A stretch of DNA of 62,086 bases, taken from the sequence record SRR31156797_9682. The stretch is one strand, 5' to 3'. This document shows, in pieces, positions 1-62,086 of the stretch. Numbering within the stretch: the stretch's first letter is position 1; every line of letters starts with the position of its first letter. Position numbers and translations under genes: made by a program. A model generated the notes under the pieces. That model saw nothing but the letters and a program-made list of their open reading frames with translations. It ran no database searches and was not told the origin of the DNA.

Positions 1-1302
1 CCCGCCGGTTTCCGTCTGCCACCAGGTGTCAACAATGGGCAGTTTTTCCTTACCTACATTAACATGGTACCACATCCATGCTTCCGGGTTAATCGGTTCG
101 CCAACAGATCCGAGAATACGCAGGCTGGACATATCATAGCGCTGAGTATACTCAATTCCATCACGCATAAGCGCACGAATGGCAGTTGGGGCTGTGTAGA
201 ATATATTTACCTTAAACTTCTCAACTATCTTCCAGAACCGATCAGGAGCAGGATAGTTTGGCACACCTTCAAACATAACTGTAGTTGCGCCAAGACCAAG
301 CGGACCATATAAAATGTAACTGTGCCCGGTAATCCAACCGACATCAGCTGTACACCAATAGACATCGTCGTCCTTGAGATCAAATACCCATTGACTGGTG
401 TGCATAGCATAGGTCAAATAACCGCCTGTGGTATGGACAACGCCTTTGGGCTTACCTGTGGAACCGGAGGTATAGAGAATAAACAGCAGATCCTCAGAAT
501 CCATAGATTCCGGTTCGCAGTAGGTTGCAATATCTGCTTCTTCCACCTCTTCATGCCACCATGAATCACGTCCCTCCTGCATGGCAACTTCAGTTCCTGC
601 ACGATTTACGACGATACAGCTTTCAACGCAGTCACATTCCCCCAGAGCCTGATCCGCATTTTCTTTCAAAGGAATAGCCTTACCCCCGCGAAGGACTGCA
701 TCTGCAGTCAGCAGGACCTTGGCCTCACAATCATTGATCCTGCTCTGCAAAGCTACCGCAGAAAACCCTGCAAACACAACAGAATGAACAGCACCGAGTC
801 GGGTACATGCCAACAGAGCAATAGCCAGTTCGGGAATCATCGGCATATAGATGGCAACTCGATCGCCCTTTTTTACACCTTTTTTCTTCAGTACATTGGC
901 AAACCGACACACTTCGGTGTGGAGCATCTGGTACGTATAAACCTTGACATCTTCTTCCGGTTCTCCCTGCCAGATGATAGCAGCTTTATTGCGGCGACCA
1001 TCCTCAAGATGCCGGTCAAGGCAATTATAGGAGACATTGAGTTTTCCACCCGGAAACCAATTGACCTCGGGAATGGTTAAATCACAATCCATAACCTTGT
1101 CCCACTTCTTATCCCAGGTTACAAGTTCTTCGGCACGTTCAGCCCAAAAACCTTCCGGGTCTTCCATAGACCGCTGATAAATTTCCTTATACTGCTCAAG
1201 GGATTTTATCCACGCCTCATCACGACCTTCCTGGGGCGGCTCAAAAGTATTTCCCTCACTCAGCAAACTCGTAATCTTGTCTTCAATTTCTTTTGCACTC
1301 AT
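1..1302 (-). CDS. acs: acetyl-CoA synthetase (acetate--CoA ligase), 3'-truncated by the window edge
   Basis: Not in the ORF track because there is no stop in the window. Manual translation from ATG at 1302 gives [14 protein letters not shown]...[15 protein letters not shown]...[18 protein letters not shown]...[22 protein letters not shown]...[13 protein letters not shown], which are the Acs AMP-binding motifs. Confidence 0.95.
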
Positions 1303-1815
1303 AGGCCCCCCTTGGACTATTATTTAAGCATGGATTGCAGACACCATACCTACCAGGAAAGCCTAACCAACGCGGCGATCCCTTTACTCTTCATTATTAT
1401 GTGTAGTTTGTTGGGTAAAACAGAAAAAACAGAACGTTATCAAACACCTTTCTCTTCTGGAAACATACTAGTACGATTAATAACACCTTTTTCCTTTGTC
1501 AAGATATAACAAATCTTACTGTCACTCCTCACAGAGACATCTGGCTTTTTCCCAACCAATGATATTTTCACCCCACTAAAAAAACCAATAATAAAACAGA
1601 AACATTTATTAAAAAAAACAAGCTATTAAATCGATTTTTGGGTCAAGAGAAACAATAGAATCGTCTTTCGCAATGGTCTACTCTTCATACCACTCACCAC
1701 TTTTGCTTTTTTCTGATACCACCCTTCACTATCACTGATAACACGTCGCGACCACACTAAACAATATCCAAAACGCTGCGACTGCAATCAACTACCTGAA
1801 AAGCGAACATATTTC

Positions 1816-1845
1816 TTGACAAGCTGCTACCAACTATTCAATAAT
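1816..1845 (+). promoter_or_regulatory. putative sigma70 promoter for the arsR-remnant/MMPL/DUF2892/trxB unit
   Basis: TTGACA at 1816-1821 and AATAAT at 1840-1845 (18-nt spacer), about 40 nt upstream of the GGAG...ATG at 1883. Confidence 0.4.
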
Positions 1846-1882
1846 CCGCTTAGGTAAACGTGTTTCATCCATGGAGTGCGCG

Positions 1883-2142
1883 ATGAAGAACGAACAGGTC
1901 AAACAGTTATCACTGATTGTCAAATCAGCACCCCATCCATTTCGCCGCAACATTCCATGCACCATCACCGACCAGGAGCTTTCCAAATGGATCCCCATGG
2001 CCTGAGAAACATACGAAGAGGAACGAACTATCTCAATAATAGCATTGCTGAGTTTCGAGTAGCGGAACAGACAAAGGTGTTACACTATCTTTTTTGCGAA
2101 GCCCAACCTGTCCAAAAAACAATGACCTTTCTCCAGCAATAA
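1883..2142 (+). pseudogene. degenerate ArsR/SmtB-family (BigR/SqrR-like) regulator, frameshifted, HTH apparently deleted
   Basis: Frame A (1883-2005, RBS GGAG) reads MKNEQVKQLSLIVKSAPHPFRRNIPCTITDQELS, resembling the ArsR N-terminus 'LK.l.HP.Rl.IlC.L.d.El'. Frame B (ending 2142) reads HGLRNIRRGTNYLNNSIAEFRVAEQTKVLHYLFC, resembling the ArsR wing plus C-terminal helix ending in LFC. Confidence 0.6.
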
Positions 2143-2144
2143 AA

Positions 2145-4910
2145 ATGTCGCTCTCAACATTCCTCACCCAATATCCTATCACTCACCCTCGTAAAGTTGT
2201 ATATTGTCTCCTTCTCTTTACCATACTCAGCACAATCCTTTTTATTACTCTTGCCCAACACTCAACAACCACATTATTAAGCAAGCCTCCTCCCTGGACA
2301 AAATTGCTGCCTTCCGGGCAACCTCTGGCTTCTCAAGAAATACTGACGGTCGGCATTCTCCCTAGTTCAGAAAAAGCAAGTGTATTTACCCCACCTGCTC
2401 TATCATTGATCATCGCTCTTGACCAATCCCTTCAGCCTTTTGCAGCAGTGACAAGCAGCTCTCCGCAAATTATTGCAAATGACTACTTTGCTCCTGGCAA
2501 TATAGACCTTGCTGCTCCAGATGGCCTTGGAGCGATTAAGATCACCCCGTTTCTTGATGCCACACTTGACACTCCCCAACTCATTGAGGCGACAGCTCAA
2601 CGGGCGCTGCAGTCCCCCTTGCTAAGCAGCACATTTGTCTCCCAAGACGGAAAAGCAATAGCCCTGCGCCTCCCTTGCCTGTTAAGCGGCCAGACCCTGA
2701 AAATACAGCAAAAGTTACAACACGTTACCGAAAACCAAGAATCCCAACATTTCCAACTAACTTTTTCAGGGTTATCTTTTGCCAGAGAAAACTTTTTCAG
2801 AGAGATGCAGAAAAATATCATTCCTCTCACATGCATCAGCCTGATACTCATTGTTGCCATTTCACTATTGATGACCTTCCCCAGAGGATACAGTTGCGCA
2901 GTTATCCTACCGGTGGCCTGCTCTACGTCAACCATCCTCACATTGCAAACCCTGGTACAGTTGCCAGCAGATATTTTCAGTTTTATCCCTCCGCTGACTG
3001 CAGCATGCACCTCACTCCTCTTCTCAATATGGCTCATATCCTTTCTTAACAAGGCATTGCCCGAGAAAGCAGAACAAACCACTTTTATAGGTCAGGAGAT
3101 GAAAAGCCTCCTGCCGCAGCTTTGGTTCATTTCCCTGGCTTCAGGAATAGGCCTCCTTTGTCTGTGTTTCTCGCCCTTAAGCACTGTTCGTTTTTTAGGT
3201 TTTTTCGCAGCACTTGCGGTTTTACTTGCTTTTTTCACCACTGTAACAGCTGTTCCTGCTACACTTATCATATTGCCCCCATCCCGGTGTTCCGAAGGAA
3301 AAAGCAATAACAAACTAAGCAAAGTGCTGGCTGTCCTGAGTAAACATACAACCCAAAGCACTCTCCCGGGAAAAGTGGCATATATCTGCGTCAATCGCTG
3401 GCCGTACGTGGCAGCACCCCACACAATCTTCCTTGTACTGGGGATAACAGGCATCATGCTGACAACAATTGATTACTCTCCCATCCAGTGGTACGCAAAA
3501 AATCATTGGATCCAAGCTGCAAACGAAAAAAATACGCAGCGCTTTGCCGGCATTGACCAACTCAACCTTGTATTCTCTGCACCTGAGACTGACAAACGGT
3601 CCCTCAACGAAGTGCAGCAATGGCTGACAACCAGATTGAAAAGTGCCTTTGTCGACGCTCCGTCATTTTACGCAGTACTTGAAAAAGATATCGAACAAAC
3701 CACCGCTCACTTGGATTCAGCCCTTGAACTCTCAAACAGGCTTACCAGCCTCTGGCGCCAAAAAATGAATGCACTCCAACTGGAGCACAACATACAGATT
3801 GACCGCTGGTCAATAGCCCTGGATATCCTCGCCCACCTTGACAATGAACAACACTTTTTTTCCAGGCCAGCCGTTCTTGTTTACCTGGAAGGCCTGCAAA
3901 ATTACCTAGAGCAAATGCCTCAGATAGGCAAAGCCCTCTCTGTTGTGGATATTGTAAAAACAATGCATCAGAAATTATTTGAAGGTGTTCCCACATACAA
4001 GCAAATACCAACGACCATAGGCAGCGTTGACCAGACCCTTGCTGCTTTTAGAGAAAAGCGGCCAACACAATATTTATCGCGCTTTATTAATGACGACGCG
4101 ACCCAAACGACGCTCACCCTGTATCTAAAAAATTCTTCGCCAAAAGCCATAGAAACCATCTCACAAGCGGCTGCGTCCTATTTTAAAGCGACACCTTCTC
4201 CTGTCCCCTTGAATTATTACTGGACCGGACCAGCCTATGGCTTTAAAATATGGAACGAAAAGGCAATATCTTCCCTTTTCCTATGGGCTGCGGTTGGATT
4301 AGTCACAGGAGCTCTCGTATTTGCATTTATACAACGCTCGCTGGTTTATGGACTGTCCATCATCATAGTCACAGCGTACATGCTCACCTGTACTTATGGG
4401 ATATGCGGATTATTAGGAATCTCCTCAGGCGCCTTTACCATGGCAACAGTAAGTATATTCCTTCCGGTTGCCTTCAGCCTTACTGCTATAATATTGCACG
4501 CACTCAGTGAAACGGTCAAAGACCGTGGATGTTGGGACGATAACGTCATTGAATTGTTTTCAACAAACTCTTTCCCTATCCTATGGAGCGTGGCAGCTGT
4601 GATCTTCGGATCTATCCACGCTCTTTTTTCTGCCTATTGTTTATTGCAAACAAGCGCATTCATGACTATTTCATTTATGCTTATAGCAGGGATTACATGT
4701 TTTACGCTGCTCCCCATTCTGAGTAAGCTGCTGCAAACCACTTTGTTTAAAAAGGAACTGCTTATCTTTCATGAAAAAGAAAGGCAAGTAGCGGTAGAAG
4801 AGGAAGCCAGTACTAATGATTCAACGGCACCTCTGTCGCCGACTACAGACGATACGGCCGAACCTGATCTCAACAAAGTTTTTACGCCTTCAATAAAGCC
4901 AGGCGTGTAA
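2145..4910 (+). CDS. MMPL/RND-superfamily membrane protein, divergent
   Basis: Two repeats of one TM, a large extracytoplasmic loop and five TMs. MMPL-type segments include 'ALSVVDIVKTMHQKL' and 'RFAGIDQLNLV'. ATG at 2145 is preferred over TTG at 2094. Confidence 0.75.
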   Translation: MSLSTFLTQYPITHPRKVVYCLLLFTILSTILFITLAQHSTTTLLSKPPPWTKLLPSGQPLASQEILTVGILPSSEKASVFTPPALSLIIALDQSLQPFAAVTSSSPQIIANDYFAPGNIDLAAPDGLGAIKITPFLDATLDTPQLIEATAQRALQSPLLSSTFVSQDGKAIALRLPCLLSGQTLKIQQKLQHVTENQESQHFQLTFSGLSFARENFFREMQKNIIPLTCISLILIVAISLLMTFPRGYSCAVILPVACSTSTILTLQTLVQLPADIFSFIPPLTAACTSLLFSIWLISFLNKALPEKAEQTTFIGQEMKSLLPQLWFISLASGIGLLCLCFSPLSTVRFLGFFAALAVLLAFFTTVTAVPATLIILPPSRCSEGKSNNKLSKVLAVLSKHTTQSTLPGKVAYICVNRWPYVAAPHTIFLVLGITGIMLTTIDYSPIQWYAKNHWIQAANEKNTQRFAGIDQLNLVFSAPETDKRSLNEVQQWLTTRLKSAFVDAPSFYAVLEKDIEQTTAHLDSALELSNRLTSLWRQKMNALQLEHNIQIDRWSIALDILAHLDNEQHFFSRPAVLVYLEGLQNYLEQMPQIGKALSVVDIVKTMHQKLFEGVPTYKQIPTTIGSVDQTLAAFREKRPTQYLSRFINDDATQTTLTLYLKNSSPKAIETISQAAASYFKATPSPVPLNYYWTGPAYGFKIWNEKAISSLFLWAAVGLVTGALVFAFIQRSLVYGLSIIIVTAYMLTCTYGICGLLGISSGAFTMATVSIFLPVAFSLTAIILHALSETVKDRGCWDDNVIELFSTNSFPILWSVAAVIFGSIHALFSAYCLLQTSAFMTISFMLIAGITCFTLLPILSKLLQTTLFKKELLIFHEKERQVAVEEEASTNDSTAPLSPTTDDTAEPDLNKVFTPSIKPGV

Positions 4911-4953
4911 TAGTAACATATTGCATTAACACTTTTAAAAGGAGTGTACACAC

Positions 4954-5148
4954 ATGGTAATAAATGACTGGATTCACGCCATGGCAGGTTTCTTTATCCT
5001 CATCAGTCTCGCACTGGGAGTGTGGGTAAGCAACTACTGGCTTTTCTTTACCGCCTTTGTGGGCGCAAATCTGTTTCAATTTGGATTTACAGGGTTTTGC
5101 CCCATGGCCACAATTCTTAAACGTCTCGGGATTCCTGAGCAAAAATAA
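4954..5148 (+). CDS. DUF2892 (YgaP-like) small membrane protein
   Basis: 64 aa, two TMs, signature FVGANLFQFGFTGFCPMATILKRLG; RBS AAGGAG. Confidence 0.85.
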   Translation: MVINDWIHAMAGFFILISLALGVWVSNYWLFFTAFVGANLFQFGFTGFCPMATILKRLGIPEQK

Positions 5149-5162
5149 ACCTGGAAAAAAAT

Positions 5163-6107
5163 ATGACACAGAAAGAAATGCACGACCTCGTTATTATTGG
5201 CGGAGGGCCGGGTGGACTCACAGCCGGCATCTACGCCCAACGTGCTGCACTAAAAACAGTGCTGATTGAAAAAGGATTAGCTGGTGGCCAGATGGGATCA
5301 ACCGATACCGTTGAAAACTGGCCTGGTATTGAAAACATTACAGGTCAGGAACTTGCTGAAAACTTTCTCAACCATGCTAAAGCCTATGATCTCAATATGA
5401 TCCAAGAAGAAGTCGTTGCTGTGGAACCAGGCTTAGAGCATCATACCGTGCGCCTTGCCAATGGTGATGAATACCCAGCGTATAGCGTCATCATTGCCGT
5501 TGGCGGCAGTCCGAAAAAGCTCAATATCCCAGGCGAAGATGAATACTACGGAAAAGGTGTATCCTATTGTGCTGTTTGCGACGGTTTTTTCTTTCGCAAC
5601 AAAACAGTAGTGGTTGTCGGCGGCGGCGACTCTGCCACCGAAGAAGCACTCTATCTCGCTAAACTCGCAAAAAAAGTCTACCTTGTCCACCGGAGGGACG
5701 AACTACGCGCAGGAATGATCCTGCAACAACGAATAAAGGCCGAACCAAAGATAGAAATACTGTGGAATACCATCGTAACAAAAATAAATGCGGATGACGC
5801 AGGCGTTTCGGAGGTAGAACTGCAAGACACGCTCACCAACGAAGAAAGTCATTTAGCGACAGACGGGGTTTTTGTTTTTGTTGGCTTTAACCCCAACAAC
5901 CAGCTCATCCCAGCGGGAACGCCAATGGACGCTGATGGATTTGTAATGACGGACTGTAAAGGCGAGACCACCATGCCCGGCATTTATGTGATTGGAGACT
6001 TACGGCAAAAATACGCAAAACAAATAGTTGTTGCCTCAGGAGAGGGTGCCACAGCAGCACTGGCTGCTGCCCACTTTGTGGAGGCTAAAAAAGGCAGTAA
6101 GCAATAA
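5163..6107 (+). CDS. trxB: thioredoxin-disulfide reductase
   Basis: GGGPGG FAD-binding motif, GKGVSYCAVCDG redox CxxC, VVGGGDSA NADPH motif, HRRDELRA. Confidence 0.95.
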   Translation: MTQKEMHDLVIIGGGPGGLTAGIYAQRAALKTVLIEKGLAGGQMGSTDTVENWPGIENITGQELAENFLNHAKAYDLNMIQEEVVAVEPGLEHHTVRLANGDEYPAYSVIIAVGGSPKKLNIPGEDEYYGKGVSYCAVCDGFFFRNKTVVVVGGGDSATEEALYLAKLAKKVYLVHRRDELRAGMILQQRIKAEPKIEILWNTIVTKINADDAGVSEVELQDTLTNEESHLATDGVFVFVGFNPNNQLIPAGTPMDADGFVMTDCKGETTMPGIYVIGDLRQKYAKQIVVASGEGATAALAAAHFVEAKKGSKQ

Positions 6108-6119
6108 TGGTAAAATCAC

Positions 6120-6153
6120 GCCGACCAGGCACCCAAAAGGGCTTCTGGTCGGC
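6120..6153. terminator. hairpin between convergent trxB and mlaC
   Basis: Inverted repeat gccgaccag...ctggtcggc with an inner ccc/ggg stem; no strong U-tract. Confidence 0.5.
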
Positions 6154-6163
6154 AGACCATTCT

Positions 6164-6784
6164 CTAACCAACAGTTTCACTTTTCTGAAATTCAACTATT
6201 TTATTTTTAAGCTGCTGGGTCAAGCTTCCAAAGTCGTCTTTACGTAAAATTTCCTGAAACTGTTCAAGGTAATTACGGATCAAACTGACACCTTCCACCA
6301 CCACATCATAGACCTTCCACTGCTCACCCCGAAGCGTCATAATATAAGAAATCGGTATTCCCCTGGCTCCATCCACCAACACCGTCTGCACTTGAGCCCG
6401 TTTGCCCCTGATGCGCTGCTTGCCGTATTCAATTTTTTGATTTGTATAGTTGTCCATTTGGCTGACATAGGCATATTTCAACAGTTCGGTAAACAATTCT
6501 ACAAATTGTTCTTTCTCCTCACTCGAGAGTTTCTTCCAATGCCTTCCAAGCACTCGCTTGGACATCTCCCTGAAATCAAACCCCTCTTTTGCCACCTCCA
6601 TGACCCGATCGACCTTACTTTCAGCCGATTCCTCAGCCACGGGATCGCTCAAAACCTGTATAATATCAGCGACGAAAGGGCGTAACTGTTCTGTCGGATC
6701 CGGGAGCGCCAGCACACTATCATGCGGCCCACACCACAAACACCCCGCTACAACTATCACCAATGCCATGAGCCTTTTTTTCAT
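6164..6784 (-). CDS. mlaC: MlaC/Ttg2D-family periplasmic phospholipid-binding protein
   Basis: Signal peptide; FDFREMSKRVLGRHW and WKVYDVVVEGVSLIRNY motifs. Confidence 0.9.
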   Translation of the reverse strand: MKKRLMALVIVVAGCLWCGPHDSVLALPDPTEQLRPFVADIIQVLSDPVAEESAESKVDRVMEVAKEGFDFREMSKRVLGRHWKKLSSEEKEQFVELFTELLKYAYVSQMDNYTNQKIEYGKQRIRGKRAQVQTVLVDGARGIPISYIMTLRGEQWKVYDVVVEGVSLIRNYLEQFQEILRKDDFGSLTQQLKNKIVEFQKSETVG

Positions 6785-6897
6785 AAAAATCCTTTTTCGT
6801 TAGCTGTAAGAATCAATCGCTGGTACTTGTTACTTGCTGCACCAGCACTAATCTGGACATATTATCAGACAAGCAATTATCACACCAAAAAAAAACG

Positions 6898-7089
6898 TTA
6901 ACCAACAAGCCTTTCTTTTTGCTGATCAACTGACGTTACTGAACTTTTCAGCACCGACATAATCGTTCGCACAATGAGGCACTTCCAACATAAGACACTT
7001 CCAGGGACAAGATTTATCCGCTCTATCCCTACCCGCCGTTGGCACCTGTCGCAGACAATCACACTGCAGCCTGTATCATTTTTCTTCAC
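6898..7089 (-). CDS. small DksA/TraR-type C4 zinc-finger protein
   Basis: CDRC-x17-CWKC with internal 'IERINLVP', matching the C-x2-C-x17-C-x2-C spacing and ERL..P motif of the DksA/TraR finger. GGGAGG RBS precedes GTG at 7089. Confidence 0.6.
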   Translation of the reverse strand: MKKNDTGCSVIVCDRCQRRVGIERINLVPGSVLCWKCLIVRTIMSVLKSSVTSVDQQKERLVG

Positions 7090-7149
7090 CTTCACCTCCC
7101 AAAAACGGTGAGTCCTTGAGACAGCCTCACCGCATTTTCCTTGCAACTA

Positions 7150-10100
7150 CTAATTTGTCTCAAGGACCAGACAGTCACTACCATCTTGCTGTACGTGCAT
7201 ACGGCTGCCCACCCGAACGTCCATCTTTTCGGAAATTTTAAAAAAAGTACAATAGAGAACAGGTACAACCACCAGCGTCAACACCGTCGCAAAAGTCAGC
7301 CCCCCCATTATAGTAACGGCCATGGCAGCAAAAAATGCATCCCACAGCAAAGGGATCATGCCCAAAACAGTTGTAAATGCTGCCATGGAAACAGGTCGAA
7401 CACGACTGACAGCTGAATCAATTACTGCCTGATATGGGTGTTTTCCGGCAGCCAGTTCGATGTTTATCTGATCCAACAAAACGATCTCATTTTTCATCAA
7501 CATCCCGGACAGGCTCAAAAAGCCAAGCAATGCCATAAATCCAAAAGGCTGGTTAAGAATGAGCAAACCGGCAGCAACGCCAATCAGGGCCAATGGCAGA
7601 CCAAGGAAAATAATAACAGGGTGACGCAATGTATTAAAAAGCATAACCGAGATAAAAAACATAGCTGCAAATGCCAGCGGCACTTTAGACATCAATTTTC
7701 GATTGGCATCACCAGAACTTTCATATTCCCCTCCCCATTCAAGAACATATCCCTGGGGTAAATCAATGGCCTCAATGTCTGAGCGAAGCTCCCTGAACAG
7801 AGCATCTGCCGTTCCTTCCACCTGCTGACACGATACGGTTATGGTCCGCATCCTATTCCGGCGCTGGATAACGGGATCTTCCCACAGGGTCGGACTGCCA
7901 TTAACCACCTGATCAATAGGTACAGCCTGCCCAGCCACATCACTCCACACCATAACCTCATTCAGATTATCTATTCCTGACCGTTGTGCAAGCGGCTGCC
8001 TGACAATAATTGGCAGCAAATCTTCCCCTTCACGGTACAACCCGGTCACTGTCCCTGAAAAATTTGCAGCCAACGCATTGGCTATCTCCGGCCGGGTAAC
8101 ACCAATCTCACGAGATCGTGCTGCAGCCATGTTGATAGAGGCTACTTTCACTTTTTCTGCCCAGTCAGATTGGACAGTATTAGTATTTTCATGCTGCCAC
8201 ATAATGACTTTTGCCTGGTCTGCCAAGTCACGCAGCACTTCAATATCTGACCCAATAAACCGGGCCTCGACAGCCTCGCTGCTTGGACCAAGCTTAAAGG
8301 CCTCGACTTTGCTGACCGCATCAGGAAAATTGGTATTGATATACTCTGCCACCTCAGGAATAAGTTTAGCGTTCAAACGATAATCCGCTACTGATACCAG
8401 AAGTTGCCCATAACTACTGCTTGGCATTTCCGGCGAATAAGTCAAAATAAAGCGGAGGGCACCACCACCAACAAAGGTAGTAACATCCGTCACACCCTCC
8501 AAAGTCGCTACATAAGATTCAAGTTTCCCCAACTGGGAAGCAGTTTCTTCTATATGGGTACCTTCCGGCAGGGTTATATCAATGGTAAACTGGGGCCGCG
8601 GTGAATTGGGGAAAAAATTCTGATCTACAAAACCAAAACCATATATAGCAAGGGCAAGCATGCCGATAACTGCTGAAATAGTCAGCCAACGAAAGTTGAT
8701 ACAAGCGCGTAAAAAGTTCCTGTAGCCGCGAAAAAAGAAGTTATCATACAAGGCTCCCTCTTTTTTCGTGTGTTCAGGGAGAAAAGTGAAACAGAGGTAG
8801 GGCACCACTGTCACCGCGAATACCCAACTAAGCATTAAAGACAAGCCTATAACCTGAAACAGGCTTCCCAAAAACTCACCAGTTACGTCTTTAGAAAGCG
8901 AAATAGCGGCAAAGGCAAGGATGGCAATAACCGTGGCGCCCAGCAACGGCCACTGGGTTTCGGCAACGGTCTGGATGGCAGCGTCTTTTTTGGGGATTCC
9001 TAATTGACGTTTAATCACAATCCCCTCGGCAACCACAATGGCATTATCCACCAGCATCCCCAGCGCAATAATAAGAGCTCCCAAAGAGATACGCTGCAGG
9101 TTAACTTCAAAAATCAGCATACAGATAAAAGTCGCCAGAATAGTTAAAAGCAGTACCCCGCCGATAATAATTCCTTCACGCACACCCATAAAAATAACGA
9201 GGAGCACCACCACAATCAAAACAGCTTCAAAAAGGTTAAGGACAAACCCATTCACTGCCTTGTTGACCGTGTCAGCCTGGTAGGCAATAGCATTGAGCGT
9301 CACCCCTAACGGTAGCCGGGCTTCGAGCTCAGCCAGCTTTTCCTTCACCGCATTACCCATTGTGACAACATTTCCGCCGGAAACTGTTGAAATACCAAGC
9401 CCTACTGCAGGCAGTCCGTCTCGACGCAAAAGCTGCTGTGGTGGATCGAGGTACCCTTTTTCAATGGTTGCCACATCCTTAATTCTGATCATGGTTCCGG
9501 AATTACCGGCGCGGATCAACTGCTCTCCAATATCGCGTACATCTCCGTAGTCACCAGATACACGCAAGCGCACATCCTGGGGACCGACCTTAACTTTACC
9601 AGCGTCGGTGACAGTATTTTGCTGGCTAATGGTCTGGAAAATTGCCGCTGGCCGAATACCGAGTTGAGAGGCCCTGACCCGGTCTATCTCTACATAGACG
9701 ACTTCCTCCTGCATGCCCCAAAAATCGATCCGACCCACATCCTCACAAAGCAGCAGCTCCTTACGCAGATCTTCAGCTATTTCCTGGAGTGCATGCTGTG
9801 AATACCCGTCTCCAGTTATGGCGAAAAAAATGCCATACACATCGCCAAAGTCATCATTAATAATAGGAGCATAACTGCCTGGCGGTAGACTGCTGGCCAC
9901 GTCATTAATTTTTCGCCGCAACTCATCCCACACCTGGGGCAGGGTTTCCTTGTCGTATTTATCCTGGACCTCAGCGTAAATGATAGAAACACCAGACCGC
10001 GATATTGACCGAACCTCTTCCAGCTGTTTCAGCTGCTGAATCGCTGTTTCCAATGGCTCGGTTATCTCCAGCTCAACCTCTTCAGCAGTAGCACCCGGAT

Positions 10101-10251
10101 ACAGAGTATATATTACTGTTTCCTTGATGGTGAAATCTGGGTCTTCGAGCCTTCCCAAACGCTCGTAGGAAAGGTAACCGCCGACAAATACAAACACTAT
10201 CAACACAAGGACCACGGCCCTGTTTTCAAGGGCATAGCGCACTAGTTTCAT
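7150..10251 (-). CDS. RND efflux permease (AcrB/AcrD/AcrF family)
   Basis: 1033 aa; GRLEDPDF, ALGMLVDNAIVV, GMLMKNEIVL and SRVRPVSM motifs. Confidence 0.95.
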   Translation of the reverse strand: MKLVRYALENRAVVLVLIVFVFVGGYLSYERLGRLEDPDFTIKETVIYTLYPGATAEEVELEITEPLETAIQQLKQLEEVRSISRSGVSIIYAEVQDKYDKETLPQVWDELRRKINDVASSLPPGSYAPIINDDFGDVYGIFFAITGDGYSQHALQEIAEDLRKELLLCEDVGRIDFWGMQEEVVYVEIDRVRASQLGIRPAAIFQTISQQNTVTDAGKVKVGPQDVRLRVSGDYGDVRDIGEQLIRAGNSGTMIRIKDVATIEKGYLDPPQQLLRRDGLPAVGLGISTVSGGNVVTMGNAVKEKLAELEARLPLGVTLNAIAYQADTVNKAVNGFVLNLFEAVLIVVVLLVIFMGVREGIIIGGVLLLTILATFICMLIFEVNLQRISLGALIIALGMLVDNAIVVAEGIVIKRQLGIPKKDAAIQTVAETQWPLLGATVIAILAFAAISLSKDVTGEFLGSLFQVIGLSLMLSWVFAVTVVPYLCFTFLPEHTKKEGALYDNFFFRGYRNFLRACINFRWLTISAVIGMLALAIYGFGFVDQNFFPNSPRPQFTIDITLPEGTHIEETASQLGKLESYVATLEGVTDVTTFVGGGALRFILTYSPEMPSSSYGQLLVSVADYRLNAKLIPEVAEYINTNFPDAVSKVEAFKLGPSSEAVEARFIGSDIEVLRDLADQAKVIMWQHENTNTVQSDWAEKVKVASINMAAARSREIGVTRPEIANALAANFSGTVTGLYREGEDLLPIIVRQPLAQRSGIDNLNEVMVWSDVAGQAVPIDQVVNGSPTLWEDPVIQRRNRMRTITVSCQQVEGTADALFRELRSDIEAIDLPQGYVLEWGGEYESSGDANRKLMSKVPLAFAAMFFISVMLFNTLRHPVIIFLGLPLALIGVAAGLLILNQPFGFMALLGFLSLSGMLMKNEIVLLDQINIELAAGKHPYQAVIDSAVSRVRPVSMAAFTTVLGMIPLLWDAFFAAMAVTIMGGLTFATVLTLVVVPVLYCTFFKISEKMDVRVGSRMHVQQDGSDCLVLETN

Positions 10252-11369
10252 CCGTCAAGTCCCTCTTTTCCTTTTGCCACCGGTCGCACCTGCATTTCTT
10301 CTAACAAAGTGTGAACTGCTGCCGTTGCCACCTGTTCCTTACCGGAAAGACCCTTAAGAATAACCACCCCTTTATTGGTCATGGGACCGACAACCACTGC
10401 CGTCTTCCTTGGATTACCGCCGCTGGCGGGGATGACCCATACATACGACTTTCCATCATTTCCCCCTACAAGAGACTCAACCGGAACACTGAATCTGGAA
10501 ACCGCATCTTCTAACTCCAGCGTACTTTCCAGGCGGACAGTTGCAGTCATGCCAGGCAAAATTTCCAGAGAGTCAGGCGGAGACATGGTTACGACGACTT
10601 CATACGTTCTTGAAACCGGATCAGACTGCACACTGTATTCTCTTACTACAGCTGGAAACCAAAACTCCTGGTCAGCATCAAACTTTACCGCAATGGTATC
10701 AAACTGATCGACACCACCGTTGGCAATCAGCCTTTCCGGTACCTTGGCTACCACCTCAATCATTGCCAGGTCTTTAAATGCAAGTATCGGAGTGCGCTCC
10801 TTGATATGTTCATAATTTTCCACATACCGTTTGGCAACCACCCCGTCAAAAGGTGCATAGAGAACAGTATCAGCAAGGGCCTTTTTCTTTAACTTTAAAT
10901 CTGCACCCGCTACTTCATACGTGGTTTGGGCAGTATCATATTTAGCCTTGGAGATAACTTTACGCTTATGAAGATCCTTGGCTCTTTCATATGCTCTTTG
11001 CGCATCGTTAAATGATGCCTGTGAGGCATCCAGTGCGTGCTGATAATCCCTGGGATCAAGCCTTGCCAAAACATCCCCCTTTCTGATATTCTTCCCTTCC
11101 AGCACATTTAATTCCTCCAGCAATCCAGCAACTGAAAAACCAATTTCAACCCGTCGACTGGCACGGACAGACCCAGGAAAAGTACGACTTTCTACTGCTG
11201 ACACCCGTTGTACAGGTGCTGTTGGCACAGGCCTGAGTGCCTTGATTTGCTTACCATTTTTGGTGTCTTCCCCGCTCACTATAGTTGAAAGGGAATCCTT
11301 CCAGGTAAACATCCCGATGGCAATCAACGCCAGCATCACCAGCAATATATTTTTTCGTTTTTTCATCAC
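10248..11369 (-). CDS. RND efflux periplasmic adaptor (membrane fusion protein)
   Basis: N-terminal anchor, lipoyl half-motifs 'KGDVLARLD' and 'LYAPFDGVV', 'DPVSRTYEV'; ATGA overlap with the permease. Confidence 0.93.
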   Translation of the reverse strand: MMKKRKNILLVMLALIAIGMFTWKDSLSTIVSGEDTKNGKQIKALRPVPTAPVQRVSAVESRTFPGSVRASRRVEIGFSVAGLLEELNVLEGKNIRKGDVLARLDPRDYQHALDASQASFNDAQRAYERAKDLHKRKVISKAKYDTAQTTYEVAGADLKLKKKALADTVLYAPFDGVVAKRYVENYEHIKERTPILAFKDLAMIEVVAKVPERLIANGGVDQFDTIAVKFDADQEFWFPAVVREYSVQSDPVSRTYEVVVTMSPPDSLEILPGMTATVRLESTLELEDAVSRFSVPVESLVGGNDGKSYVWVIPASGGNPRKTAVVVGPMTNKGVVILKGLSGKEQVATAAVHTLLEEMQVRPVAKGKEGLDG

Positions 11370-11387
11370 TTAATCTCTTGGCATAAT

Positions 11388-12035
11388 TCAATGCTTTAAA
11401 TCTTCAGGGAGAGGCAGGTCAAGATGCAGGATCATTGCCCTGGAAACAGTTTTTGCAGCTTCCCGGTAAAAGGATACATCTGTAATCGTTTCACCACGCG
11501 CCAACTCAAGTATTTGCTCAGTTGCTCCATAAAATACAATCTGGGCGTGGAGTATATCCATCCAGGTATTCGCCTCTTTTTCAGCAGCTCCAGGTTTAAC
11601 CTTTCGGTAAAACTCCCTGGTCTTCTTCATGTCCGGTATAAACAATCGCTCAACTAAAATTGGCATGGCTGACGAGGGATTAACAATCTCACGAATAAGC
11701 AGCTGCCGTTCCCACCTTGGCTTCTCCGGTTTAAAAAATTCATGAAAATTTCTAAAGACAGCCGTTCTGATAATTTCAGCCTGCCCTGCAGGATGTTCGG
11801 CCAGCATCGGATTTTCCTCAAGCACTTCCAGGAAGCCATTACATCGTTTTTCATCCATGGCATAACTAAAGGCCTCGATGTACAGGTTCTCTTTACTGCC
11901 AAAATGGTAATGAATGCTGCCCAGGTTAACGCCTGCTTTTTCGGCAATAGCCCTGGTACTGACCCCATCATATCCATGTTCGGCAAAAAGCTCGCCACCT
12001 GCAAAAACCAGCTGCTCTCTGGTTGTTTGTGTCAT
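11388..12035 (-). CDS. TetR/AcrR-family regulator (CecR/CerR-like C-terminal domain)
   Basis: HTH 'LFAEHGYDGVSTRAIAEKAGVNLGSIHYHFGSKENLY'; 'LLIREIVNPS'; first gene of the efflux operon. Confidence 0.9.
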   Translation of the reverse strand: MTQTTREQLVFAGGELFAEHGYDGVSTRAIAEKAGVNLGSIHYHFGSKENLYIEAFSYAMDEKRCNGFLEVLEENPMLAEHPAGQAEIIRTAVFRNFHEFFKPEKPRWERQLLIREIVNPSSAMPILVERLFIPDMKKTREFYRKVKPGAAEKEANTWMDILHAQIVFYGATEQILELARGETITDVSFYREAAKTVSRAMILHLDLPLPEDLKH

Positions 12036-12449
12036 ATCTACCCTTCACTGAAAACATTCGACCTACTCCAAAATTCGACAGACCCATTTATTAGGTCAAA
12101 CGACTAAACATGTCAACAACAATGTCAACATCTTTTTTTCCCGAATTACCATGCCGGTGTAAAAAGGAAGTTGTAAGGAAACCTCACGTTACCCGATAGG
12201 GGCTGGCAGTTAAAAATAATATAAAATCAAAAAAGGGCGGCCAGGACATACTTTAAGTCATGTCCATTAATTTCTCGTAAAAATTTCACTCTCGAAAATA
12301 TGCCGGCTGCCTCTGCTTTGTATCGGGTTCCATGTAAGAATCTACAGAGTATTGCGGGGGACGGCATCAATGACCTATGTGGCAGTACCAGCAGGAGTTT
12401 TTCCAGGATCGACACAGTCAAGGTGAGCGGTTTGGTGCGGTAACACACC

Positions 12450-12486
12450 TCACAGGTATCCGCCAGAAGCCAGCGAATACCTGTGA
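12450..12486. terminator. stem-loop downstream of aspA
   Basis: tcacaggtatccgc / gcgaatacctgtga inverted repeat (one G-U on the minus strand), 22 nt after the aspA stop; no canonical U-tract. Confidence 0.5.
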
Positions 12487-12508
12487 TAAAAAAACTAAGA
12501 GCAATGTA

Positions 12509-14377
12509 TTACTTTTTCGGGATTTCCCGAGGGTCAGTCATTTTTTCAGGAAGGAGCATATCATCTAGCTGCTCCTGAGTGAGCAGCCCTTTCTCTAAAA
12601 CAAGCGTATACACACTGCCTCCTGTTTTGAGAGCCTCCTTGGCAATAGCTGCCGACTCCTCATAACCGATAACCGGCACCAGCGCTGTGACCAGGCCAAT
12701 ACTATTTTCCACATATTTTCTACAAACATCTTCGTTGGCCTCGATACCGGTTACACAACGTGCAGCCAGAGTAACGCAACCGTTTTTCAAAATCATCATC
12801 CCATGGAGCAGATCGTAGGCGATGATCGGTTCAGCCATGCACAACTCGAGTTCCGATGCCTCAGCAGCCATGGAAACCACCCCGTCATAGCCCATGACCT
12901 GGTAACAGATTTGATTGACCAGCTCTGGGATAACGGGATTAACCTTGCCTGGCATAATCGATGATCCCGGCTGCATAGCCGGCAGGTTGATTTCATTGAG
13001 TCCGCACCGGGGCCCAGAAGACATCCAGCGAAGATCGTTACAAATCTTTGAAATCTGTACAGCCGCACGCTTCAATGTCGCAGACATGGCCACAAAGGTT
13101 CCGGCATTTTGGGTTGCCTCAACCAAATTCTTTGCCCGCCGCAATTCAAAGCCACTGACTTCTGACAGCTTTTCAGTGACCATGTTGGAATACCCAGGAG
13201 GACTGTTGATGCCGGTCCCGATGGCAGTCGCCCCCATATTGATATCCAAAAATTCATAGGCGGCGCGCTCAGTTGCCTTGATGGCAGAATCAATCATCAC
13301 TGCGTAGGCACTGAATTCCTGACCAAGGGTCATAGGGACAGCGTCCTGATTTTCAGTACGTCCCATTTTTAATACATGGGCAAACTCCTCGGCTTTGTTC
13401 TCCAGCGCTTCTTTTAATCCGGTCATTGCCCTGATCAGATTCCGGTTAGAAAGCAGTACAGCTAGCTTAATAGAGGTAGGATAAGCATCATTTGTCGACT
13501 GAGAGCAGTTGACATGGTCATTGGGGTGAAGATGCTGGTACTCTCCTTTGTTGTAACCCATGATCTCAAGACCACGATTGGCAATAACCTCATTGGCATT
13601 CATATTCGTTGAGGTACCGGCTCCTCCCTGGAACATATCCACAGTAAACTGTTCCCGTAACTTACCGGCCAGGAGTTCATCGCAGGCAGTGCAGATGGCT
13701 TTCATCTTCGGTTCATCAATGGCACCAAGTTCAAAATTTGTCAGGGCTGCAGCCTTCTTAACCATGGCCAAGCCTTCAACGAGATGCTCGAAATTACTGA
13801 CAAAAACACCCGAGATGGGAAAGTTTTCCATGGCGCGTTGAGTCTGAACACCGTAGTAGACATGATCGGATACCTCTCGCTGCCCCAAAGAATCATGTTC
13901 CAGTCGGAAACCGCTCACCACCTGTACATCCTGCTTGTTATGATACAGTTGACTTGACAAAACTCGCAGGCGGCGATTGATGCCGACTGCTACCCGAGAT
14001 ATGATTCGGTAAAACATCTCTGGCTTTTGCTCACGCAGTGCCTCAATTTTTTCTCTTGATATCTGCCATACCTCAGCCCCATTTCGGGTAAAAGAACCAT
14101 TACTGTGCGAATCGCCTTCCAAAAAAGCGCCTTCACTAATAAGCGCCCCGGCAATCATGGTGGCAACATGCCGTGACGAGCCGTGTAGCCCACGAACAAG
14201 CTCAATATCGCCTTCCAAAATGATCCCTGCCCATTTCCTGGGCGTGGATTCTTGGAAAAGCCATTCATTGGGTTTATATACCTTTCGTTCGCCTTCCTTG
14301 AAAAACAGGATCAAATCTTCTTCGCTGATACCCGATGCCTTTGCCGCTTGCTTGATAACACTCTTAGCTATATCCAT
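12509..14377 (-). CDS. aspA: aspartate ammonia-lyase with N-terminal cyclic-nucleotide-binding (Crp-like) domain
   Basis: C-terminal ~460 aa has YYGVQTQRAMENF, QGGAGTSTNMNANEV and GSSIMPGKVNP. N-terminal ~150 aa has the cNMP pattern 'Y.PNEWLFQES...GIILEGDIEL...GALISEGAFL'. Start at ATG 14377 (RBS AAGGA). Confidence 0.93.
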   Translation of the reverse strand: MDIAKSVIKQAAKASGISEEDLILFFKEGERKVYKPNEWLFQESTPRKWAGIILEGDIELVRGLHGSSRHVATMIAGALISEGAFLEGDSHSNGSFTRNGAEVWQISREKIEALREQKPEMFYRIISRVAVGINRRLRVLSSQLYHNKQDVQVVSGFRLEHDSLGQREVSDHVYYGVQTQRAMENFPISGVFVSNFEHLVEGLAMVKKAAALTNFELGAIDEPKMKAICTACDELLAGKLREQFTVDMFQGGAGTSTNMNANEVIANRGLEIMGYNKGEYQHLHPNDHVNCSQSTNDAYPTSIKLAVLLSNRNLIRAMTGLKEALENKAEEFAHVLKMGRTENQDAVPMTLGQEFSAYAVMIDSAIKATERAAYEFLDINMGATAIGTGINSPPGYSNMVTEKLSEVSGFELRRAKNLVEATQNAGTFVAMSATLKRAAVQISKICNDLRWMSSGPRCGLNEINLPAMQPGSSIMPGKVNPVIPELVNQICYQVMGYDGVVSMAAEASELELCMAEPIIAYDLLHGMMILKNGCVTLAARCVTGIEANEDVCRKYVENSIGLVTALVPVIGYEESAAIAKEALKTGGSVYTLVLEKGLLTQEQLDDMLLPEKMTDPREIPKK

Positions 14378-14405
14378 GGGATGTTCCTTTCGATGATAAT
14401 GAGGA

Positions 14406-15713
14406 TTATAAAATAATTCCGCCAAACACAAACCCCAGACATACCGCAAAAACGATCGTTAACGTACCGGGGAGAAGAAAAGGATGGTCAAAAACATACT
14501 TACCGATTCTGGTGGAACCGGTATCATCAAACTCTACTGCTGCCAGCAAAGTTGGATAGGTTGGCAGCACAAAAAGGGCACTAACAGCGGCAAATGATGC
14601 TATCGCTGCCAGTGGACTGACACCGAGTGCTAATGCTGCAGGCATCAATGCCCTAGTGGTTGCAGCCTGGGAATAAAGGAGCATGGCTGCAAAGAAAAGG
14701 ACGACTGCCAGCAGCCAAGGTTTAGACTCAAGAAGAGTTGCTGCAAACACATTGATCTCATCGAGATGGGCAGCAACAAAGGTAGTTCCCAACCAAGCTA
14801 CCCCAAGCACACAGATACAGGCGCTCATCCCTGATTTAAAGGTCGAAGCATTGAGAATGTTTTTCGCCTCTACCTTACAAAACATGGTGATAAGGGTGGC
14901 AGCAGCAAGCATAAAGGTAATGATTGCATGATCCCGGGCAAGAACCGGTTCTTTTATAAGACCAACCGTTGAGCTAATGGCAGTTGCGTAAAAAACCACA
15001 CAGGCAAGGGCGATCCCAAAAATAAGGACGGATCGTTTCGCCTCGGGTGCTATCACCTTTTGCGTATCGTTTTCTGTAACTTCCTTAATCAACCCCTTGG
15101 CCAACCGATCCTGATACACCGGATCATCCTTAAGGTCCTTACCCATGAAATTAGTAAACACTGCGGCTATCATAACAGCAAGGAAACTGGAAGGGATCGC
15201 AATCATTAAAAGCTGCACATAGTCGACCCCAACCTTTTCCAGCTCTGCTGAAAAAAAGACTACGGCAGCAGAGATGGGAGAAGCGGTAATAGCAATCTGG
15301 GATGAAACAGTAGCAATCGCCAAAGGTCGGGAAGGACGAATACCTTCACGTTTGGCAACCTCAGCGATCACGGGAAGGGTAGAAAAAGCAGTATGTCCGG
15401 TACCGGCAAACATAGTCATCACATAGGTGACAACCGGAGCAAGAAAGGTAATGTATTTGGGATTACTCTTAAGAACCTTTTCTGCAATATGCACCAGGTA
15501 ATCCAACCCACCGGCCTCCTGCATGGCTGCAATTGCTGCAATTACCCCCATAATGATCAGGATAACGTCGGTCGGGATACTGCCCGGCTCCAACCCGAAC
15601 ACAAATCCCAGGACAAGTACGCCAAATCCACCGGCAAAGCCAATACCAATGCTGCCCAGCCTGGCTCCGAGCCAGATAAAGACTAACACAACCAACAGTT
15701 CAAGCACCCACAT
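14406..15713 (-). CDS. dcuA: anaerobic C4-dicarboxylate transporter DcuA/DcuB family
   Basis: LGARLGSIGIGFAGGFG, IRPSRPL, SQIAITASPISAA and DDTGSTRIGKYVFDHPF motifs; adjacent to aspA. ATG at 15713 follows GGAGGAGGAG. Confidence 0.92.
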   Translation of the reverse strand: MWVLELLVVLVFIWLGARLGSIGIGFAGGFGVLVLGFVFGLEPGSIPTDVILIIMGVIAAIAAMQEAGGLDYLVHIAEKVLKSNPKYITFLAPVVTYVMTMFAGTGHTAFSTLPVIAEVAKREGIRPSRPLAIATVSSQIAITASPISAAVVFFSAELEKVGVDYVQLLMIAIPSSFLAVMIAAVFTNFMGKDLKDDPVYQDRLAKGLIKEVTENDTQKVIAPEAKRSVLIFGIALACVVFYATAISSTVGLIKEPVLARDHAIITFMLAAATLITMFCKVEAKNILNASTFKSGMSACICVLGVAWLGTTFVAAHLDEINVFAATLLESKPWLLAVVLFFAAMLLYSQAATTRALMPAALALGVSPLAAIASFAAVSALFVLPTYPTLLAAVEFDDTGSTRIGKYVFDHPFLLPGTLTIVFAVCLGFVFGGIIL

Positions 15714-15776
15714 AACTCCTCCTCCCAAACATTTAGTAAAACGAAAGCATATATTTATTCAGTGATACAGTGTTGC

Positions 15777-16286
15777 TCAGGGCAATGTATAGGTACCTTT
15801 CAGGCCTTTGGCATATCCTCCCACAGTTGTAACATGTGCAGCTTTCTCCAGTGACAAGGTGGACCACTCAAACTCTAGGGTTCCCTGTATTCCTGATAAA
15901 TTTCCTGTACCCCCGACAATTTCACCGGTAACATGTGTACCCTCGGCCATCTGTTTTGCCTGAAGCAATACATAGATTTCCTGCCCTTTGAGACTTCTCC
16001 AGACGCATCGGACATCACTTCCGGTTTGGGTATCACCAAGCCCAATACACTCTGACCAGTAATCCGTTTGGGTACCGACTCCATCATTCAAGTGCACAAG
16101 ACCTGCAAGCTTGAAAAGCGCTACTTCCCTCTCTTTTCCAAAAGGCAAAGCCTCCTTGGTACCATTAGCACTCCAGGTACCGTTGAAAGCCCTTTCCGGT
16201 TGTGCTGCATGGCTCTCAATGGACACAAGAGAAAAAAACAGACTAAAACAAATTAACGTCATAAACCGCTGCACGTTCACCTCCAT
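15777..16286 (-). CDS. hypothetical exported protein, beta-rich
   Basis: Signal-peptide-like N-terminus (…IESHA-AQ), 'GEIVGGTG' motif, two Cys; co-oriented upstream of dcuA. Confidence 0.65.
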   Translation of the reverse strand: MEVNVQRFMTLICFSLFFSLVSIESHAAQPERAFNGTWSANGTKEALPFGKEREVALFKLAGLVHLNDGVGTQTDYWSECIGLGDTQTGSDVRCVWRSLKGQEIYVLLQAKQMAEGTHVTGEIVGGTGNLSGIQGTLEFEWSTLSLEKAAHVTTVGGYAKGLKGTYTLP

Positions 16287-16423
16287 CCTGATCCCCCTCA
16301 AAAGTTAACACCGAAGAATTCGGTTTTGCTTCTCTTTGTACTTCCTTTCCCCCCCTAACAGATGGCCTCGAAAAAAATTATTCTTAAGGCCCCGCACATT
16401 TGGCCGTCATTTCCAGCAAACAA

Positions 16424-16678
16424 TCAGGGAAACAGCCCCTCCGTCAAACGCACGTGCTTGATCTTTACCAAACAGTCATTAAGTGCCTCTTCACCCGTGC
16501 CCCCCGTTCCATGGTATTGCTCACGAGCTTCAGCAAGCTGCAGGCAGGGAATTGCCCTGAACTTATAGACACTCTCACTTAACACCTCCTGCACCTTAAT
16601 GGTCAGTGTTCCATCTGAGCGATAGAGCTCATATGTGTCCACACGGCATAACACATCACCAGCATTGACATCATACAT
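16424..16678 (-). CDS. hypothetical protein (84 aa)
   Basis: RBS GAGG, ATG start, globular-looking composition, co-oriented with its neighbours. Confidence 0.55.
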   Translation of the reverse strand: MYDVNAGDVLCRVDTYELYRSDGTLTIKVQEVLSESVYKFRAIPCLQLAEAREQYHGTGGTGEEALNDCLVKIKHVRLTEGLFP

Positions 16679-16922
16679 TGCATTACCTCAAAGCTATAGT
16701 TCGATCTACTACAGACATCCAGTGGACATAGACATTACAAAAAACTAAACATATCTGATAGATATGTAAACATTTTCTCACAACGTGCCAAGATCTTCTT
16801 GTACTCTCATGTAGAAATATTAAACGTACTCAAACATACCGTTACTAACGACTGATAAGTAAAAATGAATTTTCTATAATATCAGGATGAAAAAGAGGAA
16901 GGGAACTTTCAAGAATACAACA

Positions 16923-16951
16923 GGATGGTAGGGCTGACAGCCCCACCATCC
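16923..16951 (-). terminator. hairpin downstream of gpmI
   Basis: ggatggtagggctg / cagccccaccatcc inverted repeat, followed on the minus strand by a T-rich stretch. Confidence 0.5.
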
Positions 16952-17041
16952 ACACAGAAATTCAGCACACCGGGTGTGAGGTGCTCCGATCGGTTAAAGT
17001 ACCGCCCCTCCTTTATGCAGAAAAAACCCGCATAAAAGCAC

Positions 17042-18676
17042 CTATTTTGCAGTCAAGGTCACCAAAGATGGTTCATAGTCAGCCGGGGCTTCATAACCCA
17101 ACAGGTTACAAAGTGTAGCGGCAACATTAGCCAACCCAGCGGACTCCACCTCTGCCAGAGCGAAGCCATTAGACTGATTATAATCAACAATAATAAAAGG
17201 TACGGGATTCTTGGTATGGGCTACCATGGGCAGATGTTCCCCGTTTTTTTGGGTCCACATGCAATCGGCATTACCGTGGTCAGCAGTTATTACCGCTACC
17301 CCACCTACAGCCTCTATGGCTGCGAGTAAACGGCCCAGGCAGAGGTCAACGGTTTCCATCGCTATCCGCACAGCACCTTCAACGCCGGTATGACCGACCA
17401 TGTCACCGTTGGCGTAATTAAGGCGGATAAATTTATATTTGCCACTTTTCACCGCCTTAATCACCTCACCTGTAATCTCTTCTGCTTTCATCCAGGGACG
17501 AAGGTCAAAGGCAATTTTATCCGACGGAATTTCGACGTATTTTTCAAGCTCTGGGTTTATATAGCCTGATCGATTACCATTCCAAAAGAAGGTCACATGA
17601 CCAAATTTCTGTGTTTCTGAAATAGCGTAAGAAGTAATATTACTCTTGCAAAAATACTCACCAAGAGTCTTGTCTATCGCTGGCGGTTCTACCAAATAAT
17701 TCGTTGGGATGTTGGCATCTCCGTCATACTGCATCATGCCAGCATAATACACATCAGGATAACGTTGACGATCAAAGGCTGTGAAGTCAGGTTCATCAAA
17801 GGCTCTTGATATCTCAATAGCCCGATCTCCACGGAAATTAAATAATATCACGGCATCCCCGTCCTCAATGGTTCCAACGGGACTGCCATCCTCGACTACC
17901 ACAAAGCTATCCATGTACTGGTCGGTCATCGCGGGATCTTCCTGGTAATAGGTCTCTATTGCCTCTGTAGCCGAAGAAAAATAACGCCCCTGCCCAAGCA
18001 CATGTGCCTTCCAACCCTTTTCAACCACTTGCCAGTCCGCATTATATCGATCCATGGTGGTCACCATTCGCCCACCTCCGGAAGCAATACGATAATCCCG
18101 CCCATCTGCTGCGGAAAGCTGTTCAAGCTTTTCCTCCAACGCACCAAAGTATTCTAAACCACTTTTGGGCGCCACATCCCGACCATCAAGCAGACCATGT
18201 ACCCTCACCTTATCCACGGCGTCACGGGAACACTGCTCCAACAGAGTAAACAGCTGGTCAATATGACTGTGCACATTACCGTCAGAAACCATGCCAATCA
18301 AATGAAGCGTTCCTCCATTCTTTATACGGGTCATGACTTTGGCCCACGTCTTCCCCTGAAAGGCCGTACCGTTATCGAGTGCCTCGTTAACCAACTTTGC
18401 TCCCTGGGAAAAAATGCGCCCTGCACCCAAGGCGTTGTGCCCGACCTCTGAATTCCCCATATCGTCATCGCTGGGCAACCCAACCGCCGTACCATGCGCT
18501 TTCAGACGAGTTGTCATCGGGCCCTGCAAAACTTCGTCCAAAACCGGGGTGTAAGAAACATGCACACCATCGCTGGCATCCTGAGGGCCGAGACCCACGC
18601 CATCAAGGATAATGGTAACGACTGGCCCATCAAATGGTTCATACCCGGCAAGAGGTGATAATTGAAACTGACTCAT
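17042..18676 (-). CDS. gpmI: 2,3-bisphosphoglycerate-independent phosphoglycerate mutase
   Basis: IILDGVG, MGNSEVGH, SDGNVHSH, NFRGDRA, NGDMVGHTG and TADHGNAD motifs. Confidence 0.96.
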   Translation of the reverse strand: MSQFQLSPLAGYEPFDGPVVTIILDGVGLGPQDASDGVHVSYTPVLDEVLQGPMTTRLKAHGTAVGLPSDDDMGNSEVGHNALGAGRIFSQGAKLVNEALDNGTAFQGKTWAKVMTRIKNGGTLHLIGMVSDGNVHSHIDQLFTLLEQCSRDAVDKVRVHGLLDGRDVAPKSGLEYFGALEEKLEQLSAADGRDYRIASGGGRMVTTMDRYNADWQVVEKGWKAHVLGQGRYFSSATEAIETYYQEDPAMTDQYMDSFVVVEDGSPVGTIEDGDAVILFNFRGDRAIEISRAFDEPDFTAFDRQRYPDVYYAGMMQYDGDANIPTNYLVEPPAIDKTLGEYFCKSNITSYAISETQKFGHVTFFWNGNRSGYINPELEKYVEIPSDKIAFDLRPWMKAEEITGEVIKAVKSGKYKFIRLNYANGDMVGHTGVEGAVRIAMETVDLCLGRLLAAIEAVGGVAVITADHGNADCMWTQKNGEHLPMVAHTKNPVPFIIVDYNQSNGFALAEVESAGLANVAATLCNLLGYEAPADYEPSLVTLTAK

Positions 18677-18813
18677 TGACTGTAACCATCCTTTTATTTA
18701 AACAGTTGTTAATATGAAAATCTCAAGTTGTACGGCCAGCAAAACCTGACAAAGCTCTTGGTAAAGCCAAGCTATTATATTATTTTCCGTTCCCTCTCTC
18801 TCATCACTTCACC

Positions 18814-20661
18814 TCAGATTGTATAAAAAAGTCCCAGGCAACCCACAAGGATAAAAGTATACATTACAGTAACTCCTATACCGGCTTTCATATAATCCTT
18901 TGTTCTGTAGCCACCGGGGCGCATTATCAAAGCATTGACCTGATGAGTGGGCAATATAAATGTATTAGAAGCTGAAAGGCCCACCACCATTGCCGCCACT
19001 ACCGGATTGGAACCAATCCCAGCAGCCATATTCATTGCCAACGGCACCATCAACACCGCAGCACCGACATTTGATGCCACCAAAGAGAAAAAGGAGGTGA
19101 GCAGAGAAATAATAAGCATGAGTAATAGAGGTCCAGGAACCCCAATAGAACCCAAGAGCGTGTTGGCTAAATAAGCTGCAGCACCAGTATTTTCGAAGGC
19201 TGTACCAAGCGGAATAAGACCGGACAGGAGAAATACCGTCCGCCAGTCCACCGCTTCATACGCTCTGTCTGCGGGAATAATACGGGTCAGTATCATCCCC
19301 AGGGCACCTGTGAGCAGAGCAATGGAAAGCTTGACCTGAAACCCAAGGGCCAAAACCAGCGAAAGCATAAGAAAAAAGACAGCACACGGAATACGATCCG
19401 GCTTTAATTCTTCACCTTGAATTTCCTCAATAAAAACAACATCCATCTTTTGCTGCAGCAAACGGAACTGAGGCCATTTTCCCTGGAGGAGAATCGTGTC
19501 ACCCTGTTTGAGTTTTGTTATATTAATCTCCTCCATTATCAACTCTTCACCACGAACGATTGCCAGCGGGTTCACGTGAAAAAGCTCTCTGAATCTCAGC
19601 TCTTCCATGCTGTGATTACTCAGGTTGGACTGGGGGATGACCACCCCTTCAACAACCCCGCTTTCTTCTATTGAATTTTCCATGGAAAAGATGTCGTGCT
19701 CACTTTTTATTGACCACGAAAGTTCCTTGGCCGCCTCCTTAATATTGCTATTTGAACTCATTATCCATAGAGAATCCCCCGGATCAATGCGGGAATCCCG
19801 CATTGGTGCCAAATCTTTATTACGCCCGCCTTCCTTTGCAATACCAATAACTGTTAGATGATAAAGTGGTCGCAACTCTAACTCGCCCAAGGTTGCGGAA
19901 GCAGCGGTTACCGGAACCTGCACTTCATAGCTGTGCCCAACGTCATGCCCGTAAATTTCCTCGAGCCTCTTATCCATACAATCTTCGTCAAGAGAACAGG
20001 CATCGTCTGGCAGCAGTTTCCGTCCAAAAAAAGTAAAATAGACAAGCACACCAACCAGAAGAGCAATCCCTATGGGGGTAACAGAAAGCAGCCCCAGAGG
20101 AACAAAAGAATCACCATGAACGGCCTCACTGTTATTTGCCCACCAACCGGCCATAAGGTCATTGAGCATGATCAAAGGACTCGAACCAACCAGGGAAAGA
20201 CACCCCCCTGTAATAGCGGCAAACCCCATGGGCATTAAGATTTTACTTGCACCTATGTTTAACTCACGGGCAATACGCATTGTGGCCGGCAGGAACAGGG
20301 CGGCAGCGCCAATATTCTGCATGAAACTGGAAATAACAGATACAGTTGATGAGATGATGAGCATAATCCGGGTTTCACTACGGCCTGCTACTTTGATTAT
20401 ATAAGCAGCAACACTGTTCATAACGCCGGTCTTGTTTAACCCTGCCCCAAGAATCATCACCGCTATGATGGAAACAACCGCATTAGAACTAAGACCGGCA
20501 ACCGCTTCCTCTGGAGAAACCACACCGGTCAACGGCAGCAAGACCATCATTAACAGCCCGACGAGATCGACCCGCATCAAGTCAAAAACAAATAGAATTA
20601 CAGCCAATCCCAACAAGCCGAAGACTATCATCATATCAAAGGTCATAATTGTGGTCCTCAT
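18814..20661 (-). CDS. SLC13/DASS-family permease with TrkA-C domains
   Basis: Hydrophobic N- and C-terminal halves (SSFMQNIGAAA, LVASNVGAAVL, PTHQVNALIMRPGGYR) around two soluble TrkA-C-like repeats. Confidence 0.88.
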   Translation of the reverse strand: MRTTIMTFDMMIVFGLLGLAVILFVFDLMRVDLVGLLMMVLLPLTGVVSPEEAVAGLSSNAVVSIIAVMILGAGLNKTGVMNSVAAYIIKVAGRSETRIMLIISSTVSVISSFMQNIGAAALFLPATMRIARELNIGASKILMPMGFAAITGGCLSLVGSSPLIMLNDLMAGWWANNSEAVHGDSFVPLGLLSVTPIGIALLVGVLVYFTFFGRKLLPDDACSLDEDCMDKRLEEIYGHDVGHSYEVQVPVTAASATLGELELRPLYHLTVIGIAKEGGRNKDLAPMRDSRIDPGDSLWIMSSNSNIKEAAKELSWSIKSEHDIFSMENSIEESGVVEGVVIPQSNLSNHSMEELRFRELFHVNPLAIVRGEELIMEEINITKLKQGDTILLQGKWPQFRLLQQKMDVVFIEEIQGEELKPDRIPCAVFFLMLSLVLALGFQVKLSIALLTGALGMILTRIIPADRAYEAVDWRTVFLLSGLIPLGTAFENTGAAAYLANTLLGSIGVPGPLLLMLIISLLTSFFSLVASNVGAAVLMVPLAMNMAAGIGSNPVVAAMVVGLSASNTFILPTHQVNALIMRPGGYRTKDYMKAGIGVTVMYTFILVGCLGLFYTI

Positions 20662-21234
20662 TCATTCTACTGCCATGTACTTTGTACAAGAACAGTTCCA
20701 TTATCACAGACGATATCCATACAGATACGTAGCCATTACAGGTAGTTCACATGTATATTGATAAAACTTGATCACATACAATACTGAGCCAAATAGCTTC
20801 CAAAGCAGACAGAGGATTGATTTTATTTCTCTTTTCAATCCGGAAAACAGGTCGAATTCTACACTATCTAACTATCCTAAGAAACCATGAAAGAAGCCTG
20901 CCACCTATCCATGTGCTGAGAATTTCAACCTGTCTCCCGAGGCAAAAAAACGGCTGTTTTTCATGGGTAACAGATTAAAGGAAAAGGAATCTCAAAGGTG
21001 ATATCAGCTATACTAGACCGATGCCAACGGTTTACCACCACGGATTGCACAGGTTTGAAACAACAACACCATTTCCTCATGTTTTCAAATAGATACTCGG
21101 CTTGCAATATATCTGTATCAGTTATAAAATCAGTTTTAAATATTGCATAATCTGTATCATTGTATATCTTTACTATATATTCGTAAAATACCATTTAAAA
21201 AGATTGCTGTTATGCAAAGCGCATAGGTTCTGAT

Positions 21235-21789
21235 TTGAGAGAAGCAGCTGTAGCAACCATTATCACCACTGACCCGATGCCGCAAGTCCTCGTGCTTAAA
21301 CGAACGAGTAACCCCAAGGATCCATGGTCAGGCCAATATGCCTTTCCTGGAGGGCGAAGAGATACATCGGATAGTTCCCTGCTCGAGACCTGTCTCCGAG
21401 AGACTTACGAAGAATGCGGTGTAGAATTGGCCTCCCATTCTTTTGTTAAAAAGTATCCAGTCCGCAAGGCAGGCAACCATCTTGGTGTTCCCACCCCGGT
21501 AACAACATATCTTTTTGAGCTTACCTATCGCCCCCCCATCAAGCTCCAGGAAACAGAAATCAGTGCCCATGAATGGCTGCAATTGGGATACGCTGCTGAC
21601 AACACCAACGTCATCCAACGTCCAATGAGCCCACGTTGCCCACAGCGGCTTTTCCCCTGTCTTCCGGCATCCAAGGGGCTCGTATGGGGCTTTACCTTTG
21701 AGACCTTGATGATGGTCATTGCTGACCGCTATTCTGACAGTGACCCTTCCTACATCATGCCCAATTCGACTCCTACAAACAATATGTAA
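21235..21789 (+). CDS. Nudix hydrolase (CoA pyrophosphatase-like)
   Basis: DPWSGQYAFPGGRRD...CLRETYEECG Nudix box; C-terminal VWGFT. Confidence 0.85.
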   Translation: MREAAVATIITTDPMPQVLVLKRTSNPKDPWSGQYAFPGGRRDTSDSSLLETCLRETYEECGVELASHSFVKKYPVRKAGNHLGVPTPVTTYLFELTYRPPIKLQETEISAHEWLQLGYAADNTNVIQRPMSPRCPQRLFPCLPASKGLVWGFTFETLMMVIADRYSDSDPSYIMPNSTPTNNM

Positions 21790-21840
21790 TGGAAATGCGC
21801 CCCCCTCTAGACTCCTAGGCATACGTGCTCCTGCTTCCCA

Positions 21841-23241
21841 ATGTATAGACTTGTTTTTCGCAGCTGGCTTTTTATTTTCTTTTTAGCAGTCTCCCCCTGT
21901 ATTTCAAACGCCTCCTTACAAAGACTCCACCTTCAGCTGACAAATAACCAGATAACACTTCATGCCAACCTGACCCCGCTACGACAGATCTTAACAGAAC
22001 TTGCCGCACAGGGAATTGAGATACAGGCAGATCCGGGAATAAACCCAACGGTTTCAGCACATCTGGAAAAAGTGCCTCTGGCTAAAGGGCTTCCAGTTTT
22101 GCTCCGCTCGGTTAACCATGTGGTCACCTGGAAAAAGGATGCGGCTCGGGGCTTCCTCCCACTTACAATCCAGATATTTGCTCCCGGCCAGCAGCACCTG
22201 ATGGAACCCCTCAACGGATCGCATGTATTCCACACCACCCGCCATCCCACCACAGGAGCACTCATTCTTGCTAATGAACTGCTCATCCAAAAAAAAGACA
22301 CAGTTCCTGACGACATTTTCTTGAGCCAAATACGCAGCATAGGGGGCCGCATCCTTGGCCAAATTAACGCCTCAGGTCTTTACCGAATATCTTTTCCGCC
22401 CGAAAAAAACCTGGAAGCCCTGTTGACAACAGTAGCAGAGCTTGAATCTGTAGCCTTCACAGAACCTCACTTTGCTTATATCATGCGCCCTTCACCTTTC
22501 TTGGCTGATGCATCCCTGTATGCAAAAAATGAATCAACCACCTTGACCACCTCAACAGCCCACTCCATTGCAGTACTTGACTCAGGACTTGCTCCTGAAG
22601 CTCTTTCCCTACCTTGGATCACGGCCGCCTATGACGCATTACAGCCGTACTCCCAAATCCAGGACCCGTCAGGACACGGTACACAAATGGCACAGCTTGC
22701 ATCGGGGGTTGTTTCCCCATTGGGAGCCGCCAATGCAGGGCAGTTCACCTCACCGGTAATTGCGATACGAGTCTTTGATCAAAATGGCGTTACCTCCAAT
22801 TTCAACATCATCGAGGCACTTGATTTCGCCATGACCAACAATGCAAAGGTCGTCAGCATGAGCTGGGGCGGCTCAACAAAAAGTGAATTTCTTGACCAGG
22901 CTCTCCAAAAAGCAAACTCAAACAACCTCATACTGGTTGCCGCTGCAGGCAACGAACCTACAGGAGAATCCATTTATCCTGCTGCCTATGAAAACGTTAT
23001 TGGTGTTGGGGCCTTAGAGCCAGATGGCACCCAATGGGAATCCTCTAACTTCGGTCCTTTTGTCGAGGTACAAGCTTCTGGGTTTGCACCTTTTTTTGTC
23101 AAAGGTGACAATACCCCTATGCTCTTTGCCGGCACCTCAATATCCACAGCCTATATTGCCCATACCATAGCATCTTTTCTCGACACCCACCCTAACGCCT
23201 CCCTTCAAGAAGTACGCACCATGCTCCAAAAAGGCTTTTAA
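21841..23241 (+). CDS. secreted S8 (subtilisin-family) serine peptidase
   Basis: Signal peptide; catalytic triad motifs AVLDSG, GHGTQMA and AGTSIS; oxyanion motif AAAGNE. Confidence 0.9.
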   Translation: MYRLVFRSWLFIFFLAVSPCISNASLQRLHLQLTNNQITLHANLTPLRQILTELAAQGIEIQADPGINPTVSAHLEKVPLAKGLPVLLRSVNHVVTWKKDAARGFLPLTIQIFAPGQQHLMEPLNGSHVFHTTRHPTTGALILANELLIQKKDTVPDDIFLSQIRSIGGRILGQINASGLYRISFPPEKNLEALLTTVAELESVAFTEPHFAYIMRPSPFLADASLYAKNESTTLTTSTAHSIAVLDSGLAPEALSLPWITAAYDALQPYSQIQDPSGHGTQMAQLASGVVSPLGAANAGQFTSPVIAIRVFDQNGVTSNFNIIEALDFAMTNNAKVVSMSWGGSTKSEFLDQALQKANSNNLILVAAAGNEPTGESIYPAAYENVIGVGALEPDGTQWESSNFGPFVEVQASGFAPFFVKGDNTPMLFAGTSISTAYIAHTIASFLDTHPNASLQEVRTMLQKGF

Positions 23242-23640
23242 CTCCCTGAGCGATTCTGTCATTGCGCAGTGCCAGCATGCCTGCCCCATGGACATCAATG
23301 AATAACAATTCATATTTTTCCTGCCAAAAATATATATGATTTCAACATGTTACAATCAGCAACAAAGAGCGCTTGACTTTTTACCCATTGATTTGTATCA
23401 ATAACGGCTGATTGGATATGAAAGGGTATATTCAGGGTGAATTTTTTTGTGATCCTTTTTATTTAAGACGTGATTCACAGGTATCTATCAGCTTAGAGCC
23501 CTTTTATGATAACCAAACCATTGTCTGACTATAAATGGTAATAATTCCTCACCTTTGAGGTTTTTTGTTTACGTTACGGTAGTTCCCAATATGTTTTGGC
23601 CTACCAGCTGTTAAGACAACTTTAGTGTAAGGAGAAAAAA

Positions 23641-24618
23641 ATGAAAGCACCAGTACGTGTAGCCGTTACCGGCGCAGCAGGTCAGATCAGTTACTCCATC
23701 ATCTTCCGCATTGCCAGCGGTAGTATGCTTGGTCCTGATCAACCCGTTATTCTTCAGCTTTTGGAAATTCCACCGGCAATGGGCGCACTCAATGGCGTTG
23801 TTATGGAACTTAACGACTGTGCATTTCCACTGGTTGCAGGTGTTGTAGCAACTGATGATGCAAACGTCGCGTTTAAAGATATTGATTATGGTGTCTTAGT
23901 TGGTGCTCGTCCTCGTGGACCAGGCATGGAACGCTCTGACCTGTTAGAAGCCAATGCTCAGATTTTCTCCGCTCAGGGTAAAGCACTCAACGATCACGCC
24001 AGCCGTGACGTTAAAATACTGGTTGTTGGTAACCCTGCAAACACCAATGCCCTTATCACAATGAAAAATGCACCGGATATCAATCCACGCAACATCACTG
24101 CAATGATGCGCCTGGACCACAACCGTGCCAAGTCTCAGCTTGCTGAAAAAACAGGAAGCCACGCCAACGATATCGAGCAAATGGTCGTTTGGGGTAATCA
24201 CTCTGCAACACAATATCCAGATATCAGCTACGCTACCGTTAAAGGTGAAGCTGCAAAAGGCTTGGTCGACGAAGCATGGAACGTTGACACCTTCATCCCT
24301 GTAGTGCAGCAACGCGGCGCAGCTATCATTAAAGCCCGTGGCGCTTCCAGTGCGGCATCTGCAGCTTCTGCAGCAGTAGACCACATGAGAAGCTGGGCTT
24401 TGGGCAGCGAAGGCAAATGGGTCAGCATGGGTGTATACAGCGCTGGCAACCCTTATGGCGTTGATGAAGATATCATCTACTCCTTCCCAATCACTACTGA
24501 AAACGGTGAATGGAAGATCGTTGAAGGCCTTGAAGTAAGTGACTTCAGCCGTGAGCGCATGAAGGAAACCCAAGACGAACTGACAGGCGAAAGAGACGCT
24601 ATTAAGCATCTGCTGTAA
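23641..24618 (+). CDS. mdh: malate dehydrogenase
   Basis: [42 protein letters not shown] and WGNHS motifs; strong codon bias. Confidence 0.97.
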
Positions 24619-24639
24619 GTCTTTGAACATTCGTTAGTC

Positions 24640-24682
24640 AAAAAAGGGGGGTGCCTGACAGGTACCCCCCCTTTTTTCTTTT
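24640..24682 (+). terminator. rho-independent terminator, probably bidirectional
   Basis: A6-ggggggtgcctg-a-caggtacccccc-c-T6CT4, directly after mdh. Confidence 0.85.
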
Positions 24683-24766
24683 CAAAGTAAATCCTTGGCG
24701 ACGCCTCTGCACCTTTACAATTGGATTTTACAAATAGCAAACAATCGCTGTGACCGTTGAGAGTGC

Positions 24767-25411
24767 TTAAAAAGGCGGAGAGGAAACAAAACAAAGCTCT
24801 CTGCCCGTTTGTGGATGTGAAAACTGCAGGCCTGTTGCATGGAGTAACATCTGGTCGCCTCGTAGGCCATCTCCATATAAACTATCGCCAACAATGGGAC
24901 ATTCAAGGCCTTTTGGGTGACTGGCATGCAGTCGCAACTGATGGGTCCGCCCTGTCTCCGGAAAAAATTCAATCTTTGTCCGGTACGTAAAACGCTGCAG
25001 CACCCTCCACCTGGTTACGCCGATCTTTCCACATTCAGGATCATAAATTTGATGGGGCCGGTTATTCGGATCAAGCCTGAAAGCCAGTTCTATTCTCCCT
25101 GCATCTGTCCCCACCAAACCATCGACAACAGCAACGTATCGTTTGACCACTGTTCGATTCTCAAACTGCAGAGAAAGGTGCCGGTGGGCCGTACGGGTGA
25201 GCCCAAGAACCATCAGCCCCGAGGTTGCCATATCCAACCGATGTACTGCCGGCTGTTGTATACATTCAGAAATACTCTTTTGCAAACGGGTGACAACACA
25301 ATCCTGCTTGTCTGGCCCTCGCCCTGGAACAGCAAGCATGCCACCGGGTTTGTTCACCACTACAAATGCTGGTTCCTGATACAGGATTTCAAGCTCTTGC
25401 TCGCTACACAT
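24767..25411 (-). CDS. rluA: RluA-family pseudouridine synthase, catalytic domain
   Basis: VVNKPGGML, VHRLDMATSGL (catalytic Asp), TGRTHQLRLH, IVGDSLYG and LLHA motifs. Confidence 0.92.
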   Translation of the reverse strand: MCSEQELEILYQEPAFVVVNKPGGMLAVPGRGPDKQDCVVTRLQKSISECIQQPAVHRLDMATSGLMVLGLTRTAHRHLSLQFENRTVVKRYVAVVDGLVGTDAGRIELAFRLDPNNRPHQIYDPECGKIGVTRWRVLQRFTYRTKIEFFPETGRTHQLRLHASHPKGLECPIVGDSLYGDGLRGDQMLLHATGLQFSHPQTGRELCFVSSPPF

Positions 25412-26207
25412 CGTTTCCTAACCCGCAAAGAAAAAAACCAAGAATGGGTTCGCACTTTGCAGCACAGGATGGGTAAAAAAAACCGTGCTGCCGTGATTGA
25501 GAGGCATTTTCTTTGCCCCAGTAAAACTCAGCAATCCCCACAGGCAGGATATTGTTAAGGGCCGCATGCTGCAGCAGCTTCGGTGCGCAACAGTCGCCGG
25601 TACCTGTGGGCGGCGCACCTCCACCACTAAAAATTTCTGTTAACAATCCACTGTGCCCCCTAAAATTAGTGACCCTGTACAACCCATGAATTTCCTGCAT
25701 TAATTGTCGAGACAACCGCCGTCTTACCTGAATGAGTTCCTTTTTTTGATGGGACTGAGTAGGCAGGCGATCAATCTCCCGAGTGAGCCTCTTCACCTCT
25801 TGTTCACCTTCCAGGGTCACATCAGCAAAGGCCGCAGGATCAAACAAAGGCTCGACCCAGCCAGTTGCAGACCAAAGGCCATTGTACTGACCGGAAAAAG
25901 CGTAAAAGGTCTGCTCCCTGCCCTGCTCATCTATCCCCACAAGGGCACCGAACATCTTTCCCCGTGCCTCTCCAAACAAGTAGTCTGTTCGACACTGTGG
26001 GTTGCCTTGATGAAAAGGTACTTGGAAATCTATCCGCTGGTGCAGATTCAGCTTAGCCATCAAATCCATGCAGGCGTGCCGAGCTTTCCCTCCCTTAAGA
26101 TAATGATACTTTCGACAATGACCGCAGTAGCCGCCAATCGTTAAGTCCTCAGACTGAGACACGTCGTCCTCCGGCAGGCTCACCATCTCTCCAATCACTG
26201 TCATCAT
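25404..26207 (-). CDS. standalone homolog of the N-terminal domain of long RluA-family proteins
   Basis: GKMFGALV, AFSG, GDCCAPKLLQHA, AEFYWG and HGFFYPSCAAKCEPIL, recognised as the N-terminal extension of ~550-aa RluA-like proteins; overlaps rluA by 8 nt. Confidence 0.75.
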   Translation of the reverse strand: MMTVIGEMVSLPEDDVSQSEDLTIGGYCGHCRKYHYLKGGKARHACMDLMAKLNLHQRIDFQVPFHQGNPQCRTDYLFGEARGKMFGALVGIDEQGREQTFYAFSGQYNGLWSATGWVEPLFDPAAFADVTLEGEQEVKRLTREIDRLPTQSHQKKELIQVRRRLSRQLMQEIHGLYRVTNFRGHSGLLTEIFSGGGAPPTGTGDCCAPKLLQHAALNNILPVGIAEFYWGKENASQSRQHGFFYPSCAAKCEPILGFFLCGLGNDV

Positions 26208-26224
26208 AAACTCCGTTCTCTGCT

Positions 26225-26425
26225 CTACTTACGAAACAGCCAAATCAAAACAGAAATGACCACGCTGAACAACAGGGAGGTTGTCAATGGAAAGTAAAAA
26301 CGAAAATGCTCGCGGGCAATGGTGATATCACCGGGGAGGCGACCAAAAGGAATTTGCTTTATCCACGGCCAGCAGACTCCAATGCAGATACAGATAACAC
26401 CTACCCAGATCAATGCTCTGTTCAT
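26225..26425 (-). CDS. DUF2905-family small membrane protein
   Basis: GRLPGDITI...FRFYFPLTTSLL signature. Confidence 0.85.
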   Translation of the reverse strand: MNRALIWVGVICICIGVCWPWIKQIPFGRLPGDITIAREHFRFYFPLTTSLLFSVVISVLIWLFRK

Positions 26426-26429
26426 GACC

Positions 26430-27362
26430 TTATGCCACCTCCTCTATAATTTTACGATCTTGGCTTAAAATAACCCCGCAAAATACAACCGCACAAGCCA
26501 GAAACTGCCAAAAGGTGAACTGTTCACCTAAAATCACAAAACCAAGAATAACAGCAAAAACTGGAATAAGATTAATAAAGACTGAAGCCTGATTTGCGGG
26601 TATGCGACTGATACCAAAATTATACAACCCATAGGCTCCAACACTGACAAAAACGCCAAGATAAAGGATAATCAACAACCCACTGGGCGATATTGTCTCA
26701 GGAACATGTACCTGGGGAAGCAGCAGTACCGGCAAAAAAAACAGCGCTCCAAGGATACACTGCACGGCTGTTAAGAAAAAAGATGAAAGATCTCTACTTA
26801 AATATTTCATCAGGATGATGTATCCTGTAGCGCAGACCATGGCTAAAAATTCCAAAAAATTACCCAAGGCCGGGTTGGGAGCTTGCGGGGTACCTTCTCC
26901 TGCAAGAGTGAGCCATAGAGCCCCGGCAGCCGCAACGATGAAACCGATGACGGTTTTTCGTGAAATATGCTCCCCCAAAATTGTCCCGGCAGCAAACGCC
27001 ACAAGCAGAGGCAACATGGTTGTAATCATCGACGCTTGAGACGCGCTGGTCTGCTGGAGAGCCGCAGCCTCAAAATGAAAATACAGACAGGGCTCACAGA
27101 GGCCCATTCCCAACATGGGCAACAGGTGCTTTTTCCTGATTGGAACCTTGACAAAATAACGGATAAAAGGAAGAAAGCACAGTGAAGCGACTACAAGACG
27201 CCCCAGTATGACGAGCAGGGGGTCAAGTTCAAAAAAAGCATACTTCATGACAGCAAAAGAGCTTCCCCACAACACCATGGCCACCAACATTGCCAATGTC
27301 GGCAGCAGGCTCCCCCGATAAGAAACTACTTGCTTAGTATATCCTTTATGTTCCACATCCAT
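26430..27362 (-). CDS. DMT/EamA-family transporter
   Basis: About 10 TMs; LWGSSF, LGEHIS and NLIPVFAVILGFVILGE EamA repeat motifs. Start codon uncertain. Confidence 0.9.
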   Translation of the reverse strand: MDVEHKGYTKQVVSYRGSLLPTLAMLVAMVLWGSSFAVMKYAFFELDPLLVILGRLVVASLCFLPFIRYFVKVPIRKKHLLPMLGMGLCEPCLYFHFEAAALQQTSASQASMITTMLPLLVAFAAGTILGEHISRKTVIGFIVAAAGALWLTLAGEGTPQAPNPALGNFLEFLAMVCATGYIILMKYLSRDLSSFFLTAVQCILGALFFLPVLLLPQVHVPETISPSGLLIILYLGVFVSVGAYGLYNFGISRIPANQASVFINLIPVFAVILGFVILGEQFTFWQFLACAVVFCGVILSQDRKIIEEVA

Positions 27363-29819
27363 AGTTTCTCTCGCAAACAGCTCACGGGTATAATATTCTT
27401 CTCTATCCTACTCTCTGCGCTACTCCAGGGCGCCATCGCAACAAAAGCACACGGGGCACCCCTTGACTTGCAGCATGCAAGCTGGCGGCAGACCGTCAGT
27501 CTATACCAGAGAAACGACTGCCTTACCAGTGAGCAAGTGGCCTATGGCAAAGAAATCATTAAAGGGCTCAATTACAACAGCCAGCGAGTATTCCGTGTAT
27601 TCTGCACGCTGCCGGCTCTCGATTTTGCCCAGTGTCAAAACATCTGGTCGCTGCTCATAAACCACCATCTCACCTTTGAACAGGTGCGCAGTTTTGAACA
27701 ATGGAGCAGCCTTAACGAGACTGATCTCGATCTCTCCCTAAGGGCAGTGCCAACAATCAGCACCCTCTCCTATGCAGCGGGCAAGAGCTTCAATGCTTTT
27801 TCAGGCCTCCCTGATACGACTCCAGGCTTTGCTCTGCAACTAATCCCCATGCTTAACAAGCTGCCGAATACCACCCATAAAGCACTGCAGGCCATACTGT
27901 CAGTCAAGGGAATGACGGCCGCACAAGTGACAGAAGCTTTACTCACGATACACAGGCTCAATGAGAGTCAGGCCATGGCAGCAAAAGCCTATGCCCAGCT
28001 TGAAGGGATGGATACGGCTATCTTTTTCGAGGGATTGCCCCTGATTTCAAGACTCAGAAAACAAGACGCATGGAACACCCATTTTCTTTTTGCCACTATC
28101 CAACCATCCAGCAGGGAAGCCTGGGACTGGCTGATCATGTTTTTTGCTCTGCCGCCCGACATCCAGGAGACCCAAGTCGCCACCTTTGAAAAAATACAGA
28201 AGAAACAGCTGCTCCAAGGCATGCAGGCAGCTAGTCAGAATCTTATATGGGAGTTAAACGACCTCCACGCTCTCACGGATCGCTTTGGCAGGGAGCTTTC
28301 TTCAAACGTTCTCCACCAGATGTCGTCCAAAGAGCTGCACCGACTTTTCAATCGACTCTCACCGGTTATCAGAGTCCGTTATGGTAACGATTTTTCCGCA
28401 GCAATTGAGGCGCAGCAGCAAGGCACAGCAATCACTATTCTGCATAAAGCAACCTCTGCTGCCAGGTCGCATATTGCATCCAGCCTCACATCGATCAACA
28501 TCTATGCCCTATTAAGCCAGGGGAGTGAATTGTATGATTCCTCTTTTCGGAATATCCTGGTTCCTGTTCTGCAGCGGCGTTTGGCGAAGGCCTTTTCAGG
28601 TAACCTCCTTCTTTTACTTGAATCTGTTGACCCTACACATTCTTTAGTGTCACAGTTCATCACCAGTTGTGCCCAAAAGGGCAAACTAGCCGCTTTTTTC
28701 CCAAAAAACAGTCACCAGCAACAACAAATACTCGACTTGGTCGCCCTGTCGGCTTTTCACGATCCGTTCTCACTGCTTGTCTTTACGGCGACAATGCAGC
28801 CGCTGTTCAGCGTCCTCAAACCAGAGGTCCGTTCCTATCTTGTACAAAAAATGATCTCCGCCGTACAGAAAACCAACCCAGAGACAGCAAAGCTGCTGAT
28901 TGCGACCTTGCAGTATTATCATCAGCATCACCAAAATGCCCTTACCCAAAAGGACCAGGTAGAATTGAGCCTGCTTGAGCAAAAGTACGGCCGTATCTCT
29001 TTTGCCCCATACCTGCGAACACCTTTTGCGGAATGGAAGCATGACAACAGCCTGGTCTCTTTGTCCCTTTTCCATCCCGATGATGATGGACGGCAATCGT
29101 TTTATTCCTTTGCCCGTCACCTTTTGCAAAAAGGCTACTTGCTGCAGCCTGCTCCCGGCTATTCACCTGGTGAAGCACCTCCCTCGCAGCAGAAAAAGGC
29201 CAGGGATCTTATCACTCAATATGGAGCCATGGGACCACATGGATTGCCGAAACTGTTTCGTCTGATGGAGACAGAAAACATCAGTGTTTCCTTTAGCCGC
29301 ACCCTTAACCACATAACCATCCTTCATACACTCTCTGTGTATGCTACCCCGGAAGACCAGCAGAAAAAGCTGCTTCACTTTGTTGCAAGCGGTCATGAAA
29401 TGCTCATCCAGCGCGGCCATAGTTACTGGAGAAAAGAACAAATCACAGACCCGATAACCACCCTTCTCGGAAACAACATGCTCACTCCCTCAATGCTCAA
29501 AAACAAGCAGCGCTTTTTAAGCATTGGATCCTGTGGAGGTATGAAAGTATACTCATACCTTAACCAGCTATTTAAAGGATCAGTCGACATTCTGGCAACA
29601 ATCGGTACAGGTCTTACTGAAATAAACACCCCTTACAACACCTTTTTATTTGAATTCATCGCCACCCATTGGGAAGCTGACACCTGGGATAAGGTTACCG
29701 ACGCCTCGGCTTCACTTTTCCAGTCCGGCCGTGGCCAGGACTATCTGCAGCCAGGATCGCTGCCAGCTATCCTTCATAAAATGTTTTTCAGCCAACCTGA
29801 CGCCATCCTCCACCTATAA
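27348..29819 (+). CDS. large exported hypothetical protein with 32-aa helical repeats and a C-terminal RGHSY/GSCGG domain
   Basis: ORF of more than 800 aa with a signal-like N-terminus, co-oriented with holA 14 nt downstream. ATG at 27348 is preferred. Confidence 0.8.
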   Translation: MFHIHSFSRKQLTGIIFFSILLSALLQGAIATKAHGAPLDLQHASWRQTVSLYQRNDCLTSEQVAYGKEIIKGLNYNSQRVFRVFCTLPALDFAQCQNIWSLLINHHLTFEQVRSFEQWSSLNETDLDLSLRAVPTISTLSYAAGKSFNAFSGLPDTTPGFALQLIPMLNKLPNTTHKALQAILSVKGMTAAQVTEALLTIHRLNESQAMAAKAYAQLEGMDTAIFFEGLPLISRLRKQDAWNTHFLFATIQPSSREAWDWLIMFFALPPDIQETQVATFEKIQKKQLLQGMQAASQNLIWELNDLHALTDRFGRELSSNVLHQMSSKELHRLFNRLSPVIRVRYGNDFSAAIEAQQQGTAITILHKATSAARSHIASSLTSINIYALLSQGSELYDSSFRNILVPVLQRRLAKAFSGNLLLLLESVDPTHSLVSQFITSCAQKGKLAAFFPKNSHQQQQILDLVALSAFHDPFSLLVFTATMQPLFSVLKPEVRSYLVQKMISAVQKTNPETAKLLIATLQYYHQHHQNALTQKDQVELSLLEQKYGRISFAPYLRTPFAEWKHDNSLVSLSLFHPDDDGRQSFYSFARHLLQKGYLLQPAPGYSPGEAPPSQQKKARDLITQYGAMGPHGLPKLFRLMETENISVSFSRTLNHITILHTLSVYATPEDQQKKLLHFVASGHEMLIQRGHSYWRKEQITDPITTLLGNNMLTPSMLKNKQRFLSIGSCGGMKVYSYLNQLFKGSVDILATIGTGLTEINTPYNTFLFEFIATHWEADTWDKVTDASASLFQSGRGQDYLQPGSLPAILHKMFFSQPDAILHL

Positions 29820-29833
29820 AAGAGCTAATCAGT

Positions 29834-31189
29834 ATGCCTGTTTATACCCGTGAAACATTACCCAAACTCCTTGAACAGACCGTCAGTAATGCAGCCCAAG
29901 TCTATCTTATTTTTGGAGAACGATATTTATGCCAGGACGCTGTGGAAAAAATAGAGAAACAACTCCTCCATATCCCAGGAACAATCCATCCCGTTGACGG
30001 CGAGCGTGAGGACACAGCTACCCTAGTGTACAAACTTCGCAGTTTTAGCCTTCTTCCCGGTCGCCAAATCTTTAAAGTTACTGACACTCGGCTCTTTTTT
30101 TCAAAAACAGTGGCCCAAAATATCTGGAAAAAAACCGTACAGGCCCATGAAGCCAATAAACCAGAACAAACAATACGATCGCTTCGCGCTTTTCTCAGCG
30201 CTGGAGGCATAAAGCCGGATAAGGGCGAAAATGATCTCAACCAACTATCACCGCAACAATGGAAGCACGCTTTCGGCTTCTCTAAACCTGACGGAGATCT
30301 TTCATGGACTGTTGACCCCCTGTTGGCAATCCGGTCTCAGCCTGACAAGCAGGTCAAAGGCACTGCCAACTCATCTGAATTGCTCACAGAATGTCTTGAG
30401 GAAAACATCCCTGCAAACAACATCCTGATCTTAATCGCCGAAGAGGTTGATAAACGGAAAAAACTTTTCAAATATTTCAAAGAACACCATGTCGTGATCG
30501 ACCTCGGTGTTGAAGCAGGTTCCTCTGCCAAGGCACAGAAACAGCAAAAAAGCGTACTGCTAGCACTCATCCAGCAGACACTGACAGAAATGGATAAAAC
30601 CATTGTGCCAGCTGTCGCTGATCGATTGATAGAAAGAGTCGGCTTCCACCCGGTAGCAGTGGTCATGGAACTGAGAAAAGTTATGCTTTATATAGGGAAA
30701 CGTCAAAAAATAACCCAGGAGGACCTTGATGCGGTGGTGGGCAGGACCCGCCAGGAAGCTCTTTTTGAATTGACAACCGCATTGACGGCCAAAAACCTCA
30801 GGCAAGTTCTTCTTATCGCAGACAGGCTCCAGGCCAACGGGCTCCATCCCCTTGCCCTTATTGCAGCCCTGCGCAATACAATTCGCTCAATTTTATTGTT
30901 CCGCTCCCTTCTGGAACAATCCCGCTTCGGCTATACTCCTTCCATGTCTGCCAGCAATTTTCAAAATCAGTGCCTCCCGCTGCTAAAAGAACACTCCACC
31001 TGGAAAAAAGAACTTAGCGGCCACCCGTATGCAATCTACATGCAATTCAAGACAGCAGCTAACCACCCCTTGTCTCAGCTGCAGCACTGGCTGCACCTCT
31101 TGCTGCAAACAGAAATGCGGCTCAAAGGTTCACCTTTGGCTCCACAAATAATTCTCCAGCACCTTTTCCTCTCCATGCTTGCCAAGTAG
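29834..31189 (+). CDS. holA: DNA polymerase III subunit delta
   Basis: VYLIFGERYL, SFSLLPGRQI, VDKRKKLFKY, ELRKVMLYIG..KITQEDLDAVV, LFELTTAL; carries an internal insertion relative to short HolA. Confidence 0.85.
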   Translation: MPVYTRETLPKLLEQTVSNAAQVYLIFGERYLCQDAVEKIEKQLLHIPGTIHPVDGEREDTATLVYKLRSFSLLPGRQIFKVTDTRLFFSKTVAQNIWKKTVQAHEANKPEQTIRSLRAFLSAGGIKPDKGENDLNQLSPQQWKHAFGFSKPDGDLSWTVDPLLAIRSQPDKQVKGTANSSELLTECLEENIPANNILILIAEEVDKRKKLFKYFKEHHVVIDLGVEAGSSAKAQKQQKSVLLALIQQTLTEMDKTIVPAVADRLIERVGFHPVAVVMELRKVMLYIGKRQKITQEDLDAVVGRTRQEALFELTTALTAKNLRQVLLIADRLQANGLHPLALIAALRNTIRSILLFRSLLEQSRFGYTPSMSASNFQNQCLPLLKEHSTWKKELSGHPYAIYMQFKTAANHPLSQLQHWLHLLLQTEMRLKGSPLAPQIILQHLFLSMLAK

Positions 31190-31378
31190 TCGTAACAATG
31201 CCCCAATAATGAAAGGAAACTTGAAAATTCAGAGGGGAGCATTACAATACAAGTAGTATAGGTGATAAAAGTTAACCTCACTTTTATTTCTACTCGTTCA
31301 ACAAAAACTAACGCTGCATGATCGACTTTAGAAACGGTTTACAGCATACACAAATATCAGAATAAGAAACTGTTCATA

Positions 31379-31696
31379 ATGACCAAGGAACAATCTAACC
31401 TTCAGGGTGATATTCTCGCAGAAGACCAGAATAAACTGCAGGAGCCGCCACTTTTTAAAGTTCTGCTCCATAATGACGACTATACCACCATGGACTTTGT
31501 GGTGATGATTCTTGAAACAATTTTTAACAAAGACAGCACCGAGGCTACAAAAATCATGCTTGATGTACATCACCAGGGAATGGGCGTTGCGGGTGTTTAC
31601 ACCCGTGAGATAGGGGAAACAAAAATATCCCAGGTGCATCGTTTGGCCCAAAAAAGTCAATTCCCGTTGAAATGTTCTCTTGAAAAAGACTGTTAA
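31379..31696 (+). CDS. clpS: ATP-dependent Clp protease adaptor ClpS
   Basis: PPLFKVLLHNDDYTTMDFVV...IMLDVHHQG...FPLKCSLE. Confidence 0.96.
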   Translation: MTKEQSNLQGDILAEDQNKLQEPPLFKVLLHNDDYTTMDFVVMILETIFNKDSTEATKIMLDVHHQGMGVAGVYTREIGETKISQVHRLAQKSQFPLKCSLEKDC

Positions 31697-31767
31697 TACC
31701 ACAGAGGATACCGGACCTTTCTTAGAAAAAAGATTTTGCGTTCAGTCTCTGTATAAGGATAAAGACT

Positions 31768-34035
31768 ATGCTGAGTAAACAATTGGAACTGGCACTGATA
31801 AAGGCCATCAAAGAGGCAAGAAGCCAACAACATGAATATGTTACCGTGGAGCACATGCTTTACGGGCTGCTCCATGACGAACTGGCCCGACACATAATTG
31901 ACAAGTGCGGTGGCAATAATACCAACATCAAAGAAAGGCTCGAGCAATTCTTTACCAGTGGTATGCCGGTATTAAAAGATAACGAAAGCGAACCCTCACA
32001 AACTGTTGCATTTAACAGGGTCTTGCAGAGGGCTGTCAGTCATGTGCAGAGTTGCGGTAAAAAACAGGTCGACACTGGTGACGTCCTTGTTTCCATCCTT
32101 ACTGAGCCTGACTCCCATGCCGTTTATTTTCTCGGTTCAGAAGGAGTTGGTCGTTTGGAAGTGGTTGAATATATTTCTCACGGCCTCCCAGACGGCCTGC
32201 AGAGTGAACCACTTAAACAGCCCCCGCCAAACCCCAACAAAAAGAAACAACAAAAAACCTCTGACAACGCTCTCGAGGAATTTACAGTCAATTATACCCA
32301 AAGAGCAGCTGAAGGAAATATAGATCCTCTGATTGGCAGAGACAGTGAGCTGCACAGGATGATGCAGGTACTCTGTCGCCGAAAAAAGAACAACCCCTTA
32401 CTGGTGGGTGAACCAGGAGTTGGTAAAACAGCAATGGCAGAAGGACTTGCGCTTAGAATTTACGAAGACGGAGTCGCACGCCAGTCAGAGTCCCCTGACG
32501 AGGATAAACTAGTACCAGACCTGCTCCAGGACACAGAAATCTACATGCTGGATCTAGGTACCCTGGTTGCAGGGACCAAGTATCGAGGTGACTTTGAAAA
32601 ACGTCTTAAAGAAGTGGTTGCCGCCATCGAGAAAAAAGACAATGCAATCCTTTTTATCGACGAAATGCACACCATTGTTGGTGCAGGTGCCACCAGTGGC
32701 GGTTCAATGGATGCCTCCAATCTCCTTAAGCCTGCATTGCAGGCTGGTACAATCCGCTGCATAGGCTCCACAACCTATGAAGAATTTAAAAATCATATCG
32801 AAAAAGACAGGGCGTTATCCCGCAGATTTCAAAAAATAGATGTTGAAGAGCCTTCTGTGGACGACACCTGCAATATCTTAAAAGGATTGCAGCCTCGCTA
32901 CGAAGAACATCACAATGTCCGTTATTCCAAAAATGCCATTGTCTCAACTGCTGAACTGGCTAACAGGTATATCAATGATCGTTTCCTTCCGGACAAGGCC
33001 ATTGATATTATGGACGAAGTCGGTGCCTCTTTTCGGTTAATGGGGAAGACCGGCAAGACAGTGGGTGTTAAAGACATAGAGCGTATCGTGTCCAAAATGG
33101 CCAGGGTGCCTGTTTCCAGCAAGGTGAGTGATGATACAAAAGACCTTCGTCACTTAAACAGCAAGTTGAAATCAGCCATCTTTGGCCAGGACAAAGCACT
33201 TGAAGCTGTTGTCATGGCAGTGAAGCGCTCCCGAGCCGGGCTTGGCAATCCATTGGCACCCACAGGATCATTCCTTTTTGCCGGCCCGACCGGAGTCGGT
33301 AAGACAGAGGTTGCCAGGCAGCTTGCAGCAGGTCTTTCCATCCACTTTGAGCGTTTTGACATGAGTGAATATATGGAAAAGCATGCGGTGGCAAGGCTCA
33401 TTGGTGCTCCTCCTGGTTATGTGGGATTCGATCAGGGAGGCCTACTGACCGATGCCATTCGCAAACACCCCTATTCAGTACTGCTGCTCGATGAAATCGA
33501 AAAGGCGCATCCAGATGTCTTTTCCGTTCTCCTCCAGGTCATGGATCACTCCACCCTCACTGATAACGCAGGACGGCGAGCAGATTTCCGCAACGTCATT
33601 ATCATAATGACGACCAATGCCGGTGCCAGAGAAATGAGTGAACAGACAATCGGTTTTATTGGAGACTCTAAAGGAAAAGAGCAAAAAGCCATTAAAAAGC
33701 TATTTGCCCCTGAATTTCGCAACCGTCTAGATGCAACCATTAGCTTTTCCACCCTTGGCATAGATACAGTGGAAAAAATTGTCGACAAAATGACGCTTGA
33801 GCTGCAAGCCCAACTATCTGAAAAAAACATCGCAATTTCCTTAACTCCCAGTGCACGACGCTGGATTGCCAGTGAAGGCTATGAACCGGCCTACGGAGCT
33901 CGCCCTCTACGGCGGCTGATCATGAAAGAAATCGGCGACACCCTGACCGATGAGATTCTTTTCGGTGCCCTCAAAAAAGGCGGCAGCGTCAAAATAGGCC
34001 GCAAAAACAACAAAATGACGTTCCGTTATTACTAA
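31768..34035 (+). CDS. clpA: ATP-dependent Clp protease ATP-binding subunit ClpA
   Basis: Two AAA modules ([16 protein letters not shown]), IGF loop, 755 aa with no M-domain, directly after clpS. Confidence 0.96.
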
Positions 34036-34044
34036 CTCCTACAT

Positions 34045-34090
34045 GTACCACCGGAAGCATCATCTGCATCCGGTGGTACCCCTTCCTTCC
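34045..34090 (+). terminator. hairpin terminator after clpA
   Basis: gtaccaccgga / tccggtggtac perfect 11-bp stem followed by a pyrimidine tract. Confidence 0.6.
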
Positions 34091-34140
34091 GTGTCACCCT
34101 GCCCTTAGTACAATTTTTTATACTTTCATTGGCTATCACA

Positions 34141-34169
34141 TTGACTTTCTTTTATTATAACGATACTAT
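34141..34169 (+). promoter_or_regulatory. putative sigma70 promoter of the DUF3373 porin gene
   Basis: TTGACT-17 nt-TACTAT, about 90 nt upstream of the ATG. Confidence 0.5.
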
Positions 34170-34257
34170 CGGTTCTAAATTGTAGGTATTGTTCTGCAAA
34201 TGCATAGTATAGATATGCTTTCAGAAATTTACGGGAAGGAAGAAAGGAGGAGGAAAG

Positions 34258-35850
34258 ATGGTTAAAAAAATGTCCATGCTTGCTTTGGCGGGTTTGCTGG
34301 CTTTACCAGCAACAACCTTTGCAGGTGCAGGCGCGACACCTCAAGACCTGGAAGGCAAGATCGAAGAACTTGCCAGACAGCTTGATGCCTTGAAAGCCCA
34401 GTTGGCAGAACAAAGTGAGGCAATGACCGAATACGGTGATAAAGTAGATGACATGGATGATCTGCTGGAGGAGAAATCAGAGTCCTGGGACCTGGCGGCT
34501 CGCTTCACCTTTTACGGCGACTTCCGTGCCCGTGGCGATTTTTACAGTGCCAGCAACCTGTTTGCAGCTGGCACACCTTTGGGGATGACCGGGATAGTAA
34601 ACGGACAACCCACTTATGCCACCCAGGCCATGGGAGATCAAAAAAACGACACCATCCTTACCAATCGCTTCCGCCTCAACATGCGGGTTAAAGCGACCGA
34701 AAATGTGGAGTTCAAAGGACGCCTCGCCATGTATAAGGCGTGGGGCATGCAGTCAACCCCAGATAACCTCGCCGGCGGCTTCCCCATTTTTGACGGGAAT
34801 GTTACCCGTACGCCCAATGACAGCGCACTTTATGTAGACCGTGCATTTGTCAACTGGAACAACATCGGCGGCCTGCCAATGTGGTTCTCCATTGGTCGAC
34901 GCCCTACTACCGATGGTCCCCCCGCGCATTTACGCATGGGTAACGATACCAGAATGGCCACCCCCAGTGCCTATTTCGATTACCCCTTTGATGGGCTTAC
35001 CCTCGGTTACGCATGGGACTGGAACGCTGAAGCCATGGGAACCAGCCGATTACGCTTCTGTTACGGTCGGGGATTTGAAAACGGCCTCCAATATGATCAA
35101 GATACCAACCCTTACCCACTTGACGACACCGATTTCGGTGGTTTCAGCTGGGATGTCATGAAGCAGGGATCCAGATTCCTCAACCTGCAGTTCTTCGGCA
35201 TATACAACCTGTTCAATTATCCCAATTTTCAAAGTGATCTTGTTCGAATGGGAGCGAGCATGCCGCAAGACCAAGGCGGGTTTGGTGACCAGAAAGATCT
35301 TGGCCAGATGTACCATACCACAGGTATATTCATGGACAAGATTAACAGCTTCAATTACTTCCTCGCCGGAGGATGGAGCCATACCGATCCCAATGGTAAC
35401 GGCATGTTCAATGACTATTATGGTATGAGCATGGGGCAAAACGGAAACAACACTGATTCGGAAGACGGATACTCTGTGTATGCCGGTATCCGCTATGACT
35501 TTGAAGATCTCGGTCTCAAACTTGGTGCTGAGTATAACTATGGATCGCAATACTGGGTAGCCTTCACTCCTGGCCATGATGAACTATACATGTCCAAGCT
35601 AGCCACACGTGGTAATGCCTATGAGTTGTACATGATTTACGACTTGCCCACCGGCGAAGCCATTTCTAAATATGCCAAGACCTTCATCCGGCTCGGCTGG
35701 CAGTATTATGATTACAACTACTCAGGCGGATTTGACTGGAATGCTAAACCCTATGACCTGGACGACGACCAGGCTGCCCTGCAGGCACTTGGACTCAACC
35801 CTGTGGAAAGTGCGCAGCAGGTATATCTTACCTTTGAGGCTTATTTCTAG
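34258..35850 (+). CDS. DUF3373-family outer-membrane beta-barrel protein (putative porin)
   Basis: Signal peptide, N-terminal coiled coil, TNRFRLNM, FKGRLAMYKAWG, SIGRRPTTDGPP, GAEYNYGSQYW, KLATRG, terminal Phe. Confidence 0.85.
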   Translation: MVKKMSMLALAGLLALPATTFAGAGATPQDLEGKIEELARQLDALKAQLAEQSEAMTEYGDKVDDMDDLLEEKSESWDLAARFTFYGDFRARGDFYSASNLFAAGTPLGMTGIVNGQPTYATQAMGDQKNDTILTNRFRLNMRVKATENVEFKGRLAMYKAWGMQSTPDNLAGGFPIFDGNVTRTPNDSALYVDRAFVNWNNIGGLPMWFSIGRRPTTDGPPAHLRMGNDTRMATPSAYFDYPFDGLTLGYAWDWNAEAMGTSRLRFCYGRGFENGLQYDQDTNPYPLDDTDFGGFSWDVMKQGSRFLNLQFFGIYNLFNYPNFQSDLVRMGASMPQDQGGFGDQKDLGQMYHTTGIFMDKINSFNYFLAGGWSHTDPNGNGMFNDYYGMSMGQNGNNTDSEDGYSVYAGIRYDFEDLGLKLGAEYNYGSQYWVAFTPGHDELYMSKLATRGNAYELYMIYDLPTGEAISKYAKTFIRLGWQYYDYNYSGGFDWNAKPYDLDDDQAALQALGLNPVESAQQVYLTFEAYF

Positions 35851-35882
35851 CACCTTGCTTGCAGCATAAATTTTTCAAATAC

Positions 35883-35913
35883 GGGAAAGCCTGTAACAGG
35901 CTTTCCCTTTTTT
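35883..35913 (+). terminator. rho-independent terminator
   Basis: gggaaagcctg-taa-caggctttccc followed by T6. Confidence 0.9.
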
Positions 35914-35928
35914 ATTATACAACCAGCC

Positions 35929-36687
35929 GTGATTACACACCATCCAGGACTCACTTATTACACAAGCAGCAATCTACAGGTTCCCCACGGTATGTTTTGC
36001 CGAGATGGAGGAGTCAGCACCCCACCCTTTGCATCGCTCAACCTTAGCCATTATGTTGGCGACAAACCAGACGCGGTAATCGCAAACCGTACCATTGTTC
36101 GTCAGTGCCTCCAAACAAGGCACCTCTGCTCAGCTCATCAGACCCACTCCGATCGAATCGCAGTCGTCCGCTCAAAACAACATCAAAACGAGATTGAAGG
36201 AGTTGACGCCTTAATCACAAACCTTCGCGGAATGAGCCTGCTCATCCAACAGGCAGACTGTCAGGCGATTCTTCTTTACGCCCCGCAGCAAGAGGCTATC
36301 GCTGCCATCCACTGCGGTTGGAAGGGAAGTGTCAACAATATCATTACTAAAACCGTGGCACAAATGGAGAAGGAATATTCAGTCTCTCTCCATAATGTAC
36401 GTGCCGTTATCAGCCCTTCCCTTGGTCCATGCTGTGCTGAATTTCAGCACTACCGCAAGGAGCTTCCAACGTGGATGCACTCTTACCAGGTACGCAGGAA
36501 CTATTTTGATTTTTGGGCAATAAGCAGATACCAACTCAGACAAACCGGAATTAGGGACAGCAACATTGAGACAACTGGAATTTGCACTAAGTGCAATGAA
36601 CGTTTTTTTTCCTATAGAAGAAGTACAGCTATGGGGGAGAAGTCTACCGGTCGCAATGGTTCCGTCATCAGTCTTCCAGCGAACTGA
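35929..36687 (+). CDS. pgeF: PgeF/YfiH-family (laccase-domain) purine nucleoside phosphorylase
   Basis: GGVSTPPFASLNL, QTHS, ADCQAIL, HCGWKG, PSLGPCC and FFSYRR motifs. Confidence 0.9.
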   Translation: MITHHPGLTYYTSSNLQVPHGMFCRDGGVSTPPFASLNLSHYVGDKPDAVIANRTIVRQCLQTRHLCSAHQTHSDRIAVVRSKQHQNEIEGVDALITNLRGMSLLIQQADCQAILLYAPQQEAIAAIHCGWKGSVNNIITKTVAQMEKEYSVSLHNVRAVISPSLGPCCAEFQHYRKELPTWMHSYQVRRNYFDFWAISRYQLRQTGIRDSNIETTGICTKCNERFFSYRRSTAMGEKSTGRNGSVISLPAN

Positions 36688-36707
36688 GCACCATTGGTGC
36701 CGAAAAA

Positions 36708-37481
36708 CTATGAAAACTCAAAATCACAAATTAATGGTGCGTGGTCAGAAAAGGTGACCGAAGGAATCTGAAAATTGACAACCTGCAGCTCAGGGCTGTG
36801 AAGGATGAAATCAAGCTCCATCTTAGGTGAACGGCTGGGGAAGGAGGGAAGCTTTTCCGGATTAGCACTCACCAGGCCGGTGGCACCAAGAAAAAGGTCT
36901 AGCTCTCGCTTGCCCCACAGGACATTAAAATCACCAGCTAAAATCACAGGCCGATCCACTTCTCTGATGAGCCGATACAACCTCTCCAGCTGGTATTGTC
37001 GATTCCGAAATGTCAGTGACAAGTGAACAAGAAAAACGGTAACCCTTTCCATGCACGCCTGGATTATGAGCCGTTTAACACCTTCCTCAAAATAGTGAAA
37101 GCGATGGCTGATTATTTCGTCATGAGCCAAAATAGCATTGCCCTGCGTTCTTAACAGAGGCACCCGTTTCGCCACTGAACCATAGGCATACTTTGTTTCA
37201 ATAACATGATACAACTCCAGTTGATCTGCTATTTTTTGTGCCTGACACTGCTGCTCAGTTCGAAACGATCCTCCGTCCACCTCTACCAGCCCCATGACAT
37301 CAGGCTGCACACTTTTAATAAAAGAAACGATTTTTGCCAGTTGGCTTCCAGAACGCTTCAGATACCCGGCATAAGGAAACGGAAGATGAAAACGGGTACC
37401 GTTTCCAGCCGCATAGCGAATATTATAGAGAAGAAATCGCACTGCCCGCTCATCTTTCGGGGTTACAATCGTCTTAGCCAC
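36708..37481 (-). CDS. endonuclease/exonuclease/phosphatase-family protein
   Basis: YNI, PDVMGLVEVD, VHLS, ILAGDFN, LDFIL and SDHAPL motifs. Confidence 0.9.
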   Translation of the reverse strand: MAKTIVTPKDERAVRFLLYNIRYAAGNGTRFHLPFPYAGYLKRSGSQLAKIVSFIKSVQPDVMGLVEVDGGSFRTEQQCQAQKIADQLELYHVIETKYAYGSVAKRVPLLRTQGNAILAHDEIISHRFHYFEEGVKRLIIQACMERVTVFLVHLSLTFRNRQYQLERLYRLIREVDRPVILAGDFNVLWGKRELDLFLGATGLVSANPEKLPSFPSRSPKMELDFILHSPELQVVNFQIPSVTFSDHAPLICDFEFS

Positions 37482-38853
37482 GATTCCTCAGCCCAAAGAC
37501 GCCTTGCTTTTTACTGCTAAATGCGGGGTTGACTCCTCGCCTGCCGGGCTTCCTGCTCCTTTTCTCGTTTTCAGGCGTCACAACAACAGGTTCCTGCTGA
37601 CGCTGCTCACGAAAAAAGGATTGCGGATCGACCTTCCCCATCTCTAAAGATTCGCTGTAAATCGCATAAAAACGAGTACAGTCATGATAATAGCTCTTTC
37701 GCTTCAACCATTTGGGCATTTTGCCCCCGTTTGCCAGCTGATGGAAAGTCGGCAGGTTGACCAGCAAAATGGCCAGAGCATCCTTTGCCATCCGCTTAAT
37801 ATTGAACTGTTCTCCTATATAAGAATCAAGATCAGCACGGATCTTCCTGTTTAATAGATGGTAGCCTTTACCACGCAGCTGGACTTCAAGGAGATTAAAA
37901 CGACGAATTGCCCAAGGAAGGAGTAAAGCTGCAAACAACATGTATTCTGGAATCACAATTTGCCTTTCTTCTGTACCCAAACCATGCAGCCTGTCCAACA
38001 CTTTTAAAAGACTGTAGAGTTCATTTACTATATCCTGCCGCTGCTGACTTTCGAGACACGGCTTATATAATGGAAAAAGTATTTCCCAGATGTTGTTTTC
38101 GATACAAAGTTGTGCCCATTTTTGGCTAGCCCCAGACTGCAGGTCCTTCAAAATTTCATCACGAACACGTGATGCAGGGCAAAGCAAAAGCTTATCAGCA
38201 TGCACCCCTATGGCATCTCGAGTAGGAGAATCTATCACAAAACCCTTTCTGGCAGCATGTCGGATTGCCCGCATTATACGTACAGGATCACGCGTAAATC
38301 GACGATGGGGATCGCCAACCATACGCACCACGCCGGTATTCAGATCATTAACACCACCAATGTAGTCAATAATCGAATTGGTCTCAATTTCGTAAAACAG
38401 AGCATTGATGGTAAGATCCCTGCGAAAAGCATCCTCTTCCAGAGTACCAAAAGTATTGTTATGGGGCAGGACCTGCTGGGGACCATTGAGGTCATGTTCA
38501 CTTTGGGACCGTAGGGTGGAGACCTCTATAATCTTGTTGCCGCGAAAAAAAACCTGAACTAACCGAAAACGCCTGCCAATTGTTCGACTGTTACGAAAGA
38601 GTTTACGGAGCTGGCCAGGACGCGCGTCAGTCGAAATATCAAAATCCTTAGGACTCTCCCCAAGGTAGAGATCGCGCACCCCGCCGCCGACAAGATACCC
38701 TTTGAAACCCGCATCACGAAGCCGGTAAAGCACTTTCAAAGCCTCAATGTCCAGCTGCGATTCACGAATAGGATGTTCAGATTCGGGGATAATCAGCGGT
38801 TCACGCCCCTGATATCCCCGGTCTAGAGCTACAATTAATGAGTCCGTGTCCAT
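37474..38853 (-). CDS. pcnB: poly(A) polymerase I
   Basis: LVGGGVRDL..PKDFDI, the PAP-specific 'IGRRFRLVQV' signature, EDAFRRDLTINAL, DPVRIMRA, basic C-terminal tail. Confidence 0.9.
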   Translation of the reverse strand: MDTDSLIVALDRGYQGREPLIIPESEHPIRESQLDIEALKVLYRLRDAGFKGYLVGGGVRDLYLGESPKDFDISTDARPGQLRKLFRNSRTIGRRFRLVQVFFRGNKIIEVSTLRSQSEHDLNGPQQVLPHNNTFGTLEEDAFRRDLTINALFYEIETNSIIDYIGGVNDLNTGVVRMVGDPHRRFTRDPVRIMRAIRHAARKGFVIDSPTRDAIGVHADKLLLCPASRVRDEILKDLQSGASQKWAQLCIENNIWEILFPLYKPCLESQQRQDIVNELYSLLKVLDRLHGLGTEERQIVIPEYMLFAALLLPWAIRRFNLLEVQLRGKGYHLLNRKIRADLDSYIGEQFNIKRMAKDALAILLVNLPTFHQLANGGKMPKWLKRKSYYHDCTRFYAIYSESLEMGKVDPQSFFREQRQQEPVVVTPENEKRSRKPGRRGVNPAFSSKKQGVFGLRNRG

Positions 38854-38886
38854 ACACTCACTACATATGATTTATACAAGGCGTTT

Positions 38887-39879
38887 TTAAGCTGCCCCGG
38901 ATTCGTTATTTTTATTATTTTCTTTATAGACAGATTCGGCAGCCGTAACAAACCGATCAAAAATTTCTCTTACAGGTAGAATCTCTTTCATTTTAAAAGT
39001 ATTCGACCCTGAAAAGACCAGACCGTTTTCAATATCACCCTCACAGGAAGCCGTCAGCCTGTCATTAATGCAATATTTGTAACTGCATTTCTTGAGGCAT
39101 TTGAACCGGCATTTCTCTACCCCGACATCACCGCCTTTTTCCATTTTCTCAATGAATGGGGTTTTCACAGCTCGACCCGTCATGCCCACAGGTGATGGCA
39201 CTAAAACGATATCATCCTCCTGGGCCTTCAAATAGGCATCTTTAAATTCCTGGGAAACCGAACATTCCTCACTGAGTACAAAGCGGGAAGCAATCTGGAT
39301 ACCATCAGCACCGTAATCGTCCATCATTTCTGCCATCTCAAAGCCGTTTGTTATACCTCCTGCAGCTATGAGCGGTACCTTGGAAACCACCTTCCGGATC
39401 TCAGGAAACATATCCCGCAGTTTTTCGTCCGTACCAAGATGCCCACCAGCCTCAGTGGCTTCAGCAATGATTGCTGCTGCGCCAAGCTTTTCGGCCAGCT
39501 TTGCAAAATTTGGAGAAGAAACGATCGACACGATGGGAATATTATATTTTTTCCCAATCTTAAAAATATCCCTGGAAAACCCGGCACCAGTAATAATCAT
39601 GTCTGCCCCGGCTTCTATGGACCCCATAACCAATTCATAAAAGTCCTTCATCGCATACATAATATTAACAGCGATTATGCCCTGCGTGGCATCTTTGGCT
39701 TTACGAATATCTTCCTTTAATTCATCGACAGGGATTGCAGATCCCCCTATAGTACCTATCCCGCCACACTCGGCAACGGGAACGGCCAGGGCGGAGGTTG
39801 AAACGCGAACTGACATTCCCCCCTGGATAATAGGTACCTTAGCTATAAATGAGCCTATTTTTAATTCTGGCAATTTCAT
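38887..39879 (-). CDS. nitronate monooxygenase-family flavoprotein (FabK/FabX-like)
   Basis: IIQGGM, TGAGF, EAGGHLG, IAAGGI, SPVGMTGRA, and C-terminal Cys cluster CRFKCLKKCSYKYCI. Confidence 0.88.
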   Translation of the reverse strand: MKLPELKIGSFIAKVPIIQGGMSVRVSTSALAVPVAECGGIGTIGGSAIPVDELKEDIRKAKDATQGIIAVNIMYAMKDFYELVMGSIEAGADMIITGAGFSRDIFKIGKKYNIPIVSIVSSPNFAKLAEKLGAAAIIAEATEAGGHLGTDEKLRDMFPEIRKVVSKVPLIAAGGITNGFEMAEMMDDYGADGIQIASRFVLSEECSVSQEFKDAYLKAQEDDIVLVPSPVGMTGRAVKTPFIEKMEKGGDVGVEKCRFKCLKKCSYKYCINDRLTASCEGDIENGLVFSGSNTFKMKEILPVREIFDRFVTAAESVYKENNKNNESGAA

Positions 39880-40379
39880 GCAAATCTCTTGAGTTAGTGT
39901 CTATCCAAAAATTAGACTTTTGGTTTGAGAGCGGGTAAAAACCTCGAATCCGAGGTATCTGAAAAATTCTATCACAGGCAGATTTCTCATACAGGAGTCT
40001 ACGCTTCCCTCCGATGACTCAATTTAAACATAATGTCACCATCGAGCCTCAATGTCATTTAAGGACGGACACGAGTTAGAGGGCTAAAAAAAATCTACAG
40101 CCGCTAAAGCTGCTGGTACTACACGCTGCACCGGCAATTTGCGGCAAAGTCTCAGCATAACAATAACCACTATCCAGCATTTGGCCTTGTAAAATTGCCC
40201 TTTCAACCACTATATTAATCTAAATGCCAAACTACCAACATAGTCTTTTTACCAGAAATGCGCCACACCGACTTGACTTTTCATCCATTTTGCAGTTAGA
40301 TTTTTGTCTTTTTTTATTAATTTTGAGTATTGTCGATGTGTATAATGCATGTTTTCTGCAGTCATAATGGAGCACCCCT

Positions 40380-41645
40380 TTGAAACTTCAGGCTATAAAC
40401 GGATTTAAAGACATTCTGCCAGATAACGCCCTCCTCTGGCAACAAATCGAACAAAGGGCCCGAGATATTTTTCAACGATTCGGTATGAGGGAAATCAGAG
40501 TACCGATCATGGAAAAAACCGATTTATTTGTCCGCTCCATCGGTGAAGCAACGGATGTGGTTGAAAAGGAGATGTATACCTTTACTGATAAATCAATAAC
40601 CATGCGTCCGGAAGCTACCGCTTCCATTATGCGGGCTTTCATAGAACACGGACTCCATGTGCAACAACCTGTTCAGCGGTTATTCACAATTGGCCCGATG
40701 TTCCGCCATGAACGCCCGCAAAAGGGACGTCAGCGCCAATTCCACCAGCTTGATGCTGAAATCATTGGTGCCCAGGAACCACGAATTGACGCGGAATTGA
40801 TTGCCATGGGCCAAATGCTGCTTGATGAACTTGGCATCAACACAAGCCTCGAACTCAACTCACTTGGCTGCCCGGTATGCAGACCACCTTTCCGCGAAAG
40901 GCTCGTTGCATACCTCAAGCAACACCACGATGCACTTTGCGATGATTGCAAGCGCAGGACCAACACCAACCCGCTCAGGGTACTGGACTGCAAAAAATCA
41001 ACATGCAAAGTGATTGCCAAAGATGCCCCCTCCATATTGGATGGGCTCTGCGAAAACTGTAATGACCACTTCTCTCTTGTCCAGCAAGCACTGCAGGATC
41101 TCGACATCTCGTACACTATCAACCGTTTCATGGTACGGGGACTGGATTATTACACTCAAACCACTTTTGAATTTATCACGAGTGATCTGGGTGCACAAGC
41201 GGCTGTTGGTGCTGGAGGGAGATATGACGGCTTGATAGAGCAACTCGGTGGCCCTCCACTTCCTGGCATTGGTTTTGCCATGGGTATCGAACGTATTGCT
41301 CTGCTGATGGAACAAAAAGAGGATAGCAAACGCCTCACCCAGGAAACCCATTGTTTCATCGCTGCACTTGGGCCAGAGGCAAGTCAGTTATGCAGCCAAC
41401 TGACACAGCAGCTCAGGCTACGTGGAGTAAAAGCAGCCATGGATTACAGCGGTCGCAGCCTTAAGGCACAGATGAAACAGGCAAACCGTGTGCATGCTCG
41501 GTTTGCACTGATAGTTGGCGAAAACGAACTAGAAGAAAAGAAGGCTATTCTCCGCAACATGACGACCCAGGAACAGCAGTCTTTTTCTCTCGCCGGTTCT
41601 GTCCGCGAGCAAAGCGAAAGGTTAACACCCATGCTGCGCACTTAA
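40380..41645 (+). CDS. hisS: histidine--tRNA ligase
   Basis: KEMYTF, MRPEATAS, FRHERPQKGRQRQFHQ, VRGLDYY and GGRYDGL motifs; TTG start. Confidence 0.97.
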   Translation: MKLQAINGFKDILPDNALLWQQIEQRARDIFQRFGMREIRVPIMEKTDLFVRSIGEATDVVEKEMYTFTDKSITMRPEATASIMRAFIEHGLHVQQPVQRLFTIGPMFRHERPQKGRQRQFHQLDAEIIGAQEPRIDAELIAMGQMLLDELGINTSLELNSLGCPVCRPPFRERLVAYLKQHHDALCDDCKRRTNTNPLRVLDCKKSTCKVIAKDAPSILDGLCENCNDHFSLVQQALQDLDISYTINRFMVRGLDYYTQTTFEFITSDLGAQAAVGAGGRYDGLIEQLGGPPLPGIGFAMGIERIALLMEQKEDSKRLTQETHCFIAALGPEASQLCSQLTQQLRLRGVKAAMDYSGRSLKAQMKQANRVHARFALIVGENELEEKKAILRNMTTQEQQSFSLAGSVREQSERLTPMLRT

Positions 41646-41762
41646 ACTAAAAACACCTTTAATACAATATTTCAGCACTATTGTTCTTAAACAAAAACGG
41701 ACAGTTTGCGCTGCAACGCGCCGTTTCCGGCTTAAACCGACGGCCTTATTCTGGAGAAAAGT

Positions 41763-43547
41763 ATGGAATCAATGGGAACGCTACGGCGAACACATAACTG
41801 CAACGATCTTGGGCGGGAAAGCCTGTCACAGGAAGTAACCCTCATGGGGTGGGTTTTACGTCGTCGTGATCACGGTGGGGTTATCTTCATCGACCTTCGT
41901 GATCGCTGGGGTATTACCCAGATCGTTTTTAACCCCGAAGTCAACAAGGAGGTGCACGCAAAAGCCCACCAACTTCGCAATGAGTGGGTACTTGCAGTGC
42001 GGGGTAAAGTCGAACTGCGCCCCGGAGACATGGAAAACAAAAAGCTGAAGACCGGCTCCATTGAGATACTTGTTGAAGAGCTGCGCATTCTTAACACCAG
42101 CGAAACACCCCCTTTTCCACTTGATGAAGACGGCGATTTCTCAGACAACCTGCGTCTCCAATACCGTTACCTCGACCTTCGCAGGCCTGAAGTGGCAAGT
42201 AACCTGATCCTCAGGCATCAAGCGCTGCAAACCGTTCGCAACTACCTCAACGACCAGGAATTTCTCGAAATTGAAACACCCATGCTCACTCGGTCAACCC
42301 CCGAAGGTGCTCGCGATTACCTGGTCCCAAGCAGGGTAAGTGCAGGCAAATTCTTTGCCCTCCCACAATCGCCACAGCTCTTTAAACAGATCCTGATGAT
42401 GTCAGGAATGGACCGCTATTATCAAATCGTCAAATGCTTTCGCGACGAAGATCTGCGGGCTGATCGCCAACCTGAGTTCACCCAGATTGATATGGAGCTC
42501 AGCTTTGTCACCCAAGAGGACATTATCGCCATTGTTGAGGGCATGATTGCCTCACTGTTCAAGGCTACGGTCGACGTCGACATGAACCTGCCAATCAAAC
42601 GCATGACGTATGATGAGTCCATGCTGCGATTCGGCACAGATAGACCCGACACCCGTTTTGGCCTGGAGCTAGTTGACCTGACCGAAACTCTTAAGGGTTG
42701 CGGATTTAAAGTGTTCAACACAATCATTGAAAAGGGAGGAGCTGTCAAGGCAATCAATGCCAAGAACTGCGCCAATTTCTCCCGTAAAGACCTTGACGAC
42801 CTGACAGAATATGCCGGGCGATTCGGTGCTCGCGGTATGGCCTGGATCAAAATTAAAGAAGACGAGTGGCAGTCACCGATCACTAAATTTTTCAGTGATG
42901 AGGAAATCGCAGCCATGGGCAAAGCACTTGATGCCCAACCCGGCGACCTGATCTTATTTGGAGCTGATAAACTTTCCACAGTTCACCAGGTGCTGGGAGA
43001 ACTTCGACTCGAGTTGGCACGCCGTCTCGACATCATCGAACAAGGTACCTATGATTTCCTCTGGATCACAGATTTCCCGATGTTTGAATACGATGACGAC
43101 AACAAGCGTTTCTCAGCGGTCCACCATCCTTTCACAGCGCCTTTTGACGACCAGCTGGATATGCTCGAAACAGATCCAGGTGCAGTAAAAAGTCAGGCGT
43201 ACGACCTGGTCTTAAACGGCAATGAAATCGGCGGCGGATCTATACGTATCCACAATCCAGCGGTACAGGAAAAAGTTTTCAAAGCGCTGGGAATTGATGA
43301 CGAAGAAGCCCAGGAGAAATTCGGTTTTCTCCTTAAAGCTCTCACCTATGGTGCGCCACCCCACGGCGGCATTGCTTTCGGTGTTGACCGCCTCATCATG
43401 CTCCTGACAGGCTCTTCATCCATTCGAGAAGTAATCGCCTTTCCAAAAACCCAAAAGGCAACCTGTCTCTTGACGGAAGCGCCAGCTGCTGTCAGCCGCA
43501 AACAATTGACAGAGCTGCACTTACGACCTGACTGGAAAGAGGCTTGA
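41763..43547 (+). CDS. aspS: aspartate--tRNA ligase
   Basis: RRRDHGGVIFIDLRD, PEGARDYLVPSR, FRDEDLRADRQPEFTQ and GAPPHGGIAFG motifs. Confidence 0.97.
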   Translation: MESMGTLRRTHNCNDLGRESLSQEVTLMGWVLRRRDHGGVIFIDLRDRWGITQIVFNPEVNKEVHAKAHQLRNEWVLAVRGKVELRPGDMENKKLKTGSIEILVEELRILNTSETPPFPLDEDGDFSDNLRLQYRYLDLRRPEVASNLILRHQALQTVRNYLNDQEFLEIETPMLTRSTPEGARDYLVPSRVSAGKFFALPQSPQLFKQILMMSGMDRYYQIVKCFRDEDLRADRQPEFTQIDMELSFVTQEDIIAIVEGMIASLFKATVDVDMNLPIKRMTYDESMLRFGTDRPDTRFGLELVDLTETLKGCGFKVFNTIIEKGGAVKAINAKNCANFSRKDLDDLTEYAGRFGARGMAWIKIKEDEWQSPITKFFSDEEIAAMGKALDAQPGDLILFGADKLSTVHQVLGELRLELARRLDIIEQGTYDFLWITDFPMFEYDDDNKRFSAVHHPFTAPFDDQLDMLETDPGAVKSQAYDLVLNGNEIGGGSIRIHNPAVQEKVFKALGIDDEEAQEKFGFLLKALTYGAPPHGGIAFGVDRLIMLLTGSSSIREVIAFPKTQKATCLLTEAPAAVSRKQLTELHLRPDWKEA

Positions 43548-43568
43548 GAGGAAAAAGCCATAGTACAT

Positions 43569-43606
43569 AAAAAAGCCCGGAGCACCATTTGATGCTTCGG
43601 GCTTTT
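43569..43606. terminator. bidirectional terminator between aspS and gloB
   Basis: aaaagcccggagca...tgcttcgggctttt inverted repeat with A/T tracts on both sides. Confidence 0.8.
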
Positions 43607-43664
43607 CTCATTATGTCCCCTTCTATATACTTACGATACTGCGCAAAGACGGCATTCGCCACTA

Positions 43665-44426
43665 TCAGGCATTATCCTTCATCTGACGAATTACCCGAAA
43701 CACCTCTTCCGGTGTACGCTCCATGTCCGGCTCAGCATTTTGCGCTGCAAAACGAATTGCCGACTTATCACAACGAAGAAAAGGGTTGGTATCGAGTTCC
43801 AGCGCCAGATCTGAAGGAGTCCACTCCCCTGCTCCGGTCTCGCACTCTAACCTCTGCACGATTTCACTGTTTGCAGGTTCCAGGGACAGAGCAAATTGCA
43901 GGTTCGCTCGAGTATAGTCATGGCCAGGATAAATTTTAACCTTGGGCGGAAAACACTTAATTATCCGTGCCAAAGAATGGTACATCTTCTCTGGTGTCCC
44001 TTCAAAAAGGCGACCGCAGCCACCGCCAAAAAGGGTATCCCCGGTAAAAAGAGCGTCATCAAAGTGATAGAGGGAACTGCCCCTAGTATGGCCGGGTGCA
44101 TGATACACCTTTCCGTGGAGCTGGCCAACCTTTACCACCTCCAGATCGACCAAAGGATGCGTTAACTCAGGGATGCGCCCTTGCTCACTCTCATGCCCAT
44201 AAACGGGTAGCCCGGGATAGTCTTTCAAAATTTCCTCAATACCATCGATATGATCTCGATGGTGATGAGTGCAAAAAATTGCCTGGGGCTTGAGTTGACG
44301 TTGTGCCAGAGCTGTAACCACTGGATAATATTCGGACGGATCAATAATCGCGCACACCCTTGTTGCTTCACAGAAAAGAAGATAGGAAAAATTGTCAAAC
44401 AAACAGGGAACTGGAATAACAGACAT
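43665..44426 (-). CDS. gloB: hydroxyacylglutathione hydrolase (glyoxalase II)
   Basis: DNFSYL, THHHRDH, PGHT, LFTGDTLFGGGCGRLFEG, GHDY and TNPFLR motifs. Start at ATG 44426 after GGAG. Confidence 0.9.
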   Translation of the reverse strand: MSVIPVPCLFDNFSYLLFCEATRVCAIIDPSEYYPVVTALAQRQLKPQAIFCTHHHRDHIDGIEEILKDYPGLPVYGHESEQGRIPELTHPLVDLEVVKVGQLHGKVYHAPGHTRGSSLYHFDDALFTGDTLFGGGCGRLFEGTPEKMYHSLARIIKCFPPKVKIYPGHDYTRANLQFALSLEPANSEIVQRLECETGAGEWTPSDLALELDTNPFLRCDKSAIRFAAQNAEPDMERTPEEVFRVIRQMKDNA

Positions 44427-44465
44427 AGTTTTTTCTCCTGAAAAAAATCTCAACAGAACTTTTTA

Positions 44466-45569
44466 TCAGACTTTCTCACTCGGATGCCTGCCGTGGTAGG
44501 CCATGGCTGACGAACCGATTTCATCGCGGGTTTTACCAAGGGCCGCAAACGTACCCATTTCCGCTGTCATCTTGAGTGCAGCCTCTATTATGGGAAAAAC
44601 CAAAGCACACCCCGTGCCTTCTCCAAGACGCATATCCATGTCAAGCATTGGCTCCAGGCCTGTAATTTCCTTGAGAAGCTTAGCTCCTGGTTCGAAAGAG
44701 ATGTGTGACGGGATAATATAATCAATGACTTCAGGCTTCAACTGCAGTGCAGTCAGTGCTGCCACATTGGAAATCAACCCATCGGCAACCACTGGAACCT
44801 TTCTGGCAGCACAGGCGAGGTAGATACCGACCATACCTGCAATGTCGAGACTCCCCACCTTGGAAAGTACATCCAAAGGGTCATCACGATCAGGCTGGTG
44901 CAGATGCACCGCATCCTGAACTACCTTCTTTTTATCGGCATATGCCTCATCGCTTAGCCCTGCCCCACGACCGACAACACGATCAATATTCGCACCGGTA
45001 AAGGCATACAGTACAGCACTGGAAGCGGTGGTATTTCCAATACCTATCTCCCCTGTACCAAGAAGATTATATCCGTCATCAATAGCTCGGCCAGCAATTT
45101 CAATCCCAGTCTCGATCCCTTTAATGGCCTCTTCTCGTTCCATTGCAGGTTGCCTGCGAAAATTCGCCGTTCCATAGCGAATCTTTCGCGGGATAACGCG
45201 GGGAAGATCCACATCAACCTGGATACCGATATCCACAGCAATAATATCAGCCCCTGCATGATTGGCCAGGAAATTCACCCCCATCTTGCCGGAGGTTACA
45301 AAATCAGCACCTATCCGGGTGACATCCTGAGGGTACATAGCAATCCCTTCGCCGCACACACCATTATCAGCCATCATGACAATAATAGCTTTTTTACCGA
45401 TAGAGTTGTTTAGTTTACCGGTAATCCCTGCCACCTGGCGAGCGATATCTTCGAGCTTACCAAGGCTTCCGGGGGGTTTGAGACAATAATCAATTTCTCG
45501 CTGGGCTTGTTTCATGATCTCCCGGTCCGTTGCCCGGATCTGCCCGAGGGTCTGCTCTAATATTTTCAC
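44466..45569 (-). CDS. cobT: nicotinate-nucleotide--dimethylbenzimidazole phosphoribosyltransferase
   Basis: KPPGSLGKLE, GEIGIGNTT, GRGAG and MRLGEGTG motifs. Confidence 0.95.
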   Translation of the reverse strand: MKILEQTLGQIRATDREIMKQAQREIDYCLKPPGSLGKLEDIARQVAGITGKLNNSIGKKAIIVMMADNGVCGEGIAMYPQDVTRIGADFVTSGKMGVNFLANHAGADIIAVDIGIQVDVDLPRVIPRKIRYGTANFRRQPAMEREEAIKGIETGIEIAGRAIDDGYNLLGTGEIGIGNTTASSAVLYAFTGANIDRVVGRGAGLSDEAYADKKKVVQDAVHLHQPDRDDPLDVLSKVGSLDIAGMVGIYLACAARKVPVVADGLISNVAALTALQLKPEVIDYIIPSHISFEPGAKLLKEITGLEPMLDMDMRLGEGTGCALVFPIIEAALKMTAEMGTFAALGKTRDEIGSSAMAYHGRHPSEKV

Positions 45570-45574
45570 GAAAC

Positions 45575-46174
45575 CTACCTGTAGTTAAATCGCACCAGAA
45601 TCGGCATATCGCCCATAAATTCAATTTCGGTTAGAGTGGCATTATCCACCTTAAACTTCCAATACCCCGCAGAAATTGACTCGCAAAAATAATGAGCCAT
45701 CAGTGAGCGTATACAGCCCCCATGGGAGACAATCGCCAACTCTTTACCCGCATTTGCACCTACCAACTCATCAACAAAAGAGATAACCCGTTGTTTAAAT
45801 GAACCAAAGGCTTCACTGCCCGGTATTTGCGTCTTCTCCCAGTCGGTCAGCCATGTCTTCCAGGCATCTGGATAACGCTTTTCAATCTCTGTAAAATGCA
45901 GCCCTTCCCATTCACCAAAATGGTATTCCTGGATGCTTGAGTCGGTAATAATAGGCGCTTCGCTTCCAAAAACAAGTGAGGCAGTTTCAGTAGCGCGCTG
46001 CAGCGGACTGGAGAAAATAGTATCTACATCCAGGGCGTTGACACGCTCCCCCAAATAGGATGCCTGGCTTCTACCATGATCGTTTAAAGGGGCATCGGTA
46101 CTGCCCACCAGCACACCGCCTTGATTTTGCTCAGTCTGTCCATGACGGATAAGATACAGTTTCGTTACCTTCAT
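45575..46174 (-). CDS. cobC: alpha-ribazole-5'-phosphate phosphatase (histidine phosphatase)
   Basis: LIRHGQT, SSPLQRA, FGEWEG and VSHGGCIR motifs; ATGA overlap with cobS. Confidence 0.88.
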   Translation of the reverse strand: MKVTKLYLIRHGQTEQNQGGVLVGSTDAPLNDHGRSQASYLGERVNALDVDTIFSSPLQRATETASLVFGSEAPIITDSSIQEYHFGEWEGLHFTEIEKRYPDAWKTWLTDWEKTQIPGSEAFGSFKQRVISFVDELVGANAGKELAIVSHGGCIRSLMAHYFCESISAGYWKFKVDNATLTEIEFMGDMPILVRFNYR

Positions 46175-46947
46175 ATCAAAAAATCCCATGCTAAAAGAAA
46201 ATATAAAAAAGAAAGCATTTCGCTTAATTCAATTGTTGCTCCGATGGTATCACCGGTGATCCCGCCAATTCGGTACTGCAAATAATAAGCAAAAGCTACC
46301 GCCAGTACAATAGCAGTCCCATGGAGGGCTGCAAGAGACCACATGACCGACCCAAGAGACATACCTGTAAAAAATAATACCAGGCTAGTGACCACTAACG
46401 AGCATACAGTAGCAGTAAGCGCCTGAGGCAAACCAACACGATCGGTAAACGCTCCCATCCCTGATTGCTCCCTGGCATAGGTAGCCACTGCAGCATGCCA
46501 GGTTGTGGCCATGCGACCAAGGACTGGAGCACAGAGCAGAGCGGTCACGCCCCCTGCAAGCGGTATGTTTTTCAAGGTAATAAACTTCAGCAGAATGGTC
46601 AAAACCACAGCCACCACCCCGTTGGTCCCCAAGGTCGAATCACGCATGATCTCCAGCACTCGCTCTCTTGGGCGATAACTGAAAAGACCGTCTGCCGAAT
46701 CCCCCATACCATCAAGATGGAGACCACCGGTGACAGTGATAAGAATAATCAAAGCGAGAAAGCTCGAGACCTCAGCCCCGAAATAAGGAAAACACAGATA
46801 CAGAATGACTGCAGCAGGCAGGCCGACCAAAAAACCGACAATGGGCATCCATTTCATACCCTGGACAAACCTGTCAACAGTAAAATCTATCTGCAGCGGG
46901 ATAGGGTAACGGGTCATAAATTGAATCATCAACAGTAGGTTAGACAT
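46171..46947 (-). CDS. cobS: adenosylcobinamide-GDP ribazoletransferase (cobalamin synthase)
   Basis: FMTRYP, TGGLHLDGMGDSADG, IMRDSTLG and GGITGDTIGA motifs. Confidence 0.95.
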   Translation of the reverse strand: MSNLLLMIQFMTRYPIPLQIDFTVDRFVQGMKWMPIVGFLVGLPAAVILYLCFPYFGAEVSSFLALIILITVTGGLHLDGMGDSADGLFSYRPRERVLEIMRDSTLGTNGVVAVVLTILLKFITLKNIPLAGGVTALLCAPVLGRMATTWHAAVATYAREQSGMGAFTDRVGLPQALTATVCSLVVTSLVLFFTGMSLGSVMWSLAALHGTAIVLAVAFAYYLQYRIGGITGDTIGATIELSEMLSFLYFLLAWDFLI

Positions 46948-47518
46948 GGACTCCGTCCCCTTTTATTTGTACAGGAATACCAGACACAACCATAATTACC
47001 TCGTCTGCTGCAGCAGCCATGCGCTGATTGACCCGACCACTGCAATCCCGAAAAAAACGGGACAACGGTGTACCCGGGACGATTCCCAACCCCACCTCAT
47101 TGGTCACCGCAAACAGATGACCAGCATACAGCTCCTGGGCAGCTAGCAGGGCATCAATTTCCGCCAAAACCCGTTGTTCAATCTGGGCCATGCTTTCCAC
47201 GGTTGGCTGGTCCCAATCAATGTATGAATCATGAAGGATGATATTTGTAGTTAAGACAGTAAGGCAGTCGAGCAAAAAACCATCATACTGCTCTTTATGA
47301 TCACTGATAATCGATGACGGCTGCAAAGGTTCTTCAAATGTCTGCCATACTGCTGGCCGCTGTATCCTGTGCCTGGCGACCCTCTCTTCCATTTCTGCAT
47401 CTAGCGCACGCGCAGTGGCAATATAGGCTATGCTTTCACAGCCTCTGCCTATCTGCTGCTCTGCATAACTGCTTTTACCGCTGCGGGCTCCCCCCGTAAC
47501 CAATGTCAAGCGCCCCAT
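46940..47518 (-). CDS. cobU: bifunctional adenosylcobinamide kinase / adenosylcobinamide-phosphate guanylyltransferase
   Basis: GGARSGKS, YIATA, EMEERVARHR, LDCLT, NEVGLGIVP and FRDCSGRVNQ motifs; ATG at 47518 preferred. Confidence 0.95.
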   Translation of the reverse strand: MGRLTLVTGGARSGKSSYAEQQIGRGCESIAYIATARALDAEMEERVARHRIQRPAVWQTFEEPLQPSSIISDHKEQYDGFLLDCLTVLTTNIILHDSYIDWDQPTVESMAQIEQRVLAEIDALLAAQELYAGHLFAVTNEVGLGIVPGTPLSRFFRDCSGRVNQRMAAAADEVIMVVSGIPVQIKGDGVHV

Positions 47519-47619
47519 ATCAACTCTGTATCCACTATTTACCTCATGAGAGTCCCTGCTGCGTATCACGCGCACAGGTAGGGACAGGTGAGCAGGATCT
47601 CCACCACGAAGATCACTGC

Positions 47620-47830
47620 CTAGAAGAAGTACCTGGCTTACCCAAGAGTATTAGAAATACAGTCGCGGGACAGCACGGAACCCACACAAGCCAAGTAACA
47701 TATTGAGACTAAAGGATAAACCAATTGGACTAAATAAAAACAACAGCAAACTAAGCTGGTTACGGTATCACGCCTAAAATACCGTGTACTTCGGAAAATG
47801 CCCAACATAAAATATTTCCCTGCCTGCCGT
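47620..47830 (-). ncRNA. cobalamin-riboswitch-like leader, atypical or degenerate
   Basis: Minus strand contains 'ccgtgctgtcccgcgactgta' (P5/P6-like) and 'aagccag' (partial B12 box) directly upstream of cobU. The 5' elements are displaced by about 100 nt. Confidence 0.5.
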
Positions 47831-47951
47831 TGACTTCCTTCACGGAAAACGAGAATATCATAGCAGAAACTTGCAAGACTGCCAATGGCGCTGTCAAGTT
47901 TGCGACAGAACAAAAAAAGTGTCCCTTTTACTTGCCCGCGTCATAGACCTT

Positions 47952-48173
47952 CTAATCATCATCGAGAAGGTCTTTTGTGTTAAGTTCCCTTTCGATATCC
48001 TTGTCAGACATTGTGCCAAGAAAAACTTGTGCGTCTGACTCTAGAGTGGTTTGATGACACAGACAATATAGTTCAATCGCTGTGTCGCTCCATCCTTCCT
48101 CCCTAAGCTTTTCATAATGTACTTGATAGAAATCATTTACTATTTCATACAACATTACTTCTCTGGTATCCAT
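47952..48173 (-). CDS. hypothetical acidic protein (73 aa)
   Basis: GGAGG RBS before ATG at 48173; follows arsC on the same strand. Confidence 0.55.
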   Translation of the reverse strand: MDTREVMLYEIVNDFYQVHYEKLREEGWSDTAIELYCLCHQTTLESDAQVFLGTMSDKDIERELNTKDLLDDD

Positions 48174-48308
48174 CAATGTACCTCCTGTGTTAGTTCCAAC
48201 CATTTGTTAAACAATGTTGGCAAAGCGAGGTTATTTGTTGTTTGCTGAAGAGTTACTGTTCAATTGACAGCGCTCATAAATTGAACAAAACAGCTAGTGG
48301 ACTCATTT

Positions 48309-48734
48309 TTAATATTTGCCCGGCAACGCATCTACATATACTTTTATTTCATCTCTTACCCTTCTATAAATATCGAGTTTTTCACCTTCATCCTTTATAT
48401 CACGTGCTAACTTTGGCGGATCATCAAATGACTGACATATCACATTCACTTCAGGTGGAAAAGAGGGGCATTTTTGTGCTGCTACACTGCAGACCGTAAC
48501 AACCAGATCAATATCCTCTTGAAGAAAATCCCTAACCGCATGAGTTTCTTGGCCTGAGATATCGACACCAACTTCTTGCATGACCTTAACCGCAAAAGGA
48601 TCAAGCGGCCCGGTGCTAATCCCCCCAGAATAGGCATTAATCTTATCCGGATGGAGATGTCGAGCCCAACCTTCGGCTATTTGACTTCGGCAAGTATTCA
48701 TCTCGCAAACGAAAAGTACATTCCTTTTTGACAT
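48309..48734 (-). CDS. arsC: arsenate reductase, thioredoxin-dependent LMW-PTP family
   Basis: P-loop FVCEMNTCRSQIAE (CX5R), resolving cysteines VCSVAAQKCP, FDDP, RRVRDEI. Confidence 0.88.
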   Translation of the reverse strand: MSKRNVLFVCEMNTCRSQIAEGWARHLHPDKINAYSGGISTGPLDPFAVKVMQEVGVDISGQETHAVRDFLQEDIDLVVTVCSVAAQKCPSFPPEVNVICQSFDDPPKLARDIKDEGEKLDIYRRVRDEIKVYVDALPGKY

Positions 48735-49275
48735 TTTCAACTCTCGTATTGGTATTGTTGACAATGGAAATCCTAAATTAATGAAACAAAATCTACTATC
48801 AACAGATTACGATTAAGTAAATTAAGCGTTAGGCGATTATAAGGTAAGGGATATGAGCGAGAAGGGAGAACTGCAAAATTAAACAGTGCGCTGACACTTC
48901 TGTGTCATGCCTGTGCAAGCTTTTTTTTACATTTGCACTCTTATCGGTTCCCCCCCTGCCGGTTGGCAAATGGCCAGCGAGGCAACATCCCTTGACAACC
49001 TGACAAAATTATCTGAACACGACACACGCCCCTTGCTGTTTAACCCTTTTTTGTTTAAAAAAAGTCACCCGCCAGCAAGGATTCGACCGTACAGATCGGC
49101 AAACGCTGAGTAGGCTGGGCAATAGCTTTCGAAACGCAGTCTCAAGACTGCCGGGCGCTTTTTATGAAACGGGCCGCCAGCTAAAATGGGCAACATGTAT
49201 GAATAGCCCTTTCAAATAAAGGATGTAACTATCACACCTCCATAAACTTCCGTTTTTCATTAACCCACCTGGTAT

Positions 49276-51618
49276 ATGTTGACTCGTAATAAAATGTCCC
49301 CCAAGATATCCAAAGATCCGGAAAACCACAAACCGCCGACCTTTAAGCTAGGGTTGATTCTCTTTGGCATTGCCGGTGTCATCCTGGCCTGGGGGGTGAC
49401 CTTCCACCAACTCGACAAATCCAGGACTACCCTGCTTGGCAGACTGGACAGGGAACAGAAAAACCTAAGCAGCGTTCTGGCAGAGAGTTTTTTTCAGATC
49501 CTTGATCAGCAAAAGGCCATTAAACAAGTTGCCATCAATAGACTCAAAGGCAGCAGTCGTTCCCTCATCGATATCGAGGGATATTTTTACAGTGAACGCG
49601 TTTTTAGCCGAATTGTTTTTCTTGATGCTTCCGGAAAGGTGCTTTACCGGTCGTCTCCATTACAATGGGAAAAGCATGCTGCGCATGAGAATATAAGCAA
49701 GCAAATTGCGCTGGCATTAACAACAGGAGATATACTTATTTACAAATCCCCCCAAACTCCCGACGTCCCATGGCACATCTCTATGTTGTTCCCAATCAAG
49801 AACGGCAAGACCGAGGGTGCAATGCTTCTGGAGCTCGACATCGGCTACATCCTTAGCATTATCCAAGGAATAGATATCGGTAAATCTGGTGAAATTGTAA
49901 TCGGAGACAACAAGGGGAAAAGTCTGGCAGTTTTTGAAAGCGGTGGGCTTTCAATCAAAAAAAACGTGTACCAGGTATCGCTCCCCTCATTGTTGGAAGA
50001 TTTTTCAGGTTCCGGAGTCTTCAACTACCCAGGTCAAGGGGAACGGCAGTTTGCATTTACCCGGGTCAGAGACTATCCGGTAATCATATCGATCAGCCAG
50101 GAAACGGATGATTTCCTGTACTATTTTTACCAACAAAAAACAAAATCGATCTGGGCCCTGCTCATTCTGACCTGCTTTTATCTTGCTGCGATCTATCTTT
50201 TACTGAAAATGGAAAGCCGCAAGCATAAATACCTTAACGCACTATCCTCCTCCTACACCAAAAACAAGGAACTGGTTGAAAAACTGGAACAAAAGCACAA
50301 GGCATCGGTCAAAGAAGCATCCATAGATCCTTTGACCGGACTGTACAACCGTCGACTTTTAGAATATTTGGTAGAAAAACAACTTGCTTCAGCCAAACGC
50401 AAAAAATATATTAATGCTTTGATTTTTATAGACTTGGATCGTTTTAAAAACATTAATGATACGCTTGGTCATCGCGTAGGGGACCTCCTGCTGGTCAACG
50501 TTGCAAAGCGGTTGACAGAATGCACCAGAAAGTCAGACATTGTTGCAAGATTTGGTGGGGATGAATTTGTTATCTTCTTATCCGAAATATCTCGTGATCA
50601 AAATATTATACCCATTCTAGATAAGATCGTAACCGAAGTATCAATGCCCTACGAAGACCTTGACGGTCACAGTGTTAACACCACTCCCAGTATTGGTGTA
50701 GCAATATACCCTAGGGATGGTGAGGATATGGAGTCACTGCTCATCAGTGCTGATGCAGCGATGTACAAATCAAAAAAATCAGGCAGAGGGAAATATAGTT
50801 TCTTTGACACGAGTCTCAATAAAGTTTCCATCAAAAAAAATGAGATTGAGCAGAGAATGCCACGCGCCCTGCGTGATAATCAGTTTGTGCTTCACTATCA
50901 GCCAAAGGTCAATCTTGGAGATTTTCGCGTAACAGGGTTGGAAGCACTCATTCGTTGGCAACTGCCGGACCACCAGTTGATTTACCCAAATGACTTCATC
51001 GAAATAGCCGAAAGCGCCGGACTGATTATGGGACTTGGCTCTTGGGTCCTGAAAAACGTCTGTAGCCAGCTGCTTGAATGGCAGAATCAGGGTCTGCAAC
51101 TCGTCCCTGTCGCTTTAAATGTCTCATCACTAGAACTGCAACATGCAGATTATGCCGAACGATTTATTGCGGACTTGGATAAAAATAGAATTTCACCCAA
51201 ATTCCTCGAAATTGAGATAATCGAAAGTGCTCTCATCGAAGAGAAAGATAGAGTAATAAAAAACCTGTGCACCCTTTCAAACCATGGAGTGCAGATTGCA
51301 CTGGATGACTATGGCACAGGGGTCTCCTCACTCAAAAAGATTCGAACGTTTCCTATACATTCTTTAAAAATTGACCGCAGCTTCATCCGGGAAATCCGAA
51401 ACACCTATTCCGATCCCCCCATCGTTCATTCAACCATCACTCTCGCGAAAAAGCTTGGCCTGGTCATTGTTGCTGAAGGAGTTGAAACACATGAACAGGT
51501 CGTTAACCTCAAGGTTGCCGGGTGTGATCAGGTACAAGGATACTACTTCAGCCGTCCGGTAAACCGAGATAAAATTCGAGATTTCCTTGCTTCCCCCATA
51601 CGGAGTTTGTCAGCATGA
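49276..51618 (+). CDS. membrane-bound diguanylate cyclase/phosphodiesterase (periplasmic Cache-like sensor, GGDEF, EAL)
   Basis: Two TMs flank a ~250-aa periplasmic region. DPLTGLYNRR, IDLDRFKNINDTLGH, RKSD-x5-GGDEF; EALIRW, DDYGTG, LKIDRSF, AEGVE, QGY. Confidence 0.93.
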   Translation: MLTRNKMSPKISKDPENHKPPTFKLGLILFGIAGVILAWGVTFHQLDKSRTTLLGRLDREQKNLSSVLAESFFQILDQQKAIKQVAINRLKGSSRSLIDIEGYFYSERVFSRIVFLDASGKVLYRSSPLQWEKHAAHENISKQIALALTTGDILIYKSPQTPDVPWHISMLFPIKNGKTEGAMLLELDIGYILSIIQGIDIGKSGEIVIGDNKGKSLAVFESGGLSIKKNVYQVSLPSLLEDFSGSGVFNYPGQGERQFAFTRVRDYPVIISISQETDDFLYYFYQQKTKSIWALLILTCFYLAAIYLLLKMESRKHKYLNALSSSYTKNKELVEKLEQKHKASVKEASIDPLTGLYNRRLLEYLVEKQLASAKRKKYINALIFIDLDRFKNINDTLGHRVGDLLLVNVAKRLTECTRKSDIVARFGGDEFVIFLSEISRDQNIIPILDKIVTEVSMPYEDLDGHSVNTTPSIGVAIYPRDGEDMESLLISADAAMYKSKKSGRGKYSFFDTSLNKVSIKKNEIEQRMPRALRDNQFVLHYQPKVNLGDFRVTGLEALIRWQLPDHQLIYPNDFIEIAESAGLIMGLGSWVLKNVCSQLLEWQNQGLQLVPVALNVSSLELQHADYAERFIADLDKNRISPKFLEIEIIESALIEEKDRVIKNLCTLSNHGVQIALDDYGTGVSSLKKIRTFPIHSLKIDRSFIREIRNTYSDPPIVHSTITLAKKLGLVIVAEGVETHEQVVNLKVAGCDQVQGYYFSRPVNRDKIRDFLASPIRSLSA

Positions 51619-52526
51619 AGTCATTACCAACGATTTTGGTAAACCTTGTACTTCTATCTCTCGTTGTATTCGCCCTTGCACATGTCACAACAGCCGGCGA
51701 AGGCAACGAAAAAGCCCCCCTCTACTTTTCCTTGATTCCTAAAAAAAATGTGGATAAACAGATTTCCGAGCTCCAGCCCCTTCTTCGGTTTCTTGAGAAA
51801 GGACTTGATAGGCCCATTCAGGTAATCCGCCCACAATCCTATCATACTGTCATCGAAGGTATCCTCTCCGAAAGAATCGATTTCGCCATCCTGGGACCAG
51901 CTTCTTACGGCAAGACAAAAGAAAAAGACAAACGTGTTGAACCTTTTGCCTCTTTTGCATCTCAGCAAGGGTTGCTTACTCCGCAAGGGAGCTTTTACTA
52001 CTCTGTGTTATTCGCACTGAAGGACTCTGGCTACACCACTGCAAGCCAGCTCAAAGGAAAAAAAGTAGCTCTTACCGACCCGGAATCGACTTCTGGCGCC
52101 ATCATTCCAAGCATTTATTTTTCAAGAGATATCGAATTTGTTTTCTCCAATTTCTTCAGCTCCAGGGTTTACACCGGCTCTCATGATAGATCTATCAGTG
52201 CGGTCAAAAGGGAACTCGTCGATGCCGCATTTGTCTCTTCCGTCAGCGTTGACGAGGCTATCCACAAAGGGCTTATTGATAAGAAACAAGTAGCAATCTT
52301 ATGGAAATCAGAGCCAATCCATTATGACCCTTTTGTTTTTCGTGGTGGTCTGGACACATCCATAAAAGAAAAAATCAAGAGGCTCATGCTGTCTTCGTCT
52401 CCTGAACTTCAACCCATGTTCACCAAGACGAAAATGCTCGGGATTGTAGAAGTCGATGACGAAGACTATAAAGCCATACATGAAATCATTGCCATCCGGA
52501 AAGCACAAGAAAAACCACTGGATTGA
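51615..52526 (+). CDS. PhnD/PtxB-family phosphate/phosphite/phosphonate substrate-binding protein, orphan
   Basis: Signal peptide; GPASY, YYSVL, TDPESTSG, TGSHDRS and DAAF motifs; ATGA overlap with the upstream GGDEF-EAL gene. Confidence 0.9.
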   Translation: MKSLPTILVNLVLLSLVVFALAHVTTAGEGNEKAPLYFSLIPKKNVDKQISELQPLLRFLEKGLDRPIQVIRPQSYHTVIEGILSERIDFAILGPASYGKTKEKDKRVEPFASFASQQGLLTPQGSFYYSVLFALKDSGYTTASQLKGKKVALTDPESTSGAIIPSIYFSRDIEFVFSNFFSSRVYTGSHDRSISAVKRELVDAAFVSSVSVDEAIHKGLIDKKQVAILWKSEPIHYDPFVFRGGLDTSIKEKIKRLMLSSSPELQPMFTKTKMLGIVEVDDEDYKAIHEIIAIRKAQEKPLD

Positions 52527-52935
52527 CACTCTTCAGTTGTTGAACAAGCCTAGTGTTTCCACTTCAACTAAAAGCGCTGGTATGATTTTTTCCGTCCCCT
52601 TGGTTGGCTCTGAAAAAGATCCTTGAACGTAACTCTAAATGTTATCAAGAATATTGGCTGTATTAACTCTTGTCGGGTGAAGTACGCTAAAATAACCACT
52701 ATTTACATTCAGTGAATTCTCTATAAAACCTAATCGCTACAAATATGTTTTTGTTGTTGAATCGATGTGTCACACTGTAACACTATCCTAACCCTTCCCT
52801 ATAAATTCAAAAACATCTGTTTTGTATGTTTTCACCCTCCTCGGAATCGAGGTGTGGTTGATTATAAAATTTCAAGAAACATATATTAAGCACTATGGTC
52901 ATGAATTATCTACAAATACAGGGAGGGATGCTCCC

Positions 52936-53103
52936 TTGAAGCGATTTGAACCAAGTATTTTACAGGAAGCGTCTGATTTGTACCAAGAAATCACAGCAAG
53001 CGGGACATTCAACATCTCATGGGACCAGTTCTTTTTTTTCTGGTTGCAATCCCATCGCAGTACACCATCATCAGAAAAAGATAACTCCCGGAAATTTAAG
53101 TGA
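52936..53103 (+). CDS. hypothetical small protein (55 aa)
   Basis: GGGAGG RBS upstream of TTG at 52936, inside track ORF 52822-53103; no recognisable motif. Confidence 0.3.
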   Translation: MKRFEPSILQEASDLYQEITASGTFNISWDQFFFFWLQSHRSTPSSEKDNSRKFK

Positions 53104-53246
53104 TGGCCTGCAGTCATGACCACCGGCACAGCCGGTGGCTTGCATAGCGCCCTATAAGGGCACTCGATACCTGTCACCCCTTAAGGGACTATCCGTGCTT
53201 TTATCAGGCAGCTGATATATAGCCAAACCCATTTATTTAAAAATAC

Positions 53247-53428
53247 GTAACTCACAGGCACCCCACGGAGTCTCCCGCTGGTCGTTTACCTCTTCGGACG
53301 GTCACGATCTCCCGCATAAATAGGCTACCGGAGTCTGCGCTTACCTACGGAAAATCGAGCCTTTCCAAATATGAGTACAGATTTCAAGGATAATAAATCA
53401 AGGGGTTACCCCCCATGTGAGTAGCTAC
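53247..53428. repeat. MITE/REP-like element, copy 1
   Basis: Imperfect terminal inverted repeats gtaactcaca / tgtgagtagctac. Contains cggagtctgcgcttacct (53329-53346), the exact reverse complement of 55926-55943. Confidence 0.6.
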
Positions 53429-53437
53429 CGAATCGGT

Positions 53438-55633
53438 TTATTTCTTTTTCTTTATCATCTTCTTGCTTTTCTTCATGGTTAACTCCTTGCGCCCCATAGC
53501 CTGCCGTTTCTCAGCAGCCTTAATCTGATGGTCAAAGGAAGAAACACCTTCCTCAGCTTTCTGTGGACTGCGTTGGATGTATTCACCGCTTTCCCTCATC
53601 TCCCAACAATTGCGTTTGTCTCCAAGCTGAGTGTCGAGCATTTCTCTTAACAGTGACTGCAGGCGAGGCGACTCCACAGGGATACACACCTCAACCCGGC
53701 TTTCAAGATTACGTTTCATCAGATCTGCAGAACCAATGTAGTATTCATCATTGCCGTTATTGTGAAAATAAAACACCCTTGTGTGTTCCAGGAAACGACC
53801 GACAATGGAGAGGACCCGGATGTTATCAGAAAGACCGGGGATACCCGGACGGAGCCTGCAGGTATCGCGCACGATAAGATCAATTGATACACCGGCCTGC
53901 GAAGCCCTGTACAAAGCGGCGGTAATGGCCTTATCCTCAAGGGCGTTGGTCTTGAGCTGGATCAGGGCCGATAGTCCCTTCTTCTTGTGCTCGATTTCGC
54001 GCTCGATCTTTTTGAGCAGTCCATTTTTAAGCAGTTTCGGAGAGGGAAGCAGTTTTTTATATTTTCGGATGGGTGTGTATCCAGTTGTGAGGTAATTGAA
54101 AAGTTCTGTTAAGTCTCCTCCGATTTCTGGATCACAGGTCAGCAAGCCCAGATCGCAGTATCCCCGTGCCGTTCCGGAATGATAGTTTCCCGTACCGATA
54201 TGAGCGTACCTCTTGAGTCCGTTGTAATCCTTTCGGATCACAAAGATAACCTTGGAATGGGTCTTGAGGCCTACGACACCATAGGTGACGTGGATGCCCA
54301 CTTCTTCCAGGGACCTGGCCCAGCGAATGTTGGCCGATTCGTCGAACCTGGCCTGCAACTCAACCACCACTGCGACCTGCTTACCGTTTTGTGCCGCATC
54401 AATCAGATGCTGGATGACCTTGGAATCATCTGCAGTTCTGTACAAGGTCATCTTGATCGCCAACACCTTAGGGTCAATGCTTGCCTCATGGAGAAAACGT
54501 TCCACCGAGGTACCAAATGACTCATATGGGTGCTGAAGGAGAATGGAACCGTGGTTACGGATTACATGGAAAGTATTACGGTCTTTATCCTGCAAGTCCG
54601 AATTGTCAACCGGTTGGTGGGATGGGTAATGTAAATCGGGCCGATCCAGCTTGGCTATCTGGAGCAGGTCCTTCTTGGCCATGATACCGGTGACCTCAAA
54701 CAGATCCTTGTCTTCATCAATGCCCAGTTCGTTGGCAAGCATACCTCGATGTGGTTCTGCCATGCATGAACCTACCTCCAAACGAACTATTTCCGCAAAT
54801 TTTCTGTCCCGCAAAGCTGACTCTATCACCGAGAGGAGGTCATTTGCCTGCTCCTGACCCTTTTCGGTGATGGCGTTCCTGGTGACCCGAAAAATTTCGC
54901 ACGATTCAATTACCATTTCGGGAAAAAGGTGCTCCAGGTTGTTAGCAATGATCTCCTCAACCGGAACATAAAGATCCTGCCCGTTGAGCTTTGTAAAACG
55001 AGATATATCCCCGGCATTGACAGGAACCTTTATCCTGTTGAAATAACAGTGTTCGCTGTCTGGATAACGTACCGCCACCAGCAGGTTGATGGAAAGGTTG
55101 GAAATGAAGGGAAAGGGATGTGCGGGATCAACTCCCTGGGGGGTCAGGAGCGGGAAGACTTCATTAAAGAAAAAATCATCTGCAATTTGCTGGTTCTCTT
55201 TGTCCAACTCGTTGTAACTGGTAATCCTTATGCCATTTTCCTCTAGCAGGTTCAGCAATTCACCCTCAAGTGCCTGCAGGGTTTGGAGAAGATCTTTTAC
55301 CTTGAGCTGACAATCGTCGATCTGCTGCTGGGGAGTTCGACCATCCAACGAGAGCTTTTTTACTCCGGCACCAACCTGCTGCTTGAGTCCGCCTATTCGC
55401 TTCATGAAAAACTCATCAAAATTTGAACCGACCACAGCCATAAAAAAGAGTCTCTCCAAGAGAGGATTGCGATCATCCTGCCCTTCATGGAGAACACGGC
55501 GATTGAACTCCAGCCAGGTTAATTCGCGATTGAGATACCATTCAGGGGAATCGAGATCAAAATCCCGCTGGAGTGTTTCTTCCTTTTCAGTGGGAATGTC
55601 GGATGTAATGACAGGTTGCGTGCTTTTATCCAT
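53438..55633 (-). CDS. ppk1: polyphosphate kinase 1
   Basis: YLNRELTWLEFNRRVL, HPFPFISN, HPYESF, IKMTLYR, ARFDE, LKTHSK, GTGNY, SIVGRFLEH and GSADLMKRNL motifs. Confidence 0.97.
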   Translation of the reverse strand: MDKSTQPVITSDIPTEKEETLQRDFDLDSPEWYLNRELTWLEFNRRVLHEGQDDRNPLLERLFFMAVVGSNFDEFFMKRIGGLKQQVGAGVKKLSLDGRTPQQQIDDCQLKVKDLLQTLQALEGELLNLLEENGIRITSYNELDKENQQIADDFFFNEVFPLLTPQGVDPAHPFPFISNLSINLLVAVRYPDSEHCYFNRIKVPVNAGDISRFTKLNGQDLYVPVEEIIANNLEHLFPEMVIESCEIFRVTRNAITEKGQEQANDLLSVIESALRDRKFAEIVRLEVGSCMAEPHRGMLANELGIDEDKDLFEVTGIMAKKDLLQIAKLDRPDLHYPSHQPVDNSDLQDKDRNTFHVIRNHGSILLQHPYESFGTSVERFLHEASIDPKVLAIKMTLYRTADDSKVIQHLIDAAQNGKQVAVVVELQARFDESANIRWARSLEEVGIHVTYGVVGLKTHSKVIFVIRKDYNGLKRYAHIGTGNYHSGTARGYCDLGLLTCDPEIGGDLTELFNYLTTGYTPIRKYKKLLPSPKLLKNGLLKKIEREIEHKKKGLSALIQLKTNALEDKAITAALYRASQAGVSIDLIVRDTCRLRPGIPGLSDNIRVLSIVGRFLEHTRVFYFHNNGNDEYYIGSADLMKRNLESRVEVCIPVESPRLQSLLREMLDTQLGDKRNCWEMRESGEYIQRSPQKAEEGVSSFDHQIKAAEKRQAMGRKELTMKKSKKMIKKKK

Positions 55634-55840
55634 AGGGTATATGTTCCTGCTGAATTATTTTGAAGTGAAGCTGACTGGAAATACTGCTTATCATTATTCC
55701 ACACCTCTATGATGCTACCAGTGAAATATTTTGTTTTGGTTAGAGACGGAAATATTTTGGTGGATATGACCCTACAGCCGATTATGCGAAATTGGTAATC
55801 GTTTACCGGAGCATAATAGGTAATTATATAATTCGGCTCA

Positions 55841-55965
55841 GTAACCGTTCAACAAATGCTCCAGGTTCGTTCAAGCAGGCCTCCGAGCTATAGTTAGCTA
55901 TGCGAGTGGGCCTGATCGGACGAAAAGGTAAGCGCAGACTCCGTGGTGTGCTGGTGAACGGTTAC
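55841..55965. mobile_element. MITE-like element (125 bp), copy 2
   Basis: Perfect 11-bp terminal inverted repeats GTAACCGTTCA / TGAACGGTTAC, non-coding interior, internal similarity to 53247-53346. Confidence 0.7.
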
Positions 55966-56430
55966 CGAAATTGTATAACAGCCAGCCTATGTCACGGTGA
56001 AATGGATGGGATATGATTCTGTAAAGACCTGATCACTTGAAATAAACGACTTAAGAACAGGGCCGATTCGCACCAAAAAGTCGATCTACCAGGGGAGGAA
56101 TCTTTGACTATTTCGGCCTGTTAGGCAAAAGAACAATCATTGATGAATAAGATTAAAAAGAGAAGAAAACTGCACAGGGCGTCTAAACTGCCAATCACCT
56201 TTTTGTGACTGCATCCGAGAATGCTTACAGGAAGGAGTCCGTTGTGGCTTAGGCTTTATTCTACAATAAAATACCCAGCACCAACTTTTCAAAAAAGAAA
56301 ATGATTCTCAACGTTCTGGAACTCATTGAGTAGGCTGAACTCTAGGCGAGAAATTACTACAGGTAGTCGGGCAAAAGATAAACTTGAAAAATTCTCAGAT
56401 CTCCTTTTCCCTTCGCAGAGATGGAGTAAG

Positions 56431-56470
56431 AAAAAAAAGGGGGGGGGCAGCTTCGAGCCCCTCCCCTTTT
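56431..56470 (-). terminator. rho-independent terminator of the Lys-rich gene
   Basis: Minus strand reads ggggaggggc-tcgaagct-gccccccccc followed by T8. Confidence 0.85.
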
Positions 56471-56493
56471 GATACATAAATAAAGGCACGACC

Positions 56494-56655
56494 TTACTTC
56501 TTCTTGCTTTTCTTACCTTTTTTCCCTTTCTTCAATGCTTTCTTTTTTGCTTTTTTCTTCTCAATTTTCTTTTTCAGATCTTTCTTTTTTCCCTTTTTCA
56601 GATCTTTTTTCTTAGCTTTCTTTTTATCCAGCTTTTTTTTCTTGTTCTTTGCCAT
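56494..56655 (-). CDS. very lysine-rich small protein (53 aa, 34 Lys)
   Basis: GGAGGA RBS, ATG at 56655, MAKNKKKKLDKKKAKKKDLKKGKKKDLKKKIEKKKAKKKALKKGKKGKKSKKK, with its own terminator. Confidence 0.75.
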   Translation of the reverse strand: MAKNKKKKLDKKKAKKKDLKKGKKKDLKKKIEKKKAKKKALKKGKKGKKSKKK

Positions 56656-56856
56656 GTTTTCCTCCAAATAATTTTTTTCGCATCCAACATTATTGAACAC
56701 TATTTTAATATGATATTTAGTCATATTATATTACCATGACTAACAGGGACAACAGTTCCTGTCAATTATATTTTATACATTTTAGCTATATTATATAGCC
56801 AAATGGCACATAGACACCCATTCTCGCTTGAAGAGTACGGAGATTGAATAGCTTTT

Positions 56857-57174
56857 ATGACGTTTATAGAATTCAAAAAGACACTACTTGATGCGGAGAT
56901 CACCCTTCCCAAGTTCTGCAAACTGATCAAGGTTAGTGATAAAAATATCCAGTCGTATAAAAAGAAGGGCAACGTTCCTAACACAATAGCGGTTATTGTC
57001 ACCTGCTTTGCAGAGATGCACCGTCAGCAGATAGACTACCGCTCTCTTATCGAGGAACTAGGATTGAAAAAGCAAACCAAAAAAGGCGGGTTCAAAAAAA
57101 AGGTGGTTCTTGAGGCTGAACGGGAAAAACCTGAATCTGAAACCACCCCCTCGGAGAGTGAGGAAGAGAAGTAA
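56857..57174 (+). CDS. XRE-like HTH DNA-binding protein
   Basis: MTFIEFKKTLLDAEITLPKFCKLIKVSDKNIQSYKKKGNVP fits an HTH-XRE pattern; basic then acidic tail. Confidence 0.65.
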   Translation: MTFIEFKKTLLDAEITLPKFCKLIKVSDKNIQSYKKKGNVPNTIAVIVTCFAEMHRQQIDYRSLIEELGLKKQTKKGGFKKKVVLEAEREKPESETTPSESEEEK

Positions 57175-57577
57175 AATGCCGTAACTCCTGCTCAAGACTA
57201 TATAGCCTTCCAACAAACAGTAATGATTGATAAACTCTTGAGAACTGAGCGGTGCATGTCGAAAACGTAAGAATCGTCGCTTTTTGAAACTCGAATGTCT
57301 CCGATTTGCTTTTTTGCCCCTTTTTGTGTCAAAAAAATAAAGGCTGCAGGGAGAACCTTGTCCTAATCTTGATTAGTTTTCTTTCACGCAAAAGTGAAAT
57401 AAACACTCCAGACACCTTTCTCCCGTCCACAACCTCGTGCTTGACATCTGTTTAGGTTTTCAGACTTACTGTTCAGTTATTGCTGGAAAATCAATACTCA
57501 AATGACCACGGCATGCGATGACTTGATTCAATTCGCCTTTTGCTCATATACTGGAAATAAAGGAAGATACTTTTGAC

Positions 57578-59356
57578 ATGCCGGGGGAATGGGCGGCGAT
57601 GACAGATCAAATACCTTACCAATATATCATTGTTTATTTTCTAGGCGGCCTTGCTCTATTTCTCTACGGCATGAAAACCATGAGCAACGGTATGAAAAAA
57701 ATTTCAGGTGAGCGTATTCGTTCCCTGATGTCACGCTTAACCGACAATCGATTGCTAGGGATGCTGACCGGTGCCTTTGCAACAACTATCCTTCAGAGTT
57801 CCAGCGCTATAGTAGTCATGTTGGTTGGACTGGTTCAATCCCAGCTCATGACTTACATACAGGCGATGGGGGTCATCCTCGGAGCTGAAATCGGCACCAC
57901 CGTCACTGCCCAGCTCATTGCTTTTAGACTGCATGACTACGCCCTTCTCATTTTTGCGATGGGATTCCTCCTTCACGTAACAGGTAAAAAACAGAGTTAT
58001 CAGAATGCTGGAGAGGCTTTGGCAGGGTTTGGCCTGTTGTTTTTTGGCATGCAGCTCATGTCGGAGGCAATGGAGCCTTTGCGCAGTTACGGACCTTTTC
58101 TTGACTTGCTTGATACATTTTCAGAACCACTCCTAAGTGTTTTGGTCGGTATGGGGTTCACAGCACTCATTCAAAGCAGCAGTGCCTTTATCGGAATCAT
58201 TATCGTACTTGCTCAACAGGGGGCACTCAGCCTGGAAGCAAGCATCCCCCTGATGCTCGGGGCAAATATCGGTACCTGTATCACTGCTGCTCTTGCCACC
58301 ATAGGTACTTACAGGGCTGCAAAGCGGGTTTCCCTGGCACAAATACTTTTTAATCTCAGCAGCGTTTTGTTTTTTCTTTGCTTTATTCCTGAAATGGCAG
58401 AAATTGTGCGTTCTTTTTCGCCTGGTGCTGTCAGCAGCGGAGTGGAGTCAGCCACGGCACACCTTCCTCGGCAAATTGCCAATGCGCATACCTTATATAA
58501 TGTACTTATGGCCTGTGCGTTTCTTCCTCTGACGCCCCTTTTTGCCCGACTGATTGAACATATCCTTCCAGATAAAGAAGAAGAAGTCAAACTGATTCCC
58601 ATGACCTGGCACCTGAAAAAATCGGCTATTAGTTCACCGCCACTTGCCTTGAGTTATACCTGGGCAGAAGTAAGCAGGATGAACAAGATCCTTAACCGGA
58701 TGTTAGGAGCTGCAATTCAACCTTTTTTCAGCAAAGATCCCGGAACTGATACCATTTTTCCACAGTTATCCCTTGTTGACGGGATTTTGATGCGGGAGCA
58801 GAAAATCGACTTTCTTGAATCAGCTGTCACTGATTATCTGTTCCAGATCATGAGGCAGGAACTCACCCCAAGTGAATCAGTGGAAGTTTTTGCACTGTTG
58901 AATATTGTGAAGGATCAGGAGGCATTAGGTGATGTTATCGAAGTCAGAATGCTTCAGCTCCTGCAGACAAAAGAGAACATGGGGATCGAGTTAAGCCCAG
59001 AAGGTGAAAAAGAAATACAGGCCCTGCATGCTCATGTTTGCACCTGCATGGGGCTGCTAACAGAAGCTATTGAATTCTCAGATACCATTAAGGCTTCCGC
59101 AATCATCGGACAAATAGAAGGTTTTGACCAACTTGAGACGCTTACAGAACACCATCACCTGAAACGAATCCAACAAATGGTAAGCATTTCGGAACTAAGC
59201 CATGACATGCACATGGAGTTAGTTGATGCGTTGAAACATATCCTGTTTTACTGTGAGGCGATCACTAAAAATCTACTGGCATGCTATACTGACGGTGTAC
59301 GATCTCATTCATACCAAATAGATCGAAAGTTAAGTGAAGCCAATAAAGGAGCCTAA
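57578..59356 (+). CDS. Na+/phosphate cotransporter (NptA/YjbB, SLC34-like) with C-terminal PhoU-like region
   Basis: GGLALFLYGM, two QSSS repeats, GAEIGTT and GANIGT, RQIANAHTLYN; helical C-terminal domain. Confidence 0.92.
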   Translation: MPGEWAAMTDQIPYQYIIVYFLGGLALFLYGMKTMSNGMKKISGERIRSLMSRLTDNRLLGMLTGAFATTILQSSSAIVVMLVGLVQSQLMTYIQAMGVILGAEIGTTVTAQLIAFRLHDYALLIFAMGFLLHVTGKKQSYQNAGEALAGFGLLFFGMQLMSEAMEPLRSYGPFLDLLDTFSEPLLSVLVGMGFTALIQSSSAFIGIIIVLAQQGALSLEASIPLMLGANIGTCITAALATIGTYRAAKRVSLAQILFNLSSVLFFLCFIPEMAEIVRSFSPGAVSSGVESATAHLPRQIANAHTLYNVLMACAFLPLTPLFARLIEHILPDKEEEVKLIPMTWHLKKSAISSPPLALSYTWAEVSRMNKILNRMLGAAIQPFFSKDPGTDTIFPQLSLVDGILMREQKIDFLESAVTDYLFQIMRQELTPSESVEVFALLNIVKDQEALGDVIEVRMLQLLQTKENMGIELSPEGEKEIQALHAHVCTCMGLLTEAIEFSDTIKASAIIGQIEGFDQLETLTEHHHLKRIQQMVSISELSHDMHMELVDALKHILFYCEAITKNLLACYTDGVRSHSYQIDRKLSEANKGA

Positions 59357-59680
59357 CAAACTTCCTCTATTTATGTGTATTAGGTTGCTGTGTGAAAATT
59401 TTTGCTGAAACAGCGTCTCAAAGAATACAACAATGGAAACAATCGCCCATCTGTAATAAATTCCCAGTAAATAATGTCACATAACACTGCTATGCTCCAT
59501 CATTTTTCCCTCGAAGCAAAAAAAATACTTCACATTATCACAACAGCTCCCCCATCACTGGACACTAAACATAACGTGACATTTCTTAACATTTAGAACT
59601 CAACCGTAATGTAACTCATTTTTAATATTCACTTAAAATTCTTCTGGTAATTAAAATATTTCCTCAACATCGCTTAAAAA

Positions 59681-59762
59681 AATGTGCAAGGCCAAATCTA
59701 TCGCAAGGTAGAGACGGAACACCACGGGTCCTGATTCAAAGGATAGCCGGGTTGCAAGCATA
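59681..59762 (+). ncRNA. c-di-GMP-I (GEMM-I) riboswitch
   Basis: GG-CC-AAA, P2 stem UCUAUC-GCAA-GGUAGA with a GNRA loop, GACGGAA junction, P3 CCACGGGUCCU...AGGAUAGCCGGGUUGC, all fitting the GEMM-I consensus; 84 nt upstream of a CDS. Confidence 0.85.
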
Positions 59763-59787
59763 CGCTGCAGCCCGGCTCTTTTTATTT
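59745..59787 (+). terminator. riboswitch expression-platform terminator
   Basis: agccgggttgca-(9 nt)-tgcagcccggct followed by ctttttattt; the 5' arm is the 3' strand of the aptamer. Confidence 0.8.
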
Positions 59788-59845
59788 CTGGGCTGCACAT
59801 AAGACAATGGTGAGGCTTACTGGAATAATAGAAGAGGAGATAACA

Positions 59846-62086
59846 ATGAGGTTTACATCAGGTAAGTTTATCGGATCCGCCGTTGTTGCCGCTGCGATGT
59901 TGTTTGGCGGAGCATCGCTGGTTCGGGCCGGTGAGTTTGATTTGCGCATTATCCACATGAATGATATCCACTCCCATCTGGCAACAGAATACCCCAATGT
60001 GACCCTGGGAGGTGAGCAGACATACGTGGAGATGGGCGGTATTCCAAGAGCTGCAACTATGATAAAAAAGCTGGCAGCAGGAGCTTCTAATCACCTGATT
60101 CTCAACGCAGGTGATACCTTTCAAGGGACACTTTATTATACCCTGTTTCAAGGCGATGCCACTGCCGCCATGCTCAATCATATTGACTGGGATGCCATTG
60201 CACTCGGTAACCACGAATTTGATGATGGCGACACCCATTTGGCAGAGTACCTAGGAAAGCTCGACGCTCCCATCATCTCAGCAAATGTCATCCCTGCGTC
60301 TGGCAACGTATTGGAAGGAATGTGGACACCGTATGTCATCAAAGAATTTAGCGGCCAGAAGGTTGGGATCATAGGACTCAACATTGCACAGAAAACCAAA
60401 GTATCATCCCGCCCAAGCGATGAGATTACTTTTTGGGATGAGGTTACAACAGCCCAGAAATATGTCGATGAATTGATCGCAGCGGGCATATCCAAAGTGA
60501 TTCTGCTTAGCCATTACGGGCTTGAAAATGATATAAAGCTGGCCGAACAGGTCAGCGGCATTGATGTTATCATTGATGGTGACTCCCATTCCCTGCTGGG
60601 TGATCTCTCTGAACTGGGAATAAGTTCTTCATATCCATATCCTGTTGAGGTCAAGGATCTGGGTGGAAAAAAAGTGTGTATTGCTCAAGCTTGGCAATAT
60701 GCCAAGATGGTGGGCTGCCTTGATGTAATCTTCAATGATGACGCAGAGTCCACAGTTGCAAGTTGCAGCGGCCAATCCACATTGCTTTTAGGTGATAGTT
60801 TTAAGCGTAAGGATGCTGACGGCAACAAGCTTGAAGTTACTGACACTTCGGCACTTAGCGCAATTCACGCCACCATTGATAATAATCCAAACGTTGAGGC
60901 TGTTGCTGAAGATGATGAGGCGCTGGTAACATTGGCAGGGTATCAGGCTCAGGTAGATCAGCTGCAACAACAGATGATTGGCCAGGCTGGTAAAACACTG
61001 AGTCATGTCCGTATCCCTACTCTTGATTATCTGGGTAACCTTGGCTCAGATTTCCCACTGGGAAGTGAAATAGCCCCTTTGGTTGCCAAGAGTTTTTATG
61101 ACTTAAGCCTTCGTGCTGACGCCTGTATCCAAAATGCAGGAGGTGTCCGAACCAATATAGATGAAGGTGATATCACAATTGGTACAGCTTATACCTTACT
61201 GCCCTTTGCCAACACCCTTTTTGAAATTGAAATGAAGGGGAATGAGATTAAGCAGGTATTGGAAGATGCTCTTTCCAACTATTATGACAACGGTGGTTCA
61301 AGTGGGTCTTTTCCGTATGCCTATGGCCTGAAATATGATGTCAATGTAAGTAAGCCAATGGGAATGCGTATCACAAACCTTGAAATTAAGGATCGTGAGA
61401 CAGGTGCCTGGTCCATTATAAATGCCGATACCATGTACGTTGTCGTAACCAACTCCTACACGGGGGCTGGAAAAGACGGTTATATTACCTTTCAAACTGT
61501 TCAGGAGGAGCGCGGCCCTGGTATTGACACCTACCTTGATTATGCAATGTCCTTTGTACAGTACGTTGAAAACCTGTATGAACAAGGAGAAGCTGTTGCC
61601 CCTTTGCCAGTTGAAGATCACTGCATAAAAAGTTTTATCGACAAGCCAGCGGTTGAGCTGAGTCTGCTTGGTAGCTACGCAACAGGGGACTTTGATAAAG
61701 GTGCAGCTGAGATCGTAGCCCATGATCCGGAAACCCAACTGCTGTTTGTGGTCAATGGAAATGATAATGCCATTGATATTCTGGATATCAACGATCCTGC
61801 CAATATAGTCAAATCCGGGGTCATTGATCTTTCAGCATACGGTGCAGCACCAAACAGTGTCGCTGTTAAAAATGGGCTGGTAGCTGTTGCTGTGGAAAGT
61901 GATCCCAAGCAGGATCCGGGTAAGGTCGTTTTTTTTTCGACCTATGGTACCTTTCTCAAGCAGCTAACCGTGGGCGCACTCCCGGATATGGTAACTTTTA
62001 CTCCTGATGGTCGTAAGGTCTTAGTTGCAAATGAAGGAGAACCAAATGACGATTATACGTATCCGCTTACTAAACCCCTGTTGGAG
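59846..62086 (+). CDS. secreted 5'-nucleotidase (NadN/UshA-type) fused to a choice-of-anchor-I / alkaline-phosphatase-type beta-propeller, 3'-truncated
   Basis: Not in the ORF track because there is no stop. Manual translation from ATG 59846 (RBS GAGGAG) gives a signal peptide, IIHMNDIHSH, NAGDTFQGT, ALGNHEFDDG, LSHYG, DGDSHSLLG, QNAGGVR and LPFANTL. From ~61650 it reads AAEIVAHDP...PNSVAVKNG...VGALPDMVTFTPDG..VLVANEGEPNDDY. Confidence 0.9.
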   Translation, partial: MRFTSGKFIGSAVVAAAMLFGGASLVRAGEFDLRIIHMNDIHSHLATEYPNVTLGGEQTYVEMGGIPRAATMIKKLAAGASNHLILNAGDTFQGTLYYTLFQGDATAAMLNHIDWDAIALGNHEFDDGDTHLAEYLGKLDAPIISANVIPASGNVLEGMWTPYVIKEFSGQKVGIIGLNIAQKTKVSSRPSDEITFWDEVTTAQKYVDELIAAGISKVILLSHYGLENDIKLAEQVSGIDVIIDGDSHSLLGDLSELGISSSYPYPVEVKDLGGKKVCIAQAWQYAKMVGCLDVIFNDDAESTVASCSGQSTLLLGDSFKRKDADGNKLEVTDTSALSAIHATIDNNPNVEAVAEDDEALVTLAGYQAQVDQLQQQMIGQAGKTLSHVRIPTLDYLGNLGSDFPLGSEIAPLVAKSFYDLSLRADACIQNAGGVRTNIDEGDITIGTAYTLLPFANTLFEIEMKGNEIKQVLEDALSNYYDNGGSSGSFPYAYGLKYDVNVSKPMGMRITNLEIKDRETGAWSIINADTMYVVVTNSYTGAGKDGYITFQTVQEERGPGIDTYLDYAMSFVQYVENLYEQGEAVAPLPVEDHCIKSFIDKPAVELSLLGSYATGDFDKGAAEIVAHDPETQLLFVVNGNDNAIDILDINDPANIVKSGVIDLSAYGAAPNSVAVKNGLVAVAVESDPKQDPGKVVFFSTYGTFLKQLTVGALPDMVTFTPDGRKVLVANEGEPNDDYTYPLTKPLLE

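Follow-up and report, generated by a model that had tools for sequence, protein, structure and literature searches.

The 62,086-nucleotide stretch analyzed here (hereinafter the window) raises the question of whether genes for c-di-GMP signaling and for phosphorus metabolism that lie side by side within 14 kb form one regulatory circuit. A preliminary description had proposed just this, and every feature it had listed was recovered in the 62-kb window, each at the position given for it; two of its labels, an "XRE-like" regulator and a "phosphatase" domain, call for qualification (see below). The features are:

48309..48734, minus strand: arsC-like gene for an LMW phosphatase-family arsenate reductase, thioredoxin type (PF01451, 9.2e-18)
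49276..51618, plus strand: dCache-GGDEF-EAL membrane enzyme (EAL 9.9e-67; GGDEF 1.5e-48; weak dCache_1 match, 8.1e-06)
51615..52526, plus strand: orphan PhnD/PtxB-family periplasmic binding protein (PF12974, 3.9e-53)
53252..53346, unstranded: ppk1 flanking repeat, downstream copy (inverted repeats I4 and I6)
53438..55633, minus strand: ppk1, polyphosphate kinase 1 (TIGR03705, 753.8 bits versus a cut-off of 465.85)
55838..55968, unstranded: ppk1 flanking repeat, upstream copy (repeat alignment and RNA fold)
56494..56655, minus strand: Lys-rich ORF of 53 aa (GGAGGA before the ATG)
56857..57174, plus strand: possible small HTH (XRE-like) ORF of 105 aa (language-model look-alikes)
57578..59356, plus strand: Na_Pi_cotrans and PhoU protein (PF02690, 1.7e-64; PF01895, 3.7e-05; NF037997)
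59628..59657, plus strand: promoter-like site just 5′ of the aptamer (TTCACT-18-TAAAAT, 9/12)
59681..59759, plus strand: c-di-GMP-I (GEMM-I) riboswitch aptamer (RF01051, 50.7 bits, E 5.6e-07)
59745..59788, plus strand: intrinsic terminator (12-bp stem pairing 59745-59756 with 59766-59777, then CUUUUUAUUU)
59846..62086, plus strand: NadN-like nucleotidase/choice-of-anchor I fusion (NadN model, 434.9 bits versus a cut-off of 436)

The reading we prefer divides the 14 kb into six or seven distinct transcription units that are juxtaposed in this lineage. We consider it probable that they comprise two conserved c-di-GMP modules, an input (module A, the GGDEF-EAL enzyme with its binding protein) and an output (module B, the riboswitch with its nucleotidase), whose adjacency to the phosphorus genes is lineage-specific.

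By inspection, the enzyme of module A has a first transmembrane segment at about residues 24-44, a periplasmic double-PDC region at about 46-300 and a second transmembrane segment at about 301-322; these are followed by a GGDEF domain (residues 348-505) and an EAL domain (526-761). The GGDEF motif, the RxxD I-site and the EAL, DDYGTG and EGVE motifs are all intact in its sequence, and the catalytic residues of both domains are invariant across 41 aligned homologues. An AF2 model of the sensor domain (residues 40-305; pLDDT 88.7) matched dCache folds in Foldseek searches (3lif, 1.3e-12; also 2p7j, DctB, and 7k5n).

The second gene of the module encodes a protein that by inspection carries a signal peptide and that clearly belongs to the PhnD family (TIGR01098, 188.2 versus a cut-off of 112.05; PDB match to PtxB, 5o2j, 4e-25) and scores under the NCBIfam PhnD equivalog cut-off (202.7 versus 261.1). 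Since none of the 48 ORFs scanned in the window matches ABC_tran or BPD_transp_1, we term it an orphan; three proteins are known at 78-81% identity to it. The earlier claim that it is coupled to the GGDEF-EAL enzyme was borne out. The stop of the enzyme gene and the start of the binding-protein gene share 4 nt (ATGA), implying translational coupling, and the same overlap recurs at the two closest metagenome loci. The enzyme-then-binding-protein order, counted wherever a GGDEF-EAL homologue on the same strand stops <400 nt short of the binding-protein gene, is kept down to 34-35% identity in 68 of the 71 metagenome loci whose upstream flank measures 400 nt or more (the other 9 of the 80 loci have no such room); at 48 loci one HSP spans the entire enzyme, sensor domain included. 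The further neighbors are heterogeneous, with ABC-transporter parts absent from the 71 scanned of 104 ORFs flanking the pair loci.

A complex model of the two proteins scored 0.68 (runs of 0.68, 0.68, and 0.60; best control 0.00). This value, which is the model's own confidence, passes a mark that 51 of 78 solved complexes attain, against 2 of 108 mismatched pairs and 7 of 44 blind-drawn neighboring genes. The runs have at least 75% of contacts in common, with partner pLDDT of at least 87; LuxP-LuxQ, which we take to be a structurally similar solved complex, may have aided the model. On the enzyme side, five of the seven invariant periplasmic residues (R112, W166, D188, G190, and Y191) fall in the modeled interface (hypergeometric p=4e-4), and on the binding-protein side the interface shows no enrichment in invariant residues (4/26, p=0.45). 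In the mechanism that we propose, the orphan protein would bind a small oxyanion in the periplasm, and the loaded protein would dock on the dCache domain of the enzyme; docking would shift the latter between c-di-GMP synthesis and breakdown, comparable to the action of NspS on MbaA.

The module thus resembles the NspS-MbaA pair of Vibrio cholerae and the ScrB-ScrC pair of V. parahaemolyticus, where an orphan binding-protein gene likewise adjoins a membrane GGDEF-EAL gene, and where a review table lists the periplasmic domain of the GGDEF-EAL protein as dCache-like (PMC8050422), as the Foldseek matches indicate for the present enzyme, whose two catalytic domains are both intact. It differs in the family of the binding protein (PF12974, as opposed to SBP_bac_8 for NspS and SBP_bac_3 for ScrB), in having the enzyme gene first and the binding-protein gene second, and in its ligand, presumably an oxyanion rather than a polyamine or autoinducer; the pair is known from its genes and the model. 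The use of a PhnD-family protein as a detached sensor instead of for transport is, going by the same review (PMC8050422), shared with AioX-AioS and ArrX-ArrS, whose receivers are histidine kinases and not a c-di-GMP enzyme.

As to the ligand, the binding protein has the same fold family as PtxB, PhnD and HtxB and, by alignment, retains the STS-H motif and the Tyr positions reported to bind the phosphorus oxyanion in PtxB and PhnD (PMC5700983), whereas an invariant Asp (D238), corresponding to the Asp in the GDP motif of Escherichia coli PhnD, stands where the strictly conserved capping Tyr of phosphite binders aligns. Module A might instead sense a nonphosphorus oxyanion, such as arsenate or arsenite, or possibly a sulfur or selenium oxyanion, which we regard as unlikely without being far-fetched. 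The solved PhnD-family sensor partners are ArrX and AioX (profile E-values 2.4e-29 and 2.3e-18), of which AioX, with AioS, is tabulated in the review as sensing As(III) (PMC8050422), and weak NCBIfam matches to a putative selenate binding protein and the TtrS sensor domain were also seen. Further, an arsC-like gene lies opposite the GGDEF-EAL gene, divergent from it across a 511-bp intergenic region and co-oriented with the downstream cobUSCT operon. Its product scores under the TIGR02691 cut-off (116.5 versus 174.3 bits) and has ArsC 1jl3 as its best PDB match (3.6e-29); its own Cys triad is intact, C11, C83 and C90 aligning with the triad of 1jl3. However, the binding protein is far nearer to PtxB (1.1e-45) and PhnD (2.2e-33) than to ArrX or AioX, and an arsC-like match occurs near the pair in just 2 of 80 loci, adjacent in neither.

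At the other end of the row, the aptamer of module B is the sole Rfam match in the window and scores above the RF01051 gathering score (50.7 versus 35 bits); the promoter-like site 5′ of it is a consensus match only, of a kind no commoner here than in shuffled sequences. The terminator draws its 5′ arm from the aptamer's 3′ strand, with 15 nt common to both, so that ligand binding should block termination. The leader folds with an MFE of -52.6 kcal/mol (z -5.80, single sequence). That a c-di-GMP-I riboswitch gates the nucleotidase, as previously suggested, is upheld by the relatives: at 5/5 loci from four Desulfobulbaceae genomes, which hold only 1-5 GEMM-I copies each, a GEMM-I aptamer lies 5′ of a nucleotidase 64-67% identical to the present one, and the consensus structure for 5/5 orthologous leaders includes the terminator hairpin, with covariation (8 of 26 pairs doubly changed). 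Four relatives' aptamers score slightly higher with the variant model RF03167 than with RF01051 and have A, not G, where the printed consensus sequences of the two differ. In the aptamer of the window, a G occupies the position equivalent to Vc2 G20. The other two ligand-contact positions presumably hold A and C, judging by alignment to the Rfam consensus. Vc2 G20 is a selectivity factor (PMC9262584).

The nucleotidase gene starts with GAGGAG before the ATG at 59846 and encodes a signal-peptide-like N-terminus, Metallophos and 5_nucleotid_C domains and a choice-of-anchor I domain, and it is truncated by the window end; full-length orthologues are 1162-1172 aa long with a dockerin domain at the end. 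In PMC11878542, choice-of-anchor I is depicted as an MSP130-like propeller of seven blades for which Ca sites are predicted. Of the secreted nucleotidase/phosphatase fusion originally envisaged, the secreted nucleotidase stands, and the second domain is this MSP130-like module, no known phosphatase. With its terminator competing with the aptamer 3′ strand, the leader resembles GEMM-I transcriptional ON riboswitches and is likely to be one, here controlling a secreted NadN-like nucleotidase/choice-of-anchor I fusion; a literature search found no paper connecting a c-di-GMP riboswitch with a nucleotidase. The aptamer would bind c-di-GMP and keep the strand that otherwise serves as the terminator 5′ arm, allowing read-through, and the secreted nucleotidase/propeller protein, probably matrix-anchored, would be made. 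High c-di-GMP would accordingly switch the nucleotidase on, and the cellular c-di-GMP pool could carry the signal from the sensor of module A to this riboswitch. The other GEMM-I targets in Desulfobulbaceae are adhesins, peptidases and PEP-CTERM proteins, which favors a surface/matrix regulon over a phosphorus regulon.

The circuit originally proposed was a phosphorus-control layer wired by c-di-GMP, in which sensing of phosphate, phosphonate or phosphite by the binding protein would drive the riboswitch-controlled nucleotidase, Pi import, polyphosphate storage and arsenate detoxification. Like the case of RapA in Pseudomonas fluorescens, it would tie phosphate status to c-di-GMP; there, Pho-regulon control of the c-di-GMP enzyme is reportedly transcriptional through PhoB, unlike the direct action of a periplasmic binding protein on the enzyme proposed here. 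Its parts all lie inside 14 kb, both its input and its output module exist and are conserved, and the retained STS-H and Tyr positions fit a phosphorus ligand. Against it, the genes are scattered in every relative examined, a pattern that the preliminary description itself had named as telling against the idea, and we judge it improbable as a single circuit, even if its two ends, the coupled pair and the riboswitch-nucleotidase unit, survive individually. That both units make up one circuit with ppk1, the Na/Pi gene, the Lys-rich and HTH ORFs and arsC is unsupported, and the linkage between the units is not conserved: a ppk1 or Na/Pi match was found at 0 of 80 pair loci and a nucleotidase match at one (weak, 26%), and the five nucleotidase loci contain none of the other circuit genes over some 20 kb on the upstream side and 15 kb on the downstream side, where only cob genes recur. 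In one relative (G086) a single contig (C2) carries three of the genes, with positions of 129 kb, 694 kb and 1358 kb, in a second (G079) three are on three different contigs, and in a third (G011) they are dispersed likewise; at the closest Na/Pi locus in the genome collection scan the neighbors are sugar-ABC, DeoR and SNF2 genes. Within the row itself, the units alternate in direction and each has its own promoter-like and terminator-like sites. The nucleotidase's second domain and the GEMM-I targets noted above also count against the proposal, as does the transporter, which is an NptA/YjbB-type Na/Pi-cotransporter-family protein (a family treated in PMC13170248) with a C-terminal PhoU domain.

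The co-location of the phosphorus genes is a post hoc grouping, unconserved among relatives, that may not exceed chance. The relatives examined in context share at most 64-76% protein identity (ppk1 ≤70%, Na/Pi ≤76%, nucleotidase ≤68%), a distance at which the arrangement could still be conserved inside the genus, and a diffusible messenger requires no gene linkage, so that absent synteny is compatible with a functional link from module A to module B. Finding five or six phosphorus-related functions within 14 kb is suggestive. In G086, the Na/Pi orthologue is immediately preceded by an RNase T2 gene, and some 1.7 kb on its downstream side a choice-of-anchor I protein is encoded; in favor of the circuit, this hints at a recurring nucleic-acid-phosphorus theme.

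It is highly improbable that the binding protein is an ordinary transport component with ABC partners elsewhere, its position after the GGDEF-EAL gene being meaningless for signaling: it does belong to a transport binding-protein family (PF12974, TIGR01098), and three ORFs that could be transporter genes come after its best Desulfobulbaceae match (35% identity) on the same strand, but the pair's conservation and 4-nt overlap, the complex model, the subthreshold PhnD equivalog score and the lack of transporter genes beside it (0 of 71 scanned neighbors), in contrast to PtxB, PhnD and HtxB transporters, all speak otherwise.

Among the juxtaposed units of our preferred reading, the Lys-rich ORF (about half Lys) is apparently a small gene in its own right, with a promoter-like site at 56752-56725 (10/12) and a terminator-like site at 56461-56444; no family was found for it, and no ORF resembling it lies near ppk1 in the loci of 12 relatives. 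For the supposed XRE-like regulator, the 105-aa ORF is present and lacks a Pfam or NCBIfam match; ESM Atlas feature matches (0.96-0.97) to clusters that bear the automatic name XRE family are a lead only. The ppk1 product has four PPK domains, and its gene forms a transcription unit of its own on the opposite strand (promoter-like site 55852-55823, terminator-like site 53415-53399). An inverted repeat lies on both sides of it (I4/I6, 18 nt at 100% and 22 nt at 86%), the 18-mer having 3 matches in the window versus 0.01 expected. The upstream copy, which matches nothing in Rfam up to an E of 1, forms a hairpin, long and imperfect, in the ppk1 promoter/5′ region (-54.3 kcal/mol, z -3.09).

The 14 kb between 48309 and 62086 is best accounted for by three parts, with the binding and regulation in this account being model-based predictions. 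The first would be a bifunctional c-di-GMP enzyme gated by a binding protein, similar in action to NspS-MbaA and using a PhnD-family partner as AioX and ArrX are used for kinases. The second would be a c-di-GMP ON riboswitch controlling a secreted, probably matrix-anchored nucleotidase. The third would comprise an ordinary ppk1, an NptA/YjbB-type transporter and arsC, lying between or beside the two units by happenstance of lineage. The genes and the RNA enumerated in the preliminary description are all present, as established by ORF listing and by Pfam, NCBIfam and Rfam searches:

48309-48734, minus strand: arsC-like gene, upstream of and co-directional with cobU-cobS-cobC-cobT
49276-51618, plus strand: GGDEF-EAL gene (780 aa) with a weak dCache_1 match, then GGDEF and EAL
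51615-52526, plus strand: PhnD-family binding-protein gene, its start overlapping the preceding stop by 4 nt
53438-55633, minus strand: ppk1 (TIGR03705, 753.8 vs 465.85), with the N, middle, C1 and C2 domains all found
56494-56655, minus strand: Lys-rich ORF (53 aa, about half Lys), with GGAGGA before the ATG
56857-57174, plus strand: 105-aa ORF without a Pfam or NCBIfam match, whose language-model look-alikes are auto-named XRE
57578-59356, plus strand: NptA/YjbB-type transporter gene with Na_Pi_cotrans domains and a PhoU domain
59681-59759, plus strand: c-di-GMP-I aptamer (50.7 bits), the sole Rfam match in the window
59846 (ATG) to beyond the window end, plus strand: nucleotidase gene with Metallophos and 5_nucleotid_C, then the start of choice-of-anchor I

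The regulator described as XRE-like stands as an ORF, with its XRE name tracing only to the look-alikes. The reported absence of phoBR and pst holds, with PhoB, PhoR and Pst found in none of the 48 window ORFs scanned; nor did any of these match ABC-transporter components (ABC_tran, BPD_transp_1). The arsC-like protein scores 116.5 with the equivalog model for thioredoxin-coupled ArsC, whose cut-off is 174.3, yet its C11, C83 and C90 fall on the catalytic Cys positions of the solved ArsC structures 1jl3 and 2cd7. Gene directions alternate across the region, with spacers of 0.3-0.9 kb. Terminator-like hairpins lie 3' of ppk1 and the Lys-rich ORF, and promoter-like sites 5' of ppk1, the Lys-rich ORF and the aptamer; such sites are weak evidence, since shuffled sequence contains them at least as often. 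Of the genes in the region, just the GGDEF-EAL and PhnD-like ones form a clear operon.

We found no close relative of the binding protein in 119 genomes of the Desulfobulbaceae (a collection centered on the relative G001), the best match being 35% identical and followed by same-strand ORFs. A large protein database yielded 89 homologues at E ≤1e-20, three of them 78-81% and the rest 29-64% identical, with source names including Desulfobacteraceae, Desulfobulbaceae, Desulfobacula, Desulfobacter, Pelobacter, Marinobacter and Pseudomonas. A metagenome scan with the single binding-protein sequence recovered no relative; a scan with an alignment of 33 homologues retrieved 80 loci, 71 of which extend 400 nt or more beyond the binding-protein gene on its upstream side. 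At 68 of these 71 a same-strand GGDEF-EAL homologue ends less than 400 nt before that gene, a count that describes this subfamily and not all PhnD-like proteins, since the search patterns came from the subfamily. The exceptions are L122, L130 and L138, the last only 25% identical. At 48 loci one HSP spans residues up to 60 through at least 760, the sensor domain included, and the two closest metagenome loci show a 4-nt gene overlap identical to that of the window. Of the 104 flanking ORFs listed, 71 were scanned, the shortest ORFs, near-duplicate loci and frameshifted GGDEF-EAL pieces having been set aside. The set is mixed: it includes kinases, chemoreceptors, integrases, DnaB, LysR regulators and assorted enzymes, together with a few phosphorus-related members (a Phosphodiest fragment, an inositol monophosphatase, a HAD and two PLD-like proteins), and ABC-transporter parts were found in none of the 71. 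Whereas transport PhnD is encoded with PhnC/PhnE genes, the binding protein here stands without them among both the 48 window ORFs and the 71 neighbors. The proposed coupling of the GGDEF-EAL enzyme to an orphan PhnD-like protein is thus borne out genetically by the overlap, the 68 of 71 loci and the lack of ABC parts, while the support for physical binding comes from models.

The translated GGDEF-EAL protein carries the motifs RKSD-x4-GGDEF, EAL, DDYGTG, EGVE and QG, and since the catalytic residues of both domains are invariant in 41 aligned proteins, the enzyme is potentially bifunctional. Between two membrane helices, placed by inspection only, lies a periplasmic dCache-like domain. An AF2 model of residues 40-305 built from 41 sequences (pLDDT 88.7, pTM 0.85) matched double-PDC/dCache domains in Foldseek searches, including 3lif (1.3e-12), 2p7j from a Vibrio GGDEF protein, DctB and 7k5n from an Aeromonas cyclase. 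A profile of this sensor domain recovered 39 representative clusters at E ≤1e-30 and 415 at ≤1e-10 among 1.84 billion representatives; the weaker matches, of other lengths, are probably other dCache proteins. Complex models of residues 46-300 with the mature binding protein scored 0.68, 0.68 and 0.60, against 0.00 for all three controls, on a scale on which 51 of 78 solved complexes, 2 of 108 mismatched pairs and 7 of 44 neighboring genes paired blindly attain the mark. The runs share at least 75% of contacts, with a partner pLDDT of at least 87. Of the seven periplasmic residues that are invariant in the receptor, five (R112, W166, D188, G190 and Y191; p=4e-4) lie in the modeled interface, whose binding-protein side shows no enrichment of invariant residues (4 of 26, p=0.45). 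LuxP-LuxQ is a solved complex of similar architecture and may help the modeling. Together these models support binding of the partner to the periplasmic domain but do not show it.

The binding protein matches PF12974 (180.8 vs 27) and TIGR01098 (188.2 vs 112.05), and scores 202.7 bits with the PhnD equivalog TIGR03431, under its cut-off of 261.1. Its best solved relatives in profile searches are phosphite-binding PtxB proteins (5o2j, 1.1e-45), followed by E. coli PhnD (2.2e-33), ArrX (2.4e-29), and then HtxB and AioX. The relevant part of the PtxB study names two Tyr, an STS motif and a His as the residues holding the phosphorus oxyanion (PMC5700983). These align with Y76, Y98, S158-T159-S160 and H190, all invariant in 41 sequences. 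The capping Tyr of PtxB (PQYPW), tied to phosphite specificity, aligns with the invariant D238 of IHYDPF, with a one-residue shift possible, and D238 matches the Asp of the GDP motif in E. coli PhnD. The latter Asp presumably contacts the amino group of 2-aminoethylphosphonate. With the STS-H and Tyr positions kept and the capping Tyr replaced by D238, the pocket looks like a phosphorus-oxyanion binder of the PhnD rather than the PtxB type, although arsenate, or a sulfur or selenium oxyanion, is a conceivable ligand of the same protein.

As the binding protein belongs to PF12974, whereas NspS belongs to the PotD/NspS family (SBP_bac_8), the pair would work like NspS-MbaA yet lie outside the NspS protein family. 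It also differs from AioX and ArrX in that these are PhnD-family partners of kinases, whereas here the PhnD-family partner is that of a c-di-GMP enzyme. In its portion on such receptors, PMC8050422 lists only NspS-MbaA and ScrB-ScrC as binding-protein-driven GGDEF/EAL receptors and gives AioX as a PhnD-family sensor partner, and the corresponding portion of PMC8846402 names SBP_bac_3 as the one member of the periplasmic-binding-protein clan studied in c-di-GMP networks.

Turning to the RNA, the aptamer covers the full RF01051 model (1-87) with a score well over the gathering score of 35 (E 5.6e-07). Folded alone, RNA 59675-59800 (-52.6 kcal/mol, z -5.8) forms a 12-bp hairpin (59745-59756 with 59766-59777) followed by CUUUUUAUUU, as in a terminator. 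The 3' strand of the aptamer doubles as the 5' arm of this hairpin, and because 15 nt are common to both, the ligand-bound aptamer and the terminator should be mutually exclusive; we therefore infer from the sequence that c-di-GMP turns the nucleotidase gene ON. Both the first aptamer hairpin, which shows compensatory changes, and the terminator that overlaps the aptamer are retained in the consensus structure of five orthologous leaders; double changes keeping pairing occur at 8 of 26 predicted pairs, including four of the first hairpin, a modest support from five leaders. In the minimum-energy fold, AUGUGCA (59682-59688) also pairs with UGCACAU (59794-59800) in an outer helix enclosing aptamer and terminator; it is absent from the five-sequence consensus and may be due to chance. 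Alignment to the printed Rfam consensus places a G at model position 11, an A after GACGG and a C in UUGCA, the same in four relatives. A47 and C92 in Vc2 numbering are what we take to be the other two ligand-contact positions, besides G20. On the consensus alignment a G occupies the G20-equivalent position in the window aptamer and in the four relatives, a position that the pertinent section of PMC9262584 treats as a selectivity factor among cyclic dinucleotides. Given this G, and the A that the four relatives carry where the RF01051 and RF03167 consensus sequences differ, c-di-GMP is the expected ligand. The aptamers of the four relatives score marginally higher with the variant model RF03167 than with RF01051; we rejected their assignment to the "GGC" variant class, as they have A at the one differing position, where the printed RF03167 consensus has G.

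We set the start of the nucleotidase at ATG 59846 and not at ATG 59807 of the ORF list, since the former has an upstream GAGGAG and gives a signal-peptide-like N-terminus. Over residues 46-588 the product scores 434.9 bits with the NadN model, just under the cut-off of 436 (E 4.1e-130), and full-length orthologues (1162-1172 aa) combine Metallophos, 5_nucleotid_C, a complete choice-of-anchor I and a C-terminal dockerin. Of the nucleotidase/phosphatase fusion originally proposed, the nucleotidase domains stand; the second domain is an MSP130-like choice-of-anchor I, and nothing marks it as a phosphatase. As described in PMC11878542, choice-of-anchor I belongs to the seven-bladed propeller of MSP130, for which Ca-binding sites are predicted. 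The nearest solved sequence match to this part is a surface-layer protein.

Nucleotidases 64-67% identical to that of the window occur at five loci in 4 of the 119 Desulfobulbaceae genomes (G011, G015, G079 and two copies in G086), and all five have a GEMM-I aptamer upstream. As these genomes hold only five, one, two and five GEMM-I matches, respectively, the association is not a by-product of aptamer abundance. A gene for a PEP-CTERM protein (202-223 aa) lies between aptamer and nucleotidase in G011, G015 and G079; in G015 an IS1595-type transposase gene (L056:6776-7795) also intervenes between the aptamer and the PEP-CTERM/nucleotidase genes, and this insertion has probably cut them off from riboswitch control. 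At the level of the order, a sample of 401 genomes added two nucleotidase matches that count neither way: one 68% identical (G388) with only about 418 nt of contig upstream, and one 50% identical (G205) with no Rfam match at E ≤0.01. None of 15 loci scanned with about 40% identical UshA-like genes has the riboswitch. In many genomes of the family, UshA-like genes of this kind (L022-L045, e.g., L022:5-98) have one in-frame TGA, or TAA in a few, and a tRNA-Sec gene adjoins one of them; this agrees with the "UshA-like (seleno)protein" model of NCBIfam, to which the window nucleotidase is also weakly matched. Downstream of the remaining GEMM-I copies in the four genomes with an aptamer-nucleotidase locus, the first ORFs of appreciable size (11 of 20 scanned) code for cadherin/Big_9 adhesins, FG-GAP proteins, C25 and S8 peptidases, an HlyD-type protein, DUF6765 and a FAD oxidase, from which the GEMM-I regulon of the Desulfobulbaceae appears to consist mostly of surface or secreted proteins. 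To the list of GEMM-I targets can be added a secreted fusion of a nucleotidase with an MSP130-like part, in many cases co-transcribed with a PEP-CTERM protein.

The preliminary description had joined all these genes into one candidate c-di-GMP-wired circuit of phosphorus control, and the linkage that it implies is absent in the relatives examined (80 pair loci, five nucleotidase loci and genomes in which the genes are dispersed). Neither ppk1 nor the Na/Pi transporter occurs near the pair at any of the 80 loci at E ≤1e-6; one of these loci has a 26% identical nucleotidase match and two have arsC-like matches, none adjacent. Around the five nucleotidase loci (about 20 kb upstream and 15 kb downstream, searched by tblastn with ten and then eighteen window proteins), only the nucleotidase and cob genes matched. 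In G086 and G079, cobTCSU lies 10-13 kb from the nucleotidase, as in the window (44466-47575; compare L051, L053 and L055), in the opposite relative orientation. The spacing being kept, the wider region is syntenic with different genes in between, which suggests inversion and gene turnover between two conserved anchors, the cob genes and the nucleotidase. The relatives examined in context reach 64-76% identity at the closest, and the closest transporters are in G086 (76% and 75%) and G079 (75%). Nucleotidase, ppk1 and transporter lie at 129, 694 and 1358 kb of one G086 contig (C2), and on three separate contigs in G079. In G011, ppk1 and nucleotidase are on separate contigs, and no transporter match was found at E ≤1e-60; the neighbors of the transporter (62-64% identical) in G001 are sugar-ABC, DeoR and SNF2 genes, with ppk1 on a separate contig. 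A counter-hint to non-linkage comes from G086 (L161:8828-15682, L160), where the Na/Pi-PhoU orthologue is immediately preceded by an RNase T2 gene. Downstream of the orthologue are DUF2064 and GT2 genes and then, at about 1.7 kb, a gene for a choice-of-anchor I protein with an Ig-like domain; this region is duplicated in the genome, and the DUF2064/GT2 neighbors recur in G079.

Nothing found ties ppk1, the transporter or arsC to a path from sensor to riboswitch, and the wider phosphorus-circuit claim should not be carried forward without expression data. Since c-di-GMP is diffusible, a signal from the sensor may nonetheless reach the riboswitch, and if the ligand is a phosphorus compound, the circuit idea would hold for this two-step path. 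A bolder reading, which we consider improbable, is that the pair is a widespread, undescribed periplasmic sensor of phosphorus oxyanions (phosphonate, phosphite or phosphate) that sets c-di-GMP directly without PhoBR, here driving the matrix-anchored nucleotidase through the GEMM-I ON switch, such that surface-attached cells mine extracellular nucleotides for phosphorus. To our knowledge, the input signal is not known for most c-di-GMP enzymes, and the conserved PhnD/PtxB-type pair, present in Desulfobacterota and with binding-protein homologues named in Marinobacter and Pseudomonas records, is a directly testable candidate for oxyanion sensing into c-di-GMP. A full-text search of open-access papers turned up neither a GGDEF-EAL enzyme described with a PhnD-family partner nor a nucleotidase described as under GEMM-I control.

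The surroundings of ppk1 show further features. A repeat of about 70-100 nt brackets the gene in inverted orientation (53252-53346 and 55838-55968), with an 18-nt core that is 100% complementary and a weak third copy near 39993-40010. Its upstream copy folds into a long hairpin (z -3.1) without an Rfam match. A REP- or MITE-like element and a regulatory RNA are possible identities for the repeat; over 52500-57600, Rfam searches at E ≤1 gave only a chance-level L20-leader match. The Lys-rich ORF (56494-56655), 0.9 kb from ppk1, has a strong Shine-Dalgarno (GGAGGA), a promoter-like site (10/12) and a G/C hairpin terminator-like site; it has no family match, ESM Atlas gave nothing usable for it, and no Lys-rich ORF lies within about 1.5 kb on either side of ppk1 at the loci of 12 relatives. 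The placement of a polycation beside a polyphosphate kinase gene is curious. Elsewhere in the window, an 829-aa ORF (27330-29819, plus strand) and a 267-aa ORF (25404-26207, minus strand) had no Pfam match at E ≤1e-5, and a gene adjoining that of a DcuA/DcuB C4-dicarboxylate transporter (12509-14449, minus strand) encodes a 646-aa protein with an unusual fusion of an N-terminal cyclic-nucleotide-binding domain to a class II fumarase/aspartase-type lyase (Lyase_1 and FumaraseC_C).

Follow-up and report, generated by a model that had tools for sequence, protein, structure and literature searches.

A PF12974 binding protein encoded with a membrane GGDEF-EAL enzyme is a probable phosphorus-ligand switch for c-di-GMP

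We analyzed a 62,086-nucleotide stretch of DNA from sequence record SRR31156797_9682 (the window) and identified a gene pair that encodes a membrane GGDEF-EAL enzyme and an orphan periplasmic binding protein. We estimate a probability of roughly two in three that this pair is a dedicated two-protein c-di-GMP module, switched by a phosphorus-ligand binding protein. The sequences show the anatomy of the module, its intact motifs, the conserved linkage of its genes without phnCE, the distinct clade of the binding protein, and the pocket residues of this protein.

The two genes are overlapping open reading frames (ORFs) on the plus strand, 49276 to 51618 for the enzyme (780 aa) and 51615 to 52526 for the binding protein (303 aa). 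Inspection of the junction (51602..51618, + strand) located the ATGA stop/start overlap that an earlier note on this DNA had placed at bases 51615 to 51618, as well as a Shine-Dalgarno-like GGAG at 51602 to 51605, 9 nt 5′ of the binding-protein ATG. This arrangement suggests that the two genes are translationally coupled. Because ATGA overlaps are common in themselves, it is the conservation of the pair that lifts the evidence above chance. A motif scan of the whole 62-kb window covered 118 stop-to-stop frames (100 aa or longer) and detected no ABC signature or EAA motif in any of them, which agrees with the claim of the earlier note that no phnC/phnE permease or ATPase lies nearby; a Walker-A-like string occurred in 4 of the 118 frames. 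The binding-protein profile matched a single frame of the window, the 51615-52526 ORF.

Profiles, hydropathy, and an AlphaFold2 model (mean pLDDT of 85, pTM of 0.45) give the enzyme (49276..51618, +) the order TM1-dCache-TM2-coiled coil-GGDEF-EAL, and neither a profile search nor the model revealed a HAMP domain. TM1 (about aa 20 to 46; 49333..49413, +), located by hydropathy, continues into a long periplasmic helix (model helix 21 to 76). The periplasmic double-Cache-type sensor domain (aa 46 to 290; 49411..50145, +) was assigned by profile, ESM Atlas, and model topology and would be the docking site of the binding protein. The dCache_1 profile matched the enzyme at an E value of 8e-6, under the curated cutoff, and the best ESM Atlas matches of the periplasmic domain were dCache_1 at 0.97. 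A sequence search of the PDB with the periplasmic domain gave no significant match, and the matches in a fold search with the whole enzyme were all GGDEF/EAL. The second hydrophobic segment (about aa 290 to 314 by hydropathy) is part of TM2 and a coiled coil that the model draws as a single unbroken helix (aa 282 to 348; 50143..50316, +) running straight into the GGDEF domain. This domain (aa 348 to 505; 50317..50790, +; PF00990 E value of 1.5e-48) has GGDEF at 427 to 431, an RKSD I-site at 418 to 421, and D403. The EAL domain (aa 526 to 761; 50851..51558, +; PF00563 E value of 1e-66) has its metal ligands and catalytic residues (EAL 556 to 558, N615, E647/E650, DD 677 to 678, K698, E734, and Q754).

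We collected enzyme orthologues with a close orthologue as the query; 120 matches were listed, and 47 scored at least 772 bits. The GGDEF motif was intact in 72/72 aligned rows (47/47 close orthologues and 25/25 more distant ones), RxxD was kept in at least 44 of the 47 close orthologues, and the EAL glutamate was kept in all 47. Because these three features are conserved across orthologues, both activities are probably under selection, and intact catalytic residues place the enzyme among the active GGDEF-EAL hybrids, with activity as a prediction from sequence. Hypr GGDEF enzymes (cGAMP synthases) are marked by a Ser that replaces the Asp equivalent to PleD D344. Here, D403 is invariant (72/72 rows) and no Ser is found at this position, so by this criterion the predicted product is c-di-GMP and not cGAMP.

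The earlier note had called the GGDEF, RKSD, and EAL motifs intact, and each was located, but two substitutions had escaped it: F683V in EAL loop-6 (DDYGTGVSSL; F in 43/46 orthologues) and T649I (T in 44/46). The window enzyme departs from the family at 23 of 223 highly conserved columns (median of 3), the second highest value of 47, and the window binding protein has a Ser at position 211 (R211S; R in 80/86), which the earlier note had likewise not seen. These changes would suit a real sensor family in which the window copy is decaying or has changed in specificity. We consider either case very unlikely, since both window reading frames are intact, R211 is also missing in six other members, and relative-rate tests against sister sequences were not significant for either the enzyme (28 versus 20; p of 0.31) or the binding protein (8:5, 7:4, and 7:6).

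The binding protein (51615..52526, +), classified by profiles and by structure and alignment comparison, has a hydrophobic N-terminal signal and no lipobox. It passed the cutoffs for PF12974 (180.8 bits; cutoff of 27) and TIGR01098 (188 versus 112 bits), scored below the cutoff for the C-P-lyase PhnD equivalog TIGR03431 (202.7 versus 261.1 bits), and has a type II fold, with structural matches up to a Z score of 28.7. PtxB was its best sequence match among solved structures (E value of 4e-25). There were 93 homologues at an E value of ≤1e-10, of which 88 form a tight group (≤1.8e-46), with the next match at 2.6e-21. The STSG and GSHD motifs reported by the earlier note are present at 158 to 161 and 188 to 191, IHYDPFV lies at 235 to 241, and Cys is absent.

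Roles of pocket residues were assigned from three papers (PMC5700983, PMC12718374, and PMC5908839). The Y-Y-STS-H residues, which are P-O ligands in PtxB/PhnD according to PMC5700983, appear here as Y76, Y128, S158, T159, S160, and H190, each in 87/87 aligned clade members. The invariant H190 also means that the Phe that replaces the third-oxygen His in HtxB is absent. HMMER bears out the earlier by-eye alignment: D238 (86/87), the Asp of IHYDPFV, falls at the cap Tyr of PtxB and at the Asp of E. coli PhnD. The PtxB Asp latch position is K43 here (85/87), and with Asp238 for the Tyr cap and Lys43 for the Asp latch, phosphite selectivity is unlikely. From the PhnD cap (D205/T14/E177), only the Asp counterpart, D238, is kept; the T14 position is again K43, and the E177 position is A/S/V210 (84/87), replacements that would disfavor the cationic tail of 2-AEP. 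The Asp cap is thus no sign of PhnD-like 2-AEP binding. Other marks of the clade are K44 (82/87), a TPxG insertion at 122 to 125, R211 (80/87), and D213 (87/87). Taken together, the pocket favors an anionic or neutral P-oxyanion as the ligand over 2-AEP, phosphite, and arsenite, and K43 and D238 may form a latch. Pocket residues alone do not set specificity across PF12974-type proteins (PMC5908839). The earlier idea of a two-part sensor for a P-oxyanion keeps its core, with conserved linkage without a transporter and retained P-O ligands, but 2-AEP becomes a disfavored ligand.

The same module might instead respond to a non-phosphorus ligand, such as arsenate, sulfate, selenate, or a small organic anion. 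A small organic anion would suit the extra Lys/Arg residues of the clade, ArrX about ties with PtxB as the best structural match (Z scores of 28.7 versus 28.5), and a thioredoxin-type arsC-like gene lies at 48309 to 48764 in divergent orientation. The preference of ArrX for arsenate over phosphate is 150-fold, although its contact residues are those of the arsenite-binding AioX (PMC5908839). We nevertheless hold a non-phosphorus ligand to be improbable: Cys106 and Asp210 of AioX/ArxX/ArrX are replaced by G94 (87/87) and S/A208, arsC does not adjoin the pair on the Pseudomonas plasmids described below, and a selenate-binding model scored the binding protein at 77 bits against a cutoff of 250. 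The lack of Cys to which the earlier note pointed is correct and excludes the AioX/ArxX/ArrX mechanism, but its reach does not extend to arsenate binding as such.

The pairing of enzyme and binding protein is conserved without a linked transporter. Named close homologues of the window proteins are Desulfobacterota, which makes this group the probable source of the window DNA, and named members of the binding-protein clade include Desulfobacula, Desulfobacter, Pelobacter, Marinobacter, and Pseudomonas. For unnamed records, we judged pairing by an exactly equal size of the longest contig in both match lists. By this measure, 24 of the 47 top enzyme orthologues pair with a binding-protein match, as does 1 of the 73 lower-ranked enzymes among the 120 matches listed, and a chance control with shifted contig sizes gave a mean of 0.24 pairings. 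Seven of the 25 shared contigs are shorter than 10 kb, and two of 3771 and 4031 bp leave just 522 and 620 noncoding bases; five are whole chromosomes, for which the pairing shows the same genome only. The lower-ranked enzymes often outscore the paired Pseudomonas enzyme on the sensor profile, yet only that one of them is paired; the six that carry an organism name all come from Betaproteobacteria. A genome scan reduced 281 pattern matches to 1 distant locus (25% identity) and yielded no neighborhoods of close relatives.

On three Pseudomonas plasmids, the EAL gene is followed by the binding-protein gene with a 13-nt overlap and no phnCE around them, and the surrounding genes encode a chemoreceptor, transposases, and toxin-antitoxin proteins. 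Among 977 plasmids matched by the binding protein, these ranked first to third, and no other plasmid was matched by the enzyme sensor region; their copies of the pair, however, differ so little that they amount to about one event. The Pseudomonas plasmid orthologue of the binding protein WP_180690173.1 has Arg at position 211. In a single case, on an Azoarcus plasmid, an enzyme orthologue keeps both TM segments while nearly the whole dCache domain is gone, and no PF12974 gene was found within 5 kb of it.

These observations also bear on whether the enzyme might sense its own ligand through dCache with the binding protein either co-regulated as cargo or working for a phnCE transporter from another locus. 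The distal dCache module has its own conserved polar/aromatic residues (R112, Y124, W166, and E186) and so may bind a ligand directly; many related enzymes, including 23 of the 47 close orthologues by contig pairing, have no detected binding-protein partner; and our transporter scan covers 62 kb of the genome only. Such independence of the two proteins nonetheless strikes us as quite improbable. The two genes travel together in transposon-flanked plasmid cargo that has no phnCE, gene order and overlap are common to the window and Pseudomonas, the binding protein scores under the PhnD equivalog cutoff (203 versus 261 bits) and sits in its own clade, and in Azoarcus the loss of the sensor coincides with a missing partner. 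A mirror-tree analysis of 27 pairs correlated the binding protein with the periplasmic domain at an r of 0.89, with GGDEF at 0.88, and with EAL at 0.72 (partial correlations of 0.54, 0.41, and 0.07, respectively). Since such correlation is expected from co-inheritance, we did not count it as evidence of contact.

Near the pair are arsC, ppk1, a Na/Pi cotransporter gene, and the gene of an exported nucleotidase preceded by a c-di-GMP-I riboswitch. All of these neighbors fit a phosphorus theme, as observed in this one genome. A riboswitch upstream of the pair itself was rejected, with no Rfam match at an E value of ≤10 and a folding z score of +0.88, and sigma-70 promoters were no more frequent than expected by chance (8 versus 8.5). 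A Pho-box-like upstream match, the palindrome TGACAC-N4-GTGTCA, is single in the window and was chosen after the fact; we did not use it.

The sensor binding-protein clade was monophyletic (support of 100/99) in a tree with supports built from 24 of 39 alignment rows, which left out P0089-P0093, L015, L019, and 8 clade members. Its nearest transporter-linked relative among plasmid records is a Leisingera protein from a LysR-psrA(phpC)-phnDCE-phnA-phnY cluster; phnW is absent from the 16.8 kb seen. This protein is the reciprocal best plasmid match (E values of 3e-46 and 5e-46; all others, 1e-32 or weaker) and has R211-x-D213, DPF, and the insertion before Y128 in common with the clade but not K43/K44. 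It was placed as sister to the sensor clade (87/95), and three other groupings were not rejected (p-AU of 0.21, 0.12, and 0.21). With moderate tree support and a single sequence as the sister, we treat this relation as a lead, not a result. PMC13576164 interprets gene clusters in which phpC occurs with phnX or with phnY-phnA as devoted to 2-hydroxyethylphosphonate (HEP), and the Leisingera cluster is a putative HEP-catabolism cluster. However, a V. pelagius binding protein from another phpC cluster falls elsewhere in the tree, which weakens a simple equation of the HEP cluster with this lineage. It is conceivable, but on balance unlikely, that the clade specializes in sensing a natural phosphonate without an amine (HEP or phosphonoacetate) and was co-opted from a HEP-cluster ABC transporter to link a product of phosphonate-polysaccharide breakdown to c-di-GMP and biofilm. 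If this were true, a breakdown product of phosphonate-decorated marine polysaccharides would be wired directly to c-di-GMP and biofilm behavior in sulfate reducers, Marinobacter, and pseudomonads.

In the mechanism that we propose for the two-protein module, an exported binding protein would have been recruited from an ABC-transporter lineage and would have given up feeding a permease. It would close on a small anionic or neutral P-oxyanion, which could be phosphate, a phosphate ester, or an amine-free phosphonate (for example, 2-hydroxyethylphosphonate or phosphonoacetate). Closure would reorder the P42-K43-K44 loop, with K43-D238 as the probable latch, and the closed protein would alter its docking on the dCache dimer. 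The unbroken TM2-coiled-coil helix would relay this change to the GGDEF domains, and the balance would shift between synthesis, product-limited via the RxxD site, and EAL hydrolysis. The physical interaction, the ligand class, the latch, and the transmission are all predictions. By analogy with XAC2383 (below), our weak guess is that ligand binding lowers c-di-GMP.

Characterized c-di-GMP enzymes controlled by binding proteins are few; a table in a 2021 review lists two (PMC8050422), to which the Xanthomonas pair described below can be added. We found no description of this clade in the open-access literature, with two surveys of such pairs outside our coverage. The design itself has a precedent in Xanthomonas, from which this pair differs in its protein lineage and its GGDEF-EAL output. 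The clade is discrete, has a recognizable pocket signature, and spans Desulfobacterota and Gammaproteobacteria, and because it is mobile on Pseudomonas plasmids, it can be studied in a genetically tractable setting. Should phosphate or a phosphonate prove to be the ligand, the module would connect extracellular phosphorus chemistry with the attachment of sulfate-reducing bacteria independently of Pho.

The transporter proteins PtxB, PhnD, HtxB, and GpxB share the Y-Y-STS-H oxygen ligands with the window protein, but the latter lacks the PtxB Tyr/Asp cap and PhnD T14/E177, has His where HtxB has Phe, and has no linked phnCE in the window or around the three plasmid copies. AioX, ArxX, and ArrX are PF12974 proteins of the same fold (Z scores of 25 to 29) that signal and do not transport, as we propose here. 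The PKK loop of the clade sits about where the putative signaling loop of AioX (53-61) does, by an offset from structural alignment (PMC5908839 for the AioX loop). These proteins act on histidine kinases and need Cys106/Asp210, whereas the clade has neither residue and its partner is a GGDEF-EAL enzyme. NspS-MbaA of Vibrio cholerae and ScrB-ScrC of V. parahaemolyticus each have a binding protein that is encoded with, and acts on, a dCache-like GGDEF-EAL enzyme (PMC8050422), and NspS-MbaA is presented as a bifunctional switch in bioRxiv 2025.02.13.638143. Their binding proteins belong to other families (PF13416 and PF00497), with polyamines and S-signal as ligands. The window pair does not have the NspS-MbaA combination of an SBP_bac_8 protein and a HAMP enzyme, since its binding protein is PF12974 only and its enzyme, unlike MbaA, has no HAMP. 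The NspS/MbaA architecture named in the earlier note therefore holds for the way of working, but a closer precedent has a receptor of the same family as ours.

This closest precedent is XAC2383-XAC2382 of Xanthomonas citri (Teixeira et al. 2018, JBC 293:10767), reportedly a periplasmic receptor and a diguanylate cyclase with a membrane-bound Cache domain. That study reportedly found a preference for phosphate-containing anions and homologous pairs with other output domains. In the window, too, a PF12974-fold receptor gene adjoins the gene of a membrane Cache-domain c-di-GMP enzyme without a transporter, as in the reported XAC2383-XAC2382 type. The output here is GGDEF-EAL, whereas that of XAC2382 is reportedly GGDEF only. 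XAC2383 (PDB 5UB3/5UB7, crystallized with ATP among other ligands) belongs to the same structural family as the window binding protein but ranks last among the 18 PDB matches of the clade profile (E value of 4e-6, versus 5e-39 for PtxB) and has 17% identity by structure to the window protein. Given this large distance between the receptors, XAC2383 is probably not an orthologue, and the window clade was probably recruited separately into the same kind of two-protein sensor.

The gene pair encoding the GGDEF-EAL enzyme and the PF12974 binding protein is flanked in the window by a stand-alone thioredoxin-type arsC-like gene (48309-48764, minus strand), by ppk1 (53438-55633, minus strand), and by a Na/Pi cotransporter gene (57578-59356, plus strand). 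Between arsC and the enzyme gene lies a perfect palindrome, TGACAC-N4-GTGTCA (48892-48907), which occurs once in the window and could be a regulator site or a chance occurrence. We also identified a c-di-GMP-I riboswitch at 59681-59759 on the plus strand (50.7 bits, E = 5.6e-7), shortly upstream of an exported 5'-nucleotidase/choice-of-anchor-I gene that runs from 59807 to the end of the window. The riboswitch and this gene possibly constitute a local c-di-GMP output tied to organophosphate hydrolysis.

Elsewhere in the window, an ordinary cobU-cobS-cobC-cobT-like cobalamin nucleotide-loop operon was identified by eye (44466-47575, minus strand), and an 829-amino-acid ORF with a hydrophobic N terminus occupies 27330-29819 (plus strand). 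A Pfam search returned no match for either of two small ORFs (56857-57174, plus strand; 47952-48203, minus strand).

Relatives of the pair are carried on Pseudomonas plasmids from polluted sites, where a chemoreceptor gene accompanies the pair, with a Tn3 transposase on one side and two toxin-antitoxin modules on the other (L002:4420-16006). The enzyme orthologue on the Azoarcus KH32C plasmid (L020:4710-6533) has naturally lost most of the dCache domain while staying in frame, and there is no binding-protein gene among its neighbors.

Roseobacter-group plasmids (L014:463-5320 and L015:501-5293) carry a single unit that comprises mntR, a large gene of the cytochrome c peroxidase family, and a divergent PF12974 ABC transporter with an ISESG/GGYQ pocket. 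In a Desulfamplus metagenome-assembled genome (L001:5261-7977), the gene for a distinct PF12974 protein, in which NKHP replaces GSHD, is followed by one for a membrane-bound HAMP-SpoIIE phosphatase, and no transporter was observed there; these two genes probably represent a further sensor pair built on a binding protein, but one whose output differs.
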